Shown here piece after piece: positions 1-58,540 of a DNA stretch of 58,540 bases. The stretch's first letter is position 1; the number at the start of each line of letters is the position of its first letter. The stretch is from Actinomycetota bacterium (lineage in GTDB: Bacteria; Actinomycetota; Thermoleophilia; RBG-16-64-13), in contig JAMDEO010000128.1 in the NCBI GenBank assembly GCA_023483915.1, positions 1 to 58,540 of the forward strand. Reading direction: 5' to 3'. The notes beneath the pieces are model-generated. The model was given only the letters and a program-made list of their open reading frames with translations. It was not told where the DNA came from and searched no databases. The translations under genes were made by a program, and so were the position numbers.

Positions 1-2235
1 GCAGGTCTCGATCTCCCTGAGCCAAGTTATGTCGTCGTGCTGGGAATGGACCCCCCAACGCGGATGGTTGCTCATGGCGAGAAGCGGATACTTCTTCGAT
101 CTTGCCGTACCGATGGTCTCCTGATGCGACTCACCCTCCGGTATCCAATGCGGCACGGGTGGCCGTTCGGGATCGTCGGGGAAATGCTCCGCAAGCCCGG
201 TGGAGTAGAACTCGAGCTTCCCCGTGGGCGTCGAGAGTGGATTTTTCTCGGGATCCTCGTAGAACTTGATGAGGCCGGCCGGGTCCTTCTCCCAATCCGG
301 GTCGGGCGGGACCACGTAGTAGCCCTTCTCGTTCAAATCCTCCCAGCTTATCCTGTCGGCGCAGCCCGAATGCTCCCAGCCGGACTTGATGATCTCCGGG
401 ATTGTCATGCCGTCGGTGTATTCCTCCAACAAGCCCAGGCGCTCTGCGATCTTGCAGACGACCTCGTAGTCACTGAACGATTCGCCCAGGGACTCCATGC
501 AGCGAGGCTGCACGAAAAGCAGGTCCATCTGACCGCTGCAGACATCGCTACCGATGTCGTCTTCCTCGAGACAGGTGTTGACCGGCAGGATGACATCGGC
601 AAAGAGGGCATCGTTCTCGATCCAAGGATGCTGGGCAAAGATGAACTCTATCGACTCGTCGCGCATCGCCCTGATGAAATTGTTGCCATCGTTCCAACAG
701 GTGATCCACGAGGGTGAGTCCGTCCAGATCATGTGCACCTTTGAGCAGCCGTCGGCGGGATACTTATACTGAACGAACTGTTCCGTGCGGTCGCCACCCA
801 AGCCGTACTTGTTGCCATACCATGTGCCTTGGCCCTCGAGGATGAGTTTGGGGACGAGCGTCTTCGGGATCAATGACTCGCTGCCTGGCTCCGGGGGAAG
901 GTCCCCGCGGTAAGCGGAGTCCGTGTTCACCACAGTCTGGGGTTTCGGTGCCGACATGAATCCTGGGATGTAGCGCAGCGACCACTCGATCATCTTGGCC
1001 TGGTTACGGCCCGGCTTGCCCAACCCCTGCATCGCGAGACATATAGCCTGGAGACGGGCGGGCTCGGTGGCGTAAGGGCCGCGGATGCCCGGGCCACCGT
1101 TACTGATCACTGTCGACGTGCGCTTTGAGGCCCATTCATCTGCCAGGGCCCTGATTGTACGAGCAGGGATTCCAGTGATGGGGGCCGCCCACTCCGGGCT
1201 TTTGGGCACACCGTCTTCCTCGCCCAAAACATAGGCCTCGAACCTGTCGACCCCGTAGGCGTGGGTGCCCAGGTATTCCTTGTCGTATGTTCCGATAGTG
1301 AACCACCGGTGGGCTATGGCGAGATAGAGCGCGGCGTCGGTATTCGGAAGGATAGGGATCCACTTGTCTGCATGGACCGCGCCGGCGTAATTGAGGTCAG
1401 GGGCGATGTAGATCTGCTTGATTCCGAGCCCTGTCCACCAGTAGCTCAACCGGCTGCATAGCTGACCGCCCCAGCCCCAAGTCGTTGTCTCCAGGTCGCA
1501 GCCCCAGTGCAGGAGCAACTCCGCATTCTTGGCGATGTCATAAAGGATGTTGTTCTGGGGCACCTGCTGACCAAGGGGTTCGCATCCCCAGACATGCTTG
1601 GCTCCCCACCACCAGCCCTCCCAACTGTCGGTGTTGCGGACCTGGTGGGTGTAGCCGCCAAAAAGCCGCAGCAGCTTGCGGCCGCAACCGTGGGGACCGT
1701 GGACGTACTTGTTTTCGCCATGCTGGTCGTTCTGATAGAGGATGGCCGTGGGTCCATAGGTTTCCTTGACCCGGAGCAACTCACTCGTGATGATGTCAAG
1801 CGCCTCGCTCCAAGAGATCCGCACGTATTTGCTGGCACCGCGGTTCTGGATGTTGCGGCCGCCCGGGCCGACCGATCCAGGAGCGCCGCCGGCATCGAAA
1901 TCTATTCGCTTCATGGGGAAGCGGATGCGGGCGGGGGAGAAGACCCGTTTCTTGTAGGCCAGGCTGAGAGGAGGAACCAAGCTCTTTTCGCTGGGCTCGA
2001 AGGTCTTGCCGCGGGCGTGCATCACCCAGGGCTTGACTTCCTCCTTGGTGTACTTGTCATAGTAGCGGAGCGGTCGGATGCGCAAGATCTTCCCATCCTT
2101 GACATCAACCATGCAGGCATTTGCTCCCTGACCGGCCCCAAGCCAACTGATATCGCGGACAATCGTCCTCTGTCCCGATGTCCCGGCCAGATCTTCTTCG
2201 CCCTCTTGCATCTCTTGGTCCCCCTGACGAAACAT
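1..2235 (-). CDS. Molybdopterin (bis-MGD) oxidoreductase, DMSO-reductase superfamily, pyrogallol hydroxytransferase large-subunit-like; partial, C-terminus runs off the left edge
   Basis: My own reverse-strand translation gives one open frame from ATG 2235 (alternative ATG 2211) to base 1: MFRQGDQEMQEGEEDLAGTSGQRTIVRDISWLGAGQGANACMVDVKDGKILRIRPL...ARGKTFEPSEKS...RNTDSWEGWWWGAKHVWG...PLLAMSNHPRWGVHSQHDDITWLREIETC. I checked the frame codon by codon at 2235-2100, 1080-1021 and 120-1. The gene is absent from the ORF track because there is no stop inside the window. The + ORFs 37..717 and 1507..2286 are its antisense shadows. There is no Tat signal and no N-terminal CxxCxxxC motif. Confidence 0.75.
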   Translation of the reverse strand, partial: MFRQGDQEMQEGEEDLAGTSGQRTIVRDISWLGAGQGANACMVDVKDGKILRIRPLRYYDKYTKEEVKPWVMHARGKTFEPSEKSLVPPLSLAYKKRVFSPARIRFPMKRIDFDAGGAPGSVGPGGRNIQNRGASKYVRISWSEALDIITSELLRVKETYGPTAILYQNDQHGENKYVHGPHGCGRKLLRLFGGYTHQVRNTDSWEGWWWGAKHVWGCEPLGQQVPQNNILYDIAKNAELLLHWGCDLETTTWGWGGQLCSRLSYWWTGLGIKQIYIAPDLNYAGAVHADKWIPILPNTDAALYLAIAHRWFTIGTYDKEYLGTHAYGVDRFEAYVLGEEDGVPKSPEWAAPITGIPARTIRALADEWASKRTSTVISNGGPGIRGPYATEPARLQAICLAMQGLGKPGRNQAKMIEWSLRYIPGFMSAPKPQTVVNTDSAYRGDLPPEPGSESLIPKTLVPKLILEGQGTWYGNKYGLGGDRTEQFVQYKYPADGCSKVHMIWTDSPSWITCWNDGNNFIRAMRDESIEFIFAQHPWIENDALFADVILPVNTCLEEDDIGSDVCSGQMDLLFVQPRCMESLGESFSDYEVVCKIAERLGLLEEYTDGMTIPEIIKSGWEHSGCADRISWEDLNEKGYYVVPPDPDWEKDPAGLIKFYEDPEKNPLSTPTGKLEFYSTGLAEHFPDDPERPPVPHWIPEGESHQETIGTARSKKYPLLAMSNHPRWGVHSQHDDITWLREIETC

Positions 2236-2382
2236 CCCGATGCGACCGATCAGCCGCTAGTTTATCTGCCCCGACGTCGATCATAGCGAAGCCTGGCCGG
2301 CCATCCAACCAGTTGTTCGGACGGACCCCTCCAAGGGAGAACAACCTCCGGAGTGGAAGAACCCCGGGGAGGAAAAGACTAA

Positions 2383-3261
2383 TCAGAATTCCGTCTCTGT
2401 GGCGATCCCCATTAGTTCATCTCGCATGGTCGTGACTGCCTGTCCGGCGATGAGCACGCGATCATCGGCCGGCGTCACTCGCACGACACCGCCTCGAGCT
2501 GACGCTTGGAAGGCGACGAGCTCAGCCTTCCCGAGCTTATGGCTCCAGTATGGGGCCAAAGCACAATGGGCGGAACCCGTGACCGGGTCCTCGTTCACAC
2601 CTACTCCCGGCGCGAAGAAACGGGAAACAAAATCATAGTCCTGGGTCTGTCCGCTGCTGCCCTTGCCCGGGACGCCGCCGGGTCCACGGTCCGGATCGGC
2701 CCGGCTCGTGACGATGAAACCCCTTGCCCCCAACCTCCGCAACTGGTCGAATTTGGGACTAAGACGTCGGACCGTGCTTTCGCCGGCAACCTCGAGGAAG
2801 AAGTCGAAGCGTGTCAGGCCGACGAACGATGGGTCGTCTGCGAGCCCGAGAGCTTCGGATAGACCGCTGGGAGCGGGCGTCTGTTGCGGAGGAGTTGCCG
2901 GGAAGTCCATCTCGATCCAGTCGCCCGTCCGCGAAGCCGTCAGGAGCCCGCTAAGGGTCTGGAAGCGGGCCACTTCAGTGGGGCCGAGCATCCCCGTTTC
3001 CCACAGGATGTGAGCGCTCGCCAACGTTGCATGGCCGCAAAGTTCGACCTCTGCGGCAGGTGTGAACCAGCGGAGTGAAAAAGTCTTCTGAGTCTGCGCC
3101 GTCGGCACCAGGAAGGCGGTCTCTGAGAGGTTGATTTCACCGGCCAAGGCCTGCATCCATCTTTCCGTGGCAGCTTTGGCCAAGATACACACGCCGGCCG
3201 GGTTGCCCGAAAAGGGCCGGTCAGAAAAAGCATCCACGATGTAAACGATGATGGGCGTCAT
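2383..3261 (-). CDS. PhzF family phenazine-biosynthesis-like isomerase
   Basis: 292-aa ORF with PhzF/YddE blocks: IVDAFSDRPFSGNPAGVCIL, INLSETAFLV, LRWFTPAAEVELCGHATLASAH, DPVTGSAHCALAPYW. Confidence 0.9.
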   Translation of the reverse strand: MTPIIVYIVDAFSDRPFSGNPAGVCILAKAATERWMQALAGEINLSETAFLVPTAQTQKTFSLRWFTPAAEVELCGHATLASAHILWETGMLGPTEVARFQTLSGLLTASRTGDWIEMDFPATPPQQTPAPSGLSEALGLADDPSFVGLTRFDFFLEVAGESTVRRLSPKFDQLRRLGARGFIVTSRADPDRGPGGVPGKGSSGQTQDYDFVSRFFAPGVGVNEDPVTGSAHCALAPYWSHKLGKAELVAFQASARGGVVRVTPADDRVLIAGQAVTTMRDELMGIATETEF

Positions 3262-3456
3262 TGTCCGTACTCTATCAGGTTGCTGAAGAATGACGCTCTA
3301 TCGCACCCGCCCCGGGTGCCCTCTGGGCGGGCACCCGAGTGCGTTATGGTGGCCAAGGCTTCATTCTTCAGCAACCTTCCGGCATATGCCCGCAGCGGCC
3401 AGCTGATAAGCTGGTACCCTGAAATTGCCCCGCGATTCTTATGCTGTCCCCGGAAG

Positions 3457-4356
3457 ATGGGAAACGGAATGAGCCTTGCAGAGCTTCTCGCAAGCGATAG
3501 GAAGACGATCTTCTTTGACGGCGCCATGGGGACCAGGTTGGGGGAATTGGGCCTGGAAATGGGAGGCCAGAACAATGTCACCAACCCCGATGCCGTTCGG
3601 GATGTTCACCGGCAATATGCCGCCTGTGGGATCGACCTCCTGATCACCAATACCCTGACCATGAATAGGGTCAATATCGAGTCCCACAAGATTGGTGTAG
3701 ATGTGCGCGACGTCAATCTCGCCGGGGCGCGTCTCGCCAGGGAAGCCGCCCGCGAGGGCCAGTACGTCTTGGGTGACATGAGCTCCACCGGGAAGATGCT
3801 TAAACCGTACGGACAGCTGTCCGAAGAAGACGCCTACGAGACTTTCAGGGAGCAGGCGTCCCTCTTGGGCGAAGGTGGGGTGGACGGGCTCATCATCGAG
3901 ACCATGTTCGACCTTCGCGAGGCGGTCTGCGCCGTGCGCGCGGCCAAAGAGGCAACGGAGCTCCCAGTCATGGCCTCGATCGCCTTCAAGACGGCCGCCA
4001 ACGGGGGACGTACGATCATGGGGAATACCGCCCGGGACTGCGCCGAAGCCCTGGCCGGCGCGGGAGCGGTTGTGGTTGGAGCGAACTGCGGAAACGTCGA
4101 CCCGTTGGAAATGGCCGAGCTCGTCTCGATGATGCGGGAGGTGACTTCTCTGCCCATCATCGCGCAGCCGAACGCTGGCAAGGGCACGCTTGTGGATAAG
4201 CGCCTTGTCTTCGACATGTCGCCCGATCATTTCGCCGGCGGTGTGGAGCAGTGCGTGAAAGACGGAGCCCGGTTCGTCGGCGGTTGCTGCGGGACCTCTA
4301 CTGCCCATATCAAGGCGATGGTGGAGTTGCTCACGCCGCATCCATCTGCCCAGTAG
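3457..4356 (+). CDS. Homocysteine S-methyltransferase domain protein (Pfam S-methyl_trans type)
   Basis: ORF 3280..4356, with the start moved to in-frame ATG 3457 (MGNGMSLAELL). Family blocks present: FFDGAMGTRL, DLLITNT, GANCG and FVGGCCGTSTAHI, which give the zinc-binding Cys context of MetH-N/BHMT/MmuM-type enzymes. Confidence 0.8.
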   Translation: MGNGMSLAELLASDRKTIFFDGAMGTRLGELGLEMGGQNNVTNPDAVRDVHRQYAACGIDLLITNTLTMNRVNIESHKIGVDVRDVNLAGARLAREAAREGQYVLGDMSSTGKMLKPYGQLSEEDAYETFREQASLLGEGGVDGLIIETMFDLREAVCAVRAAKEATELPVMASIAFKTAANGGRTIMGNTARDCAEALAGAGAVVVGANCGNVDPLEMAELVSMMREVTSLPIIAQPNAGKGTLVDKRLVFDMSPDHFAGGVEQCVKDGARFVGGCCGTSTAHIKAMVELLTPHPSAQ

Positions 4357-4458
4357 CCGCCGCCGGGAACTTGGCCGCCTACGGCCGGGCCGCCTTCCGT
4401 AGGCTGGCAGCGTCTGTCACGCGGCTTAGGGTCAGCCCCGGGCGGGCACGATTGGCGG

Positions 4459-5240
4459 GTGGAATTCCTCAAAGAACTGGTCAACAAGTGGTAGGCCGAT
4501 GAGATATCCCGCCGGGCTGCTGCTCTTGCTTTCCATGCTTTCCTTTCGCTCGCCCCGCTCTTTATCATCATCGTCTCGATCTTAGGAATTGCCTACGGCA
4601 GGACCTCCGCTGAAGCAGGCCTGCTCGATCAGGCACAGCGGGTTATGGGTCCCACCGCGACCTCTGCTCTGAAGACAATCCTGGACAATGCCGGAAATCA
4701 CACGGCTGGCGTTGTTGGTCTGGCACTTGGCTGGTTTCTCCTCATTCTCGGCGCCTCCAGGGTTCTCTCCGAGCTTCAGAACGACCTCAACCGTATCTGG
4801 ACGGTCGGCAAGAAAGGGCGGGGCGGATGGTTTGGCATGGCCGCCGACCGCGCGCTGACCCTTGCCTGCTTGCTGGGAGTAGGTGCGCTTTTGCTCGCCG
4901 GCGTCTTTGCGAGCGCTGTCGTTGCCGGATTCTCCCACCGATTAGGGCCTACCTGCCGGCTCCCGGAATCCTGCTCCAGATCGGCGAGTTTCTTGTGTTC
5001 TTCGTTATCGTCGCGCCCCTCATCGCCGTGTTTTTCGTCGTTCTTCCTAACGTCAGGCTGCGATTGTGGGAGGTCTGGGTCGGTGCGATCTTTACGGCGT
5101 TTCTCTTCAGTCTCGGCAAGGTCGCTCTCGGGGTCTATTTGGGGAGAAGTAGCACCCCTTCCAGCTTTGGGGCAGCGCCACCGACCGGATGCGCCCGAGC
5201 CACTGGCTCAGTAAGGAGCGTCTGGCGTTTACTTGGTTGA
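4459..5240 (+). pseudogene. YihY/BrkB (virulence factor BrkB / RNase BN-like) family membrane protein, disrupted
   Basis: The family motif RRAAALAFHAFLSLAPLFIIIVSILG is in frame with ORF 4645..5214, but it is preceded by an in-frame TAG at 4492-4494 (EFLKELVNKW*ADEISRR). The family then continues in another frame (ORF 4827..5240: VLPNVRLRLWEVWVGAIFTAFLFSLGKVALGVYLGRSSTPSSFGAA), so there is a frameshift near 4935-4950. The conserved C-terminal segment after YGAAG is missing in all frames. Confidence 0.7.
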
Positions 5241-5285
5241 TAGCTGGGGGAAAGAGTCGTAGCTGTCTGTGATTAGAGGAGGCTC

Positions 5286-5588
5286 ATGATGTGGCTGCAA
5301 ACCGGTCCCTACCATCTTGCGGGGTTGGTGTGGCTCATAATCATTGCCGTTGTTGTCATCGTCGCTCTCATCGCGCTCGCCATGGCATCGTCGGCGATGG
5401 CAAGGAGCAGGACTGCTGCAAGAGGCAAGTACGACCAAACCGCCATCAGCTCTCCAAACCCAGTCGGGCTCCAAGTGAATGAACCCGACTCTCTGAAGAT
5501 CTTGGACGAAAGATATGCGAGGGGAGAGATCAGCCGCGAGGAGTACGCGGAGCGCAAGACAGACCTGTCCAAACAGTGGAAGGGCTAA
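5286..5588 (+). CDS. SHOCT domain-containing membrane protein
   Basis: Strong RBS (agaggagg) 6 nt upstream, one TM helix, and a C-terminal LKILDERYARGEISREEYAERK SHOCT motif. Confidence 0.8.
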   Translation: MMWLQTGPYHLAGLVWLIIIAVVVIVALIALAMASSAMARSRTAARGKYDQTAISSPNPVGLQVNEPDSLKILDERYARGEISREEYAERKTDLSKQWKG

Positions 5589-5597
5589 GGAGCGAAG

Positions 5598-5843
5598 ATG
5601 TACATTGGTGGATCTCTCTTCTTGGTAGTTGTCGGCGCGGTCCTTGCCTGGGCCGTGAGAGTTCAATCCTCGGCGTTCGATATCCAGCTTGCGGGGATAA
5701 TCATTTTCATCGTGGGCATCTTGGGGCTAGTGGTCTCGCTCTTCTTGTGGTTCACATGGAGAAGTCGCGATGTCCCGCCTCCGCCCCCTCCGCCCCCTCC
5801 GAGGGACTATCCGCCGCTAGGCGACTATCCCCCGCCGCGGTAG
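5598..5843 (+). CDS. DUF6458-like small membrane protein with proline-rich tail
   Basis: MYIGGSLFLVVVGAVLAWAV...LAGIIIFIVGILGLVVSLFLW is a two-TM pattern typical of the actinobacterial DUF6458 family. The tail is PPPPPPPPPPRDYPPLGDYPPPR. Confidence 0.65.
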   Translation: MYIGGSLFLVVVGAVLAWAVRVQSSAFDIQLAGIIIFIVGILGLVVSLFLWFTWRSRDVPPPPPPPPPRDYPPLGDYPPPR

Positions 5844-5905
5844 AATCCACCGGCACGTGGAATCGGCACGCCCGTATTCCCGGGCATCGCCTCGGGGCGG
5901 TGGCG

Positions 5906-6470
5906 TCAGGCCCCGGGGGCACAATGTCGCCGCGGATTTCCCCTTGCGGATGAGCCGCCGTGTCCACCTCGACGTGTGCGCCTCCGCCCGCCTGGGTGAA
6001 TCCGGCGATGAGATCTTGCACGCCATTGCCGACAAGAGGCCCTGTCAGGTTTGCGGCCGTAGTGTGCCCTGAGCGAGAGTTCCACTGAAGGCACCCGCGG
6101 CAGTGGCGGATGCCTGTGGTACCGGCCAGCAGATCGACTACCACGGCACCGTTGGCCCCCTTGACGCCTGCATGAATGCTTGCGCCTGTGTGCCCCCGCT
6201 AATGTTCTGAGAATCCAGCTTGTATATGATCCCAGAGTTAAGGTTAACATTGAGGGTGATACTTCTGGTGCCACTTGTCTCAACCGGCGGCGGCACAACG
6301 TGGTAGCCACTGAGGTTCACGGTGAATTCCGCCAGCGACGAACCGGCGGTCGTCGTTGCGCCGCCTGCCGTCGTAGTTGTGACCTCAGCCGCAGTCGCAG
6401 TTATCTGGGGGATGCTGGTCGTTGTCTGACCGCCGCACGCCGCAATCGACGCCGGCAGTGAGCGGCGCAC
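5906..6470 (-). pseudogene. CHRD domain lipoprotein, frame-disrupted (true pseudogene or homopolymer assembly error)
   Basis: ORF 6138..6470(-) encodes lipobox IAAC, a Thr-rich linker and FTVNLSGYHVVPPPVETSG...YKLDSQNISGG. The CHRD core continues in another frame (ORF 5752..6144: SIHAGVKGANGAVVVDLL...AHVEVDTAAHPQGEIRGDIV). The switch lies at the C5 run 6193-6197. A second run (5911-5919) separates GEIRGDIV from a TGA at 5906-5908 that would give a normal C-terminus. Confidence 0.6.
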
Positions 6471-6598
6471 CCTGGGCTGAGGCCATTCTTCTCTATCTCA
6501 GGAGGCTGCTTTGCCTCCTCCTTCGCAGCCGTTCTCTTCTCTTCCTGGCTGCAGTGGGACGGCCGAGAGATCAGACCTGTGTGTTCCGGGCATCTGGG

Positions 6599-7717
6599 TC
6601 ATCCCAGGGAATGACGGGAGAAGAATTCCCAAATCACACGGCTGGCGTCGAAATCGCGGCACGTTGGTCCTGTAATACGTACAGGAGAGTACTGGAGGCC
6701 CCCCGGCCATGTATGACCTCCCCCTAGGACCGTGAAGAGCTGCACCTCGGTTTGGTGACGTCCGCCCGTCCAAGTGGTGCGCGTTGCTGTGGCCACGTCC
6801 AACCGAACCGTGTTGGGAAGGGAGACGGTGCTGCCCTGCGAAGAGCACTCGTCGAGCTTGACAAAGAAACGAGCCGTCTCATGGGCGGAATAAACGACCC
6901 CGCGTCCGGCCATCAGGTTAGCTGCCACCTCGCCGCCGGTGAACGGTATCAGAGGATCAGCCGTCCCGGCGATGATGAGTATGGAAATGGGCGTCGATGA
7001 AGTGAATTGGCCTGCAAGTTCCTGCGAGAGCAGGCCCGCAATTGGGGCCACTGCAGCGACCAAGTTAGGAAGGTCGCGTGCGACCCGGTAGCACATGAAT
7101 CCGCCGTTGGAAAACCCGGTTGCATAGATGCGGTGACTGTCGATGCTAAGCCGCGACTCCAGATAGTGGACGAGGTCCCTGGTAAACCCCGAGTCGTCGA
7201 TGCCCTCATCCGCGCCGTTGATACCTGGGCGGCCGTCGTTCCACGCGTGATCCACTCCGTCGGGGTAGACGACGATGAAGCCGTTTTCGTCGGCTACCGA
7301 GCTCATATGTGTTAGCTTCGCCTGCGTCGCGCCGGTACCGCCATGGCCGTGGAAGGAGATCAACAGAGGCACGCTCTTTGAACCTTCGTACGAGCGCGGC
7401 ACATGCACAAGAAAGGTGCGTACGCGGCCGCCGGAACTGATCTTGCCGGTTGTGTCGCCGTGGGGAATTGCGCCGCTGGTTGTGCTGCCAGAGGATGCAA
7501 CCGTGGTCGACGTTGACTGTGCCTGGAAGCTCGTGGCCGGCAGGGATGGAGTCGTCGTCGCCGGCAGGGTGGTGGTCGATACGGCCTGCAGTTGCGTTGT
7601 GCTCGTAGTGGTCGGCCCGGTACAACCCGACATGAGCGCAAGGCCGGTGACCAAGACCGCGACGACTGCCCCCAGAAGGCGCGAGAGATGCGAGAGCCAT
7701 CTTGCCGGTCTTGTCAT
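6599..7717 (-). CDS. Secreted PHB-depolymerase/LpqC-type esterase lipoprotein
   Basis: ORF 6599..7798, with the start moved to ATG 7717 (MTRPARWLSHLSRLLGAVVAVLVTGLALMSGC signal plus lipobox). A Thr/Ser linker follows, then LLISFHGHGG and the GFSNGGFM nucleophile elbow. Confidence 0.8.
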   Translation of the reverse strand: MTRPARWLSHLSRLLGAVVAVLVTGLALMSGCTGPTTTSTTQLQAVSTTTLPATTTPSLPATSFQAQSTSTTVASSGSTTSGAIPHGDTTGKISSGGRVRTFLVHVPRSYEGSKSVPLLISFHGHGGTGATQAKLTHMSSVADENGFIVVYPDGVDHAWNDGRPGINGADEGIDDSGFTRDLVHYLESRLSIDSHRIYATGFSNGGFMCYRVARDLPNLVAAVAPIAGLLSQELAGQFTSSTPISILIIAGTADPLIPFTGGEVAANLMAGRGVVYSAHETARFFVKLDECSSQGSTVSLPNTVRLDVATATRTTWTGGRHQTEVQLFTVLGGGHTWPGGLQYSPVRITGPTCRDFDASRVIWEFFSRHSLG

Positions 7718-7845
7718 CCTGAGACCTTCGTGTGGGTCCTTATGGTCAGGGAAGGGACATTGAGCCTGCTTGCAGATATTTCGGGCTCGGTGTGTCATGA
7801 TCCTACCAAGGTGCCGGAAACAGCGATCTCGGCCCGCAAACCTGG

Positions 7846-8895
7846 GTGGTGGCCGTGGACTCTCGCGAGCGCGTCAGAATAGCCCTGAGCGGTGGCGTTC
7901 CGGACCGGCTGCCCTGTGCTCTCGGCTTCTTCTCGCAGTCACTTTTCGGCGCTGCCGACGCGGATGAGCTATTTGAAACCGACGTCCGATTCGTGGAGTT
8001 TGAGCCTCCGTCTCAGGATGAGCGCTTCTTCGAGTATCTCGAGAACCTTCCGGCCGATGTCTATGCTGGGAGCATGACCCAACTCCGCACGTACCACGAG
8101 TGGGGATACCACCCGGGGTCGAGGTTACCCCATCCGCTGGCGCGTCTGGGCTCTGTCAAGGACCGGGCTCGGAGTATCATTCCCGATCTTCTGGACGCAG
8201 AGCGACATGCCGGGTTGGCCGGCCGGGTCCGGGAATTGCACGATCGCGGGTTGGCTGTGGCCGGTTCTCCTCCGCATCTGGGCGGTGAGCTCTTTGAGAC
8301 GGCTTGGCGCTTGCGGGGCTTCGAACAGTTCATGAAAGACCTGATCAAGCGGCCCCGCTTGGTGGACTACTTGGTCGAGCAACTTGCAGCATTGGCGACG
8401 GACAGCGCCCAGATTCTGGCGCGTGCGGGAGTGGACGTACTTGTGCTTGATGACGACGTTGCCTATAACGGCGGGTTACTGATAGGCCCGGTGACTTGGC
8501 GTCGCTTCTTCAAACCCCGGCTGGCAGGCATCATCGAGTCGGCCCGCGCGATAGCACCGGAAATCTTGGTCCTCTATCACAGCGACGGGGATTTCACGAA
8601 GCTTCTGCCCGAACTGGTGGAAGTGGGGGTAAATGCAATCAACCCGATCGCTCCGGACTGCATGGACGCTGCGGCCATAAAGCGTGAATTCGAAGGCCGG
8701 CTTTCGCTCTGGGGGACCGTGGGTGCAGCCGTGGCCTGGGACCTTGGCACTCCCGCCGAGCTCAGGGAAGAGGTGCGGAAACGGGTGGAAACCGTGGGCC
8801 GTTCGGGACTGCTGCTATCACCCAGCTACGATCTTGATTTTTGCCCGCGCGATAACGTCATGGCCTTCTTGGAGGCAGTGCGGGAATTCGGCTAG
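7846..8895 (+). CDS. Uroporphyrinogen decarboxylase (URO-D) fold family protein, MtaA/CmuA-like methyltransferase type
   Basis: 349-aa ORF with a URO-D family C-terminal pattern: VLVLDDDVAYNGGLLIGP..., LYHSDGDFTKLLPELVEVGVNAINPI, LSLWGTVG. Confidence 0.7.
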   Translation: MVAVDSRERVRIALSGGVPDRLPCALGFFSQSLFGAADADELFETDVRFVEFEPPSQDERFFEYLENLPADVYAGSMTQLRTYHEWGYHPGSRLPHPLARLGSVKDRARSIIPDLLDAERHAGLAGRVRELHDRGLAVAGSPPHLGGELFETAWRLRGFEQFMKDLIKRPRLVDYLVEQLAALATDSAQILARAGVDVLVLDDDVAYNGGLLIGPVTWRRFFKPRLAGIIESARAIAPEILVLYHSDGDFTKLLPELVEVGVNAINPIAPDCMDAAAIKREFEGRLSLWGTVGAAVAWDLGTPAELREEVRKRVETVGRSGLLLSPSYDLDFCPRDNVMAFLEAVREFG

Positions 8896-9092
8896 CCGAC
8901 TCTTGGTGTCCCGCGTGGAGAAAGCCTTCTCTGCGGAGAAACTGGCCCGGTTGGTGCCGAAGGTCCGGGGTTCCCACACCCTCAAGTTCCGCTCCAGGTT
9001 TGCCGATTACTCGTGACGTGGGGCCCGAGGGGTTGCCGAGCCGGCCGCCGTGAGGGTCGATCGCTAGCCAAGCGGGAGCCTGGGTTGGGGAC

Positions 9093-11084
9093 TTGGAAGC
9101 CGAGATGAAAGCCATCAATTTGGAGTGTAGCGCCGCGACGGCTACCCTTCAGCATTTTGAAAAGCTTGCTCAGCAATCGATTGAACGGGCAGTCGACCTC
9201 ATCCAGTGGGCCAATCCCGAGGGTCGCATCATATTTGTCAACCACGCAACCTGCGCGCGCACCGGATATTCACCGGACGAGCTCCAGGGCATGTATCTCT
9301 GGGACCTTGACATCGAAATGTCGAGGGAATCGTGGGCGAAACGGTGGACGAGGCTCAAGGAGGTTCGCTCCCGCAAGTTCGAGTCTCGACATCGCACCAA
9401 GACGGGGGAGTCATACCCCGTTGAGGTGTCTGCGAGCTATGTCGAACAGGACGGCAGGGAGTATTCGTTCGGTTTCGCCCGTGACGTATCCGAGCGTAGG
9501 GCGGCGGAACAGTCTCTTCGCGAGAGCGAAGAACGAAATCGCGTGCTTGTGGACACTACCTCCGACTTGATCTTCAGCTTTGATCCCAGTCTCTGCCTGA
9601 CCGGCATCAACAGGGCCGCAGCGCATCTGCTTGGGGGCCTGACGGTCGATGCAGCCATCGGCCGGCACCTGTCTGAGCTGGGTCTGCCTGAGGAGACTTG
9701 GCGCCGTTGGGAAGAGAGGTGTCTCGAGGTGCTCGAATCGGGCCAGGTCATAAGTCAGCCCTCACGTGAGGTGACGTTGGCCAACGGTGCGAAATTCGTG
9801 CTTGAGACCGATCTCTGGCCAATCTCCCAGAACGGCGGCAAGCCCATCGGCGTTCGAGGAATAAGTCGAGACATAACTGAGCGCATCAAGGCCGAGGAAA
9901 CGCTCAAAGAGCGCGACGAGCAATTACGTCAGGCGCAGAAGATGGAAGCGATTGGCCGCCTGGCTGGGGGCATCGCCCACGATTTCAACAATGTGTTGAC
10001 CACTATCATCGGCTACAGCGATCTGATCTTGGCCGACCCAGGCCATGCCGGCACGCTTCGTGAGGACGTGGGAGAAATCAAAGTGGCAGCCGAGAGGGCG
10101 AGCACCCTTACAAGACAGATACTTGCTTTCTCACGGCGGCAGACTCTGCAACCCGAGATCCTCTGTCTCAACGATGTGCTGAAAGAACTCCAACGCCTCC
10201 TTGCGCGGACCCTGGGAGAAAACATCGAGGTAGTTCTTGGTCTTGCGGAAGACCTTGGGTTGGTGGAAGTGGACGCCCATCAGTTGGAGCAAGTCTTGTT
10301 GAATCTGTCCATCAATGCCCGCGACGCCATGCCCGAAGGCGGCAGGCTCACTCTGGAAACAGCCAACATCGAGCTCGGTCCGACTTCCAGCTCCAAGGAT
10401 GAAAGGATGAAGCCGGGGAGCTACGTCATGCTTAGCGTAGCGGATACCGGTGTGGGCATGAGTGAGGAGGTACGCTCGCATCTTTTCGAGCCCTTCTTTA
10501 CCACCAAAGAGCAAGGAAAGGGGACCGGTCTCGGCCTCGCCACCGCCTACGGAACGGTGAGACAGAGCGGTGGGAGCATCTTCGTCCAGAGCGAGCCGGG
10601 CAAGGGCAGCACCTTCAGGATCTACCTACCACGGGCAGACAGAGCGCCGGCAACGCCCTCTTATTCCCGGCCGATGTACCAGTCTCAGTTCGGCATAGAA
10701 TCGATATTCGTCGTGGAAGATGAAGTGGCCGTACGGGAACTCGTCAAGCGAACCCTTGAAAGGCATGGGTACTCTGTCACGGTCGCCCCAAACGGGGACG
10801 AGGCCTTGGCGATGCTCCAGGGACTTAGGCGGCCGCCCGATCTCCTGCTCACCGATGTGGTGCTGACAGGATCGCTCCAAGGAAACGAGTTGGCCGAAAG
10901 AACCCGCGATGTGTATCCGGCGATGCCCGTGCTCTACATGTCGGGCTATACGCGGAATGCAATCGTCCACTCCGGCAATCTGGAGGACGGGGTCAACTAC
11001 ATAGAGAAGCCATTCGCTCCCGAAGCCCTCGCTCGAAGAGTACGCGAAATCCTAGACAGGCAACGCGCCGGACTGCTCGCCTGA
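9093..11084 (+). CDS. Hybrid sensor histidine kinase (PAS-PAS-HisKA-HATPase-receiver)
   Basis: Two PAS blocks, H-box [16 protein letters not shown], ATPase boxes [10 protein letters not shown] / DTGVGM / GTGLGL, and a C-terminal receiver ([13 protein letters not shown]...DLLLTDVVL...IEKPF). Confidence 0.9.
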
Positions 11085-11200
11085 TTCCTTCTGGTCGTGA
11101 CTTCCCTGAGGTTCGTGCTCCCAACGGGCGTACAGGTCGGCTTTCCCGGGAACAAAGCGACCACGAGACCGTTAATTCGTCCAAATCACGGGAGGTCGAT

Positions 11201-11602
11201 GTGGTCGAGAGGCTGATCCGAAGCAAGGAAGAGTGGCGGAGCATACTTCCGCCGAATCGCTATCGAATCATGTTTGAGGATGGCACAGAGTACCCATGCC
11301 TTTCAAGGGTCGATGACTTTTGGGAAGAGGGCACTTATCTTTGCTACGCGTGCGACCTACCCTTGTTCGCGTCGGAGGCCAAGTTTCACTCGGGCACAGG
11401 TTGGCCCAGCTTCTGGCAGCCGATCTCAACGGATGCTGTTGAGGAGCATGAGGACCGCTCTTTTGGTATGAGGCGGATCGCCGTATCGTGCGGCCGTTGT
11501 GGCGCACATCTGGGCCATGTGTTCTTGGATGGTCCGGCTCCAACCGGCATGCGCTACTGCATGAACTCTGCTTCTCTCAAGTTCGTTCCCGGCCAAAAGT
11601 AG
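11201..11602 (+). CDS. msrB: Peptide-methionine (R)-S-oxide reductase
   Basis: GTG start 6 nt after gggagg. Motifs: CYAC and CGRC zinc motifs, GTGWPSF, HLGHVFLDGPAPTGMRYCMNSASLKF with the catalytic Cys. Confidence 0.92.
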   Translation: MVERLIRSKEEWRSILPPNRYRIMFEDGTEYPCLSRVDDFWEEGTYLCYACDLPLFASEAKFHSGTGWPSFWQPISTDAVEEHEDRSFGMRRIAVSCGRCGAHLGHVFLDGPAPTGMRYCMNSASLKFVPGQK

Positions 11603-14318
11603 TCACAGCGTCGGTGGCCTCAGGGGCGATCGATTGAGAACGCTGAGCCTCGAGGTAGCCTTCCCACGGGTCGCTGCCGAGCCGCCGCAGCCGGTCGGGC
11701 AGGCTCTTGATCGTATAGGTGTCAGGCCTTATTTTGCCGTTGAGCTCGGTCCAACGAAGGGGCACGGCAACGGTGGCCCTTTCCTTGGCCCGAGTGGAAT
11801 ACGGCGCGATAGAGGTCGACCCACGGGTATTTCGTACGTAGTCGACGTAGATCTTTCCCCCTCGCTTTGCCTTCAGCATATTCGCTGTAAACCTTTCCGG
11901 CGCCTCTCGAACGACGGCATCGGCCACACCCTTGCAGAAAAGGCGTACGGCGCTCCAATCACCTGATGGAGTAACGGGCACAACGACGTGAAGGCCCTTG
12001 CCCCCGGTTGTCTTCACGAAGCTCTCGAGCCCGATGCCGCTTAAAAGGCGGCGCATCCGCCTGGCAGCATCGGCGAGCAGAGGCCACTGCACGCTCGGAT
12101 CTGGATCGAGGTCGAAGACGATGAGGTCAGGATGGTCGATGTCAGGCCAAGTCGATCCCCAGATGTGGATTTCGAGGACTCCCATCTGGGCCATTGCCGT
12201 CAGGCTACCGGCCTCAGTTATGGTGAGATACGGGGCAGGACCTCCCGATTCCTTGATCGTCACCTTCGCGAACGGACCCGGGAAGTCGTCACCTGGGTGC
12301 TTATGAAAAAAGCAGTCCCCCACGCGGCTGCGTCCCTGGCGGACGGGAGCCGGAAGGTCGCCTATTCCGCCCGGGCAACGGACCATGGCTACCGGCCGCC
12401 CCACAACGTAGGGCAGCATCTTATCGGCCACCCGGTCGTAGTAGGCGGCCAAGTCGCGCTTGGTGATCCCCTCGAGGGGCCAGAACACTCGATCGGGGTG
12501 GGTGAGAGCAACCCCATTGACCAGATCGTCGTCCGGGGCATCAGTGGCCTCTTTTGGCGGGGCATCACCCGCAGACTGGGTCGGGTCGTCTCGGCCGCTC
12601 GAGGTGCGAGACTTAGTGTTCACCACCTTCTCTGGCACCTCGGCGATAACCTCCATTGCAGGCTTGTCCTCGCGCAGCCCCTGGAAACTGGGGTGCCGGA
12701 TGGCGCCGTCCTTGGTCCATTCGGTGAAAGCGACCTCCCCAACCAACTGAGGGCGGACCCAGTGGGAGCCTCTCAGCGTCCGCGGCAAGTTCTTTGCGAA
12801 GGGAGGATCATCGATCTCCAGACGCTTAAGGCGCTCCTCCAGTTGGCGGAGTAGCTTCTCGCTGAACCCCGTGCCCACTTTGCCCACGTATTTCAGCTGC
12901 TTCTTGCCTTTCATGTCGTCCCAGACCCCCAAGTGCAAAGCACCGAAACCGGTGCGGCTGCCGGCCGGGTCTGTGAATCCGCCGATGATGAATTCTTGCT
13001 GCAGGCGGCACTTCGTCTTGATCCAATCGCCCCCGCGGACGCCCGGGCTATACCGGCTGCCCGCTCTCTTGCTGACCACCCCCTCGAGGCCCATCTTGCA
13101 CGCCTGCGCGAAGACGGCGGGACCATTGCCCTCCAAGTGGCTCGAATACTGAATCCGCCCCCCCTTCCCCGCGCGGGCCAAGACTCGGCCGAGGAGCTCC
13201 TTGCGATCCTCGAGGGCTGAGGCCAGAAGCTCGTAACCGTTGACGTACAAGAGGTCAAAGACATAGTAGAGAAGCCGGCCGGCCGCAGCCTCGCCGTCCC
13301 GGTTCTTTCCACCATTTGCCCTGAGCACGTTCTGCAATTCCTGGAAGTTGGTCGTGCCATCGGGCAGCTGCACGACAACCTCTCCATCGAGCACGGCATT
13401 GTCGATAGGCAGCTCGGCCAACTCCTCTGCCAAGACCTGATAGCGAGAGGTCCAGTCCTTGTCGTTGCGCGAGTAGATGGAAGCAGACCCTTTCTCGATG
13501 TGGGAGACGGCGCGATAGCCGTCGAACTTGACTTCGTGCAACCAGCGATCACCAACCGGGGCATCCTTGACCAGCGTGGTCAGCTGAGGCGCGACGAAGC
13601 GGGGAATCCTCTCGACTTTCCGGGCACCCTCGAGCTTCTCCGGGTCGATGCGGAAATCTTCAGGTCGCCTTGCCTCAGTCTGCTTTTCGGCCGGCTGGTC
13701 GGAATGCCAGACGCTTGCCGAGGCTCCCGCCGTGATCTCCTCAATGGTGCGCCCGCTGGCGACCGAGCGGGGTTGGTCCTCAAGGATGGAACTGCCGTCC
13801 TTGTCCACCGCTTCGTCGTCTCGATGCTTGATCAACAGCCAGTTCTCCTTGTCCTCACTTCCCGGCCGCGGCTTCATTCGTACGAGGACCCAGCTACCTT
13901 TGAGCTTCTCTCCGTATAAGGTGAATTTCAGGTCACCCCTGGCAAGTCCCTTGTGAGGGTCGCCTTCCGGGATCCATGTGCCCCTATCCCATATTTCCAC
14001 GGTGCCCGCGCCGTACTCGCCTTTTGGAATGGTTCCTTCAAAGCCCCCGTACTCAAGGGGATGGTCCTCAACGCGCGCGGCCAGATGGCGGTCGCGAGGA
14101 TCGAGTGACGGACCCTTCGGCACCGCCCAGGATAGGAGGACGCCGTCAAGCTCCAACCGCAGGTCATAATGAAGGCGAGACGCGGAATGTTTGTGGATGA
14201 CATACAAAAGATCGGGCTGATCCTTGTTACCGCCAGGCGACCGGCGCGTGGTCTTAGCGCCGGAGGGCTCCGGCGTCCTTTCGAAGTGCCTCTTCTTCCG
14301 GTACTTTTCGAGTGGCAT
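11577..14318 (-). CDS. ligD: ATP-dependent DNA ligase LigD, three-domain (phosphoesterase-ligase-polymerase)
   Basis: N-terminal VIHKHSASRLHYDLRLELDGVLLSWAVPKGPS (PE domain), central EVKFDGYR adenylation motif, and C-terminal FDLDPDP...KTTGGKGLHVVVPV...YVDYVRNTRGSTSIAPYSTRA (primase-polymerase). Sits directly downstream of ku. Confidence 0.95.
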   Translation of the reverse strand: MPLEKYRKKRHFERTPEPSGAKTTRRSPGGNKDQPDLLYVIHKHSASRLHYDLRLELDGVLLSWAVPKGPSLDPRDRHLAARVEDHPLEYGGFEGTIPKGEYGAGTVEIWDRGTWIPEGDPHKGLARGDLKFTLYGEKLKGSWVLVRMKPRPGSEDKENWLLIKHRDDEAVDKDGSSILEDQPRSVASGRTIEEITAGASASVWHSDQPAEKQTEARRPEDFRIDPEKLEGARKVERIPRFVAPQLTTLVKDAPVGDRWLHEVKFDGYRAVSHIEKGSASIYSRNDKDWTSRYQVLAEELAELPIDNAVLDGEVVVQLPDGTTNFQELQNVLRANGGKNRDGEAAAGRLLYYVFDLLYVNGYELLASALEDRKELLGRVLARAGKGGRIQYSSHLEGNGPAVFAQACKMGLEGVVSKRAGSRYSPGVRGGDWIKTKCRLQQEFIIGGFTDPAGSRTGFGALHLGVWDDMKGKKQLKYVGKVGTGFSEKLLRQLEERLKRLEIDDPPFAKNLPRTLRGSHWVRPQLVGEVAFTEWTKDGAIRHPSFQGLREDKPAMEVIAEVPEKVVNTKSRTSSGRDDPTQSAGDAPPKEATDAPDDDLVNGVALTHPDRVFWPLEGITKRDLAAYYDRVADKMLPYVVGRPVAMVRCPGGIGDLPAPVRQGRSRVGDCFFHKHPGDDFPGPFAKVTIKESGGPAPYLTITEAGSLTAMAQMGVLEIHIWGSTWPDIDHPDLIVFDLDPDPSVQWPLLADAARRMRRLLSGIGLESFVKTTGGKGLHVVVPVTPSGDWSAVRLFCKGVADAVVREAPERFTANMLKAKRGGKIYVDYVRNTRGSTSIAPYSTRAKERATVAVPLRWTELNGKIRPDTYTIKSLPDRLRRLGSDPWEGYLEAQRSQSIAPEATDAVTTFGRERT

Positions 14319-14327
14319 GACGGTCGC

Positions 14328-15212
14328 CTAGCTGGCCACTCCGGTCGCCCTCCGGCCGCTCGACCGCTTCGGACGGGCGCCGCTGCGCGCATGGGCGGTT
14401 CCGGTCTTGGTCCCGGTGCCGGTCTTCTGCCGTTCGACACTCTTCTTGAGCAGATCCATGATGTCTATGACCTCGGCGCCCTTGGCCTCCGGTCTCCGAG
14501 CGGCGGGGGCCTTCACCTTGCCGCCCTCCACCTTGGTCGCGATCAGCTTGAGGATATCTTCACGGTAGGTATCACGATAGTGGCTGGGGTCCCACGCCGC
14601 TGCCATCGCGTTCACGAGTTGCTCGGCCATCTGTAATTCCTGAGTGCTGATTCCTAGTTCTTCGATGTCTTCGCTGGGGAGGTCGAGCTCGGTGGGAGTC
14701 CGCAACTGGTATGGCCAGCGAAGCGTGTAGGCAAGTATCACCGGACCATCGGCCAGTACCGCGCACAGGTGTTGCCGCTCGCGAATGACGATCTTCGCCA
14801 ACCCGATTCTGTTGGTACGTATAAGGGTTTCCCGGAGCAGGGCATAGGCCCGCCGCCCGATCTTTGCAGGCTCCGTGTAGTATGGGGTGTCGAAGTAGGC
14901 TATATCTACATCTTTGGCATCTACGAAATGAAGGATTTCGATCTGCTGCGTCGCCTGAACGTTGGCCGCCTTCAAATCGGCTTCCGCAATGACCGCGTAC
15001 TGACCCTTCTCGTATTCGTATCCTTTTACGATGTCCTCGTAGGGGACCTCGTGATCGGCCTCGTCCACCCAACGGTTGTGCACGCGGCTGAGATCCTTCC
15101 GGTGCAGCATATGGAAAGAAATATTCTCCCGGGCATTCTTGGCTGGGTAGAGCGAAACCGGGATGGTCACCAGGCCAAAACTTATTGCGCCCTTCCACAG
15201 TGCGCGCGCCAT
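14328..15212 (-). CDS. ku: Non-homologous end joining protein Ku
   Basis: MARALWKGAISFGLVTIPVSLYPA is the canonical bacterial Ku N-terminus. The basic C-terminal tail is present, and the gene is 9 nt upstream of ligD. Confidence 0.95.
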   Translation of the reverse strand: MARALWKGAISFGLVTIPVSLYPAKNARENISFHMLHRKDLSRVHNRWVDEADHEVPYEDIVKGYEYEKGQYAVIAEADLKAANVQATQQIEILHFVDAKDVDIAYFDTPYYTEPAKIGRRAYALLRETLIRTNRIGLAKIVIRERQHLCAVLADGPVILAYTLRWPYQLRTPTELDLPSEDIEELGISTQELQMAEQLVNAMAAAWDPSHYRDTYREDILKLIATKVEGGKVKAPAARRPEAKGAEVIDIMDLLKKSVERQKTGTGTKTGTAHARSGARPKRSSGRRATGVAS

Positions 15213-15328
15213 ATATTCTTCCTCCTCGCCAATCGCGGATGGGGCTTGGCTGCTATGTACCCAATAATGAGATTATGCGAGACACGAGTGCCCGAAACGA
15301 AGCTAAGTGGAGCAATTGAGCTGATTCC

Positions 15329-16597
15329 ATGAGAATGTCGCTGCGTCGTTGTCTCTATGTATGCGCGACCCTGATTCTTGTCGTCGTGGTTGCGGGATGT
15401 GCCGGCAACCGGCCGCCGAACACAACGGCCACTGCTCCCGCAACCTCCTCCACATTGCAGTCGCCCAGCACCACCGTTACCGCGGCGCCCACCACATCTT
15501 CCGTCGCGGCGTCCTCGACGACCTCGACAAGCGTTACTACAAGCACCACGGACATTGTTCCTGAGCTGTCCGCACGCCGGATGGCCGGACAACGGGTGAT
15601 CTTCAGCTACCCGGGGCTGAATCCCCCACAGACGCTCATCTCGCTGATCAGTCATGGCGAGGTTGCCGGCGTTATCTTCTTCGCGGAGAACATTTCCAGC
15701 AAGGATCAGCTTCGCAGGGTGATCAACACGCTGTCCGACGCCGCCGCGGCGCCCACCAATCCGGTCAAGGCCCCGCTCCTTCTCATGATCGACCAGGAGG
15801 GAGGGAGGGTCCGTCACCTGCCCGGGGAGCCGGTGCTCTCGGAGAAAAAGATCGGTCAGGCTGACGACCCGCCTGCGGAGGCGAACCGTGCAGGGACCGA
15901 TGCCGGCCTGAACCTGCATGGGGTAGGCCTCAACGTCGATCTTGCTCCCGTCCTGGATGTGTTCCGTAAGGCAGGCGGCTTCGATGATCGCTTTGAAAGG
16001 TCGTATAGCTCTGACCCTGACGTCGTTTCCGAACTGGGCAGCAACTTTATCGAAGCGCTTCAAGAGGAGGGCGTCGCCGCTACGGCGAAGCATTTCCCGG
16101 GTCTAGGCGCGGCTACCAGGGTCGAGAACACCGACCTGCGCCCGGTGACCCTGAATGTTTCCAAGACGTCGCTCAGAGCGATCGACGACCTCCCGTACCA
16201 AGCTGCAATCGACGCCGGCGTCGAGCTCGTCATGGTTTCCTGGGCGACCTACCCGGCGCTGGATGCCAAATCTCCAGCAGGCTTTTCCTCTGTCGTTGTA
16301 GGTCAGGAGCTGCGAGATCGGCTTCACTTCGACGGCGTGACAGTAACCGACGCCCTTGCCGCTGGAGCGCTCAAGGCGTGGGGGACCACGCAGCATCGCG
16401 CGATCCTGGCCGCACAAGCGGGAATGGACCTCATCTTGTGTTCGTCGCGCAACGTCTCCGAAGGCGAGCAGGCCATTGCCGGGCTTCAAAAGGGTTACGC
16501 CGATGGCAGGCTGACCGATACATTCGTTGGAGCATTGCACCGGATCATCGAATTGCGCTCCAACCTCGGCAGCCGCGAAAGGGCCATTGTTCGGTGA
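15329..16597 (+). CDS. Glycoside hydrolase family 3 N-terminal domain lipoprotein (NagZ-like beta-N-acetylhexosaminidase)
   Basis: Signal peptide with lipobox VVVAGC and a Thr/Ser linker, followed by MIDQEGGRVRHL and KHFPGLGAA. Confidence 0.85.
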   Translation: MRMSLRRCLYVCATLILVVVVAGCAGNRPPNTTATAPATSSTLQSPSTTVTAAPTTSSVAASSTTSTSVTTSTTDIVPELSARRMAGQRVIFSYPGLNPPQTLISLISHGEVAGVIFFAENISSKDQLRRVINTLSDAAAAPTNPVKAPLLLMIDQEGGRVRHLPGEPVLSEKKIGQADDPPAEANRAGTDAGLNLHGVGLNVDLAPVLDVFRKAGGFDDRFERSYSSDPDVVSELGSNFIEALQEEGVAATAKHFPGLGAATRVENTDLRPVTLNVSKTSLRAIDDLPYQAAIDAGVELVMVSWATYPALDAKSPAGFSSVVVGQELRDRLHFDGVTVTDALAAGALKAWGTTQHRAILAAQAGMDLILCSSRNVSEGEQAIAGLQKGYADGRLTDTFVGALHRIIELRSNLGSRERAIVR

Positions 16598-16735
16598 CGC
16601 ACAGTGAGGCCGTCCTGCGGCAATCCGTCGGACTGAGCGTCTTGCATCCTTTTGAGCCGTTCAAAGGTGTCGCAGGGTGGGTAAACAAGGGGCACCTTGG
16701 TTTCTGCTTGTGCGAACGATCGTTGGGAGGTTGTC

Positions 16736-17518
16736 GTGGAACGCACGAGGAACGGCGAGTTCAACTGGGTGGACTTGTCTGCCACTGACCTGGAGCAGCA
16801 GAGCGCATTCTATGAGGCCCTGTTCGGCTGGCAGCACACCGACACTCCCATGGGAGATAGCCAGATCTATCGCATGTTCAAGTTGGACGGTCACACTGTG
16901 GCCGGAATGGCCGAATTGTCACCGGACCAGAAACAGCAGCGGCCCAGTGCGTGGAATACCTATGTAGCGGTTGATGACCTGGACAAAACGGTCGCCAAAG
17001 CTGAGGAGCTCGGGGCCACTGTGACCATGCCGCCGGCCGACGTCCCCGGCGGGGTCGGAAGGCTCGCGAGCATACAAGACCCAACGGGGGCATATATCTT
17101 CTTCTGGAAGCCCAGCAAACTCGACGAGAGCATGGAATACATGATGCCGGGCACCCTATCCTGGGACGACCTGGGCACTCGGGATCCCCAGCGCGCGATC
17201 GATTTCTACTCGAAGCTTCTCGGTTGGGACATCGAGCCCATGCCGGGCGGACAGATGCCCTACTGGGTGGTGAACATCGACGGCCAAGGCGAGGGTGGCG
17301 TGATGCCAATGCCGGAGATGGTTCCCGCGGAGATTCCCGCCTACTGGCTGCCTTACTTCGGAACAGAGGATCTGAAGACTTCGGTCTCGAAGGCCAAAGA
17401 GCTGGGCGCGACGGTCCTGGTTGAGCCGACGGAGGTGCCGGAAATGGTGGCCTTCGCGGTCCTTGCCGATCCGGCCGGGGCCAGTTTCGCCCTCATGCAG
17501 CCACTGCGGGCCGCATAG
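16736..17518 (+). CDS. VOC (glyoxalase/bleomycin-resistance) family protein, two-domain
   Basis: ORF 16697..17518, with the start moved to GTG 16736, 6 nt after gggagg. The blocks GEFNWVDLSATDLEQQSAFYEALFGW and LSWDDLGTRDPQRAIDFYSKLLGW are duplicated VOC modules. Confidence 0.8.
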   Translation: MERTRNGEFNWVDLSATDLEQQSAFYEALFGWQHTDTPMGDSQIYRMFKLDGHTVAGMAELSPDQKQQRPSAWNTYVAVDDLDKTVAKAEELGATVTMPPADVPGGVGRLASIQDPTGAYIFFWKPSKLDESMEYMMPGTLSWDDLGTRDPQRAIDFYSKLLGWDIEPMPGGQMPYWVVNIDGQGEGGVMPMPEMVPAEIPAYWLPYFGTEDLKTSVSKAKELGATVLVEPTEVPEMVAFAVLADPAGASFALMQPLRAA

Positions 17519-17546
17519 GCCCGATCCGATAGCGGCTCGAGCGCGT

Positions 17547-17578
17547 GCGCCGTCCGGCCCGGCAGGGCCGGACGGCGC
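17547..17578 (+). terminator. GC-rich hairpin downstream of the VOC gene (terminator-like, no U-tract)
   Basis: Perfect 14-bp stem gcgccgtccggccc / gggccggacggcgc with loop ggca, 29 nt after the stop codon. Confidence 0.5.
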
Positions 17579-17808
17579 CCCACCGCCAGCGGAGCGCGCG
17601 ATCTCTATGGCCGGGTCCTTTTGCTCCTCTTCACCCGGGCGGCGGGCCTGATATCGTTGCGCCAGGTATAGTAAAGGCACAATAACCACGGCGGGGAGAC
17701 TGATCCCTCCGGAATGCTGTGCCGATGAAGACGCGGCTGACGGGAAAGATCGTGAGGGGCCGCAATCGCAGAGACGTCGTGGTTGCCCCGTCATTCTAGG
17801 AGTGATTG

Positions 17809-19071
17809 GTGAAGACCGTCCAGCTTCCTCAGCTCTGTTGGTGGGACACGTGCACCCTCGACGTTGCCGTCCCCGACAGCTGGCAGATCGACCTATGCCA
17901 CATGGCCGGGTACGATCGGCCGGCACTAGCTCGGGACGAGATCGAGCGGGCCATTCGCAATCCAGTGGGGACGTCACCCATCAGTGTCGATGCGCGGGGC
18001 AAGAGGGAGATCTGCGTTATTTTCGATGATATGTCCCGTCCCACGCGGACTGCGGAGATGGTTGCTTGTGTTTTGGCGGAACTCGGAAGGGCGGGAATCG
18101 CCGACGGCCAGATTCGTTTCGTCTGCGGTCTTGGGTGCCACGGCACTCTGAACCGCAATGACTTCGTTAAGAAGCTCGGTGAAGAGGTGGTCTCCCGCTT
18201 TCCGGTCTTCAACCACAATGTCCTCGGAAATTGCACGTTCATCGGCACGACCAGTTTTGGTACCGACCTGCACATCAATGCAGAGGTAATGAAGTGCGAC
18301 TACAAGGTCGCCCTGGGTTCCATAGTGCCTCACGGACTCCTGGGTTTTGGGGGTGGCGCCAAGGCAATCCTTCCAGGAGTCGCTTCCTTCGAGACCGTGA
18401 GCGCCATGCATCGCATGGAAGCCCCTGGCAGCGGCGACAAGACGGTCGATCTGGGCGGCATGGGCTGCATGGAGGGCAATCTCTTGAGGGAGAACGTCGA
18501 GGAGGCGGCGGAGATGGCCGGCCTCGACTTCAAGATCGACGCGCTGGTGAACGGATGGGGCGAGACTGCCGCTGTGTACGCCGGGGCACCCCGGGCAGCT
18601 TTCCAGGCTGCACTTCCGGAGGCGCGAGCGCATTACCTGACCCCGCGCGCCACAGACTGCGACGTGGTCATCACGAACACCTTCGCCAAAGTAAACGAAG
18701 GAGAGGGTGGTGCAGGCATCGGTTTCCCCTCCGTTAAGAGGAGCGGCGGCGACGTCGTGCTCATCGATAATGCCCCTGACGGCCACGTAGCTCACTATCT
18801 CTTCGGCACGTGGGGAAGTATCACGGCCAACGAGTTCAGGTTGGTTATCCAACTTCCGCGTCATGTGGAGCGACTCATCATCTTCAACAGATACAGAGAC
18901 CTCACCGCGCTTGGCTACTTCGCGCCGGTCGAGAAAGTGACTATGCTCGACAACTGGGACGACGTCCTTCGGGCCCTCCGGGAGAGACGGGGCGATGCAG
19001 CCAAGGTCGCCGTGTACTCGAGTGCAGAGATCCAATATTGCGACGATGCCGCCGATGCAGACTTGGACTGA
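17809..19071 (+). CDS. larA: Nickel-dependent lactate racemase family protein (LarA / DUF2088)
   Basis: ORF 17806..19071. GTG 17809 lies 6 nt after AGGAG (17798-17802). Blocks ICVIFDDMSRPT and GSIVPHGLLGFGGGAKAILPG match the LarA N-terminal domain. Confidence 0.8.
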   Translation: MKTVQLPQLCWWDTCTLDVAVPDSWQIDLCHMAGYDRPALARDEIERAIRNPVGTSPISVDARGKREICVIFDDMSRPTRTAEMVACVLAELGRAGIADGQIRFVCGLGCHGTLNRNDFVKKLGEEVVSRFPVFNHNVLGNCTFIGTTSFGTDLHINAEVMKCDYKVALGSIVPHGLLGFGGGAKAILPGVASFETVSAMHRMEAPGSGDKTVDLGGMGCMEGNLLRENVEEAAEMAGLDFKIDALVNGWGETAAVYAGAPRAAFQAALPEARAHYLTPRATDCDVVITNTFAKVNEGEGGAGIGFPSVKRSGGDVVLIDNAPDGHVAHYLFGTWGSITANEFRLVIQLPRHVERLIIFNRYRDLTALGYFAPVEKVTMLDNWDDVLRALRERRGDAAKVAVYSSAEIQYCDDAADADLD

Positions 19072-19236
19072 TGTTCGGCCAGGAGGCCCGGGCAGGTTTC
19101 CCACCGGATCGACGGCCGGGTGTCGCGCTGCTGATCCGTGGCCGACGAGCCGGGCGGGTTTGTCTGCCTGCTGGGCCGGCGCCGTGTCTGGCCGGCCAGA
19201 GTAGCGGCCGCGGCCCGGTTCAGTCCTCGTCCCGCT

Positions 19237-20031
19237 TCAGTCCCCCGCCAGGTGGAAGTCAAAGGTCGCCTCCTGTACCCCGTTATTAGTGGTGAACTTC
19301 AGATCGTTCACGTCGGGAAGGGCTTGGGCGATCTGGTCGGTTTCCGGCGTCTGGCTGTCGCCGGGCAGCGCTGGGACGATCAACTGGCTGACCACGGCGC
19401 CGTAGCTTGCCGCGGAGGCCCGCACATGGATGTGACGGCATCGTCCTGGATAGATGCCCGGGTATATCGAGGTGAATTCATAGTGCCCGCTCGAATCTGT
19501 TAACACGTAGCCGCGCAGGGCAAGCTGGTCGACGCCGAAGTTGTTTGCGTCACCGTTCCCGTTCGGGTGATAGGTCCCACTTGAGTCCGCCTGCCAGATC
19601 TCGATCTTCGCTGCGACCAAAGGGGTCGAGTCTCCCACTCCGCCGTAAACAAAACCGCTGAGCTTGATCGGGTCGCCGGGGAGGTCCGTGTAGTTGAGGT
19701 TGCCGTCGGTCAGCTCGGCCGTGTTGGAGACATAGTAAGGACCCTCGGTGACCCCGATGGTGAGCCCGGCCGGGCCGGTCGTCGTCTGGGTGGTGGTGGA
19801 CGTCGATGCTTGAGTGGTGGATGTAACAGGCTGAGTTGTAGTTGCGGAGCCTTGAGACGCGGATGTCGACGTGGTCGTGGGCGCTATCGTGGGAAGCTCG
19901 ACGGAGCTTGTCGTGCCCTCGGGCTGAGTCGTTGAAGTTGAGCTGGTGCCTCCGCCGCAGGCGGAGAGGACCATCCCCAGCGCCATGACGAATACGGCTG
20001 CAGTACCCATAGTCACCGTGCTTCTGGACAT
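19237..20031 (-). CDS. Secreted intradiol ring-cleavage dioxygenase family lipoprotein
   Basis: ORF 19237..20070, with the start moved to ATG 20031 (RBS gaaggggg). Signal plus lipobox LSAC and a long Thr/Ser linker, followed by IEIWQADSSGTY and YPGIYPGRCRHIHV. Confidence 0.8.
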   Translation of the reverse strand: MSRSTVTMGTAAVFVMALGMVLSACGGGTSSTSTTQPEGTTSSVELPTIAPTTTSTSASQGSATTTQPVTSTTQASTSTTTQTTTGPAGLTIGVTEGPYYVSNTAELTDGNLNYTDLPGDPIKLSGFVYGGVGDSTPLVAAKIEIWQADSSGTYHPNGNGDANNFGVDQLALRGYVLTDSSGHYEFTSIYPGIYPGRCRHIHVRASAASYGAVVSQLIVPALPGDSQTPETDQIAQALPDVNDLKFTTNNGVQEATFDFHLAGD

Positions 20032-20148
20032 TCCGATGCCCCCTTCATGCACTTCCCTGATGCTTCCCATTCAATGACCACCGACAAACCTGAGGGCTAC
20101 CGCGTCAAGTAGCCATGAAAGAAATCCGCATTTTTGACAGAAGGGCGC

Positions 20149-20215
20149 GACCCGGGCCGCCTCGACTGAGGCGGCCCGGGTCTTTCCGGGCGGAGCCGGC
20201 TGGCCGGCTCCGCCC
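20149..20215 (-). terminator. Two tandem GC-rich hairpins downstream of the cupin-like gene
   Basis: Hairpin 1: 15-bp perfect stem at 20149-20163/20168-20182 with loop gact. Hairpin 2: 12-bp perfect stem at 20188-20199/20204-20215 with loop ctgg. Confidence 0.5.
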
Positions 20216-20238
20216 CCAACAGCGTCGCTTACTCGACC

Positions 20239-20700
20239 TTAGCCTACCGGGTAGCCGCCCACGTTCGTCTTCCGCATGTCGCCGACGGTGGGAAAGATTC
20301 CCATCTGGATGTGAGGCCTGTCGACCCGCTTCCATACGACCGGGCCGTGCTTCAATCCCGCGGGGATGAAAAGGGTCGAGGTCCTGCTGATCAGAAGGGT
20401 CGTGCCGCCCACCACGAACTCTATCTCCGCCCCGAGATCCGATGGGTTGTGGGGATCGGTCCCGATGTGGATTATGAACTCGTCGTAGTCGTGAAGATGC
20501 TCGTGGATGTGCGGGTTGGGCTCGGGCATCTCCCAGATCCATCCGTATTCCATATAGGCGTTGTAGCCGGGAATCAGCTCATCTGACATGAAAGTGAGCG
20601 TCGGCGTCGTATGCCCCTTGATAACGTCGGCTAACGAGGCGCCAACCTCGCGCGACGGCTCCTCGATGAGGACGGCTCCCTCCGGTGTGGTGCGATTCAT
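20239..20700 (-). CDS. Uncharacterised cupin-like protein (paralogue of 34610..35053)
   Basis: ORF 20239..20733. ATG 20700 follows a gggggga RBS and gives 153 aa. The core PHIHEHLHDYDEFIIHIGTDPHNPSDLGAEIEF...LFIPAGLKHGPVVWKRVDRP aligns with PHVHDTDEIIGFFGSDPQNPYDLGGEIEI...IFVPAGMKHCPLVLRRIDRP of the paralogue. Confidence 0.7.
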   Translation of the reverse strand: MNRTTPEGAVLIEEPSREVGASLADVIKGHTTPTLTFMSDELIPGYNAYMEYGWIWEMPEPNPHIHEHLHDYDEFIIHIGTDPHNPSDLGAEIEFVVGGTTLLISRTSTLFIPAGLKHGPVVWKRVDRPHIQMGIFPTVGDMRKTNVGGYPVG

Positions 20701-20869
20701 TTGTCCCCCCGTTGTGTCTGGCCAGGTTGCCAACTTGCCGATCCGACGTTCTCACCTGCGGGCGATCCCGTCCAGCCCTGATGCGATACCCGTGGAGCCC
20801 CCGAGGTTGTACGATTGAGCCTAGGGCTTGTCTAGGGCAAGGCTCCGTGAGCAAGCGGAAGGAGCAAGA

Positions 20870-22168
20870 ATGGTATCGGGCGTCGAGCGCCTCAGTACAC
20901 GGACGGTGGTCGTAGGCAGCGGACCCGGCGGAGCAACCGTCGCGCGTGGACTCGCCAAACGTGGGGAAGACGTCCTCGTTCTGGAGCGCGGCGCCTATCA
21001 CCGCCGTATCGGCACTTGGCCCACCATGTTCCGCATGATGGATCGCATGGGCATGCTGACTTCTGAGGAAGGCACCATGATGGTCCGTCTTCTCACCGTT
21101 GGGGGCAGTACCGTTACTTTCTGCGGTGTTGCACTGCCACCACCGGCATGGCTGAAAGAGCGGCACGGGATCGACCTGTCCGCCTTCGTGACGGAGACCC
21201 AAGATGAGCTCGACCTCGCACCTCTACCTGAACGGCTCCTTGGCGAGGGGGCTCTGAGAATCCAGGACGCGGCGCGAAAGGAAGGCTTCGCCTGGAATCC
21301 CCTGCCCAAATTCATCGATCCCTCCCTCTGCGATCTGTCCTGTCCGAAGTGCATGATTGGCTGCGTGAAAGGAGCCAAGTGGACGGCGCGGAAGTATGTC
21401 GACGAGGCAGTGGGCGCCCACGCCAGGCTGGTGACTCAGGCCAGAGTCGACGAGGTGCTTTATGACGGTGGTCGCGTGACGGGTGTGCGCGGCACCAGCT
21501 CGTCGGGCGCGTTCGTTGTAGAGGCCGAGCGGGTGGTGCTCGCGGCCGGGGGCATTGGCACAGCGGTTATCCTGAAGGCCTCGGGTTTTGCGGACGCTGG
21601 GCGTGGATTCTTCATCGACCCACTGCAGCTGACCACAGCGATCTCCCCCTGGCAGGGATCTTCTCACGACATCCCCATGACCTGCGGCACAACAGATCTA
21701 GCTGACGAGGGCATCATCATGACCGACGTCATAGACCCATGGCCGCTCTACATGTTCGGCTTGGTTATGGGTGGCCCGCGCAATCCCAAATACTTCGTTC
21801 GCTACCCCCGAACCTTGAGCATAATGACCAAGTCGCGAGATCCGCTGACCGGATCTATATCGGCGGACGGCAGAGTCTCCAAGCCGTTCGGCGAGCAAGA
21901 GCAGGCCATGCTGCGCCGGGGCTCGGAGATCGCGCAGCGCATACTCAGGCGCGCCGGCTGTCACATGTCCACCGTCATGCACGCTGCTCCGAGGGGAGCT
22001 CACCCTGGTGGTACCGTCCGTATCGGCGAGATGTTGGACAACGATCTTCAGACGTCGGTTGCCGGCCTTTATGTGTGTGATGCCAGCGTCCTGCCGGAGC
22101 CCTGCGGGTGGCCGCCGGTGCTGACGATCATTTCGTTAGGTAAGAGGCTGGTGCAGGAGCGCCTATAG
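20870..22168 (+). CDS. GMC family FAD-dependent oxidoreductase
   Basis: ORF 20828..22168. ATG 20870 lies 5 nt after ggaaggag. Blocks: VVVGSGPGGATVARGLAKRGEDVLVLERG (FAD fold) and C-terminal GTVRIG...LYVCDASVLP. Confidence 0.85.
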   Translation: MVSGVERLSTRTVVVGSGPGGATVARGLAKRGEDVLVLERGAYHRRIGTWPTMFRMMDRMGMLTSEEGTMMVRLLTVGGSTVTFCGVALPPPAWLKERHGIDLSAFVTETQDELDLAPLPERLLGEGALRIQDAARKEGFAWNPLPKFIDPSLCDLSCPKCMIGCVKGAKWTARKYVDEAVGAHARLVTQARVDEVLYDGGRVTGVRGTSSSGAFVVEAERVVLAAGGIGTAVILKASGFADAGRGFFIDPLQLTTAISPWQGSSHDIPMTCGTTDLADEGIIMTDVIDPWPLYMFGLVMGGPRNPKYFVRYPRTLSIMTKSRDPLTGSISADGRVSKPFGEQEQAMLRRGSEIAQRILRRAGCHMSTVMHAAPRGAHPGGTVRIGEMLDNDLQTSVAGLYVCDASVLPEPCGWPPVLTIISLGKRLVQERL

Positions 22169-22687
22169 ATGAGGGGCAGGAACAACATAGGTAACCCGGA
22201 AGAATTGGCGCGGCTTTATGACGCGGCCTTCCAGTACGAGAGAACCAATGGCTGCTGCGCCCAGTGTGTTCTCGCCGCAGTGCAGGACGTTTTGGGGAGA
22301 GGCACCGACGATATCTTTCAGGCCTCGCATACTCTGAGTGCGGGAGGCGGGCTGACGACCATGGGTACCTGTGGCGCACTCGCCGGCGCGCTGCTTGCGG
22401 TAGGCTCGGTGTACGGACGTACTCGGGAGGATTTTGCGAGCGGGCCAGGCCAGGCCTCCTTCGTGGTGGCCAAAGAAGTCTTCGACGGATTCGTGGGGGA
22501 ATTCGGAGGGGCAACTTGCGCCGAAGTCCAGACGAAGGTCATGGGTAGATCCTTCAATATGTGGGACAGCAACGATTTCCAGGCGTTTCTGAAAGCGGGA
22601 GGCCATGAAGACAAGTGCCCGCATGTGGTCGGCTTTGCGGCCCGGCTGGCCGGAGAGTATCTCTGCGGACGAGAATCCCTGAGCTAA
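22169..22687 (+). CDS. C_GCAxxG_C_C family redox-active protein
   Basis: NGCCAQCVLAAV, MGTCGALAGALLAVG, GATCAEV and KCPHVV are the characteristic Cys pattern. The start codon abuts the GMC stop. Confidence 0.85.
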   Translation: MRGRNNIGNPEELARLYDAAFQYERTNGCCAQCVLAAVQDVLGRGTDDIFQASHTLSAGGGLTTMGTCGALAGALLAVGSVYGRTREDFASGPGQASFVVAKEVFDGFVGEFGGATCAEVQTKVMGRSFNMWDSNDFQAFLKAGGHEDKCPHVVGFAARLAGEYLCGRESLS

Positions 22688-22806
22688 CCTGTTTCGCGGC
22701 ACGGTGAGCTGTTCCGCTGCTTGGGATGATGTCATTGGGAGGCGGAGGAGTCGTTTGACCTGGAGCCAAACCGAGCCTATCATAAACATGCTAATCGGGC
22801 GTTCAC

Positions 22807-22816
22807 TCGTTAACGA
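22807..22816. promoter_or_regulatory. Perfect 10-bp palindrome TCGTTAACGA in the AT-richer spacer upstream of the solute-binding-protein gene (candidate GntR-type operator)
   Basis: Read directly from the sequence. It fits the generic GntR-family GT-Nx-AC half-site logic and lies 80 nt upstream of ATG 22897. Confidence 0.3.
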
Positions 22817-22896
22817 ACGTTTAGTAACTGCCGAGTGACACCCGGAAGCACGTTAAGGATAGGGAACAGCCATTTTCGTCTTAAGGGGGGCGGCTT

Positions 22897-24324
22897 ATGG
22901 CAGATCAGAACCAAGAGAGCAAGCAGTACAGTCGTCGTGACTTCCTCAAGGTCGCCGGCATCGCAGGGGCCTCAGTGGGTCTCGCCGGAGGGCTGGGCGG
23001 AGTGCTCAGCGCCTGCGGCGGTGGCGAGGAGACCACCACCAGCGCGTCCGAGGCGACCACGACCACAGCCGGGGTGACGACTACCGCTGGCGCCACAACC
23101 ACGGTGAGCTCCGCTCCAGAGCAGGCCCGAGCCATCAAACTGGGGCTGGTCTCGCCGAAGACCGGCAACTTCTCGGTCTTTGCCATCTCCGATGATTGGT
23201 ACGTAGCCCACGCCACCGAGGCCCTCAAAGACGGGATCGTTGGGGCTGACGGCAAGCTGCGTATGATCGAGATCGTGGTCAGAGACACCCAGTCAGACTC
23301 CAACCGGGCCGCCCAGGTGGCGGCCGACCTGGTCCAACTGGACAACGTGGATATGCTCCTTGCCTCTGGAACTCCGGATACCTGCAACCCGGTTTCCGAC
23401 CAAGCCGAGGCCCTTGGCTGCCCTGTGCTAAACAGCTTCTCCCCGTGGCAGGCCCTGTTTCTCGGCGCCGGCAAGCCGGCTGAGTGGAAGTGGGTCTACG
23501 GCAATATGCTGGGATCTGAGGAGACGATCGCATCTTTCACCGACGCCTTTGAGACCAGCGGAGTGCAGACGAACAAGAAGGTGGGGATGCTCTTTCAGAA
23601 CGACGCCGACGCCCAAGGCTGGATGGACCCCTCGGCGGCGCCGAAGGTGTTCGCCGAGAAGGGATACACCCTGGTGGTCCCCGAATACTACTCGGTCCCG
23701 GCTGAGGACTTCACCAAGCAGATAAGCCAGTTCAAGAGCGAAGGCTGCGAGATCGTCTGCGGCACCAACGACCCGCCGTGGTTCTCGAACTTCCTCACCC
23801 AGAGCCTGCAGCAGGGCTTCCATCCCAAGTTCATCAGCTCAGGTAAGGCCCTCATCTTCCCGCAGGCCGTACTCAGCTATCCCAACAAGGGTCTCGGCCT
23901 CATAGGGGAAGCCGCCTGGCACCCGAGCTGGAAGATCAAGGACACCCTCTCTGATCTCGACTCTGAAGGTCTGGCCGCGGATTACGAGGCCAAGACCGGC
24001 CAGCAGTGGACGGCGGCCATCGGCACCTACGGGAAAGTGGAATGGGCCATCGACGTATACAAGCGGGCCACGAACCCCGAGGACAAAGAAACCGTCGTCG
24101 AGGCCATCAAAACCACTAAGGGCGACTTCCAGCAGGGTCACATCGACTTCACCGAGCCGGTCGACCCCAATAGCTTCCATCCCATCCCAAACAACTACAA
24201 GCCGTACATCGGTGCTCAACAATGGCGCAAAGGCACCAAGTACGATATCGAGCCGGTGGTGGTCAGCAACGCCGCCGCTCCGGGCACCACAGTGCAAGAC
24301 AAAGCCCAGCCGATGACGTACTAG
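22897..24324 (+). CDS. ABC transporter substrate-binding lipoprotein (branched-chain amino acid/amide type, Peripla_BP_6-like) with Tat-type signal
   Basis: SRRDFLKVAGIAGASVGLAGGLGGVLSAC (twin-Arg plus lipobox), a Thr-rich linker, then IKLGLVSPKTGNFSVFA... typical of LivJ-like binders. Confidence 0.8.
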   Translation: MADQNQESKQYSRRDFLKVAGIAGASVGLAGGLGGVLSACGGGEETTTSASEATTTTAGVTTTAGATTTVSSAPEQARAIKLGLVSPKTGNFSVFAISDDWYVAHATEALKDGIVGADGKLRMIEIVVRDTQSDSNRAAQVAADLVQLDNVDMLLASGTPDTCNPVSDQAEALGCPVLNSFSPWQALFLGAGKPAEWKWVYGNMLGSEETIASFTDAFETSGVQTNKKVGMLFQNDADAQGWMDPSAAPKVFAEKGYTLVVPEYYSVPAEDFTKQISQFKSEGCEIVCGTNDPPWFSNFLTQSLQQGFHPKFISSGKALIFPQAVLSYPNKGLGLIGEAAWHPSWKIKDTLSDLDSEGLAADYEAKTGQQWTAAIGTYGKVEWAIDVYKRATNPEDKETVVEAIKTTKGDFQQGHIDFTEPVDPNSFHPIPNNYKPYIGAQQWRKGTKYDIEPVVVSNAAAPGTTVQDKAQPMTY

Positions 24325-24372
24325 GAGGAAGAGCCCTTCGGGGCCATTCCGGAAAGACACACCGAGACCACG

Positions 24373-24406
24373 GGGGCCGCCGATCGCCTTGGCGATCGGC
24401 GGCCCC
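24373..24406 (+). terminator. Rho-independent-type terminator hairpin after the solute-binding-protein gene
   Basis: 16-bp perfect inverted repeat ggggccgccgatcgcc/ggcgatcggcggcccc followed by gctcttct. Confidence 0.6.
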
Positions 24407-24485
24407 GCTCTTCTAAGGAGTACGGAGATCACGATTGCAGGCCGGCGGGGATGCGATTCTGCCGCGCGCTGTGTAGACTGGCGCA

Positions 24486-25061
24486 ATGTCTCGTTTTGAC
24501 TTTGCCGAGGTGCGCGTCCGTGTTGCCTCATCATCGGACGGAGCCCTTCTTGCTCGACTGGGGGCGGAGACGTTTCGCGACACCTTCGCCGCGGACAATT
24601 CTCCAGAGGACATGGAGGCTTATCTGGCTGAGGCTTTTGGTCCGGCTATACAAGCCGGAGAGCTTGTGGACCCTCACTCGACTTTCCTTGTCGCCGAGGC
24701 CGAAGGAGTTCCTGTCGGCTACGCGCGCTTGAGAATTGGGACCGCTCCGGCGGTCATCGAAGGGCTAAATCCCGTCGAGATCGCGCGCTTCTACGCGAGC
24801 AAAGAGGCCATGGGACTGGGTGTGGGGGCCCGAATGATGAGCGAGTCACTTGCTCTGGCTCAGCGAAGAGGATGCGACGTCGTGTGGCTGGATGTCTGGG
24901 AGAGGAATTATCGAGCTATCGCTTTCTATGGGAAATGGGGCTTTGCCGAAGTGGGCGAGCAGCCGTTCCGGCTTGGCTCGGATGTTCAACGGGATCTCCT
25001 CATGGCACGCAAGATAAGTGCCTCGCTAACCGACACTATCAACCCTGGTAGATTGACATAA
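24486..25061 (+). CDS. GNAT family N-acetyltransferase
   Basis: EIARFYASKEAMGLGVGARMM...VWLDVWERNYRAIAFYGKWGF is the acetyl-CoA-binding motif A/B pattern. Confidence 0.85.
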   Translation: MSRFDFAEVRVRVASSSDGALLARLGAETFRDTFAADNSPEDMEAYLAEAFGPAIQAGELVDPHSTFLVAEAEGVPVGYARLRIGTAPAVIEGLNPVEIARFYASKEAMGLGVGARMMSESLALAQRRGCDVVWLDVWERNYRAIAFYGKWGFAEVGEQPFRLGSDVQRDLLMARKISASLTDTINPGRLT

Positions 25062-25087
25062 AGGCCTAGAAATGAGAACATATGTTC
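25053..25087 (+). promoter_or_regulatory. Putative promoter (-35 TTGACA at 25053-25058) overlapped by a perfect GAACATATGTTC palindrome (25076-25087, LexA/Cheo-box-like) upstream of the POR-NuoEF operon
   Basis: TTGACA, then a 17-nt spacer, then GAACAT at the -10 position. The 12-bp palindrome matches GAAC-N4-GTTC exactly; in context it reads gaGAACATATGTTCgt. Confidence 0.45.
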
Positions 25088-25165
25088 GTCACGCGGGCCG
25101 CAAACCCCGTGTGGAAAAAGAGGTAATATCCCAGGCGACGTTCATCGTTGCTGGAGGTTGCAGAG

Positions 25166-25762
25166 TTGGATAGCGGGCCGAGCGGGGGCGCCGCCGGGCT
25201 GACTGAGATCCGGTGGCACGCACGCGGCGGGCAAGGCGCGGTCACAGCAGCAAAAATGGTGGCCGAGTTGGCTCTGGGCCAGGGGAAGTACTTTCAAGCC
25301 TTCCCTGAATATGGTCCGGAACGTTCTGGCGCGCCAATCGTTGCGTTCACCAGGGTCAGCGACGACCCCATTAACATCTATTCTGGTGTAGAGCATCCGC
25401 AGATCGTGGTGGTGCTGGACGCTTCTCTCATAAGCGCAGTGGACGTCACGAGGGGTGCCTCGAACGACGTGGTCATCTTGGTAAACACTGAGCTGCCTCC
25501 GGGGGGCGTCCGCGAACGCTATGGCCTCAAGGGAGGACGTCTGTTCACCGTAGATGCCAGTCGGATTGCGATGGAGACTCTGCGCCGCGCCATACCCAAC
25601 ACTCCCATGATCGGGGCGCTTGCCAAGGCTACCGGGTTGTTCCAGGTCGAGGATGTGGCTGAGTTCATCCGGCATGACTTTGCCAAGAAATTCTCGGCGA
25701 AAGTTGTGGAAGGCAATATCGCGGCACTGACACGCAGTTACGACGAGGTTAGGGGCGAATGA
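25166..25762 (+). CDS. 2-oxoacid:ferredoxin oxidoreductase gamma subunit (POR/VOR type; substrate not assignable)
   Basis: ORF 25148..25762. TTG 25166 lies 8 nt after GGAGG. Blocks: EIRWHARGGQGAVTAAKMVAELA...FPEYGPERSGAP. Confidence 0.88.
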   Translation: MDSGPSGGAAGLTEIRWHARGGQGAVTAAKMVAELALGQGKYFQAFPEYGPERSGAPIVAFTRVSDDPINIYSGVEHPQIVVVLDASLISAVDVTRGASNDVVILVNTELPPGGVRERYGLKGGRLFTVDASRIAMETLRRAIPNTPMIGALAKATGLFQVEDVAEFIRHDFAKKFSAKVVEGNIAALTRSYDEVRGE

Positions 25763-26082
25763 TGGCCGGGAGTCGGCCCAAATGGGACATCAGCGATGTC
25801 GATGAGTGGGGTCCCGATGATCACGAATTGGGAGCCACCATCCCGGAATCAGGCAATTCGGTTCTCAATATCACCGGAGGTTGGCGTTCTCTCCTTCCGA
25901 TCATCGATTGCGAGAAGTGCGACGGCTGCCTCCTTTGCTACTTCTACTGTCCGGATGCCTCCATCCTTATGGAGGATGGCAAGGCCGTAGGGGTGGATCT
26001 AGACCACTGCAAGGGTTGCGGAATCTGCGCCAAGGAATGCCCCGCAAAGGCGATCACCATGGTGGCGGAGAAGAAGGAGTAG
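25759..26082 (+). CDS. 2-oxoacid:ferredoxin oxidoreductase delta subunit (2x[4Fe-4S])
   Basis: CEKCDGCLLCYFYCP and CKGCGICAKECP motifs. ATGA overlap with the gamma-subunit stop. Confidence 0.9.
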   Translation: MMAGSRPKWDISDVDEWGPDDHELGATIPESGNSVLNITGGWRSLLPIIDCEKCDGCLLCYFYCPDASILMEDGKAVGVDLDHCKGCGICAKECPAKAITMVAEKKE

Positions 26083-26085
26083 CGG

Positions 26086-27291
26086 GTGCCTAGACTGAAC
26101 AGGGAAACCGTCGCGGTCACCGGCAATGAAGCCGTTGCCGAGGCAATGCGCCAGATCAACCCAGACGTGGTGTGCGCCTATCCCATTACGCCCCAGACTG
26201 AAATCGTGCAACTTTACGCGCAGATGGTGGCCGACGGGAAGGTGACGAGCGAGTTCGTCACGGTCGAATCGGAGCACTCGGCCATGAGTGCCGTGATCGG
26301 CTCGGCTGCGGCCGGTGCCCGGACAATGACCGCCACCTCCTCACAGGGGTTCGCCCTGATGTGGGAGATGCTCTATGTCGCAGCCAGCTACCGTCTTCCC
26401 ATCGTGATGACGACCGTGAACCGCGCCCTCTCTGGTCCGATCAACATTCACTGCGATCACTCAGACACCATGGGCGGCCGTGACACCGGCTGGATCCAGC
26501 TGTACGGCGAGAACCACCAACAAGCCTACGATAATTGCCTGCAGGCCCTCCGCATCGCCGAGCATCTAGATGTTCGGTTGCCGGCCATGCATATGTACGA
26601 TGGATACGTCATCTCGGGAGCCATCGGGCCGCTGGTCATGCTGCCCGATGCGAAGGCACGCGAGTTCGTAGGTCCATATCACGCTATCAATCCGCTTCTG
26701 GACGTGGCAAACCCCGTCACAGTCGGCCCCTTCGATGGTCTGCATGGCTGGTATTTCGAACACAAGGTCGCGCAAAACCGGGCCATGGACCGGGCGCTGA
26801 CGGTGATTCAGGGTGTGGCCGACGAGTATGCGGAGATCAGTGGCCGCCCGTACGGACTCCTGGATCCCTACCGTCTAGAAGACGCCGACATCGCTATCGT
26901 CGTCGTGGGTTCGACTGCGGGTACCACCCGCATGGTCGTTGACAAGCTCCGCACCCGCGGGGTAAAAGCCGGGATGGCGCGGGTTAGGGTCTTTCGGCCT
27001 TTCCCGCACGAGGCATACGCTAAGGCGCTGGAACACGTGAAGGTTGTTGGGGTCTTGGACCGCGCGGATTCGAGCGGCGCCCAGGGCGGCCCGGTCTTTC
27101 TGGAGGTCCGTTCGGCTCTCTACGACTCGGATCCGCGGCCGCAGGTTCTGCCTTTCATCTACGGCTTGGGAGGCCGGGATATCTTCCCGGATGACATTGA
27201 GCACGCATTTGCACAACTCGAAGAAGCTGCGCAGAGCACGCGGCGGAGCTCTATCGAGCGACGCTACCTGAACCTGCGCGAGGACAAGTGA
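26086..27291 (+). CDS. 2-oxoacid:ferredoxin oxidoreductase alpha subunit
   Basis: VTGNEAVAEAMRQINPDVVCAYPITPQTEIV, SEHSAMSAVIGSAAAGARTMTATSSQG; 401 aa. Confidence 0.9.
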   Translation: MPRLNRETVAVTGNEAVAEAMRQINPDVVCAYPITPQTEIVQLYAQMVADGKVTSEFVTVESEHSAMSAVIGSAAAGARTMTATSSQGFALMWEMLYVAASYRLPIVMTTVNRALSGPINIHCDHSDTMGGRDTGWIQLYGENHQQAYDNCLQALRIAEHLDVRLPAMHMYDGYVISGAIGPLVMLPDAKAREFVGPYHAINPLLDVANPVTVGPFDGLHGWYFEHKVAQNRAMDRALTVIQGVADEYAEISGRPYGLLDPYRLEDADIAIVVVGSTAGTTRMVVDKLRTRGVKAGMARVRVFRPFPHEAYAKALEHVKVVGVLDRADSSGAQGGPVFLEVRSALYDSDPRPQVLPFIYGLGGRDIFPDDIEHAFAQLEEAAQSTRRSSIERRYLNLREDK

Positions 27292-28061
27292 ACATGGCGA
27301 TAGATAACGGCCGTAACGATGGCGGCAACGGACACAAAGGCGACCAGGCGAAGGGTTCCGCACTTTTCGAGGTGATCCAAGGTATCGATTTCGAGAGACG
27401 CGAGCTGGTAGGTAAGCGCCAAGGCTCTGGAGATTTCGACTTGGTCAAGGACAACGGCGGCAAGGACCGGTGCTACGCATGCACCCTTTGCGAAAGGACT
27501 TGCCCCGTGGATTGTATCGATATCGGGTACACCGCGAGTGACCCCATGCTGGGTAGCGCAATCGCGGCTCCAGAGGACGCGGCGCCACCAGTCGATATGA
27601 AGCTTTTCGACCCCATCATTGCGGGTATCCGCTCGGGTTCGGGCCTGGTCGAGGCCCTGCACGCTACCCAGGAAGCCTATGGATTTCTCCCTAGACCTGC
27701 TCTCGAAGGCATTGCCGACCAGATGAACCTTCCGCTTTCCAGAATCTACGGAGTAGCAAGTTTCTACGGTCAGTTTCGGTTGAAGCCAGTGGGCAAACAC
27801 GTGATCGAGGTATGCCTGGGTACGGCCTGCCACGTGCGTGGGGCTCCCCTTGTGGTTGAAGCTTTCAGCCAAGAGCTGGAGATACCCGTGGGTGGGACTA
27901 CCCCTGACGGTCTGTTCACCCTGCAAACGGTGAACTGCCTGGGTGCCTGTGCGCTCGCCCCTGTGGTTCGGTTGGGGACCGATGAAACCGTCGGCCGCTT
28001 GGGCCCGAATGAGGCACGTAGGCTGGTGAGAAGGTTGCGGAAGCAGGAGGTCCGAGCATGA
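27288..28061 (+). CDS. NuoE/HydC-like [2Fe-2S] thioredoxin-fold subunit with an unusual ~85-aa N-terminal extension carrying one CxxCxxCxxxCP motif
   Basis: EVCLGTACHVRGA and NCLGACALAP form the Cx4C...Cx3C cluster motif. The extension contains CYACTLCERTCPVDC. GTGA overlap with the alpha-subunit stop. Confidence 0.85.
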   Translation: MNMAIDNGRNDGGNGHKGDQAKGSALFEVIQGIDFERRELVGKRQGSGDFDLVKDNGGKDRCYACTLCERTCPVDCIDIGYTASDPMLGSAIAAPEDAAPPVDMKLFDPIIAGIRSGSGLVEALHATQEAYGFLPRPALEGIADQMNLPLSRIYGVASFYGQFRLKPVGKHVIEVCLGTACHVRGAPLVVEAFSQELEIPVGGTTPDGLFTLQTVNCLGACALAPVVRLGTDETVGRLGPNEARRLVRRLRKQEVRA

Positions 28062-29956
28062 GCGCCGCTTCCAGCAGAGTAGGCCAGGCCCTCCAAGCGG
28101 CGGTTTCCGCGGGCGCCGGCACCTATCTGGCCGACGACACCAAACGCGAGATCCGCATTTGTGCGGGTACCGCTTGCCACGCCTCGGGCCGGGTTGCTCT
28201 GAGGAAAGCGATCGACGCGGCCCTCGAGGAGCGTGGGTTGGCCGGAGATGTGGCGGTCGTCGAGACCGGCTGCCACGGTTTCTGCGAAGAAGGGCCAATT
28301 GTGGTGGTGAGGCCTGAGGGCGTCTTCTACCCACGGCTGAAGCCGGTGGACATCCCCGAGGTCATCGAGACGAGCGTGATGGGCGACGGCGTGGTGGAGA
28401 GACTTCTTTACGTTGATCCCGCGACGGGGCGGCGGGTTGCTCACGAACGGGAGATTCCGTTTTACGCGCTGCAGAAGCGTATTGTGCTCGGCCTCAACGG
28501 CAAGATAGATCCTTACTCCTTGGACGACTACCTCGCCCACGGTGGATACTCGGCGCTGGCCAAGGTCCTATCGCAGGGCGACCCACAGAACATCATCGCT
28601 GAGGTCGAGAACAGCGGACTTCGCGGGCGCGGGGGAGCGGGATTCCCCACGGGCAAGAAGTGGCGCCTGTGCCGACAGAACTTGGGGGAAAAGCATTACG
28701 TTATCTGCAACGCCGACGAAGGCGACCCCGGAGCCTTCATGGACCGTTCGGTGCTGGAGGGTAACCCTCACAGTGTGATCGAGGGCATGATAATCGCCGC
28801 CTATGCTATTGGGGGCGGGAATGGGCCGGTGGAAGGCTACATCTACGTCCGCCGGGAGTACCCGTTCGCCGTGGATCGGGTCCGACATGCGCTAGACCGG
28901 GCGAGGGAACGCAATCTGCTGGGCAAAGACATCCTTGGCTCGGGGTTCGACTTCGATATCCGCGTAAATCAAGGGGCCGGAGCCTTCGTATGCGGCGAAT
29001 CAACGGCGCTCACCGCTTCCATCGAGGGTCAGCGGGGCATGCCGCGAGGCAAGCACGTCCGCACGGTAGCGCACGGGCTCTGGGGTGAGCCCACCAATAT
29101 CAACAACGTGGAGACATACGCCAACGTGCCCTTCATCGTGAAGAGCGGGGCCGATGTGTTTGCCTCAACCGGCACCGCAACGAGCAAAGGCACGAAGATC
29201 TTCTCCCTCACCGGCAAGGTGGTGAATGGCGGGCTTATCGAGGTTCCCATGGGAGCGACGCTTCGTGAGGTCATCTTCGAGATCGGCGGCGGTATGCTGC
29301 CGGGCCGCGAATTCAAGGCCGTTCAACTCGGCGGCCCATCAGGCGGCTGTTTGCCGGCCGCTTTGCTCGACGAGCCGATCGATTTCGAGAGTTTGCTGGC
29401 GGCCGGCTCGATGATGGGCTCAGGGGGTATGGTTGTAGTGGACGACAGCACTTGCATGGTGGATTTTGCCAAGTTCTTCCTCAAGTTCACTGCTGAGGAA
29501 AGCTGTGGCAAATGCGTGCCCTGCAGGGTGGGAACAAGTCGCATGCTCGAGATTCTCGAGCGCATCTCCGAAGGCCGCGCGAGTCTCCAGGACCTCGATC
29601 TGCTGGAGAGCCTGGCAGACGATGTCGTCGAAGGCTCCTTGTGCGCTCTCGGAGGAAGTGCACCCAACCCCGTGCTCTCATTGCTGCGCTACTTCAGGGA
29701 CGAAATCGTCTCGCATGTGGTGGAGCACAACTGCCCGGCCAAGGTGTGCCGGCCGCTCATCCGCTACGGTGTTGATGCCGAAGCCTGCACTGGGTGTGCC
29801 GCTTGTATTGCGGTTTGTCCGGTCCACGCCGTGAGCGGCGAGCGCAAGGCCGTTCATTCCATAGATGAGGATCTGTGCATCAAGTGCGATGCCTGCCGCC
29901 GAGCGTGTAGGTTTAATGCCGTTTCCGTAGAGACGGGGGTGCTTGCGCCGGCATGA
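28058..29956 (+). CDS. NuoF/HydB-like NADH-binding FMN flavoprotein (N-terminal [2Fe-2S] thioredoxin-like domain, C-terminal 2x[4Fe-4S])
   Basis: ICAGTACHASG...TGCHGFCEEGP; GLRGRGGAGFPTGKKW; ICNADEGDPGAFMDR; ESCGKCVPCRVGT; CTGCAACIAVCP and CIKCDACRRAC. ATGA overlap with the upstream stop. Confidence 0.9.
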   Translation: MSAASSRVGQALQAAVSAGAGTYLADDTKREIRICAGTACHASGRVALRKAIDAALEERGLAGDVAVVETGCHGFCEEGPIVVVRPEGVFYPRLKPVDIPEVIETSVMGDGVVERLLYVDPATGRRVAHEREIPFYALQKRIVLGLNGKIDPYSLDDYLAHGGYSALAKVLSQGDPQNIIAEVENSGLRGRGGAGFPTGKKWRLCRQNLGEKHYVICNADEGDPGAFMDRSVLEGNPHSVIEGMIIAAYAIGGGNGPVEGYIYVRREYPFAVDRVRHALDRARERNLLGKDILGSGFDFDIRVNQGAGAFVCGESTALTASIEGQRGMPRGKHVRTVAHGLWGEPTNINNVETYANVPFIVKSGADVFASTGTATSKGTKIFSLTGKVVNGGLIEVPMGATLREVIFEIGGGMLPGREFKAVQLGGPSGGCLPAALLDEPIDFESLLAAGSMMGSGGMVVVDDSTCMVDFAKFFLKFTAEESCGKCVPCRVGTSRMLEILERISEGRASLQDLDLLESLADDVVEGSLCALGGSAPNPVLSLLRYFRDEIVSHVVEHNCPAKVCRPLIRYGVDAEACTGCAACIAVCPVHAVSGERKAVHSIDEDLCIKCDACRRACRFNAVSVETGVLAPA

Positions 29957-32649
29957 GGGAGACAACTGTGACAACGACCACCGCGAAAGCCCTGGAACTC
30001 ACCATTGACGGACGGCCGCTTCGGGCCAACGAGGGCGAAACCATCCTCGAAGTGGCCCGGCGGGAGGGCATCGATATCCCTGCTCTCTGCCATGAGGCGG
30101 GTATGGCTGCATGGGGCGCCTGCCGTCTCTGCCTGGTGGAGGTTGAAGGGTCTGACAAGCTTCAAACCGCCTGCACGGCCAAGGCTGTTGCCGGAATGGT
30201 TGTGCGGACGAACGCCGACCGTGTGCGTGCGCGCCGCGAGAGCTACCTCAAGATGTACCTCTCGGATCACAATGCCTATTGCGAAGCGCCCTGCACCGAC
30301 GCCTGCCCAGCACATATCGACATCGCCGGCTATATGGCGGCGCTTTCCGCCGAAAAGGTCGAGGAGGCGGCTGAGATCATCCGGCGGGATCTGCCATTCC
30401 CCGGAATACTCGGCGTGGTCTGCGAAGCCCCTTGCGAAAAGGTCTGCCGAAGAGGCGAGGTTGACGAGCCCATCGCCATCTGTGCGCTTCATGGCGCGGT
30501 GGGTGACTACGTCCAGCCCAGACTCGAGGTTGGCGCTCCCAGCGGGAAACGCGTTGCCATCATAGGTGCGGGTCCTGCGGGATTGAGTGCGGCCTGGTAC
30601 CTCGCGGGATCGGGGCATCAGGTCAGCGTATACGACTTGAATGAGCTTCCCGGCGGGTCGCTGCGCTATGGCGACCCGCAAGAAAGGCCCGGAGAGATTC
30701 TTGACGTCGAACTGCAACCTCTTTGGGAGGCCGGGGTACGCTTCGTAGGCAAGTCGACTCTTGCTCGCGACGATGCCGCGACGACGCTTCTCGAGGCCGG
30801 GTTTGACGCCGTGATCCTCGCGGCAGGCGGGCAGCCGGCCGCAAACTTCTACACGGGCCGGACCGACGCAAAAGGCATTTTCGCGGTAGCCGGCAACGGT
30901 GTTGCGGAGGAATCAGTCATCCAGCAGGTGGCCGCCGGTAAGCGCTCGGCTCTTGCGGTGGACGCCTGGATGAAGGGTGAGGATCTGGGGCGGCTGGAGG
31001 AGACCCTGGCCGATTATGCGGGTCTGCCGTACCTGGAGCAACTCAAGGTTGCCGCCGGACTCTCACCTGTGGAGATGCGGCTTGCCGAACGCAGCCCCGT
31101 ATGGCTGAAGATGGGCATCAATGCGAGCCCGGCGCCGCGAATGACCGCTATCGCCTTGACAGATGCCGGTGCCCCGGTGGGTGGCGGTTTGGCGGCCGGA
31201 CGTGAGACTCCGGAGCCGCTCAGCCTTGCCGAGGTCAAAGCCGAGGCCGAACGCTGTCTGCAGTGTGTCTGCCCAAGCCTGGGCAAGTGCGATCTGCAGA
31301 GACTGGGCGTGGAATACGGACTTACTGAAAACGAACTGGTGGTGAAGGGCGCCCGGGTGCGGTCGGTCGAACCGCAGCACGATCATCCCTTCATCGAGCG
31401 CGACATGAATCGCTGCATTGCGTGCGGCAAGTGTGTTCGCGTGTGTCGAGACGTAGCCGGCCCCGCCTGCTACGAGTTCTCCGGACGCGGCTTTACCATG
31501 CGGGTCGACACCGCCTACAGTGAGCCGCTCGCACTGGCCGGCTGCATCACCTGTGGACGGTGTGTCACCTCCTGCCCTACCGGGGCGCTTACTTTCAATG
31601 AACGAACGCTGGACTCCTTCCGTGTGGACGAGAGTCGTTGCATCATGTGCAAGGAGTGCGTCGGGGTGTGCCCGGTGAACGCTCTCGACGAGACGGAACG
31701 GTTCGAGGAAGCCCGCAGCCAGTGGCTAGAGCTCGTAGCCCGCGGCAGTGGGCTTGCCGGGGGGCACCGGATGTGCGCAGGCTGCGGTGCCCCCATCGTG
31801 GTGCGCCAGGTTCTCATGGGTTCGAGCGACCCGGTTGTGGTGAGTGCGGCAACCGGGTGCCTCGAGGTCAGTACGACCATCTACCCATATACATCCTGGA
31901 AGGGCAGCTTTATACACACGGCCTTCGAAAACTCGGCGGCCACCCTGAGCGGTGTGGAGACCGCATTCCGCGCCCTAAAGAAGAAGGGCCTCATCGAGGA
32001 CAACGTAAAGTTCATCGCCTTCGGTGGCGACGGTGGCACCTATGACATCGGTCTGCAGGCGCTCTCGGGCGCCATGGAGCGTGGCCATCGCATGCTCTAC
32101 GTCTGCTACGACAACGGCGCCTACATGAACACCGGCTTCCAGCGTTCGGGAGCCACGCCGGTCGCGGCCTGGACAACTACCAGCCCGGTGGGTGAGGAGT
32201 CGGCCGGAAAGCTGCAGCACCGAAAAGACCTGACCGAGATCATGGTGGCGCATGGCCTCGAGTATGTCGCTCAGGCCTCGCCGCATGATCCCAGGGACTT
32301 GGTGCGCAAGGCGGCGAAGGCCCTCTCCGTCGACGGGCCTACCTTCCTGAATGTTCTTTCCCCCTGCCCACGGGGATGGCGCGCGGACGGCTCGGACACT
32401 ATCGACTTGGCCCGAGAAGCCGTTAACACCTGCTACTGGCCACTGTTCGAGGTCGAGAAGGGGGAATATCGCCTGACGTACCGGCCGAAGGTCAAGCAGC
32501 CGCTTGCACCATGGTTAAAACGCCAGGGACGCTTCGCTCACCTCTTCACCCCAGGCTACGAGGATGCTCTTAGGCAAATCGAGGAATGGGTAGACCGGGA
32601 GTGGAAGGAACTTCTTCGCAAGTGCGGCGAACCGATCGACGAGGACTGA
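29953..32649 (+). CDS. Chimeric Fe-S flavoprotein: NuoG/HydA-type [2Fe-2S] domain + GltD-like Fe-S/FAD module + NuoG-type and ferredoxin-type [4Fe-4S] domains + C-terminal POR beta (TPP-binding) subunit
   Basis: aa 14-88: LTIDGRPL...ALCHE...GACRLCLVEV...TAC. aa 98-186: CEAPCTDACP...VVCEAPCEKVC. aa 198-343: KRVAIIGAGPAGLSAAWYLA...GGSLRYG...GIFAVAGNG. aa 435-449: CLQCVCPSLGKCDLQ. aa 488-573: RCIACGKCVRVC, CITCGRCVTSCP, CIMCKECVGVCP. aa ~595-898: GHRMCAGCGAPIVVRQ, AFGGDGGTYDIG, VCYDNGAYMNTGFQRSG. ATGA overlap with the nuoF-like stop. Confidence 0.85.
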   Translation: MRETTVTTTTAKALELTIDGRPLRANEGETILEVARREGIDIPALCHEAGMAAWGACRLCLVEVEGSDKLQTACTAKAVAGMVVRTNADRVRARRESYLKMYLSDHNAYCEAPCTDACPAHIDIAGYMAALSAEKVEEAAEIIRRDLPFPGILGVVCEAPCEKVCRRGEVDEPIAICALHGAVGDYVQPRLEVGAPSGKRVAIIGAGPAGLSAAWYLAGSGHQVSVYDLNELPGGSLRYGDPQERPGEILDVELQPLWEAGVRFVGKSTLARDDAATTLLEAGFDAVILAAGGQPAANFYTGRTDAKGIFAVAGNGVAEESVIQQVAAGKRSALAVDAWMKGEDLGRLEETLADYAGLPYLEQLKVAAGLSPVEMRLAERSPVWLKMGINASPAPRMTAIALTDAGAPVGGGLAAGRETPEPLSLAEVKAEAERCLQCVCPSLGKCDLQRLGVEYGLTENELVVKGARVRSVEPQHDHPFIERDMNRCIACGKCVRVCRDVAGPACYEFSGRGFTMRVDTAYSEPLALAGCITCGRCVTSCPTGALTFNERTLDSFRVDESRCIMCKECVGVCPVNALDETERFEEARSQWLELVARGSGLAGGHRMCAGCGAPIVVRQVLMGSSDPVVVSAATGCLEVSTTIYPYTSWKGSFIHTAFENSAATLSGVETAFRALKKKGLIEDNVKFIAFGGDGGTYDIGLQALSGAMERGHRMLYVCYDNGAYMNTGFQRSGATPVAAWTTTSPVGEESAGKLQHRKDLTEIMVAHGLEYVAQASPHDPRDLVRKAAKALSVDGPTFLNVLSPCPRGWRADGSDTIDLAREAVNTCYWPLFEVEKGEYRLTYRPKVKQPLAPWLKRQGRFAHLFTPGYEDALRQIEEWVDREWKELLRKCGEPIDED

Positions 32650-32771
32650 CCTGAGGTACAAGTCCGCTCTGGCTGTCACATAGCCTGCGTCGTCATTCGT
32701 CCGGCGATTGATAGCTGGTATCGTGTGTCACACTTGGAAGTTCCCTCCTCAGAGCAAGGACGTGGCCAGAA

Positions 32772-33626
32772 ATGTTCTATCCGTGCAGCATTGACCTCAT
32801 TGACGGGTCGGCGGCGAAGCATGCCGTCATAGTTCTCACTCCCGCCGAATCCAGGCGACTTCTGGCCAAAGCGGTGGTTGGCCTGCCGGAGGTGCGCTGG
32901 GCCTTCGAGAATGGAAAGCTTGCCATACCCGCCGGCTCGACTGGTGCGTTCGTTGTGGAGGAGCTCACAGGCGAGAAGATCGAGCCCTACCGCTTCTGTG
33001 TAGGCATGAGTGCCGCAGGTATGCTGACCCAGACTCTGCCTGACGACCGTATCTACGGAAGATTCTATGACAAAGGCAGGGAGTCAGAGCTCTCCTACCA
33101 GGACTTCATTGCATCGCTTGGCCAGGGGGACGTGGTCATCAAAGGGGCAAACGCGGTCGATTCTGCGGGAAACGTGGGCGTCCTCCTCAGCAGCGACGTG
33201 GGCGGGCTGGTAGGCCTCATGTTCGGCATCGTGTCCGCCCGCGGCATCAAAGTCATCTGCCCGGTGGGTTTGGAGAAGCAGGTGGCTTCCGTGCCTGAAG
33301 CTTCTGCCGGGTGGGGCCAATTATCCCTGGATTATTCGATGGGCCTTCGAGTCGGCATGTCCTCTTTAACGGATCCCAAGGTCCTGACCGAAATCCAGGC
33401 ATTGGCCACCCTTGCGGGAGTTCGTGCACGGCATCTGGGTAGCGGGGGAATCGGAGGGAACGAGGGGGCGGTAATTTTGCTGCTCGAGGGCTCATCCGAG
33501 GGTCTCGAAAGAACTCTGGAACTCGTCCAATCCGTGAAGGGGGAGCCGCCAATCGAGGTGATCCGCCATCATTTACAGTACCTGAGGCTCGCGACGGGGC
33601 AGTTGACAACCAAAAAGGGCCGATAA
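32772..33626 (+). CDS. Hypothetical protein, family not recognised
   Basis: 284-aa ORF with good coding character and no overlap with other calls. Blocks such as GDVVIKGANAVDSAGNVGVLLSSDVGG and GIKVICPVGLEK suggest a conserved globular alpha/beta protein, but I cannot assign a family. Confidence 0.6.
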   Translation: MFYPCSIDLIDGSAAKHAVIVLTPAESRRLLAKAVVGLPEVRWAFENGKLAIPAGSTGAFVVEELTGEKIEPYRFCVGMSAAGMLTQTLPDDRIYGRFYDKGRESELSYQDFIASLGQGDVVIKGANAVDSAGNVGVLLSSDVGGLVGLMFGIVSARGIKVICPVGLEKQVASVPEASAGWGQLSLDYSMGLRVGMSSLTDPKVLTEIQALATLAGVRARHLGSGGIGGNEGAVILLLEGSSEGLERTLELVQSVKGEPPIEVIRHHLQYLRLATGQLTTKKGR

Positions 33627-33672
33627 CTAATTTGGACCCGTCTGCGTTGCATCATTCCGGGGAGAAGATCCG

Positions 33673-34587
33673 GTGTCCCTGAAATACAAAGTCTTCCTCC
33701 ATAGCTACCTGGGCTTCCGTAGCACATCCACGCTTTTCTACGGGGAGCGGGACGCCATACTCATCGATGCCACTCAGCTGCTTAGCGACGCCCATAGAAT
33801 GGTGGCCGAGATCATTCCCATGAGGAAGAACCTCACCCACATCTATGTCTCGCACTTCCACCCCGATCACCATTTCGGGTGCGAAGTCATTCAGCATGCT
33901 TTCCCCCGGGCCAAGGTCGTCGCATTGCCCAGTGTCGTAAAAGACGTGGTCTTCACGTCGGGACACAAGCTCGATACCTGGTCGATCGATCGCATGGGGC
34001 CGGAAACGCCCAAGGCCACTACCATCCCCATTCCGCTTGCCCAGCCCTCTCTCGAACTGGAAGGCGACGAGATCCTTCTATACGACGACTGGGAGGGGGA
34101 CTGTATCAACAACTCCGTCGTGTGGGTGCCGTCTCTTCGGACTCTTTGTGCGACCGACGTCGCCTTTGACGATTGGAATGTGTGGTTCATCGAGAGCAAT
34201 GTGGAGCGGCGCAAGAAATGGCGGGTGGCACTCGAAAGACTGCGGCAGTTCGGTGCTCGCGTCGTCATCCCGGGCCATGCCAGCGAGCAGTCCATGGCTC
34301 TGCTGCGGGACACCTCTCGCGAGTACACATCATGTATCGATTGGACGCTCGACTACGTTGATTTCTATGAGGAGGTCTACAACACCGCCCGGACCGGTGA
34401 AGAGTTGGCCAGGCTCATCCGGAACCGGTATCCGGCTGTGAAGGGCAATGACTTCACCATAGACTGGCTGGCGCGCCTCCTCTTCCCGAAGAGTTGTCCC
34501 GACTCGTTCGTACCGCTTCCTGGCAAACCGGGGGAGATTTTCCTCAACCAATTCGGCAAATATGACGGCGACCCGCCGCGCGAGTGA
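33673..34587 (+). CDS. MBL-fold metallo-hydrolase
   Basis: GTG start after ggggag. Contains HIYVSHFHPDHHFG (the HxHxDH motif) and later GHAS. Confidence 0.8.
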   Translation: MSLKYKVFLHSYLGFRSTSTLFYGERDAILIDATQLLSDAHRMVAEIIPMRKNLTHIYVSHFHPDHHFGCEVIQHAFPRAKVVALPSVVKDVVFTSGHKLDTWSIDRMGPETPKATTIPIPLAQPSLELEGDEILLYDDWEGDCINNSVVWVPSLRTLCATDVAFDDWNVWFIESNVERRKKWRVALERLRQFGARVVIPGHASEQSMALLRDTSREYTSCIDWTLDYVDFYEEVYNTARTGEELARLIRNRYPAVKGNDFTIDWLARLLFPKSCPDSFVPLPGKPGEIFLNQFGKYDGDPPRE

Positions 34588-34609
34588 CGTCGATCGAACG
34601 GGGGACTAG

Positions 34610-35053
34610 ATGGCCCAGTCTGATACAGCGAAGTACATCGTTACCGAGCTCAAGATGCCGGAGGAAAAGCATCGAATCGCGGAGGACTACTCCAAATACG
34701 CCACTCGCATACTATGGCTGGACGATGAGGTTACCGATGGCGCCTTCCACATGAACACAGCCTGGTATCTGAAGGCTGCGCAGACGCTGGAGGATCGGCC
34801 GCACGTGCACGACACCGACGAGATAATAGGCTTCTTCGGGAGCGATCCTCAGAATCCGTATGACCTCGGAGGGGAGATCGAGATTTGGCTCGAGGATGAC
34901 AGGCACATCGTCACCAGCACGGCCATGATCTTCGTGCCGGCGGGCATGAAGCATTGTCCGCTAGTCCTCAGGCGGATCGACCGTCCGGTCTTTCACTTCA
35001 CCACGGTTACCGGACACAAATACGTAAAGGTGGAAGACGACACCCCCAAATAG
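34610..35053 (+). CDS. Uncharacterised cupin-like protein (paralogue of 20239..20700)
   Basis: See the 20239..20700 entry for the alignment. 147 aa, 22 nt downstream of the MBL hydrolase gene. Confidence 0.7.
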   Translation: MAQSDTAKYIVTELKMPEEKHRIAEDYSKYATRILWLDDEVTDGAFHMNTAWYLKAAQTLEDRPHVHDTDEIIGFFGSDPQNPYDLGGEIEIWLEDDRHIVTSTAMIFVPAGMKHCPLVLRRIDRPVFHFTTVTGHKYVKVEDDTPK

Positions 35054-35073
35054 GCCAAGAGTGACGGCGAGGT

Positions 35074-35805
35074 CTAGCTGCGTGGGCCGTCACTATTCCG
35101 CGGATTCACTAGATGCTTGCGCATTTCGGCGGCCGCTCGCTCGGGGTCGCGGTCTCTCACGGCTGCCAGAATGCGGTCATGGTTCTCGCGGATGATGTCC
35201 ACCCGCTGGTCATCGATGACGTGATCGAGAGGGACAAAGATCTCGCGGCGTATGGTCATCATGGCTTCTGTGAGATGAGGGTTGCCCGCCGCCCGAGCGA
35301 GGGCGTTGTGGAATTCCTTGTGCCGCTCCACAACCACGGCCCTGGTCGGGTTCTTCGGGATCCGCGCCCCTTCCAGCCTGTGAAGGTCGGCTTCTGTGCG
35401 TCGCTGAGCGGCCAGCGCAGCGATCGTGGATTCGATGATCTCGTGGAACTCGAGAAGGCTGTCGAGCTGATCGCCCTGCGCCCGGATCCACTCGTCAAAA
35501 CATCGTTCCAGCGCAGCCGGGTTATTGACCCTTGTTCCGCCGTGCGCGCCCACCTTGGTGACAAGATACCCCGCCGCCTCCAATGATTTGAGGGCCTCGC
35601 GAAGGGTAATGCGGGAAATGCCAAACTGTGCAGCGAGCTCTCGCTCTGGAGGTAGCCGGTCGCCCGGCCCCATCTCCCCGCTGAAGATAAGCCCGAGGAC
35701 CAGGCGCCGGGCAGTGTCGCTCGCCCGTGTTTGTTCGATTGGCTTCTCGCAGACGGTGCTGGTGGTTGGTCGATCAGCGTTCATAGTTAACAGAATATCG
35801 TTCAT
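35074..35805 (-). CDS. GntR family (FadR/FCD subfamily) transcriptional regulator
   Basis: This is the C-terminal part of the 502-aa ORF 35074..36582. The winged HTH is LPPERELAAQFGISRITLREALKSLEAAGYL, followed by an FCD-type ligand domain. Candidate starts are ATG 35805 (MNDILLTMNADRP) or ATG 35784 (MNADRP). Everything upstream is antisense to hsp20. Confidence 0.85.
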   Translation of the reverse strand: MNDILLTMNADRPTTSTVCEKPIEQTRASDTARRLVLGLIFSGEMGPGDRLPPERELAAQFGISRITLREALKSLEAAGYLVTKVGAHGGTRVNNPAALERCFDEWIRAQGDQLDSLLEFHEIIESTIAALAAQRRTEADLHRLEGARIPKNPTRAVVVERHKEFHNALARAAGNPHLTEAMMTIRREIFVPLDHVIDDQRVDIIRENHDRILAAVRDRDPERAAAEMRKHLVNPRNSDGPRS

Positions 35806-35819
35806 AGTTAACAGAATAT
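35778..35819. repeat. Perfect 2 x 21-bp tandem direct repeat CGTTCATAGTTAACAGAATAT spanning the GntR start codon(s) in an AT-rich patch
   Basis: Copy A at 35778-35798 and copy B at 35799-35819 are identical. Each carries CAT (ATG on the minus strand) and the GTTAAC palindrome. Confidence 0.95.
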
Positions 35820-35955
35820 AGCTCTTTCTCGCTGGGATCAATGGTCGGACTAATAACCCATCTCCATGCCCGTTTGGAATCCCGGTTGCCCTGGGTATGC
35901 ACACTGTATCCCAAACCGCGAGGTAGCTATGCATCCGCTCGGAGGTGATGACACG

Positions 35956-36411
35956 ATGGCACTCGTTCGTTGGAGTCCTTTCCAAGAGCTGGCTGACATG
36001 AGGCGAGAGATGCATTCCTTTGCCAGCCTCATGGGGAACCGGTTCCTTCCATTTGCTGAAGATCGCTTCGTTCCGGCCATGGATGTAGCGACCAAGGGAG
36101 AGGACTTGGTAGTCCGGCTTGAACTGCCGGGAATGGACGTCGACAAGGATGTGGAAATCTCTGTCGAAGGCGATGTTCTGCGGATTTCCGGCAAACGGGC
36201 CGCCGAACACGAAGAGAAGAAAGAAGGATACTACTTCCGGGAGATGAGATACGGGAGCTTCGAGAGGACCTTCCCGCTCCCGGAGGGCGTCGCAGAAGAC
36301 GCGATAGCCGCCCAGTACCGCGACGGCATCCTCGAGATCACGGTGGCAGGGGGTGCCAAGCAGATCGCCGCCCCTGAGAAACACACCATCCCCGTCAAAA
36401 AGATCCAGTGA
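35956..36411 (+). CDS. Hsp20/alpha-crystallin family small heat-shock protein
   Basis: ORF 35866..36411, with the start moved to ATG 35956 (RBS GGAGG at 35941-35945). MALVRWSPFQEL..., PAMDVATKGEDLVVRLELPGMDVDKDVEISVEGDVLRISGKR, YGSFERTFPLPEGV, GILEITV. Confidence 0.9.
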   Translation: MALVRWSPFQELADMRREMHSFASLMGNRFLPFAEDRFVPAMDVATKGEDLVVRLELPGMDVDKDVEISVEGDVLRISGKRAAEHEEKKEGYYFREMRYGSFERTFPLPEGVAEDAIAAQYRDGILEITVAGGAKQIAAPEKHTIPVKKIQ

Positions 36412-36414
36412 ACA

Positions 36415-36451
36415 GGGGCGCGGGCGGCCCTCACGCGGCCGCCCGCGCCCC
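36415..36451. terminator. Bidirectional GC-rich terminator hairpin between convergent hsp20 and the HEAT-repeat gene
   Basis: 15-bp perfect stem ggggcgcgggcggcc/ggccgcccgcgcccc with a 7-nt loop, 4 nt after the hsp20 stop. Confidence 0.6.
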
Positions 36452-36536
36452 TCATCCCGCGGGCATCTCCGAGGCGCCGTGACGGACAGCGCCACCTGTC
36501 GGCGGCCGAACGGCGACATTATCCCAAACCGCGGCC

Positions 36537-37319
36537 TTATCTCAAACCGCGCTCCAGCCTGGCACCCAGGCGCACAACCCATTCGGGATCCAGCCTGGTG
36601 AGACGCGCCTTTTTGAGATTCTCGCGCATGATCCGGTGGACGTCGGCATCACCGGAATCCAGCCATCGTTCCATGAGCTTCTTCCCGTGTGAAGGACTCC
36701 CGACAACGACTACGCTCCAGCAGTAGGCCAGCGCTTGACGAAGAACCCTGAATTCGTCGGTGCGACGGAACTTTGAAGCGGCAAGGAGTGTTGTCACGCG
36801 GTCGACGACGTCCACAGCGGACCGCGCGATGTCTGGGTCCCGAAGCAGCCTGGGCTCCGAAATGGCGGCAATCGCCGCCCGCTGGACATATGGTTCAGCC
36901 TCTGCCCACGCACGCGCGATTGCCAGCAACGAGCCGACGTCTGCGTCTCCAAGACGCTGCAACGCCATTGCCACACCCTCGCGGACGCGCCAGCGAGGGT
37001 CGCATGCCTGACTCCGCAACTCCGTCAGAAGGTCACGGCGGCCCTCTGCGACCAGCCGGCCGAGGCCGACAATGCCGCACATCGCGAGGAACTCGTCCGT
37101 CGGAGCAGCTGCCTCGGGCACCCCGGACGTGCCAAGCCGTGAGCCCAAAGATAACCAGTGGCGAAACCGCAATTCGTCACCAATATCGGCGGCGGCCTGC
37201 ATCAATTCGAGATTTCCTCTGGGTCCGGGCAAGCCTGAGTGGGCCCGGAGGTATTCCACCTGGTCGGTCGCAGCTTCCAAGTCACGTCGATAGTCTTTCA
37301 TCTTCTGGTCGGGGCTCAC
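36537..37319 (-). CDS. HEAT-repeat protein, DNA alkylation repair (AlkD-like) family candidate
   Basis: 260-aa helical-repeat protein (DPRWRVREGVAMALQRLG..., EPYVQRAAIAAISEP...). The family call rests on pattern similarity only. Confidence 0.5.
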   Translation of the reverse strand: MSPDQKMKDYRRDLEAATDQVEYLRAHSGLPGPRGNLELMQAAADIGDELRFRHWLSLGSRLGTSGVPEAAAPTDEFLAMCGIVGLGRLVAEGRRDLLTELRSQACDPRWRVREGVAMALQRLGDADVGSLLAIARAWAEAEPYVQRAAIAAISEPRLLRDPDIARSAVDVVDRVTTLLAASKFRRTDEFRVLRQALAYCWSVVVVGSPSHGKKLMERWLDSGDADVHRIMRENLKKARLTRLDPEWVVRLGARLERGLR

Positions 37320-37339
37320 ACTAGAAGTGGACCCTCACA

Positions 37340-37945
37340 CTAAAAGTGGACCATTACAAAAGCTTTGAAGCGTGCCCCCCATTCGCGGAAGACGGTGCCA
37401 ACGATGTCGTGAGGGTATGCCTCGAGATCCGAGGGGACTCCGATGGCTTCGATGCCGAGCGCTCTGGCCAGGTAGACGGCTCGGGACAGGTGAAACCGCT
37501 GAGTGGAGATCAGGGCGTTCCGGACATGGAATAGGCGGGCCGCATTGGCCATGGTGGCATAAGTGTTGTCACCTGCGGGGTCTTCGAGGATATCTTTGGC
37601 CGGAACTCCGTGGGACAGGGCGTAATCCCTCATGTAGGGGATCTCGTCGGGGGATCCCGAAAGATCCAGGGCCTTGACCAAGCCCTTCTTGTAGAGTTGG
37701 ACCGCGAGCTCGACCCGGTCGGCCGCCATGGGATTGGGCTCGTTGTCCGGTCTTACGAGGGCTCCTGGGACGATGACGACGTCCGCACGCGGCGCTTGGC
37801 TTATGCTGGAAACCAGAAATGGCTTGGCATCGTGGATGATGACCAGGTTGGCGGCCAAGACCAGGATGCCGGTGATCGCCATGACGGCTGCGACCCCAAT
37901 TGAGCCCCAAAAGACCGCCCGTCGTAGGCGTCTGCTCTTTGCCAT
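37340..37945 (-). CDS. SanA/YdcF (DUF218) family membrane-anchored protein
   Basis: N-terminal TM anchor, DVVIVPGALV, ELAVQLYKKG, DNTYATMANAARLF, LISTQRFHLSRAVYLARALGIEAIG. Confidence 0.8.
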   Translation of the reverse strand: MAKSRRLRRAVFWGSIGVAAVMAITGILVLAANLVIIHDAKPFLVSSISQAPRADVVIVPGALVRPDNEPNPMAADRVELAVQLYKKGLVKALDLSGSPDEIPYMRDYALSHGVPAKDILEDPAGDNTYATMANAARLFHVRNALISTQRFHLSRAVYLARALGIEAIGVPSDLEAYPHDIVGTVFREWGARFKAFVMVHF

Positions 37946-38084
37946 GGCTTCCTTTTCGTTCAGGCGTGCGCAGCGGGCAGAAGCTTACCACGGACAATGA
38001 CCCCGCCGCGGGTACGCCGCGATCCGCGCCGCGAGTACGCCTGGCCGCGCCGCGCGCCTGGCCGCTGTCACCAGCTCTTCGCGT

Positions 38085-38118
38085 TTGACAGCAACATGCT
38101 ATTGCGATAAATTTGCAA
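38085..38118 (+). promoter_or_regulatory. Promoter of the Fur-family gene (-35 TTGACA 38085-38090, 17-nt spacer, -10 TAAATT 38108-38113) overlapped by a Nur-box-like repeat TTGCGA-N5-TTGCAA (38102-38118); predicts a leaderless mRNA
   Basis: Read directly from the sequence. ATG 38123 lies about 10 nt after the -10 hexamer, and there is no Shine-Dalgarno sequence. Confidence 0.6.
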
Positions 38119-38122
38119 AACC

Positions 38123-38563
38123 ATGACGCATCACGCCGCTCGTACTCTTCAGGAACAGGGATACCGGCTGACCCCACAGCGCACCCTCGTTTGGGATGTC
38201 TTGCGAGCCCAGGATTCCCACGTGAGTGCCGAACAGATCTGCACGAGGGTCCAGGAAACCTTTCCACATGTAAATCTTTCCACGGTCTACCGCACCTTGG
38301 AGCTGCTCGTTGAGCTTGGACTGGTGCGGGAGACCTTGTTGGGCCCGGGCACCCGTTTCTTCGAGGTCGAAGAGGAGATCCCCCATCATCACCTGGTGTG
38401 CGAGTCGTGCGGGGTGGTCGCCCACATTCACGACGAAGACCTCGCGGGACTGGGCAAGGCACTAGAAACCGGCAATGGATTCACTCTGCGAGAGGCCACC
38501 ATCTTTGGGAGGTGCGAAAACTGTCGCAATGCACAGGGGGAGGCGCCCGGTGCACATTCCTGA
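38123..38563 (+). CDS. Fur family transcriptional repressor (Nur-like candidate)
   Basis: GYRLTPQRTLVWDVL, HVSAEQICTRV, NLSTVYRTLELL, HHHLVCESCG...CENC. Confidence 0.9.
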   Translation: MTHHAARTLQEQGYRLTPQRTLVWDVLRAQDSHVSAEQICTRVQETFPHVNLSTVYRTLELLVELGLVRETLLGPGTRFFEVEEEIPHHHLVCESCGVVAHIHDEDLAGLGKALETGNGFTLREATIFGRCENCRNAQGEAPGAHS

Positions 38564-39557
38564 TGGCTTTGTGGACCTTCCGACTGCCGCGGTGGCCGGG
38601 GCGGCATCCCTGGGAGCGGTAGCGCTGTCCGTCAGAAAGTCCACTCGCGAACTGAATGAGCGGACCATTCCTCTCTTGGGTGTGACGGCGGCCTTTGTTT
38701 TTGCCGCGCAGATGCTGAACTTCCCGGTGGCCGGAGGCACCAGTGGACATTTCCTCGGGGCGGTGATGGTGGCGGCTCTGATGGGACCATGGGCCGCGGT
38801 CATCGTCTTGACCTCGGTTGTCGTGGTGCAGGCACTGGTGATGGCGGATGGGGGTATTACCGCTCTTGGAGCCAATGTCTTCAATATGGCGGTTATCGGC
38901 GGCATGGTCGGTTACCTGATGTTGGTGGGGCTCAAGCGCTTGCTGCCCAAGACCCCCACTGGGTACTTCTTCTCGGTTGCCATCGCCTCCTGGCTCTCAG
39001 TGGTGTTTGCGTCTGCCGCTTGCTCGGTAGAGCTGGCCCTCTCCGGCACCGTGCCCCTGCGGGTGTCCCTCGCCGCGATGGCCTCCGTGCACATGGTCAT
39101 TGGCATAGGAGAGGCCCTTATCACGTCGGCCGTCGTTGCTGCCGTGCTGTCGACTCGTCCGGACCTTGTCAAGACCTATGACCTTCCCACGGGAGTTTTG
39201 GCGAACAGAAAGGCGCGGGCACTGGGCTGTCGAGGTCGAGTGTGGGGATGGGTATTGGCAGCGCTGGCCATCACCCTGGCTCTTGCAGTATTCGTGTCCC
39301 CCTTTGCCTCGTCTTCCCCAGACGGCCTGGAAAAGGTCGCAGCTGAGAAAGGGTTCGCACAGGCAGCCCCTCAGCCAGGATGGAGTCTATCGCCTATCTC
39401 AGGCTATGTTGTCCCCGGCATGGGCGGCGCCGGGGCGGCGACGGCGGTGGCCGGAGCCCTCGGGACTGTGTCTCTGTTTGCCTTGGTCCTTTTCGTGGGA
39501 CGCGCGATCGGGCGCCGCAGTCGGGGGATTTCGAGCCCCAGGCCGGGCGAACCGTAG
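38550..39557 (+). CDS. cbiM: ECF transporter substrate-capture component CbiM fused to a C-terminal PDGLE domain (cobalt/nickel)
   Basis: ORF 38475..39557. GTG 38550 follows ggggagg and gives the canonical N-terminus (M)HIPDGF. GGTSGHFLGA, ADGGITALGANVFNMA, and SSSPDGLEKVAAEKGF near the C-terminus. Overlaps the fur-family stop by 14 nt. Confidence 0.85.
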   Translation: MHIPDGFVDLPTAAVAGAASLGAVALSVRKSTRELNERTIPLLGVTAAFVFAAQMLNFPVAGGTSGHFLGAVMVAALMGPWAAVIVLTSVVVVQALVMADGGITALGANVFNMAVIGGMVGYLMLVGLKRLLPKTPTGYFFSVAIASWLSVVFASAACSVELALSGTVPLRVSLAAMASVHMVIGIGEALITSAVVAAVLSTRPDLVKTYDLPTGVLANRKARALGCRGRVWGWVLAALAITLALAVFVSPFASSSPDGLEKVAAEKGFAQAAPQPGWSLSPISGYVVPGMGGAGAATAVAGALGTVSLFALVLFVGRAIGRRSRGISSPRPGEP

Positions 39558-39608
39558 AACAGACGGCTCACGCGTACCGCGAATGTTGTTGATTGAGGCG
39601 TTGGTCTG

Positions 39609-40373
39609 GTGATTTCGGAGTACCTCACAGAGAAGGAGCACCCAGCAGGCCCGCTCCAGCGGCTCGATCCCCGGGCGAAGATAATAGGCCTCATAAGTTT
39701 CACCGTGGTGGTGGTCTCTACCCCGGCGAGGGCGATCTGGGTGTTTGCCGTTTACGCCGCCGTTGTGACATTCCTAATCGGACTATCGCGGCTGCGCGTA
39801 GGATACGTGCTTCGCCGCGCCTTGGTTGTGGTGCCGTTCGTGATCGTCGTTGCCATTTTCCTGCCTTTCTTCGGCCGGAGCGGCTCCGGTGGATACAGCC
39901 TCGGCATCTCCCACATGAGTGCGGGCGGGCTGCTGGTTCTCTGGAATGTTGGGGCCAAAGCGATTCTGGGCGTGCTTAGCATGATCCTGTTGGCCTCGAC
40001 CACGCCTTTCCCTGATATGCTCGCGGGCTTTCGCCGTCTACGGGTGCCTCAGGTCTTTGTGCTCGTAGTGTCGTTCATGTACCGCTATAGCTTCGTATTC
40101 GCGGAGGAGTTGCGGCGCATGCAGCGGGCCGTGGCCGCGCGCAACTTCCGCGGCCGGTGGCTGTGGAACGTTCCCATCCTCGGGCGTGTCCTTGGCTCGT
40201 TGTTTCTGCGAAGCTACAGCAGGGGCGAGAGAATATATGTGGCCATGATCAGCCGAGGGTACGAGGGTACCATCGGACTGTCGTCGCCGGCTGTGTTCGG
40301 CTGGTCTGAGGCCTTGTTTTTGGGCCTTCTGATCGCAGTTGCGGTAGCAGTCCGTGTCGTGGCTTCGGTCTGA
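39609..40373 (+). CDS. cbiQ: ECF transporter transmembrane (T) component CbiQ
   Basis: 254-aa polytopic protein with RLDPRAKIIGL..., and the FRRLRVPQVFVLVVSFMYRYSFVFAEELRRMQRAVAARNF signature region. Confidence 0.85.
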   Translation: MISEYLTEKEHPAGPLQRLDPRAKIIGLISFTVVVVSTPARAIWVFAVYAAVVTFLIGLSRLRVGYVLRRALVVVPFVIVVAIFLPFFGRSGSGGYSLGISHMSAGGLLVLWNVGAKAILGVLSMILLASTTPFPDMLAGFRRLRVPQVFVLVVSFMYRYSFVFAEELRRMQRAVAARNFRGRWLWNVPILGRVLGSLFLRSYSRGERIYVAMISRGYEGTIGLSSPAVFGWSEALFLGLLIAVAVAVRVVASV

Positions 40374-40516
40374 AGGCGATGTGAGATGAAGACTGTGCCA
40401 CGTGTGTCCGACAGTCCTGCGTCTGTGGCGGGCTTGCCGAAACCGCGACCAGCTCGTCTGAGCCGATCCCGGCCGTCGAGGTAACTGATCTCAAGTATGT
40501 TTATCCCAACGGCACC

Positions 40517-41311
40517 GTGGCGCTGCAGGGGCTGTCCTTTTCCATCCAGAGAGGCGAGTCTGTGGCCATCATAGGCCCCAATGGTGCCGGCAAGTCAACT
40601 CTGCTGCTCCATCTGAACGGGATACTTCGCGGCGAGGGACCGATCCGAATCTTTGGCCTGCCCTTGGAGGAGAGGACTCTGCGGGAGATCCGGCGCAAAG
40701 TGGGGGTGGTCTTTCAAGACCCAGACGACCAACTCTTTCTTACCAGCGTGGCCCAAGACGTTGCCTTCGGGCCTAGCAACATGGGCTTGAGCAAGCCGGA
40801 GATCGAGGAAAGAGTGCGAGAGGCCTTGGCCGCTGTGGGCATGTCCGGATTTCAGGACCGCTCCACACATCTGCTCTCATTCGGCGAGAAGAAGCGGGTT
40901 GCCACGGCCACGGTCCTTGCCATGTGGCCGGACATCCTAGTGCTCGACGAGCCCACGTCCAATCTCGATCCCAAGGCACGGCGCCAACTCATCAACATCT
41001 TGGCCAACCTTCCGGTAACCAAGATCATCGTCACACACGACCTTCCTGTCGCCTACGAGATGTGCAACCGGGCCATCATTCTCTCCAAGGGCCGGATAGC
41101 AGCCGATGGTCCTATCGAGGAGGTTCTCACTGACCAGGATCTTCTCGAGGCCAACGATCTGGAGCTACCCTACGGGTTCGCGATTCCTCCCGCGGGAATC
41201 CCGGGTTGGTCGGGCACTTCTCGGACTCGGTCTCTATCCCGGGATGCGGAGGATGAGCTTACCGAGCACGTCGCCGGACTCAATCATCTGGTGGGCGATC
41301 CCCGCCTCTGA
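40517..41311 (+). CDS. cbiO: ECF transporter ATPase CbiO (N-terminus unresolved, see findings)
   Basis: Walker A GPNGAGKSTLL, LSFGEKKRVATA signature, Walker B ILVLDEPTSNLD. The conserved first strand AVEVTDLKYVYPNGT is encoded in frame upstream of the first available start codon. Confidence 0.85.
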   Translation: MALQGLSFSIQRGESVAIIGPNGAGKSTLLLHLNGILRGEGPIRIFGLPLEERTLREIRRKVGVVFQDPDDQLFLTSVAQDVAFGPSNMGLSKPEIEERVREALAAVGMSGFQDRSTHLLSFGEKKRVATATVLAMWPDILVLDEPTSNLDPKARRQLINILANLPVTKIIVTHDLPVAYEMCNRAIILSKGRIAADGPIEEVLTDQDLLEANDLELPYGFAIPPAGIPGWSGTSRTRSLSRDAEDELTEHVAGLNHLVGDPRL

Positions 41312-42229
41312 TAGCGGGAGTATCCGAGAAATCGGGGGCTTGATCTTCCCCTCGGCCATGAGGGCGAAGACCTGCCTTTTTACCTTCTTGAAGCCCACCG
41401 GGTCGGTGTCGTGGACGTGTATGGAGAAATAGCGGATCCCCCAGCAGTACTCGCATCGGCTCTGAAGGATGTGAATTATGTCCCTGTCTTCCGGATAGCC
41501 GCCCAAGTAGTTGTAGAGAATGATCTGGCCGTACGTCGCCAGCATGTCGAATTGCCGGCAGAACTCAGGACCGGCGACTTGGTCGTAAACGTAATCGACC
41601 CCCCGTCCACCCGTGACGCGCTTGACCGCATCCACATCGTTCTCGGACTTGTAGTTGAACACCGCCTCGACGCCCAGCGTGCGTAGGTAATCGCACTTGG
41701 CGTCGGTGCTGGCGCTGGCGATGACTTCCATGCCTTTCAGCAGCCCTAGCTGAATCACAGCAGTGCCGACTCCGCCCGCCGCCCCCCCGATGTAAAGGGA
41801 CTGACCTGCCTTGGCTTCCACTATCTGGTTGAGAAGGCCCCAGGCCACGAAGTAGTTGAAGGCGGTGGCGGCGCTCTCGAGGTCGACTGCCTCTGGCAAT
41901 TCCACCACATCATCCGCAGTGACGGTCATGTACTCGGTATAGGTGCCGTAACAGGCCATGTGGAGCACGTGGACCGGCTGGCCTACCTGGAATCCTGTCA
42001 CTCCGGGACCCAGGGCCTCTATGCGTCCGGCCCCCTCGTAGCCCAGCGTGACGGGATACGGCGTGTTGAGCCACTGGCACCGTCCCGTGCGGACCCGCCA
42101 GTCGGCCTTGCAGACGCCGGCCGCAACCATCTTGACGAGAACCTGCCCCTCCCCAGGGACCGGAAGGGGCAAGTCGACATACTTCAGGACTTCAGGTCCA
42201 CCGAACCTCTCGAACACGACAGCTTTCAA
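41234..42229 (-). CDS. Zinc-type alcohol dehydrogenase-like / NADPH:quinone oxidoreductase (MDR superfamily)
   Basis: MKAVVFERFGGPEVLKYVDLPLPVPGEGQVLVKMVAAGV..., and the GGAAGGVGTAVIQL nucleotide fold. Confidence 0.85.
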   Translation of the reverse strand: MKAVVFERFGGPEVLKYVDLPLPVPGEGQVLVKMVAAGVCKADWRVRTGRCQWLNTPYPVTLGYEGAGRIEALGPGVTGFQVGQPVHVLHMACYGTYTEYMTVTADDVVELPEAVDLESAATAFNYFVAWGLLNQIVEAKAGQSLYIGGAAGGVGTAVIQLGLLKGMEVIASASTDAKCDYLRTLGVEAVFNYKSENDVDAVKRVTGGRGVDYVYDQVAGPEFCRQFDMLATYGQIILYNYLGGYPEDRDIIHILQSRCEYCWGIRYFSIHVHDTDPVGFKKVKRQVFALMAEGKIKPPISRILPLSEAGIAHQMIESGDVLGKLILRIPG

Positions 42230-42313
42230 GGCGACGCCTCCTGGGAGTAGCTGGAGGCCTAATAGTCTCCCTCCAAGCCCGATCGTTCAAGACGAGATGA
42301 ACCGCTTGCCCCG

Positions 42314-42862
42314 CTACAGATCTTCCGGTTGGCTGATCCTGTAGACGAACGGACCGGACTGGGCGCGTACGGCCCCTAGGATCTCCATGGCATGCTCCAG
42401 AGCCGCGGCATTCTCTAGGCCGCCGGCATACACCGGTTCGTACCCCGCATCCCGGATGAGTTGCTCAACCACCCGCCTGGCATCTTCATCTCCGCACCAG
42501 ATGTTGCTCGGTTTCGATCTCCCGGCGCCAAGGCGGCCGTAGAGGAGAGCAAAATTGAGATTGAATGACTTGGCTGTTGGGCCTCCCGTCACCGATTTCA
42601 CGTACTCGGCATTTGATGTGAAATCTCCGGGGGCCTCCACCCCAAAGCGGTTGGTGGCGTCGATGACCATCTTCCCAGGCAGGCCGCTCAACTTACTCAC
42701 CGCATCTGCCACGCTACCCCCGGGCACGGCCAAAAGCACGACCTCTGCCGCGGAGACGTCTCCGCCTTCCCTGCCTAGACGGCTAATCTCGTGCCCGGCT
42801 CTTGCCCACAGATCACCCAGCCCGCCTCCGACATGGCCGCGGCCGGCAACAGCTATCCTCAT
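42314..42862 (-). CDS. NAD(P)-binding oxidoreductase, F420-dependent NADP reductase (NpdG)-like
   Basis: ORF 42314..43012, with the start moved to ATG 42862 (RBS aagggag), giving MRIAVAGRGHVGGGLG as a Rossmann N-terminus. Confidence 0.6.
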   Translation of the reverse strand: MRIAVAGRGHVGGGLGDLWARAGHEISRLGREGGDVSAAEVVLLAVPGGSVADAVSKLSGLPGKMVIDATNRFGVEAPGDFTSNAEYVKSVTGGPTAKSFNLNFALLYGRLGAGRSKPSNIWCGDEDARRVVEQLIRDAGYEPVYAGGLENAAALEHAMEILGAVRAQSGPFVYRISQPEDL

Positions 42863-43119
42863 TGTTATCGCTCCCTTCTCATTGTCCGCATCTGGTAGGA
42901 TCCGGATCATCTTGATGACGGGCTTGCGATCCCGGTCAACCTCGTGGTTTCCCAGGGCCGATTTGGCCCAAACAGGACGGGGCTCGTCAATGAGGAAGGC
43001 GGGTGGCGTCATCGAAGAGGATTGAAGCCGACGTGACCCCCCTCCTCTCGAGGATGGCGTCCGCGCGTCAGTCGCAGTGTGATCCAGGAGCCGCGAAAAG
43101 CGCCTGATACACTACCCGG

Positions 43120-44019
43120 ATGAGAGACAGACGAGCGGAGGCCCTGGCAATCGGGGCACTGATCCTGATGGCACTGGTCTGGGGCTACAACTGGGTGGTC
43201 ATGAAGGTGGCCCTACGCTTCTTTGAGCCCGCGGCATTTGCTGCGATGCGCATGTTCTTCGGGTCACTCGTCCTGTTTGCCGTCATCATTGTGACCCGGA
43301 GGGCCCTTCGTCCAAAGAGTCTCCCGCTCTTCTTCGTGATTGGCCTGTTCCAGGTGGCAGGGTCTACCGGTCTCGCCACCTGGGCTCTTGAGGCCGGGGG
43401 CGCCGGTAAAACAGCAGTTTTGGTCTATACGATGCCCGTCTGGCTGTTGCTGATGTCATGGTTCATCCTCAATGAGAGGTTGATGGGTTTCCAGTGGGTC
43501 GCAGTGTGCCTCGCTCTGGGGGGCCTGATCTTCGTACTGTCTCCTTGGCATCTGAGAGGAACCCTTCTAAGTCAGTTGCTCGCGGTCGCTTCCGGGATAT
43601 GCTGGGCGGTGGCCACCATAACGGCGAAGATACTGGCCCGGCGTGGATCGGTCGATGTGCTCTCGCTAAGCGCGTGGCAGATGCTGCTGGGCTCCGTACC
43701 ACTAGTCATCGCAGCCGTGGTGACGTATCACGCTGCGCCAATCTGGACGCCTGCTTCTCTTGCCGCCTTACTCTTCAACGTCATCATGGCGAGCGGAGTG
43801 GCGCTGATGCTCTGGTTCTACGCCGTCAAGATCCTGCCGGCGGGGACTGCGGGGTTGGGCAGTTTGGCCGCGCCCGTTGTCGGGGTCGTTTCTGCCTGGA
43901 TTCAGCTGGGGGAGAGGCCGGACGCCTATGAGGCCACCGGGATGATTCTCGTCGTCGGCGCCCTAGCCGTCCTCGCTATGCGGCAACTGGCGGTGCGCCG
44001 AGGATTCGTCGGCGTTTAG
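43120..44019 (+). CDS. EamA/DMT family transporter
   Basis: 299 aa and ten predicted TM helices with two EamA repeats (LVWGYNWVVMKVAL..., ICWAVATITAKIL...). Confidence 0.85.
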   Translation: MRDRRAEALAIGALILMALVWGYNWVVMKVALRFFEPAAFAAMRMFFGSLVLFAVIIVTRRALRPKSLPLFFVIGLFQVAGSTGLATWALEAGGAGKTAVLVYTMPVWLLLMSWFILNERLMGFQWVAVCLALGGLIFVLSPWHLRGTLLSQLLAVASGICWAVATITAKILARRGSVDVLSLSAWQMLLGSVPLVIAAVVTYHAAPIWTPASLAALLFNVIMASGVALMLWFYAVKILPAGTAGLGSLAAPVVGVVSAWIQLGERPDAYEATGMILVVGALAVLAMRQLAVRRGFVGV

Positions 44020-44107
44020 GCCGAATTCCCTAAGGGTAATTCGAGGCCGTCCGGACGGGGCGGCAGCCACAGGATGCGCCGCATGTCGACGAGAGGGGAA
44101 TACAGGG

Positions 44108-44416
44108 ATGAAGGACCAGTACGCGTTGTTCGCAGAATTCAAATCACAATTCCCGGAGATTCACGAGAAGAACGAGGCACTGGGAGAATACATACATCAG
44201 CATGGTGGACCGCTCGATGAGAAAACCCGCTGGCTCGTCAAGGTTGGGATATCAGCCGCCAGTCATCACCAAAACGCCGTGAGCACGCATGTTGCGAAGG
44301 CCCGAGAAGCGGGAGCCTCCGAGGAAGAGATACTGCACGCGCTCTTCCTGGTCATACCAACCTGCGGCTTCCCAACCTTCATGGAGGCCTACCGCATCTA
44401 CAAGGACAAGGACTGA
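44108..44416 (+). CDS. Carboxymuconolactone decarboxylase (AhpD-like) family protein
   Basis: LDEKTRWLVKVGISAASHHQNAVSTHVAKAREAGASEEEILHALFLVIPTCGFP. Confidence 0.8.
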   Translation: MKDQYALFAEFKSQFPEIHEKNEALGEYIHQHGGPLDEKTRWLVKVGISAASHHQNAVSTHVAKAREAGASEEEILHALFLVIPTCGFPTFMEAYRIYKDKD

Positions 44417-44446
44417 GCATGAGGCCGGCTGTGCCGGCCCCAGGAT

Positions 44447-45337
44447 TCATTTTGTCTGGTGGTCTTCGCGGCTGAGCGGAACCACCTCGTCGAGGCGCTC
44501 GGGGAGCACCTGGTTGCCGCGCTTGGGGAGCACCTCATTGAGGCTCCCCGACCGGAAGCCCTCCAGATCGAGGCTGACGTACGCGTAGCCCATCTCCTTG
44601 AGCGCCGCAGTGATCTCGGAGCGCAGCGGTTCCGCGGATACCCGGGGAATCTGCTCACTGGGGACCTCTATTCGAGCTACCGGGCCATGGTGTCGCACCC
44701 TGACCACGGGGAAGCCTCGGCTATGCAGCAGTGACTCCGCCCGCGCCACCATTTCGAGCCCCTCGACAGTGATGGCCTGCCCGTACGGGAACCGCGAAGC
44801 CAGGCATGGGGAGGCGGGTTTCTCTGCAGTCGGAAGCCCCAACAGCCGACTTGCCATGCGCACTTCCTCTTTGGTGAATCCCGCCTCTGCCAACGGCCGG
44901 CCGACCGCGGACTCCAGCGCGGCCCGGCTGCCGGGCCGGTAATCGGTGGCGTCGTCGGCGATGGCGCCTTCAAGGATCGTGGCAAGACCCTCCTCCACTC
45001 GGATCTTCTCCAACGCAGCGAAGAGTTGTCGCCGGCAGAAGTAGCATCGTTGCGGCGTGTTCAAGGGGAATTCCGGGATCTCGAAGGGATCGAGATGGAT
45101 CACGCGATGTGGAGAGCCTACCAGCTTGGCCAGATCCTCGGCGGAACGCGCGTCCTCCTCCGACTCGACCGGTCCGAGCGCGGTGACCGCAACAACCCTG
45201 TTCGGGCCCAGGGCGCGAACGGCCAAGGCGAGCAGCAAGCTGGAGTCGACACCCCCGGAAAGGGCGGTAAGCGCGCTGCCCAGCTTGGAGATCCTCTCCT
45301 CGGCCGTGGCGATCTTCTGTTCAAGGGATTGTCCCAT
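44447..45337 (-). CDS. larE: ATP-dependent sacrificial sulfur transferase LarE (PP-loop ATP pyrophosphatase)
   Basis: ORF 44447..45544, with the start moved to ATG 45337 (MGQSLEQKI...). PP-loop ALSGGVDSSLLL, CYFCRR, and ASPCLASRFPYG with the conserved Cys. Confidence 0.85.
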   Translation of the reverse strand: MGQSLEQKIATAEERISKLGSALTALSGGVDSSLLLALAVRALGPNRVVAVTALGPVESEEDARSAEDLAKLVGSPHRVIHLDPFEIPEFPLNTPQRCYFCRRQLFAALEKIRVEEGLATILEGAIADDATDYRPGSRAALESAVGRPLAEAGFTKEEVRMASRLLGLPTAEKPASPCLASRFPYGQAITVEGLEMVARAESLLHSRGFPVVRVRHHGPVARIEVPSEQIPRVSAEPLRSEITAALKEMGYAYVSLDLEGFRSGSLNEVLPKRGNQVLPERLDEVVPLSREDHQTK

Positions 45338-45395
45338 CGTGAACCAACCTTGTGGAGCTTCGCCGGGGATAGTAACACGTGTAAACTGTGCGCCA

Positions 45396-46352
45396 ATGCT
45401 GAGAAGGTATCGCTTTGCTGTCCTGGTATTGGCGCTGGGTGCACTCGGCCTCGCTTTGATGGCCTCGTCCTGTGGCGGCTCTTCTGCTGCTGCGGTGACA
45501 TTGGGCGTTGAGGTCGCTGGGCTGCCATCGACCGCCCAAGCCACTGCCTCGGCGCTGCGTGTGACTTCGGCTCAGACCACGCAGACAGAACCGGCCGCCG
45601 GCATAACAGGTGAGTCGGCAGCGCCGGTTCAGCCTGCGGGTGCCGCGGCCACCGTGTCCGTGGCCCCAGCGGCCACCACTCAGCCCACCGGCGCTGCGGC
45701 CACCGTGTCCGTGGCCCCAGCGACAACGGAGAACCCGGATCAGACGGGAGACGTTAGATCTGCCGCTGCTCCCGCCTTCCAATCCTCTATCCGGCCTATC
45801 AGTGCCGCGCTCCAAGTAAGAATGTTGATGTCCGGCTCGTGGAAGAAGGGCGACCCGATCACCTTCAGTGAGCTGCGGCTGGTCAAAGTGACCTACTGGG
45901 GTTTCGACGACCAAGCGCATGTCGGAAGCCTCGTCGTCCATGTACAGTGGGCAGCAAAGCTCTCCACCGTCTTCCAGAAGCTCTACGAAGCCCGGTTTCC
46001 CATCCGGAGCATGAATCTCATCGATGGGTACGGTGCCTCCGATGGCCGTTCGATGGCCGCCGACAACACCTCCAGCTACAACGGGCGCTTCAGGGGTGGC
46101 TCGAACAGCGTTTGGAGCATGCATGCCTACGGATTGGCCATCGACATTAACCCGGTGGAGAATCCATGGGTCTACAGCGGCGGTTTCAGTCCCGCGGCCG
46201 GCAAGCCCTATGTGAACCGCTCACAGAATGCGAAGGGCATGATCCATGCCGGCGACGTCGTCGTGAAAGCCTTTGCCTCGATCGGGTGGACGTGGGGAGG
46301 GTCTTGGAAGAGTTCCAAGGACTATCAGCACTTCAGTAGCAACGGGGAGTGA
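45396..46352 (+). CDS. M15 family (LAS-type) peptidoglycan metallopeptidase lipoprotein
   Basis: ORF 45057..46352, with the start moved to ATG 45396 (MLRRYRFAVLVLALGALGLALMASSC). Repetitive Ala/Thr/Pro linker, SMHAYGLAIDINP and DYQHFS metal motifs. Confidence 0.8.
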   Translation: MLRRYRFAVLVLALGALGLALMASSCGGSSAAAVTLGVEVAGLPSTAQATASALRVTSAQTTQTEPAAGITGESAAPVQPAGAAATVSVAPAATTQPTGAAATVSVAPATTENPDQTGDVRSAAAPAFQSSIRPISAALQVRMLMSGSWKKGDPITFSELRLVKVTYWGFDDQAHVGSLVVHVQWAAKLSTVFQKLYEARFPIRSMNLIDGYGASDGRSMAADNTSSYNGRFRGGSNSVWSMHAYGLAIDINPVENPWVYSGGFSPAAGKPYVNRSQNAKGMIHAGDVVVKAFASIGWTWGGSWKSSKDYQHFSSNGE

Positions 46353-46382
46353 CGCGCGGGGCGCTGGCCCGCGTGGGGCCGT

Positions 46383-47312
46383 CTACTTGACCGATCCCGC
46401 AAGCAGACCCTGCACGAAGTACCTCTGGAAGGCGAAGAAGACGATCAGCGGCACGATCATCTGCAGGAAAGCAGCCGGGGCTATCACGTCGATGTTCGAA
46501 GCAAACTCCCGCAACTGGTTTCGGATGAAAACGGTCATTGGTGCCGAACTCGTCTGTGCGAAGACCAGCGCCACCAGCAGGTCGTTCCACACCCAGAGGA
46601 ACTGGAAGATGGCGAGCGAAGCGATAGCCGGGGTGCCGAGCGGCATCACCACGCGATAGAACACTTGGAGTTCTCCCGCACCATCCATTCGGGCGGCTTC
46701 GAGGAGATCCGCCGGAATCCCGATGAAGAAGTTCCGCAGCAAGAAGATCGCGAAGGGAAGCCCAAAGGCGACATGGAAAAGGACAACGCCTGGGATGTGA
46801 CCGAACAGCCCCACCTTGCCGTACAAGGTGGCCACAGGGATCAGCGCAACCTGAATCGGCACGACCAGTAACCCAACCACTATCAGAAAAGCCACGTCGC
46901 GTCCGCGGAAGCGTATCCAAGCAAAGGCGTAGGCGGCGAGCGAAGCAACGAGTACCACTATCAGGGTCGTGGGCACGGTTATGAGCACGGTGTTCTTGAA
47001 GGCGGTGAGCATGCCCCCACCGGTGAGGAGGTTGGAATAGGGTTCGATGGTAAGCTGGCTGGGATGGGCAATGCCGTTCCACCACCCGCTCGTGTTGGAC
47101 TCGGCGGCGGTGCGGAAGGATGACACGAGCAGGCCCACTGTTGGGACCAGCCAGATCGCGCCGATGATGAGCATAACCACGGTGACAGGCGCGCGATTGA
47201 GCACGCGTATGACCGTGGCCATTCTCCCGGTACCGTCCCCATGGCGCTCCAGACGTACGGGCTTGCCTGGTCTATCAGAGGTGGGCCTTCTGTTGTCGTC
47301 TTGGCTTGGCAC
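46383..47312 (-). CDS. Carbohydrate ABC transporter permease (MalG-like)
   Basis: EAA-type loop AARMDGAGELQVFYRVVMPLGTPA, six TM helices. Last gene of a four-gene minus-strand operon. ATG 47222 is an alternative start. Confidence 0.88.
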   Translation of the reverse strand: MPSQDDNRRPTSDRPGKPVRLERHGDGTGRMATVIRVLNRAPVTVVMLIIGAIWLVPTVGLLVSSFRTAAESNTSGWWNGIAHPSQLTIEPYSNLLTGGGMLTAFKNTVLITVPTTLIVVLVASLAAYAFAWIRFRGRDVAFLIVVGLLVVPIQVALIPVATLYGKVGLFGHIPGVVLFHVAFGLPFAIFLLRNFFIGIPADLLEAARMDGAGELQVFYRVVMPLGTPAIASLAIFQFLWVWNDLLVALVFAQTSSAPMTVFIRNQLREFASNIDVIAPAAFLQMIVPLIVFFAFQRYFVQGLLAGSVK

Positions 47313-47327
47313 CTTTCTGCTTCCCTA

Positions 47328-48764
47328 TCAGGTCTCGGACCGGAAACGTCTGACGTTAAACGCCATAGCGGGCACGATAAGGATGAATAGGAACACTGCG
47401 AGAGCGCTGCCCAAGCCTTGGTTCAATCCTCCCCCGAATGACACCCTCCACATCTGGAGCGCTATCACATTAGCCTGAGCCTGCGTAGATTCCGGCGGGA
47501 TCACTATTACGAGGTCGAAGATCTTGAGGACGTTGACAACAAGGGTCACCAAGACGACCAGAATGACGGGCATCAGCAGGGGTACTGTCACCTTGCGGAA
47601 GACCTGCCATTCACTAGCTCCGTCGACACGCGCCGCCTCTAGGACGTCCCTGGGGATGGCGGCCAGTCCGGCCGCGATGAGCACCATCGCGAAGCCTGCC
47701 CAGATCCAGATGTAAGCAACGATGATGGATGGGGTTACAAGAGCGGCGCCCAACCAGGAGAAACCTCCGTAAGCCGGACGGAACGCAGAGGAGCCGAGTT
47801 GGACGGCGTACTTCACCCCGGGATCGAGTCCCTCGATGAAGAAGGTGCCATCGAGGGCTGTCTTGGCACTTCCCATGGATTTCCCATTCTGCAGGGCCTC
47901 AACGGCTATCCCCGGCAATCCTCTCTCTCCGGGATCGATTGCGCCGGCCGTTCCTCCTCCGCCGGGCTTGAAATCCAGCCAGACCGTGCCGGCCAGAGCC
48001 CCTGGCTGGGCCTGCGCGGGCCTGGCCTGGACCGCATTGCTGGGCACGAGCGAGGGCCTGATTCCCACTAGTCCTAACAAGACGGTGGTGTCCGCTGCAT
48101 GTGAAGAGGCGGTATCGAAGGCGTAGCCCTGAGCCTTGAGTAGTTGAGGCTGCGACGGTGTGGCATTCGGGTATTGCCCGGGTGGCCGGAAGACGTCGAC
48201 AATGGCCGATATGCCTGCGTTGGCCAGTCCGATATGAGGGTCCTGCTCGTAGACCAACCTCCAGATCACACCGGCGGAAAGAAAAGAGATGGCCATCGGC
48301 ATGAAGATGACGATCTTGAATGCAGTCCTGAGTTTGACGCGTTCGGTGACCACGGCAAAGACCAGCCCTATCAGGGTTGCCAGCGTTGGGGCAACCGCGA
48401 CCCAGATCGCATTGTTCTTGATCGCCGTGAGGGTTGTGGGATCGGTGAACATGGCTTTGTAGTTGTGGAAGCCGACAAATCCTTGCCCGGGTGTGCCGTA
48501 GAGGCTGCGAACGACGCTGAAGAAGATGGGATAGACAACGAGCACTCCAAGAAAGACAAGCGCCGGGATCAGAAAGAGCAGGGCTATCGTCCAGCGGGAG
48601 GGCCGCCAGCCGCGGAGGCGCGTGCGACCCAGGGTCGCAACGGCGCCTCCGGCGGTCGCCAACCAGCCGGCGCCGGCCGGCGCAGCCCCGACGGGGCCCG
48701 GCTGTTCGCCGTTCCCGCCGCGACCTTGCCGGCCGTTTCCGTCATCTTTCGCTGGTTCAGACAC
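47328..48764 (-). CDS. Carbohydrate ABC transporter permease (MalF-like) with a ~150-aa extracytoplasmic insertion
   Basis: EAARVDGASEWQVFRKVTVPLLMP EAA loop. The insertion spans aa ~185-335 and contains GTVWLDFKPGGGGTAGAIDPGERGLPGIAVEALQNGKSMGSAKTALDGTFFIEGLDPGVKYAVQL. Confidence 0.88.
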   Translation of the reverse strand: MSEPAKDDGNGRQGRGGNGEQPGPVGAAPAGAGWLATAGGAVATLGRTRLRGWRPSRWTIALLFLIPALVFLGVLVVYPIFFSVVRSLYGTPGQGFVGFHNYKAMFTDPTTLTAIKNNAIWVAVAPTLATLIGLVFAVVTERVKLRTAFKIVIFMPMAISFLSAGVIWRLVYEQDPHIGLANAGISAIVDVFRPPGQYPNATPSQPQLLKAQGYAFDTASSHAADTTVLLGLVGIRPSLVPSNAVQARPAQAQPGALAGTVWLDFKPGGGGTAGAIDPGERGLPGIAVEALQNGKSMGSAKTALDGTFFIEGLDPGVKYAVQLGSSAFRPAYGGFSWLGAALVTPSIIVAYIWIWAGFAMVLIAAGLAAIPRDVLEAARVDGASEWQVFRKVTVPLLMPVILVVLVTLVVNVLKIFDLVIVIPPESTQAQANVIALQMWRVSFGGGLNQGLGSALAVFLFILIVPAMAFNVRRFRSET

Positions 48765-48782
48765 CGGCGTTCGCTCAAACGT

Positions 48783-50213
48783 TCATGATCCGAAGGCGGC
48801 CTTTGCGGCGCTCTCTAGTTGCTGCTGGATGCTGTTCAGGTTGCCTGGATTGGCCAGGAAGTCCTGCAGAAGCTTCCATTCTCCCTGGCTAGGCGTGCCG
48901 CCAAAGGCCGGCGGCATTTGGTCGGACATATCGAACACCGCGGAGCTTGCCTTCTGCATCTCCTCAGCGGCCTTCGCAAGTATCGGATCGGGATAGTCAG
49001 ACAGAGGCACGCCGCTATTGGGCGACGTGAACCCTCCCTGCTTGACCCAGATATCAGACGCGTCCGGCGTGGCGATGAACTGTATGAAGGCTTTGCCGGC
49101 AGCACTGTCCTTGAGCAGAACGGCGGTGTCACCACCGGCCATCACCGCGGGTGCCGAACCGTTGATCGACGGGAAGGGGAACCAATCGGCATCGGTGCCC
49201 AGCTTCGCTTTGGTTTGGCTGGTGATCACCCCTGCTACAAAGTCTCCCTCGTAGACCATCGCAGCCTTTTGTGGGGACCCGAACACCTGGACTACAGACT
49301 GTGGGAAGGTGACCTGAAGCGCTCCGCTGTTGCCGCCGGCAACCCAGCTCGACTGGCTAAAGATCTGGGCGAGATCCTGTAGAGCCGTGGTCACGCTGGG
49401 GTCGGTCCAGGGAATAGCGTGGGTGGCCAACTTCTGGTACATATCCGCACCGGCTGTTCGCAGATATATGTTCTCGAACCAGTCGGTGAGCGTCCAGCCG
49501 TCTCCTCCTCCGATCGAGAATGGAGTAATGCCGGAGCTGGAGATCGTTCCAGCGGCGCTGATTAGATCATCCCAAGTTGCGATTGGCACGGTGACGCCGG
49601 CATTCTTGAGGGCCTCTATGCTGTACCAGAACGTCGATTTGTTTGCCAGCTTGTAGACCAATCCGTACATGGTCCCATTGATGGTCCCCAGATCTATCCA
49701 CCCTTTGGAGTAGTACTGGCTGGCTGCCCCTGATACCAGATCGCCGATCGGTTGCAGGGCGTTCTGCTGGACCAGCGCGGCCATCAGTCCCGGCTGCGGT
49801 ACGAAGGCCACATCCGGCGGGTTGCCGCCGGCGATTCTCGTGCCCAAAATCGTGGCGATGTCGTTGCCGGTCGACGTGAACGTGACTTTGGCATGCGTCG
49901 CCGCGGTGAAGGCATCAATGACCTTCTGGAAAGCGTCCTGCTCTCCCGACGACCAAACCGCTGCTATCTCCATCGACTGCCCGGTTAGGTCGGGAAGGCT
50001 GGCCGTGGTTGTGGAGGTGGCCCCACCGGTTGTGCTGGTGGCCGCCTCAGTTGATGAGGTGGTCGCGCTCGTCACTGTGGTCGCGGGCGCGCTCGTGGTT
50101 GTGGTAGCTCCACCACCGCATCCAGCGAAGATCAAACCGACTACCGCGAGCACTCCCATCACTAATATGAATTTCTTATGCTTCATTACCCCTCTTTTCA
50201 TTTGTGACCTCAT
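48783..50213 (-). CDS. Carbohydrate ABC transporter substrate-binding lipoprotein (family 1)
   Basis: Signal plus lipobox (FILVMGVLAVVGLIFAGC) and a Thr/Ser linker, followed by a family-1 SBP fold. ATG 50201 or 50186 are likelier starts than 50213. Confidence 0.85.
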   Translation of the reverse strand: MRSQMKRGVMKHKKFILVMGVLAVVGLIFAGCGGGATTTTSAPATTVTSATTSSTEAATSTTGGATSTTTASLPDLTGQSMEIAAVWSSGEQDAFQKVIDAFTAATHAKVTFTSTGNDIATILGTRIAGGNPPDVAFVPQPGLMAALVQQNALQPIGDLVSGAASQYYSKGWIDLGTINGTMYGLVYKLANKSTFWYSIEALKNAGVTVPIATWDDLISAAGTISSSGITPFSIGGGDGWTLTDWFENIYLRTAGADMYQKLATHAIPWTDPSVTTALQDLAQIFSQSSWVAGGNSGALQVTFPQSVVQVFGSPQKAAMVYEGDFVAGVITSQTKAKLGTDADWFPFPSINGSAPAVMAGGDTAVLLKDSAAGKAFIQFIATPDASDIWVKQGGFTSPNSGVPLSDYPDPILAKAAEEMQKASSAVFDMSDQMPPAFGGTPSQGEWKLLQDFLANPGNLNSIQQQLESAAKAAFGS

Positions 50214-50234
50214 CCCAGCACGTGGGCATCCGCA

Positions 50235-51443
50235 TCAGTGATAGATGCCGAGCCCCGTGTCAGGATCGAAGAAGTGAAAACGCGTGGAATCCGCCACAAG
50301 TTCTATCGATCCTCCTTTCTGCGCCGTGGTTTTGGGATTGAGCGATGCAGTGAAGACACTGCGACCCACTCGGGCTTGTTTCTCCAAGTTCTCGAGGTGT
50401 TCGGCACCTACATCCACCGCGAGTTCTTTGACATCCTCGGTAAGTACGACGGGAGCCTCCACTTCGAAGTGGACGAGGACCTCCGAACCCAGGGCCTCCA
50501 ACAACGAGACTTTGGCCGCAAGCTTCTGGTCCGCCGGAGCCTGGGGAACAAGGGAGGCGTCCTCCATGTCTTCGGGCCTAATCCCGAGAACTACGTTTCT
50601 GCCCACGAAGCTTCGAAGAGCGGGACGATGATCTACAACCGCAGCCGGCACTCGCAGGTCGTGACCGCCGAAGGAGACTTTGAGGTCGCCATCGAAGGCA
50701 GACAGCTTGGCTTCGGCCATGTTCATGGCAGGCGAGCCGATGAAGCCCGCTACAAAGATGTTCACCGGATGCTCGTACAGTTCTTGAGGGCCGGCGACCT
50801 GCTGCAATATCCCCTTCTTGATCACCGCCACCCGGTTGCCCAGGGTCATCGCCTCGACTTGGTCGTGCGTGACATAGATCGTCGTCACACCCAGGTGACT
50901 CTGGATTCGGCTGATCTCCGCCCGCATCTGCACGCGCAGTTTGGCGTCCAGGTTCGAAAGGGGCTCGTCCATCAAGAACGCCTGGGGCTCCCGCACTATT
51001 GCCCGCCCCATTGCTACTCTCTGCCGTTGGCCGCCCGAGAGGTTCCGGGGCTTTCTGTCCAGTAGTTGATCTAGCCCGAGGATCTGAGCCGCTTCCTTGA
51101 CCCGCCGCTTGATCTCGGCCTTATCGGCCTTCTTGAGCTTGAGGGAGAAGGCCATGTTGTTGAACACCGTTAGGTGGGGGTAGAGGGCGTAGTTCTGAAA
51201 GACCATCGCCACATCGCGGTCCTTGGGGGACAGCTTATTGACGACCCGAGGGCCGATGCGAACCACGCCCGATGAGATCTCTTCCAAGCCGGCAACCATG
51301 CGTAGGGCTGTCGTCTTGCCGCACCCCGAGGGTCCGACCAAGACCATGAACTCTCCATCCTCGATGCCGAGGTTCAGGTCCGACACCGCCACAGTGCCGT
51401 CCGGAAACACCTTCGTCAGGCCCTCGAGTGTAATGCTGGCCAC
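50235..51443 (-). CDS. Carbohydrate ABC transporter ATP-binding protein (MalK/MsiK/UgpC-like)
   Basis: ORF 50235..51467, with the start moved to GTG 51443 (RBS gagggaag). Walker A GPSGCGKTT, LSGGQRQRVAMGRA, FLMDEPLSNLD, and a TOBE-like C-terminus. Confidence 0.92.
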   Translation of the reverse strand: MASITLEGLTKVFPDGTVAVSDLNLGIEDGEFMVLVGPSGCGKTTALRMVAGLEEISSGVVRIGPRVVNKLSPKDRDVAMVFQNYALYPHLTVFNNMAFSLKLKKADKAEIKRRVKEAAQILGLDQLLDRKPRNLSGGQRQRVAMGRAIVREPQAFLMDEPLSNLDAKLRVQMRAEISRIQSHLGVTTIYVTHDQVEAMTLGNRVAVIKKGILQQVAGPQELYEHPVNIFVAGFIGSPAMNMAEAKLSAFDGDLKVSFGGHDLRVPAAVVDHRPALRSFVGRNVVLGIRPEDMEDASLVPQAPADQKLAAKVSLLEALGSEVLVHFEVEAPVVLTEDVKELAVDVGAEHLENLEKQARVGRSVFTASLNPKTTAQKGGSIELVADSTRFHFFDPDTGLGIYH

Positions 51444-51642
51444 TTGGCTTCCCTCGCAAGAACGCACCCTCCTGACCCGCTATTCCCCGCGAAGGCCAAC
51501 GTTTAACCGTGGGTTAACGGCTGACAGACTCATCCCCGGACGGTCGATCTCTAAAGACCTGCCTGGCGATTTCCGACAAAACGGACAAGGGGTCCATTTG
51601 GAACAGGTTGCGGGACAGATCAGTGAAAGGCTATTCCGAGGG

Positions 51643-53028
51643 GTGCGGACAATCTCTCGCAGGACATTCAGGCTTCTCATCGTCGGTGCGGTTGCGCTGG
51701 TCTTATCGGTTCTCTTCTGCCTGAACGGGCAGACGTTCGCCGCCGATCAGTGGACGGATATCACCGACGCAGCCTGGAAAGACAATTACGGCCTCGCGCC
51801 CGAGCAGGTGGCCACCGTTGCCGAGGGGTACAGCGACGGCACCTTCCACCCGGCCTCGCCTGTCATCCGCGCTCAGTTCGCCAAGATGTCGGTGTCGGCT
51901 TTTTGCCTGCAGACGGCCAGTCCCCCGACGCCGACCTTCACTGATGTGCCACCGGAGAGCTTCTACTATCCGTGGGTGGAGGGCGGCGTGGCGGCGTCGA
52001 TAATCGCCGAGTCAGGCACGTACAAGCCCTTCAATCAGACAACGCGAGCCGATGCCTCTCTCGTTGTCGCGGCCTACCTCAGCAAGAAGGAGATCTCGAC
52101 GGCCGGCAAGATCGTGGGCAGAGTCGCCACCTATAGCTCTCTTGCCGCTTGGTACAAGGCCGAGGGCGCTTCGGTTCTCAAGTACTACAAGGACAAAGAC
52201 GGGCTGTCCGAGCAGGCAGCGCCCTCTGTGGCCTACCTTGCCTACCGCAAAGTGGTCCAAGGCTTGGCCAGGAGTGGTCGCCTCTACCTCGATTCCGGCT
52301 CTGTTCTCACCCGAGCCCAAGCAGTGGCCTTCATCATCCGCGCCAAGAGCGCCGGCTTTGACTCAGTGGTCAAAACCGCCCCCAAAGTCACTGCTGTGGG
52401 GCCTACAAGAGGATTGGAGGCCGGAGGGAACGCGGTCGTTATCATCGGATCCGGATTTTGGGGAGCAAAGTCGGTCTCCTTCGGCCGAACTGCCGTTTCT
52501 TCCGAAGATTTCTCTATTGACAGCCAGAGTCAGATCACCGTGCGAAAAGCACCGGCGGGGTCGGGAATCGTGGACGTCGTTGTCACGACAGGACTCGGGC
52601 GCAGTAGCACCGGATCTCAAGACAAGTACAGCTACGTGCCTGACCTGGCCGGCGGCGACCTCGCCGTCGCCGAAGCTGTCCAACATGTCGGCGTGCCTTA
52701 CGTGTGGGCGGGGGATGGCCCCTACGGTTTCGATTGCTCAGGTCTCGTCATGTACGTGTACGCGAAACTTGGAATCAGACTACCCCACAGTTCAGCGGCG
52801 CAGTCAACCATGGGTACACCGGTTGCCCGTGACCAGCTTCAGCCGGGGGACCTAGTTTTCTTCTACAATCCGGTGCATCACGTAGGAATCTACATCGGGG
52901 CCGGCAACATGATCGATGCCCCGGGCACGGGCTCTTTCGTACGGATCGAGAAGGTCTGGACGAGCAGCTATACGGGGGCTCGTGATGTACTGTCGCCTCC
53001 GCCGGTCGCGTTGCCTCAGACGCCGTAG
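51643..53028 (+). CDS. Cell-wall-anchored NlpC/P60 (C40) peptidoglycan endopeptidase with SLH and IPT/TIG domains
   Basis: ORF 51223..53028. The upstream part is antisense to the ATPase gene, so the likely start is GTG 51643 (alternative TTG 51598). Signal peptide, SLH-like blocks (FTDVPPESFYYPWVEG), an IPT-like segment (VTAVGPTRGLEAGGNAVVIIGSGF), then GVPYVWAGDGPYGFDCSGLVMYVY...HHVGIYIG. Confidence 0.8.
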   Translation: MRTISRRTFRLLIVGAVALVLSVLFCLNGQTFAADQWTDITDAAWKDNYGLAPEQVATVAEGYSDGTFHPASPVIRAQFAKMSVSAFCLQTASPPTPTFTDVPPESFYYPWVEGGVAASIIAESGTYKPFNQTTRADASLVVAAYLSKKEISTAGKIVGRVATYSSLAAWYKAEGASVLKYYKDKDGLSEQAAPSVAYLAYRKVVQGLARSGRLYLDSGSVLTRAQAVAFIIRAKSAGFDSVVKTAPKVTAVGPTRGLEAGGNAVVIIGSGFWGAKSVSFGRTAVSSEDFSIDSQSQITVRKAPAGSGIVDVVVTTGLGRSSTGSQDKYSYVPDLAGGDLAVAEAVQHVGVPYVWAGDGPYGFDCSGLVMYVYAKLGIRLPHSSAAQSTMGTPVARDQLQPGDLVFFYNPVHHVGIYIGAGNMIDAPGTGSFVRIEKVWTSSYTGARDVLSPPPVALPQTP

Positions 53029-53115
53029 CCCAGAACCCACTTTCTCATCCGCGGGTGCTAGTGTTTGACCATTCGCGCCGCCGGGCATCCGCGGTGGCGG
53101 AAGGGTCGGCCTATC

Positions 53116-53877
53116 ATGGAGAGGGGGAGGACGTTGTCCGATTCTGAGTTCTGGTCACACTGGGCTTGGCCGCTTGCGACGGGTTGCCTTGGCCTTACCT
53201 TCACCGTTTTGGTTGGCTGGCAATGGTGGCGGCGCCGGCGCCCGCACCAGGCTGCCTGGACCGCGGGGATGTTTCTATACACGGCGGCGGCCATCATGGA
53301 GGCGTGGTCGGAATACTCCGACTCCTGGAACCCGACCGTGTATCGCATGTACATCGTGCTGGCGGCATCGCTGGTTGGATTCCTTGGGCTGGGTACGCTT
53401 TACCTCGCGGCAAGGCGGCGGATATGGGGCCACGCATACCTTGTCTTCATATTGCTGTGCATGGCCGCCTTTTTTGTCGGTGTTTTCACCGTGACTCTGG
53501 ATTCGAGCAAGCTTGTCCCCGGCATCACTGTCGGAGGGCAAGGACTTGGCCCCAGCTTGTCTTTCCCCCGAGTCATGTCTCTGCCCTTGAATATCACGGG
53601 ATCGCTATTCCTGTTCGGCGGAGCCCTGTACTCGATTTGGCGGTTCCTGCGCAGACGTGAGTTTGCCTACCGCGTATGGGCCAACGTGCTTATCGCTTTG
53701 GGCGCCGGTCTTCTTGCCTTTGTTGGATCGCGCGCCCGCATCGGTAGCACGGCCGGGCTCTATCCGGCCGAGATGGCCGGTGCAGCTCTGATGTTGGCGG
53801 GCTTCCTGCTGGCCGGGACCCTGGAAAAGGGCCGGCGGGTGGCCCGGGCGCGTCGGAAGGACTCGGTCGGAGGGTGA
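53116..53877 (+). CDS. Hypothetical polytopic membrane protein
   Basis: ORF 53065..53877 with ATG 53116. About 6-7 hydrophobic helices and no recognisable family motif. Confidence 0.55.
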   Translation: MERGRTLSDSEFWSHWAWPLATGCLGLTFTVLVGWQWWRRRRPHQAAWTAGMFLYTAAAIMEAWSEYSDSWNPTVYRMYIVLAASLVGFLGLGTLYLAARRRIWGHAYLVFILLCMAAFFVGVFTVTLDSSKLVPGITVGGQGLGPSLSFPRVMSLPLNITGSLFLFGGALYSIWRFLRRREFAYRVWANVLIALGAGLLAFVGSRARIGSTAGLYPAEMAGAALMLAGFLLAGTLEKGRRVARARRKDSVGG

Positions 53878-54032
53878 ACTGTTCCGACGCCGGGTCTGTC
53901 CAGCTCGTTGACAGCCTTCTCAGGGCGATGCTAAGTTGACGCTCAGTAGGAAGAAACGGCGCTTCGCGATGCAGGACATCGTTTGGGCGCCTTTTTTTGC
54001 AGCCCGGGGACTGAAGAGAAAGGAGCACGGCG

Positions 54033-54848
54033 ATGCCACTTGAGGGAAAGGTCGCCCTGGTAACAGGCGGGGGAACCGGCATAGGTACCGCCATCACCGA
54101 GAGACTGGTGGCGGATGGGGCGAAGGTTTGCATTACTGGAAGACGCCAGGAGCTGCTCGACGAAGTGGCCGGGTCATTGGCGGCCGGTTGCGTTATGCCT
54201 TGCGCCGGCGATGTCTGCAAGGACGAGGATGCGAAGCGCATGGTGGAAGCCGCCCTCGCCATCAATGGACGAATCGACATCTTGGTAAACAACGCGGGCA
54301 TCGAGGCCGCGGGTACCGTGATCCAGATGGATTCTTCGGTTTGGCGGCAGGAGCTGGAAATCAATCTTACGGGACCATTCCTCATGATGAAGGAAGCTCT
54401 TCCCTACATGATAGAAGCCGGAGGCGGCTGCATCGTCAACATCTCGTCATTGGCCGGCGTGCGCTGCGTGCCCGGCTCGCCGGCGTATTGTGCTACAAAG
54501 GCCGGCCTTATCCATTTGACTAAGCAGGTTGCCCTCGACTATGGCAAGGACAAGATCCGCTGCAACGTCATCTGCCCGGGCCCCATCAAGACCAGAATGC
54601 TGGACAGCGTGCTCACTCCGATGGCGGACGCTCTCAACACCGACCTCGACGATGTTTACGGGCGCATGCCCAAGAACGTTCCTCTGCGCCGAGTGGCCAT
54701 GCCCTCCGAGGTTGCAGGGGTCGTCGCATTCTTGGCCGGCGATGACTCCTCGTTCGTGACTGGGACGACGATCATGGTCGACGGCGGAACCCACATCGTC
54801 GATGCGTTCGCCTCGACCGTAAGCGATTTCGGGGTTAACTGGGGTTAG
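54033..54848 (+). CDS. SDR family NAD(P)-dependent oxidoreductase
   Basis: KVALVTGGGTGIGTAI, NNAG, S...YCATK catalytic pattern, PGPIKT. Confidence 0.9.
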   Translation: MPLEGKVALVTGGGTGIGTAITERLVADGAKVCITGRRQELLDEVAGSLAAGCVMPCAGDVCKDEDAKRMVEAALAINGRIDILVNNAGIEAAGTVIQMDSSVWRQELEINLTGPFLMMKEALPYMIEAGGGCIVNISSLAGVRCVPGSPAYCATKAGLIHLTKQVALDYGKDKIRCNVICPGPIKTRMLDSVLTPMADALNTDLDDVYGRMPKNVPLRRVAMPSEVAGVVAFLAGDDSSFVTGTTIMVDGGTHIVDAFASTVSDFGVNWG

Positions 54849-54889
54849 GAGGCTGGTAGGACGGTGGACCATCCGGGAAAGGAGTTGAA

Positions 54890-55666
54890 TTGACCAGGTT
54901 GTCGGGCAAAGTTGCGGTGATTACCGGGGCAGCATCAGGCATCGGTCTGGCGGCGACCAAGCTGTTCGTAGAAGAAGGCGCGAGCGTTCTTGCCCTCGAT
55001 GTTGGGGCTGAGGCGCTCCAAGCCGCGTTGGCGGACGTGGGCACAAGAGTCACTCCGTTCGTAGTAGACGTAACAGACGAAGCCCAGATGCGCCAGGCGA
55101 TGGCCAAGGCCGCTGAGACGTACGGGGGCATCGACATCGCGATTCCCAACGCCGGCATCTTCGGCGTGCAGGCTCCCATCCTCAACGCAGCTATCGACAA
55201 CTTCGACCGAGTCATGCGCGTCAACGTGACGGGTGTCCTCATCACGATCAAGTGCGCGGCTTCTCACATCATCGAGCGCGGCGGCGGCTGCATCGTCATT
55301 ACATCATCCGTTGGAGCCATCATCGGTAATCCGGAGGCTGTCGCCTACACCGCGAGCAAACACGCTCTTACCGGGATCATGAAAGTGGCGGCGCGGGAAC
55401 TGGCTCCCCACAACATCCGTGTCAACACGGTCAACCCGGGTCTCGTCGATACGCCGATGATGCGGATCGTCGAGAAAGAGGTAGGGCTCGGAGATCCTAT
55501 GAAGGGTCGGGAGATGCTTCAGAAGGCGACTTTCCTCCACCGCTTCGTGCGGCCCGAGGAAGTTGCGGAGCTCATGGTGTTTCTCGCTTCGGATGCGGCG
55601 ATCAATTGTACGGGAGGCATGTACATGATCGACGGCGGGATGCAGTATGGGGGAGGCGCGGAGTAG
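54890..55666 (+). CDS. SDR family NAD(P)-dependent oxidoreductase
   Basis: TTG start 5 nt after ggaaaggag. KVAVITGAASGIGLAA, PNAG, YTASK, NPGLVDTPM. Confidence 0.9.
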   Translation: MTRLSGKVAVITGAASGIGLAATKLFVEEGASVLALDVGAEALQAALADVGTRVTPFVVDVTDEAQMRQAMAKAAETYGGIDIAIPNAGIFGVQAPILNAAIDNFDRVMRVNVTGVLITIKCAASHIIERGGGCIVITSSVGAIIGNPEAVAYTASKHALTGIMKVAARELAPHNIRVNTVNPGLVDTPMMRIVEKEVGLGDPMKGREMLQKATFLHRFVRPEEVAELMVFLASDAAINCTGGMYMIDGGMQYGGGAE

Positions 55667-55702
55667 TGGGCGCGCCACCGTGTCCGGCTTGTGCCGGCAA
55701 GA

Positions 55703-56362
55703 TCACGTAAGAGTGGACTCCGGGGAGAAAGCCCTCCTCTCGAGGTGGCCCGGGGCAGCTATGTCACTCAGGATCAGGTCGAGCATGCGCAGGTGCGAGG
55801 AAGGGGAGAAGGTGCCATCGCGCAGATCGGTGAGGCAGTGGATGTCTTCTGCAAGGAACCATCCCACGAACTCATGAGTGAAGAGCCAAGGATCCACATC
55901 GGCGCGGATGCTGCCTTCAGCGACTCCTTCCTGTGCTAGGGAGGCGATCTTCTCTTTCATGCGGTTGTTGTTTTCGGCCACATGGTGGTGGAGAGGATCA
56001 TCACTTCGGCTCATCGTGAGAAACTGCATATACGGTGCGGTATACATGTCCAAGTCGGAGGACAGCATCTCCAGATGTCGCTCGCCTATCTCCAATAGAC
56101 GATTGATGATAGATGGGTTGGTCGAGGAATCCAGCCATTCGAGGATCCTACCCAGCAGGTAGGAGCTGGCCTCCATCAGCATCTCTTCCTTGCTGGAGAA
56201 ATGCCTATACGCGGCCATCTCGGAAAGGCCAACCTCCGCCGAGATCTTTGAAACAGTTGTGCCGTCGAGCCCACGACTGCCGATCAGCCGAACGGCGGCT
56301 TCGATCAGTTGCTGCCGCCGCTGGTCACGGCTCAATCGTCGGCGTTTGGCAACTATCTCCAT
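55703..56362 (-). CDS. TetR/AcrR family transcriptional regulator
   Basis: ORF 55703..56494, with the start moved to ATG 56362 (RBS aagggagagg). QRRQQLIEAAVRLIGSRGLDGTTVSKISAEVGLSEMAAYRHFSSKEEML is the HTH. Divergent from the E1 alpha gene. Confidence 0.88.
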   Translation of the reverse strand: MEIVAKRRRLSRDQRRQQLIEAAVRLIGSRGLDGTTVSKISAEVGLSEMAAYRHFSSKEEMLMEASSYLLGRILEWLDSSTNPSIINRLLEIGERHLEMLSSDLDMYTAPYMQFLTMSRSDDPLHHHVAENNNRMKEKIASLAQEGVAEGSIRADVDPWLFTHEFVGWFLAEDIHCLTDLRDGTFSPSSHLRMLDLILSDIAAPGHLERRAFSPESTLT

Positions 56363-56547
56363 TCCTCTCCCTTGAGTTCGGGCGCGGCCGCTCCGCCCGC
56401 GGATCATAACCCTGGGGGCCGAACTCGTCAGCCCACGGCGGCGAGTTAAGTAAGTCTGGACACACATACTAAGGTATTGTAGACTGCAGCGCAAGGTTGG
56501 GCTTCAATCTGAGCAGTTCGTGAGTTGCCGGCGGGGGAGGGCTTGCA

Positions 56548-57531
56548 ATGGCAGGAGCCAAGAAGGCGAGCAAGGCGGTGGATAGGCAGACTCTGCTCGA
56601 TCTCTACCGCACGATGGTGCGTATCCGAACATTCGAGGAGACCGCGCACAAAGAGTTTCTCAAGGGCGAGATGCCCGGCTTTCTCCACCTCTACAGCGGT
56701 GAGGAGGCCGTTGCCGTAGGCGTCATGTCGGTACTTCAACCGGACGACTACATAAGCAGCCATCACCGTGGCCACGGCCATCTCATCGCCAAAGGGGCCG
56801 ACACCAAGCGCATGTTTGCCGAGCTTTTCGGCAAGGCGGATGGCTTCTGCCGCGGCAAGGGCGGTTCGATGCACATCGCCGACGTCTCACTCAACATCCT
56901 CGGCGCCAATGGCATAGTGGGGGCTTGTCAGCATATCGGGACAGGAGCCGCCTTCGCCTGCAAGCACAAGCACAAAGGCCGGATCGCTGTGACTTTCATG
57001 GGAGACGCCTCGACCAACCGCGGCACGTTTCATGAGGCCCTCAACATGGCGGCTATCTGGGATCTTCCGGCTGTGTACGTGGTCGAGAACAACCTCTACG
57101 GTGTCGCCAACTGCCAGCGGGATTACATGAAGGTCAGTGTGGCTGATCGCGCCGCCAGCTACGGTTTTCCCGGCGTGACTGTGGACGGCAACGACGTGGT
57201 GGCCGTACGAGAAGCTGCCCGTGAAGCCGTGGATAGGGCCCGCAACGGTGGTGGCCCAACCCTCCTGGACTGCCGGACCTGGCGGCATTGGGGCCACTTC
57301 ATCGGCGATGCCGCCACGTACCGGGATCCCGCCGAGCACCAGGCCTGGCTGGATCGTGACCCTCTCATCGTCACGGCCGAAGAGCTTCGCTCCAAGAAGT
57401 GGGCCTTGGATGCCGACTTTGACAGGATCCAGGCTGAGGCCGAGGCCGAGATGCAGGCGGCTCTCGAGTTCGGGAAGAAGAGTCCGTACCCGAATCTTGA
57501 CGAGCTGTACACCGGCGTTTTCACGGACTGA
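56548..57531 (+). CDS. TPP-dependent 2-oxoacid/acetoin dehydrogenase E1 component alpha subunit
   Basis: FLHLYSGEEAVAVGV, HRGHGH, GGSMH, and the GDASTNRGTFHEALNMAAIWDLPAVYVVENNLYG TPP motif. Confidence 0.9.
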   Translation: MAGAKKASKAVDRQTLLDLYRTMVRIRTFEETAHKEFLKGEMPGFLHLYSGEEAVAVGVMSVLQPDDYISSHHRGHGHLIAKGADTKRMFAELFGKADGFCRGKGGSMHIADVSLNILGANGIVGACQHIGTGAAFACKHKHKGRIAVTFMGDASTNRGTFHEALNMAAIWDLPAVYVVENNLYGVANCQRDYMKVSVADRAASYGFPGVTVDGNDVVAVREAAREAVDRARNGGGPTLLDCRTWRHWGHFIGDAATYRDPAEHQAWLDRDPLIVTAEELRSKKWALDADFDRIQAEAEAEMQAALEFGKKSPYPNLDELYTGVFTD

Positions 57532-57561
57532 CCACGCGCCCGACAGTAGGAGGGTAGGAAT

Positions 57562-58540
57562 ATGGGCATTGTAACTATGAACTACGCCGAGGCGGTGGCC
57601 GACGCGCTTAAGATCGAGATGCGGCGCGATCCGGATGTGTACATATACGGCGAGGACGTGGGGAAGTTCGGCGGCAGCTTCGGTGTTACCGGCTATGGGG
57701 TCTTCGCGGAATTCCCCGACCGGGTGCTCGACACCCCGATCTCGGAGACCGCCATCGTCGGTACCGCGGTAGGCGCGGCGGCTGCGGGGTTGCGGCCTTG
57801 TGTCGAGATACTCTTCATGGACTTTCTCCCTATCTGCATGGACGAGCTGACCAATCAGGCAGCCAAGTTCCACTACATGTTCGGCGGACAGATGAAATGC
57901 CCCCTGGTTGTGCGCACCGCTCTCGGCGCCGGTATGGGCACCGCCGCGCACCACTCTCAGTCGATCGAGGCGATGCGCCGACACACAGCCGGCCTCAAAG
58001 TCGTCATCCCGGCCACACCCTACGACGTCAAGGGTCTCCTCATCTCTGCCATCCGCGATGACAACCCCGTCGTCTTTCTGGAGCACAAGATGCTCTACGC
58101 GATGAAAGGGGAGGTCCCGGAGGGCGAATACACCATTCCCATAGGTGAGGCCGATATCAAACGCGGGGGCTCGGACGTCACGCTGGTGTGCTACTCGGCC
58201 ATGGTGCGCGAATGCCTGGCCGCTGCAGAAACGCTGGAGAAAGAGGGGATAAGCGCGGAAGTGCTGGATCTCCGCACCCTTATTCCCCTCGACAAAGAGG
58301 CCATCTTCGCCTCTGTGGCCAAGACCCACCGGCTGGTCATCGTGCACGAGGCGTGCCTTACCGGCGGCTTCGGTGGGGAGATCGCGGCGATAATGGCGAG
58401 CGAAGGCTTCGACCTGCTCGATGCCCCCGTAGTGCGGGTGGCCGGCCCGGACACCCCGGTTCCCTTCTCGCCCGTGCTCGAGGCCGAGTGGATAGTGAGG
58501 GCACCCAAGATCGCTGCGGCTGTGCGCGAACTCCTGGCCT
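57562..58540 (+). CDS. TPP-dependent 2-oxoacid/acetoin dehydrogenase E1 component beta subunit (partial, runs off the right edge)
   Basis: Own translation from ATG 57562 (RBS aggaggg): MGIVTMNYAEAVADALKIEMRRDPDVYIYGEDVGKFGG...DTPISETAIVGTAVGAAAAGLRPCVEI...HSQS...VVFLEHK...LRTLIPLDKEAI. The frame is open to the window end. It is not in the ORF track because no stop is present. Confidence 0.9.
   Translation, partial: MGIVTMNYAEAVADALKIEMRRDPDVYIYGEDVGKFGGSFGVTGYGVFAEFPDRVLDTPISETAIVGTAVGAAAAGLRPCVEILFMDFLPICMDELTNQAAKFHYMFGGQMKCPLVVRTALGAGMGTAAHHSQSIEAMRRHTAGLKVVIPATPYDVKGLLISAIRDDNPVVFLEHKMLYAMKGEVPEGEYTIPIGEADIKRGGSDVTLVCYSAMVRECLAAAETLEKEGISAEVLDLRTLIPLDKEAIFASVAKTHRLVIVHEACLTGGFGGEIAAIMASEGFDLLDAPVVRVAGPDTPVPFSPVLEAEWIVRAPKIAAAVRELLA

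What the first reader, a model, noticed from the sequence alone, without database searches (positions are those of the whole stretch)
25148..32649. Translationally coupled operon wiring a 2-oxoacid:ferredoxin oxidoreductase to a HydBC/NuoEF-type NADH flavoprotein module
Seen in sequence:
- Six + strand genes follow one another: POR gamma, delta, alpha, a NuoE/HydC-like subunit, a NuoF/HydB-like subunit, and a fusion protein ending in POR beta.
- There are 4-nt ATGA/GTGA start-stop overlaps at 25759, 27288, 28058 and 29953, and only a 3-nt gap at 26083-26085.
- The flavoprotein has an N-terminal thioredoxin-like [2Fe-2S] domain, the FMN/NADH motifs GRGGAGFPTGKKW and NADEGDPGAF, the ESCGKCVPCR cluster, and a C-terminal 2x CxxCxxCxxxC(P) ferredoxin domain.

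Established: that subunit architecture is the one used by NADH- and ferredoxin-dependent flavin-based electron-bifurcating [FeFe]-hydrogenases and formate dehydrogenases (HydABC type).

Inference: no hydrogenase or FDH catalytic subunit is present, so the catalytic partner here is a four-subunit-type POR/VOR. This predicts a complex coupling 2-oxoacid oxidation or reductive carboxylation (about -500 mV) directly to NAD(H), possibly with ferredoxin as a third partner (bifurcation or confurcation).

Limit: I cannot establish from the sequence whether this arrangement has been characterised biochemically.
Basis: partly seen in the sequence, partly recalled or inferred. Interest (0 to 1): 0.85.

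Follow-up and report, generated by a model that had tools for sequence, protein, structure and literature searches.

The report
Pyruvate oxidoreductase fused to bifurcating flavoprotein
Six overlapping genes encode a pyruvate-type 2-oxoacid oxidoreductase whose TPP-binding subunit is fused to the adaptor subunit of a HydBC/Bfu-type NADH flavoprotein; this kind of enzyme ("Por-Bfu") was predicted in 2022 but has not been assayed, and this is a new fused variant from uncultured soil Actinomycetota.

Summary
The six + strand ORFs, the four 4-nt start/stop overlaps, the 3-nt gap and all quoted motifs are present.

The gene order porC-porD-porA-bfuC-bfuB-fusion recurs in every related genome locus with enough upstream DNA. 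These are about 65 species-level MAGs, almost all uncultured Thermoleophilia or other Actinomycetota. The adjacency is therefore not chance.

It is an NfnA/StnC-like BfuA: a [2Fe-2S] domain, an NfnL/GltD-like two-cluster plus flavin module, and NuoG-type Fe-S clusters. Its C-terminal Fdh-like domain is replaced by PorB.

About 110 homologue clusters are 1005-1085 aa and carry a second Rossmann NAD(P)H subdomain. The window protein (898 aa) and one unrelated homologue have lost exactly that subdomain, and both show eroded flavin-site motifs. All Fe-S ligands are retained.

BfuB and BfuC carry every sequence signature of the bifurcating core.

The concept is not new. Schut et al. 2022 predicted an uncharacterised seven-gene "Por-Bfu" in Dehalococcoides. 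I found no biochemical study.

Verdict: a real, conserved, new fused variant of a known predicted kind. The fusion is strong evidence for a physical complex. NAD(H) coupling is likely; bifurcation with ferredoxin is plausible but untested.

The parts
25148..25762 (+). porC: POR gamma subunit (204 aa from the TTG at 25148; the likely real start is the TTG at 25166)
   Evidence: Pfam POR 7e-39. NCBIfam PorC/KorC subfamily TIGR02175, 192 bits against a cutoff of 81. GGAGG lies 8 nt before 25166.
25759..26082 (+). porD: POR delta subunit with 2x[4Fe-4S]
   Evidence: TIGR02179 PorD_KorD, 99 bits against a cutoff of 60. Eight Cys ligands (C54/57/60/64 and C84/87/90/94) are 100% conserved in 65 homologues. 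ATGA overlap with porC.
26086..27291 (+). porA: POR alpha subunit
   Evidence: POR_N 3e-71 and PFOR_II 4e-30. The best NCBIfam hit is PorA_Arch at 472 bits, below the equivalog cutoff of 550.
27288..28061 (+). bfuC: NuoE/HydC/BfuC-like subunit (257 aa) with the C1 [2Fe-2S] site and an N-terminal extension
   Evidence: 2Fe-2S_thioredx 1.5e-42 at residues 118-250. The best solved relatives are Csac NfnC, Tsib NfnC and StnA. C176/181/217/221 are 100% conserved. GTGA overlap with porA.
27471..27515 (+). Cys motif CxxCxxCxxxCPxxC (residues 62-76) in the BfuC N-terminal extension; probably an extra [4Fe-4S] site
   Evidence: NuoI-like and Fer4 half-motif hits. C62/65/68/72 are 100% conserved in 63 homologues. 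The window lacks a further 25-aa, two-Cys segment that 46 of 63 homologues have.
28058..29956 (+). bfuB: NuoF/HydB/BfuB-like flavoprotein (632 aa). It has an N-terminal [2Fe-2S] domain, the FMN/NADH site, the B1 [4Fe-4S], the Zn/B2 site and C-terminal 2x[4Fe-4S] (B3/B4).
   Evidence: Pfam. It aligns over its full length (31-622) to A. mobile NiFe-HydB 7t2r_B at E=2e-232, then to T. kivui and A. woodii HydB and to NfnB/StnB. All ligands are 95-100% conserved.
29953..32649 (+). bfuA'-porB fusion (898 aa): an NfnA/StnC-like adaptor fused to the POR beta subunit
   Evidence: Pfam and NCBIfam. PDB sequence search: residues 14-352 match Csac NfnA 9bov_A (1.8e-88) and StnC 8oh5_C; residues 600-881 match PFOR beta 9bt4_C (5e-82). 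Foldseek gives the same top hits.
29986..30213 (+). A1 [2Fe-2S] domain (Fer2_4, residues 12-87)
   Evidence: Fer2_4 8e-21. C46/57/60/74 are 97-98% conserved. pLDDT is mostly 87-92, dipping to about 60 at residues 41-60.
30268..30513 (+). Fer4_20 module, two [4Fe-4S] sites equivalent to A6/A7 of NfnA
   Evidence: Fer4_20 4e-14. C110/114/118 and C157/161/165/177 are 98-100% conserved. The window differs at 10 of 52 otherwise conserved columns, against a family median of 1.
30535..30987 (+). Remnant FAD-binding domain of the GltD/NfnL-like module (residues 195-345); the NAD(P)H subdomain is deleted
   Evidence: GAGPAG is retained, and NAD_binding_8 and Pyr_redox_2 match only profile positions 2-117 of 291. 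IPEFRLP is changed to DPQER-P and AAGD to AVAGN. The domain is confidently folded, pLDDT 80-95.
30838..30843 (+). Deletion junction (A296|A297), where relatives carry the second Rossmann (NAD(P)H) subdomain (the window protein is about 110-190 aa shorter than full-length homologues)
   Evidence: Alignments A1 and agb.aln. Only the window and P0041, out of 113 sequences, lack it.
31243..31692 (+). NuoG/HydA-type Fe-S region: A2 (C435/438/440/446), two ferredoxin-type motifs (C488-498, C531-541), C506 and an extra CxxCxxCxxxCP (C563-573)
   Evidence: Fer4_Nqo3 and Fer4_7. All Cys are 99-100% conserved. AF2 confidence is low, as expected without the clusters.
31738..32649 (+). PorB domain (residues 596-898): TPP-binding beta subunit with the proximal [4Fe-4S]
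   Evidence: TPP_enzyme_C 1.4e-18. PorB PRK11865 scores 358 bits against a cutoff of 405. GDG...YDNGAYMNTG and C608/611/636/805 are present. It shares 47% identity and TM 0.72 with M. acetivorans PFOR beta.

Best explanation
The six genes form one operon encoding a single multi-subunit 'Por-Bfu'-type enzyme.

Composition:
- PorA, PorB, PorC and PorD form a TPP/CoA-dependent 2-oxoacid oxidoreductase. Pyruvate is the most likely substrate.
- PorB is covalently tethered, through NuoG-type Fe-S clusters and an NfnA/StnC-like N-terminal part, to the BfuB-BfuC flavoprotein core.

Proposed electron path (inferred by homology to Csac NfnABC and S. ovata StnABC structures):
- Electrons leave TPP through the proximal PorB cluster and the PorD clusters.
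- They then pass through the A-type clusters of the fusion protein to A1.
- From A1 they reach the B1-FMN-C1 site of BfuBC.
- There NAD+ is reduced at the FMN. Most probably ferredoxin is reduced at the C-terminal B3/B4 domain of BfuB in an obligatorily coupled, bifurcating reaction: 2 pyruvate + 2 CoA + NAD+ + Fd(ox) -> 2 acetyl-CoA + 2 CO2 + NADH + Fd(red).

The GltD-like side branch:
- In most relatives the fusion protein also carries a complete GltD/NfnL-like flavin/NAD(P)H side branch.
- In this window the branch has lost its NAD(P)H subdomain and its flavin-site motifs are eroded. Here it is probably only a structural or Fe-S remnant.

Shown: the architecture, the fusion, conserved synteny and conserved ligands. 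Inferred: complex formation, the electron path, NAD(H) use, bifurcation and direction.
For: Operon:
- Four 4-nt overlaps and a 3-nt gap.
- The order is conserved in all of about 65 loci with upstream DNA, and in metagenome contigs.

Physical link:
- The BfuA-like-PorB fusion occurs in more than 110 clusters.
- The N-terminal part matches NfnA/StnC of solved Bfu complexes by sequence and by fold.

Bifurcating-type core:
- BfuB aligns end to end with bifurcating HydB and NfnB.
- It keeps TCMVD, ESCGKCxPC, CALG, H...CPAKVC, the N-terminal [2Fe-2S] and the C-terminal 2x[4Fe-4S].
- According to Schut 2022, non-bifurcating homologues lack B2-B5.

Precedent: Wor-Bfu oxidises a -560 mV substrate only when both NAD and Fd are present.

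POR identity: all four subunits match Por families best.

Evolution: the nearest unfused PORs are plain porCDAB without Bfu genes. The Bfu genes therefore look like an insertion between porA and porB.

Degenerate side branch.
Against: - No enzyme of this class has been purified or assayed.
- Pyruvate at about -500 mV could reduce NAD+ or Fd directly, so the need for bifurcation is not obvious. Schut et al. note this themselves.
- All Por NCBIfam scores fall below the equivalog cutoffs, so the 2-oxoacid is not established.
- No multimer model could be made, so a continuous Fe-S chain from PorB or PorD to A1 is not demonstrated.
- AF2 confidence is low across the Fe-S linker, residues 437-585.
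- The window copy carries deletions in the fusion protein and in BfuC that most relatives lack. This could mean altered or reduced function.
Confidence: 0.55

Rival explanations
1. Non-bifurcating NAD+-dependent pyruvate oxidoreductase. The BfuBC module acts only as a diaphorase that passes POR electrons to NAD+, making the enzyme a functional analogue of pyruvate dehydrogenase. The extra BfuB clusters would be vestigial or structural, and ferredoxin is not required.
For: - The reaction is thermodynamically downhill without a partner (-500 to -320 mV; Table 1 of Schut 2022).
- NAD-linked OFORs exist: NCBIfam lists the NADH-dependent phenylglyoxylate dehydrogenase PadEFGHI.
- NuoEF-containing enzymes that do not bifurcate are known (a 2026 mBio title).
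Against: - Every ligand of the B2/Zn, B3, B4 and B5 sites, which non-bifurcating homologues lack, is 95-100% conserved across 59 homologues.
- Wor-Bfu, with an equally low-potential donor, is strictly bifurcating.
Confidence: 0.25
2. The complex works mainly in reverse, as a pyruvate synthase. NADH plus reduced ferredoxin drive reductive carboxylation of acetyl-CoA for anabolism. Schut et al. proposed this for Dehalococcoides.
For: - Schut 2022 proposes gluconeogenic pyruvate formation for Por-Bfu.
- Related uncultured Actinomycetota carry the Wood-Ljungdahl pathway with por, nuo and gltD genes nearby (figure legends in PMC7325909).
- The best NCBIfam names are 'pyruvate synthase' PorA-D.
Against: - Mixing NADH (-280 mV) with Fd (-500 mV) gives a mean potential well above the pyruvate couple. 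Confurcation would therefore make pyruvate synthesis harder than with Fd alone. This is an inference from Table 1.
- The operon sits in housekeeping or miscellaneous contexts, not next to CO2-fixation genes, in this window and in most loci.
Confidence: 0.1
3. The window copy is a decaying or functionally reduced version. The loss of the NAD(P)H subdomain, the eroded flavin motifs and the deletion in BfuC would mark an operon on its way to pseudogenisation.
For: - The window is an outlier at conserved columns of Fer4_20 (10 of 52), the linker (5 of 26) and Fer2_4 (5 of 35).
- It has two deletions relative to the family consensus.
Against: - All six ORFs are intact and keep their start/stop overlaps.
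- All Fe-S ligands are retained.
- PorB is as conserved as in typical relatives, 3 of 210 mismatches against a median of 3.
- An independent lineage (P0041, L081) has the same clean domain excision in an intact operon.
- The BfuC segment is also absent in about 17% of relatives.
Confidence: 0.05
4. Two independent enzymes, a normal ferredoxin-dependent POR and a separate NuoEF-like oxidoreductase, merely share an operon.
For: Co-transcription alone does not prove a complex. Schut 2022 raises the same caveat for Codh-Bfu.
Against: - PorB and the BfuA-like adaptor are one polypeptide in more than 110 clusters.
- No separate porB or bfuA gene exists in the operon.
- bfuC and bfuB lie between porA and the fusion gene.
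Confidence: 0.03

Closest known systems
Por-Bfu (predicted pyruvate-oxidoreductase member of the BfuABC family; Schut et al. 2022, Front Microbiol 13:946711; example Dehalococcoides mccartyi 195)
   Same: - Four POR subunits are encoded together with HydABC-like BfuA/B/C genes.
- BfuB has the full bifurcating-type ligand set.
- The window's BfuB motif CALGGSAPNPV is identical to the D. mccartyi Por-BfuB row in their supplement.
- Neither enzyme has been characterised biochemically.
   Different: - The published class has seven separate genes (A-G), a small BfuA with only clusters A1, A2 and A4, and occurs in Chloroflexi and syntrophic Proteobacteria.
- Here there are six genes and BfuA is fused to PorB.
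- The fusion carries an NfnL/GltD-like module and extra Fe-S motifs.
- BfuC has a Cys-rich N-terminal extension.
- The hosts are Actinomycetota.
Nfn-Bfu / StnABC electron-bifurcating transhydrogenases (S. ovata 8OH5; C. saccharolyticus 9BOV; T. sibiricus 9N5U)
   Same: - These are the best solved relatives of the fusion protein's residues 14-352 and of BfuC, and close relatives of BfuB.
- They share the same order of [2Fe-2S], Fer4_20, FAD domain and NuoG-type clusters.
- The electron path FAD-A7-A6-A3-A2-A1-[B1-FMN-C1]-B3/B4 is established for them.
   Different: - Their large subunit ends in an Fdh-like domain and has a complete NADPH site.
- Here the C-terminal domain is PorB.
- In this window the NAD(P)H subdomain is deleted, so NADP(H) cannot be the third substrate.
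Four-subunit pyruvate:ferredoxin oxidoreductase (PorABCD/GDAB type; e.g. Methanosarcina acetivorans PFOR, 9BT4)
   Same: - All four subunit families are present, with the TPP motif and the proximal, medial and distal cluster ligands.
- The gene order gamma-delta-alpha-...-beta is kept.
- PorB is 47% identical to 9bt4_C.
   Different: Canonical enzymes, and the nearest metagenomic relatives, have contiguous porCDAB, a free roughly 300-aa PorB, and use only ferredoxin.
Wor-Bfu (WorABCSL, Acetomicrobium mobile): bifurcating tungsten aldehyde oxidoreductase
   Same: A very low-potential substrate (-560 mV) is oxidised by an accessory catalytic module plugged into BfuABC. NAD+ and Fd reduction are strictly coupled. 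This is the functional precedent for the mechanism proposed here.
   Different: The catalytic module is unrelated (tungstopterin), is not fused to BfuA, and forms a nanowire oligomer.
NADH-dependent phenylglyoxylate dehydrogenase PadEFGHI (Azoarcus/Aromatoleum). NCBIfam models were used here; the biochemistry is from my own knowledge.
   Same: It is a 2-oxoacid:acceptor oxidoreductase of the same alpha/beta/gamma/delta family that reduces NAD+ through an extra subunit. The Pad models hit all four Por products.
   Different: - Scores are far below the Pad cutoffs, for example PadG 298 against 700 and PadI 220 against 700.
- The Pad enzyme has no NuoEF/BfuBC module.

Membership tests
BfuABC family (bifurcating HydABC-like enzymes, Schut 2022) | BfuB with an FMN/NADH site and the B1 [4Fe-4S] (ESCGKCxPC ... 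C) | tested here: met
   Complex1_51K 1e-42 and NADH_4Fe-4S 1.7e-32. Motifs lie at residues 190-227 and 481-490, with C529. The ligands are 100% conserved.
BfuABC family (bifurcating HydABC-like enzymes, Schut 2022) | Extra BfuB sites absent from non-bifurcating NuoF homologues: the N-terminal [2Fe-2S] (B5), the Cys/His/Cys/Cys Zn or B2 site, and the C-terminal 2x[4Fe-4S] (B3/B4) | tested here: met
   - C35/40/72/76.
- TCMVD (C466) plus H553...C559/C564.
- C577-587 and C607-617.
- Full-length alignment to 7t2r_B.
BfuABC family (bifurcating HydABC-like enzymes, Schut 2022) | BfuC with the C1 [2Fe-2S] thioredoxin-like domain | tested here: met
   2Fe-2S_thioredx 1.5e-42. C176/181/217/221 are 100% conserved.
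BfuABC family (bifurcating HydABC-like enzymes, Schut 2022) | BfuA with A1 [2Fe-2S] and A2 [4Fe-4S] linking the third-substrate module to BfuBC | tested here: met
   Fer2_4 at residues 12-87, and C435/438/440/446. Homology to NfnA/StnC.
BfuABC family (bifurcating HydABC-like enzymes, Schut 2022) | Obligatorily coupled reduction of NAD+ and ferredoxin by the third substrate | not testable with these tools
   This needs an enzyme assay. No published assay of any Por-Bfu was found.
Por-Bfu as described (seven-gene, D. mccartyi type) | Four POR subunits encoded in one cluster with BfuABC homologues | tested here: met
Por-Bfu as described (seven-gene, D. mccartyi type) | Separate BfuA (clusters A1, A2 and A4 only) and separate PorB: seven subunits A-G | tested here: not met
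   BfuA and PorB are one 898-aa protein with additional Fer4_20, FAD-domain and ferredoxin-type motifs.
Nfn-Bfu / Stn transhydrogenase | Large subunit with a GltD/NfnL-like domain holding two [4Fe-4S] clusters, FAD and a complete NADPH-binding Rossmann subdomain | tested here: not met
   Fer4_20 and the first FAD Rossmann are present. The NAD(P)H subdomain is absent, and the GD and IPEFRLP motifs are eroded in the window. About 110 relatives do carry the subdomain.
Nfn-Bfu / Stn transhydrogenase | C-terminal Fdh/NuoG-like (molybdopterin-fold) domain in the large subunit | tested here: not met
   No molybdopterin-type domain appears in Pfam. The C-terminus is TPP_enzyme_C/PorB.
Four-subunit 2-oxoacid:ferredoxin oxidoreductase (Por/Vor type) | Alpha (POR_N + PFOR_II), beta (TPP GDG...NN motif plus 4 Cys), gamma (POR) and delta (2x[4Fe-4S]) subunits | tested here: met
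Four-subunit 2-oxoacid:ferredoxin oxidoreductase (Por/Vor type) | Pyruvate as the specific 2-oxoacid (equivalog-level match) | tested here: inconclusive
   Por models are the best hits for all four subunits, ahead of Vor, Kor, Ior, oxalate and Pad models. All scores are below the equivalog cutoffs: 472 against 550, 358 against 405, 198 against 270, and 102 against 120.

The most novel reading that the evidence does not exclude
The Actinomycetota enzyme family may be a hybrid 'Por-Nfn-Bfu' redox hub. In the common long form, one complex would link pyruvate/acetyl-CoA, NAD(H), a second nicotinamide site on the GltD-like flavin, and ferredoxin. The window would then hold a natural knock-out of the second nicotinamide arm. 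It would be a minimal, covalently tethered Por-Bfu that bifurcates pyruvate electrons to NAD+ and to very low-potential ferredoxin. Comparing long and short natural forms would dissect the branches of a four-substrate bifurcating enzyme.
Probability: 0.3. Interest if true: 0.75.

Novelty: new variant of a known kind. Interest (0 to 1): 0.5.

Why it matters
- POR is the central pyruvate/acetyl-CoA enzyme of anaerobes. If it is plugged into a bifurcating BfuBC core, half of the pyruvate electrons leave as NADH. The other half could be pushed onto ferredoxin even when the ferredoxin pool is highly reduced. That would change redox-balance models for these organisms.
- Por-Bfu has so far rested only on gene adjacency in a dozen sequences. 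The PorB-BfuA fusion, conserved in more than 100 species-level lineages of widespread, uncultured soil, sediment and digester Thermoleophilia, is much stronger 'Rosetta-stone' evidence that the complex is real.
- The fusion also gives a convenient target for expression, because one polypeptide carries both interfaces.
- The natural loss of the NAD(P)H subdomain in two lineages is a ready-made comparison for deciding what the GltD-like arm does.

Tried and rejected
- **Promoter and terminator scan** of 24300-33000. Counts were at or below shuffle expectation, and the fold of the downstream spacer had z = +0.49. Neither is informative, so the operon inference rests on overlaps and synteny.
- **Conserved neighbours.** Flanks vary: DnaX/RecR, thiamine pyrophosphokinase, a GNAT, a HAD hydrolase and IMPDH appear in subsets. 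None is shared with the window, so they give no functional clue beyond the TPK/TPP link.
- **Exact-DNA search** for the deletion junction in metagenome contigs: no hit. The protein-based metagenome scan found only long forms plus ordinary PORs.
- **L072** looked like the closest relative (84%). It is a frameshifted long form, close only in the PorB part.
- **P0115 and P0120** looked like split versions. Their loci are frameshift-riddled copies of the same operon.
- **PadH-like origin of the GltD-like module**: no Pad model hit that region.
- **AF2 model of the fusion protein.** Mean pLDDT was 62.5, good only for the [2Fe-2S], FAD-remnant and PorB parts. No coordinates were available, so cluster-to-cluster distances could not be measured.
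- **Regex survey of the NAD(P)H dinucleotide motif.** About 70 of 113 sequences are canonical GxGxxA. The residues after beta-2 lack the RR typical of NADPH-specific GltD, so nucleotide specificity is left open.
- **Orphan Fer4-PorB ORFs** (L095, L097) sit in unrelated contexts and were not pursued.

Full report
**1. Observation**

The window is about 60% G+C throughout. One search lists six + strand ORFs exactly as described:
- 25148-25762
- 25759-26082
- 26086-27291
- 27288-28061
- 28058-29956
- 29953-32649

One search confirms the ATGA/GTGA start-stop overlaps at 25759, 27288, 28058 and 29953. It also confirms the 3-nt spacer (CGG) at 26083-26085. Reasonable Shine-Dalgarno sequences precede most starts. 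For the first gene, GGAGG lies 8 nt before an in-frame TTG at 25166, which is probably the real start.

Pfam and NCBIfam assign the products as follows:
- Gene 1 is PorC (gamma).
- Gene 2 is PorD (delta, 2x[4Fe-4S]).
- Gene 3 is PorA (alpha, POR_N + PFOR_II).
- Gene 4 is a NuoE/HoxE/HydC-like thioredoxin-type [2Fe-2S] protein.
- Gene 5 is a NuoF/HydB-like flavoprotein with an N-terminal [2Fe-2S] domain and a C-terminal di-cluster ferredoxin domain.
- Gene 6 is an 898-aa protein that begins with Fer2_4 and ends with TPP_enzyme_C (PorB).

The quoted motifs are all present. No hydrogenase H-cluster or molybdopterin domain is detected in any of the six products.

**2. What the sixth protein is**

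It has the following parts, N- to C-terminal:
- Fer2_4, residues 12-87.
- Fer4_20, residues 109-187.
- A GltD/NfnL-like FAD Rossmann domain from residue 200. It matches only the first third of Pyr_redox_2.
- A poorly conserved linker.
- An all-Cys A2-type motif (C435/438/440/446).
- A NuoG/HydA-type di-cluster domain (C488-498, C531-541).
- One more CxxCxxCxxxCP motif (C563-573).
- PorB, residues 596-898, with the GDG...YDNGAYMNTG TPP motif and the four proximal-cluster cysteines.

Against solved structures, residues 14-352 match best the large subunits of the Bfu-type transhydrogenases:
- C. saccharolyticus NfnA (9bov_A, 1.8e-88).
- S. ovata StnC (8oh5_C).
- T. sibiricus NfnA (9n5u_A).

Residues 600-881 match the beta subunit of M. 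acetivorans PFOR (9bt4_C, 5e-82). An AF2 model gives the same top Foldseek hits. Its mean pLDDT is 62.5. Confidence is high in the [2Fe-2S] domain (apart from a dip at residues 41-60) and in the FAD-remnant domain, moderate in PorB, and low in the cluster-rich linker.

The protein is therefore an NfnA/StnC-type BfuA whose C-terminal Fdh-like domain has been replaced by PorB.

**3. Relatives and conservation**

The big protein collection holds 2428 homologues at E<=1e-20. The top ~110 clusters share the whole architecture. They are 1005-1085 aa long and also carry PF00070, the second NAD(P)H-binding Rossmann subdomain.

A scan of one genome per species found 127 loci. The best 80 are almost all uncultured Thermoleophilia, Gaiellales or other Actinomycetota MAGs from soil, sediment, peat and anaerobic reactors.

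tblastn with the six window proteins shows the order porC-porD-porA-bfuC-bfuB-fusion in every locus with enough upstream sequence, about 65 of 65. The same order is seen in metagenome contigs and in the locus of the other short form.

The nearest unfused PORs in metagenomes are 58-65% identical in PorB. They have the canonical contiguous porC-porD-porA-porB order with no BfuB or BfuC within 7 kb. The actinobacterial operon therefore looks like a bfuC-bfuB-nfnA' cassette inserted between porA and porB and fused to the latter.

Flanking genes are not conserved. The window's own neighbours are unrelated: a solute-binding protein and a GNAT upstream, and hypotheticals and a GntR regulator downstream.

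**4. The window's peculiarity**

Alignments show that the window protein and P0041 (890 aa; loci L058 and L081) lack precisely the second Rossmann subdomain. The window junction is A296|A297.
- They are the only two of 113 full-length sequences to do so.
- They are not each other's closest relatives. The window is nearest to the long form P0001 at 75% identity. P0041 is nearest to P0109 and P0018 at 78%. The losses are therefore independent.
- The missing subdomain is also the fastest-evolving part of the family, at 41% mean pairwise identity against 65-83% for the other domains and 56% for the linker.
- At columns that are at least 90% conserved in long forms, the window is typical in PorB (3 of 210 mismatches, median 3). 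It is an outlier in Fer4_20 (10 of 52, median 1) and in the linker.
- Both short forms have lost the otherwise near-invariant IPEFRLP motif and the GD flavin motif.
- Up to about a quarter of long forms (27 of 111 by a simple regex) also lack a canonical GD.

By contrast, every Fe-S ligand in the fusion protein, PorD, BfuB and BfuC is retained and 95-100% conserved.

BfuC has a family-specific N-terminal extension with an invariant CxxCxxCxxxC motif. The window lacks a further two-Cys segment present in 46 of 63 relatives.

I read the GltD-like module in this window as a structural or Fe-S remnant without a nicotinamide site. The AF2 model still folds it confidently.

**5. Bifurcating-type core**

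BfuB aligns over its whole length with the B subunits of structurally characterised bifurcating enzymes. The best match is A. mobile NiFe-HydB at E=2e-232. It is followed by T. kivui and A. woodii HydB, then NfnB and StnB, and then T. maritima HydB.

BfuB has the signature listed in the supplement of Schut et al. 2022:
- TCMVD
- ESCGKCVPC
- CALG
- H-x5-CPAKVC

That paper states that non-bifurcating homologues lack these extra sites (B2-B5). The local motif CALGGSAPNPV is identical to the D. mccartyi Por-BfuB row there. This is a weak hint of affinity.

**6. Mechanism**

In C. saccharolyticus NfnABC the electron path is FAD-A7-A6-A3-A2-A1-[B1-FMN-C1]-B3/B4-Fd. In StnABC the GltD-like domain likewise feeds the NuoG-type clusters.

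By homology, the proposed route here is as follows:
- POR electrons pass from TPP to the proximal PorB cluster and then to the PorD clusters.
- They would enter the A-type clusters of the fusion protein, possibly through the extra C563-573 cluster or the BfuC N-terminal cluster.
- They would then reach the B1-FMN-C1 site.
- There NAD+ is reduced at the FMN. In the bifurcating model, ferredoxin is reduced at B3/B4.

The A6/A7-flavin arm is a side branch, so deleting its NAD(P)H subdomain need not break the main chain.

The precedent is Wor-Bfu. It oxidises a -560 mV aldehyde only when NAD+ and Fd are both present.

All steps after 'the proteins have these domains and are fused and co-conserved' are inference. 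On thermodynamic grounds I favour the oxidative direction. Averaging NADH with Fd gives a potential above the pyruvate couple (values).

The substrate is most probably pyruvate. Por models beat Vor, Kor, Ior, oxalate and Pad models for all four subunits, but no score reaches an equivalog cutoff.

**7. Comparison with what is known, and novelty**

Schut et al. 2022 (PMC9304861) defined the Bfu family. They predicted an uncharacterised 'Por-Bfu' with these features:
- 12 sequences.
- Seven separate genes A-G.
- A small BfuA holding only clusters A1, A2 and A4.
- Hosts among Dehalococcoides-type Chloroflexi and syntrophic Proteobacteria.

The term appears otherwise only in passing in a 2025 PNAS paper. 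I found no biochemical work on any POR-Bfu. A study of Wood-Ljungdahl Actinobacteria lists por, nuo and gltD genes side by side without interpreting them.

The idea is therefore known. What I did not find described:
- The six-gene actinobacterial form with an NfnA-like-PorB fusion.
- Its breadth across more than 100 species-level lineages.
- The Cys-bearing BfuC extension.
- The recurrent loss of the NAD(P)H arm.

The window's enzyme fails the membership tests for the seven-gene Por-Bfu (fused subunits, different BfuA) and for Nfn-Bfu (no NAD(P)H subdomain, no Fdh-like domain). It meets all sequence-testable criteria of the Bfu family and of four-subunit PORs. I rate it a new variant of a known, predicted kind.

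**8. Verdict**

Interest is 0.5. A specialist would not be surprised by POR-Bfu as such. The fusion is the best available evidence that the complex is real, and the long and short natural forms make the open biochemical question directly testable.

Noticed in passing
window 27288-27638 (BfuC residues 1-117): The NuoE/BfuC-like subunit has an N-terminal extension with an invariant CxxCxxCxxxC motif (C62/65/68/72). None of the solved NuoE/HydC/NfnC homologues aligns to this region. Most relatives carry three further Cys, two of them in a 25-aa segment that is deleted in the window.
   Followed up: partly
L010 and L013 (both on contig CAVZIK010000006.1): One MAG contig carries two paralogous copies of the whole six-gene operon. 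Both fusion proteins (P0005, P0013) are long forms with a degenerate GD flavin motif.
   Followed up: no
L072, L082, L083: In some long-read MAGs the operon is broken into several ORFs by frameshifts within bfuB and the fusion gene. This is either assembly error or pseudogenisation; the two cannot be told apart here.
   Followed up: partly
L082 804-1442 and about 10 other loci, upstream of porC: A thiamine pyrophosphokinase gene lies just upstream of the operon in a subset of genomes. This fits supply of the TPP cofactor.
   Followed up: no
L097 3235-4842 and L095: An orphan ORF encodes a ferredoxin-type domain fused to PorB. No porA, porC or porD is nearby, and in L097 it sits next to a multihaem cytochrome gene.
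   Followed up: partly
window 11577-15212 (- strand): A full-length LigD (phosphoesterase + ligase + primase-polymerase) lies next to Ku. Together they form a bacterial NHEJ pair.
   Followed up: no
window 37569-38462 (- strand): A 297-aa ORF has third-position G+C of 0.45, against about 0.7 for the neighbouring genes. It is either not a real gene or of foreign origin.
   Followed up: no
window 20828-22687: A GMC-type FAD oxidoreductase is immediately followed by a C_GCAxxG_C_C 'putative redox-active' protein, and a LarA_N-like gene lies at 17806-19071. These are redox genes of unknown role upstream of the operon.
   Followed up: no
window 35074-36582 (- strand): A 502-aa ORF has recognisable GntR + FCD regulator domains only in its C-terminal ~200 aa. 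The long N-terminal part is probably an over-extended ORF call.
   Followed up: no
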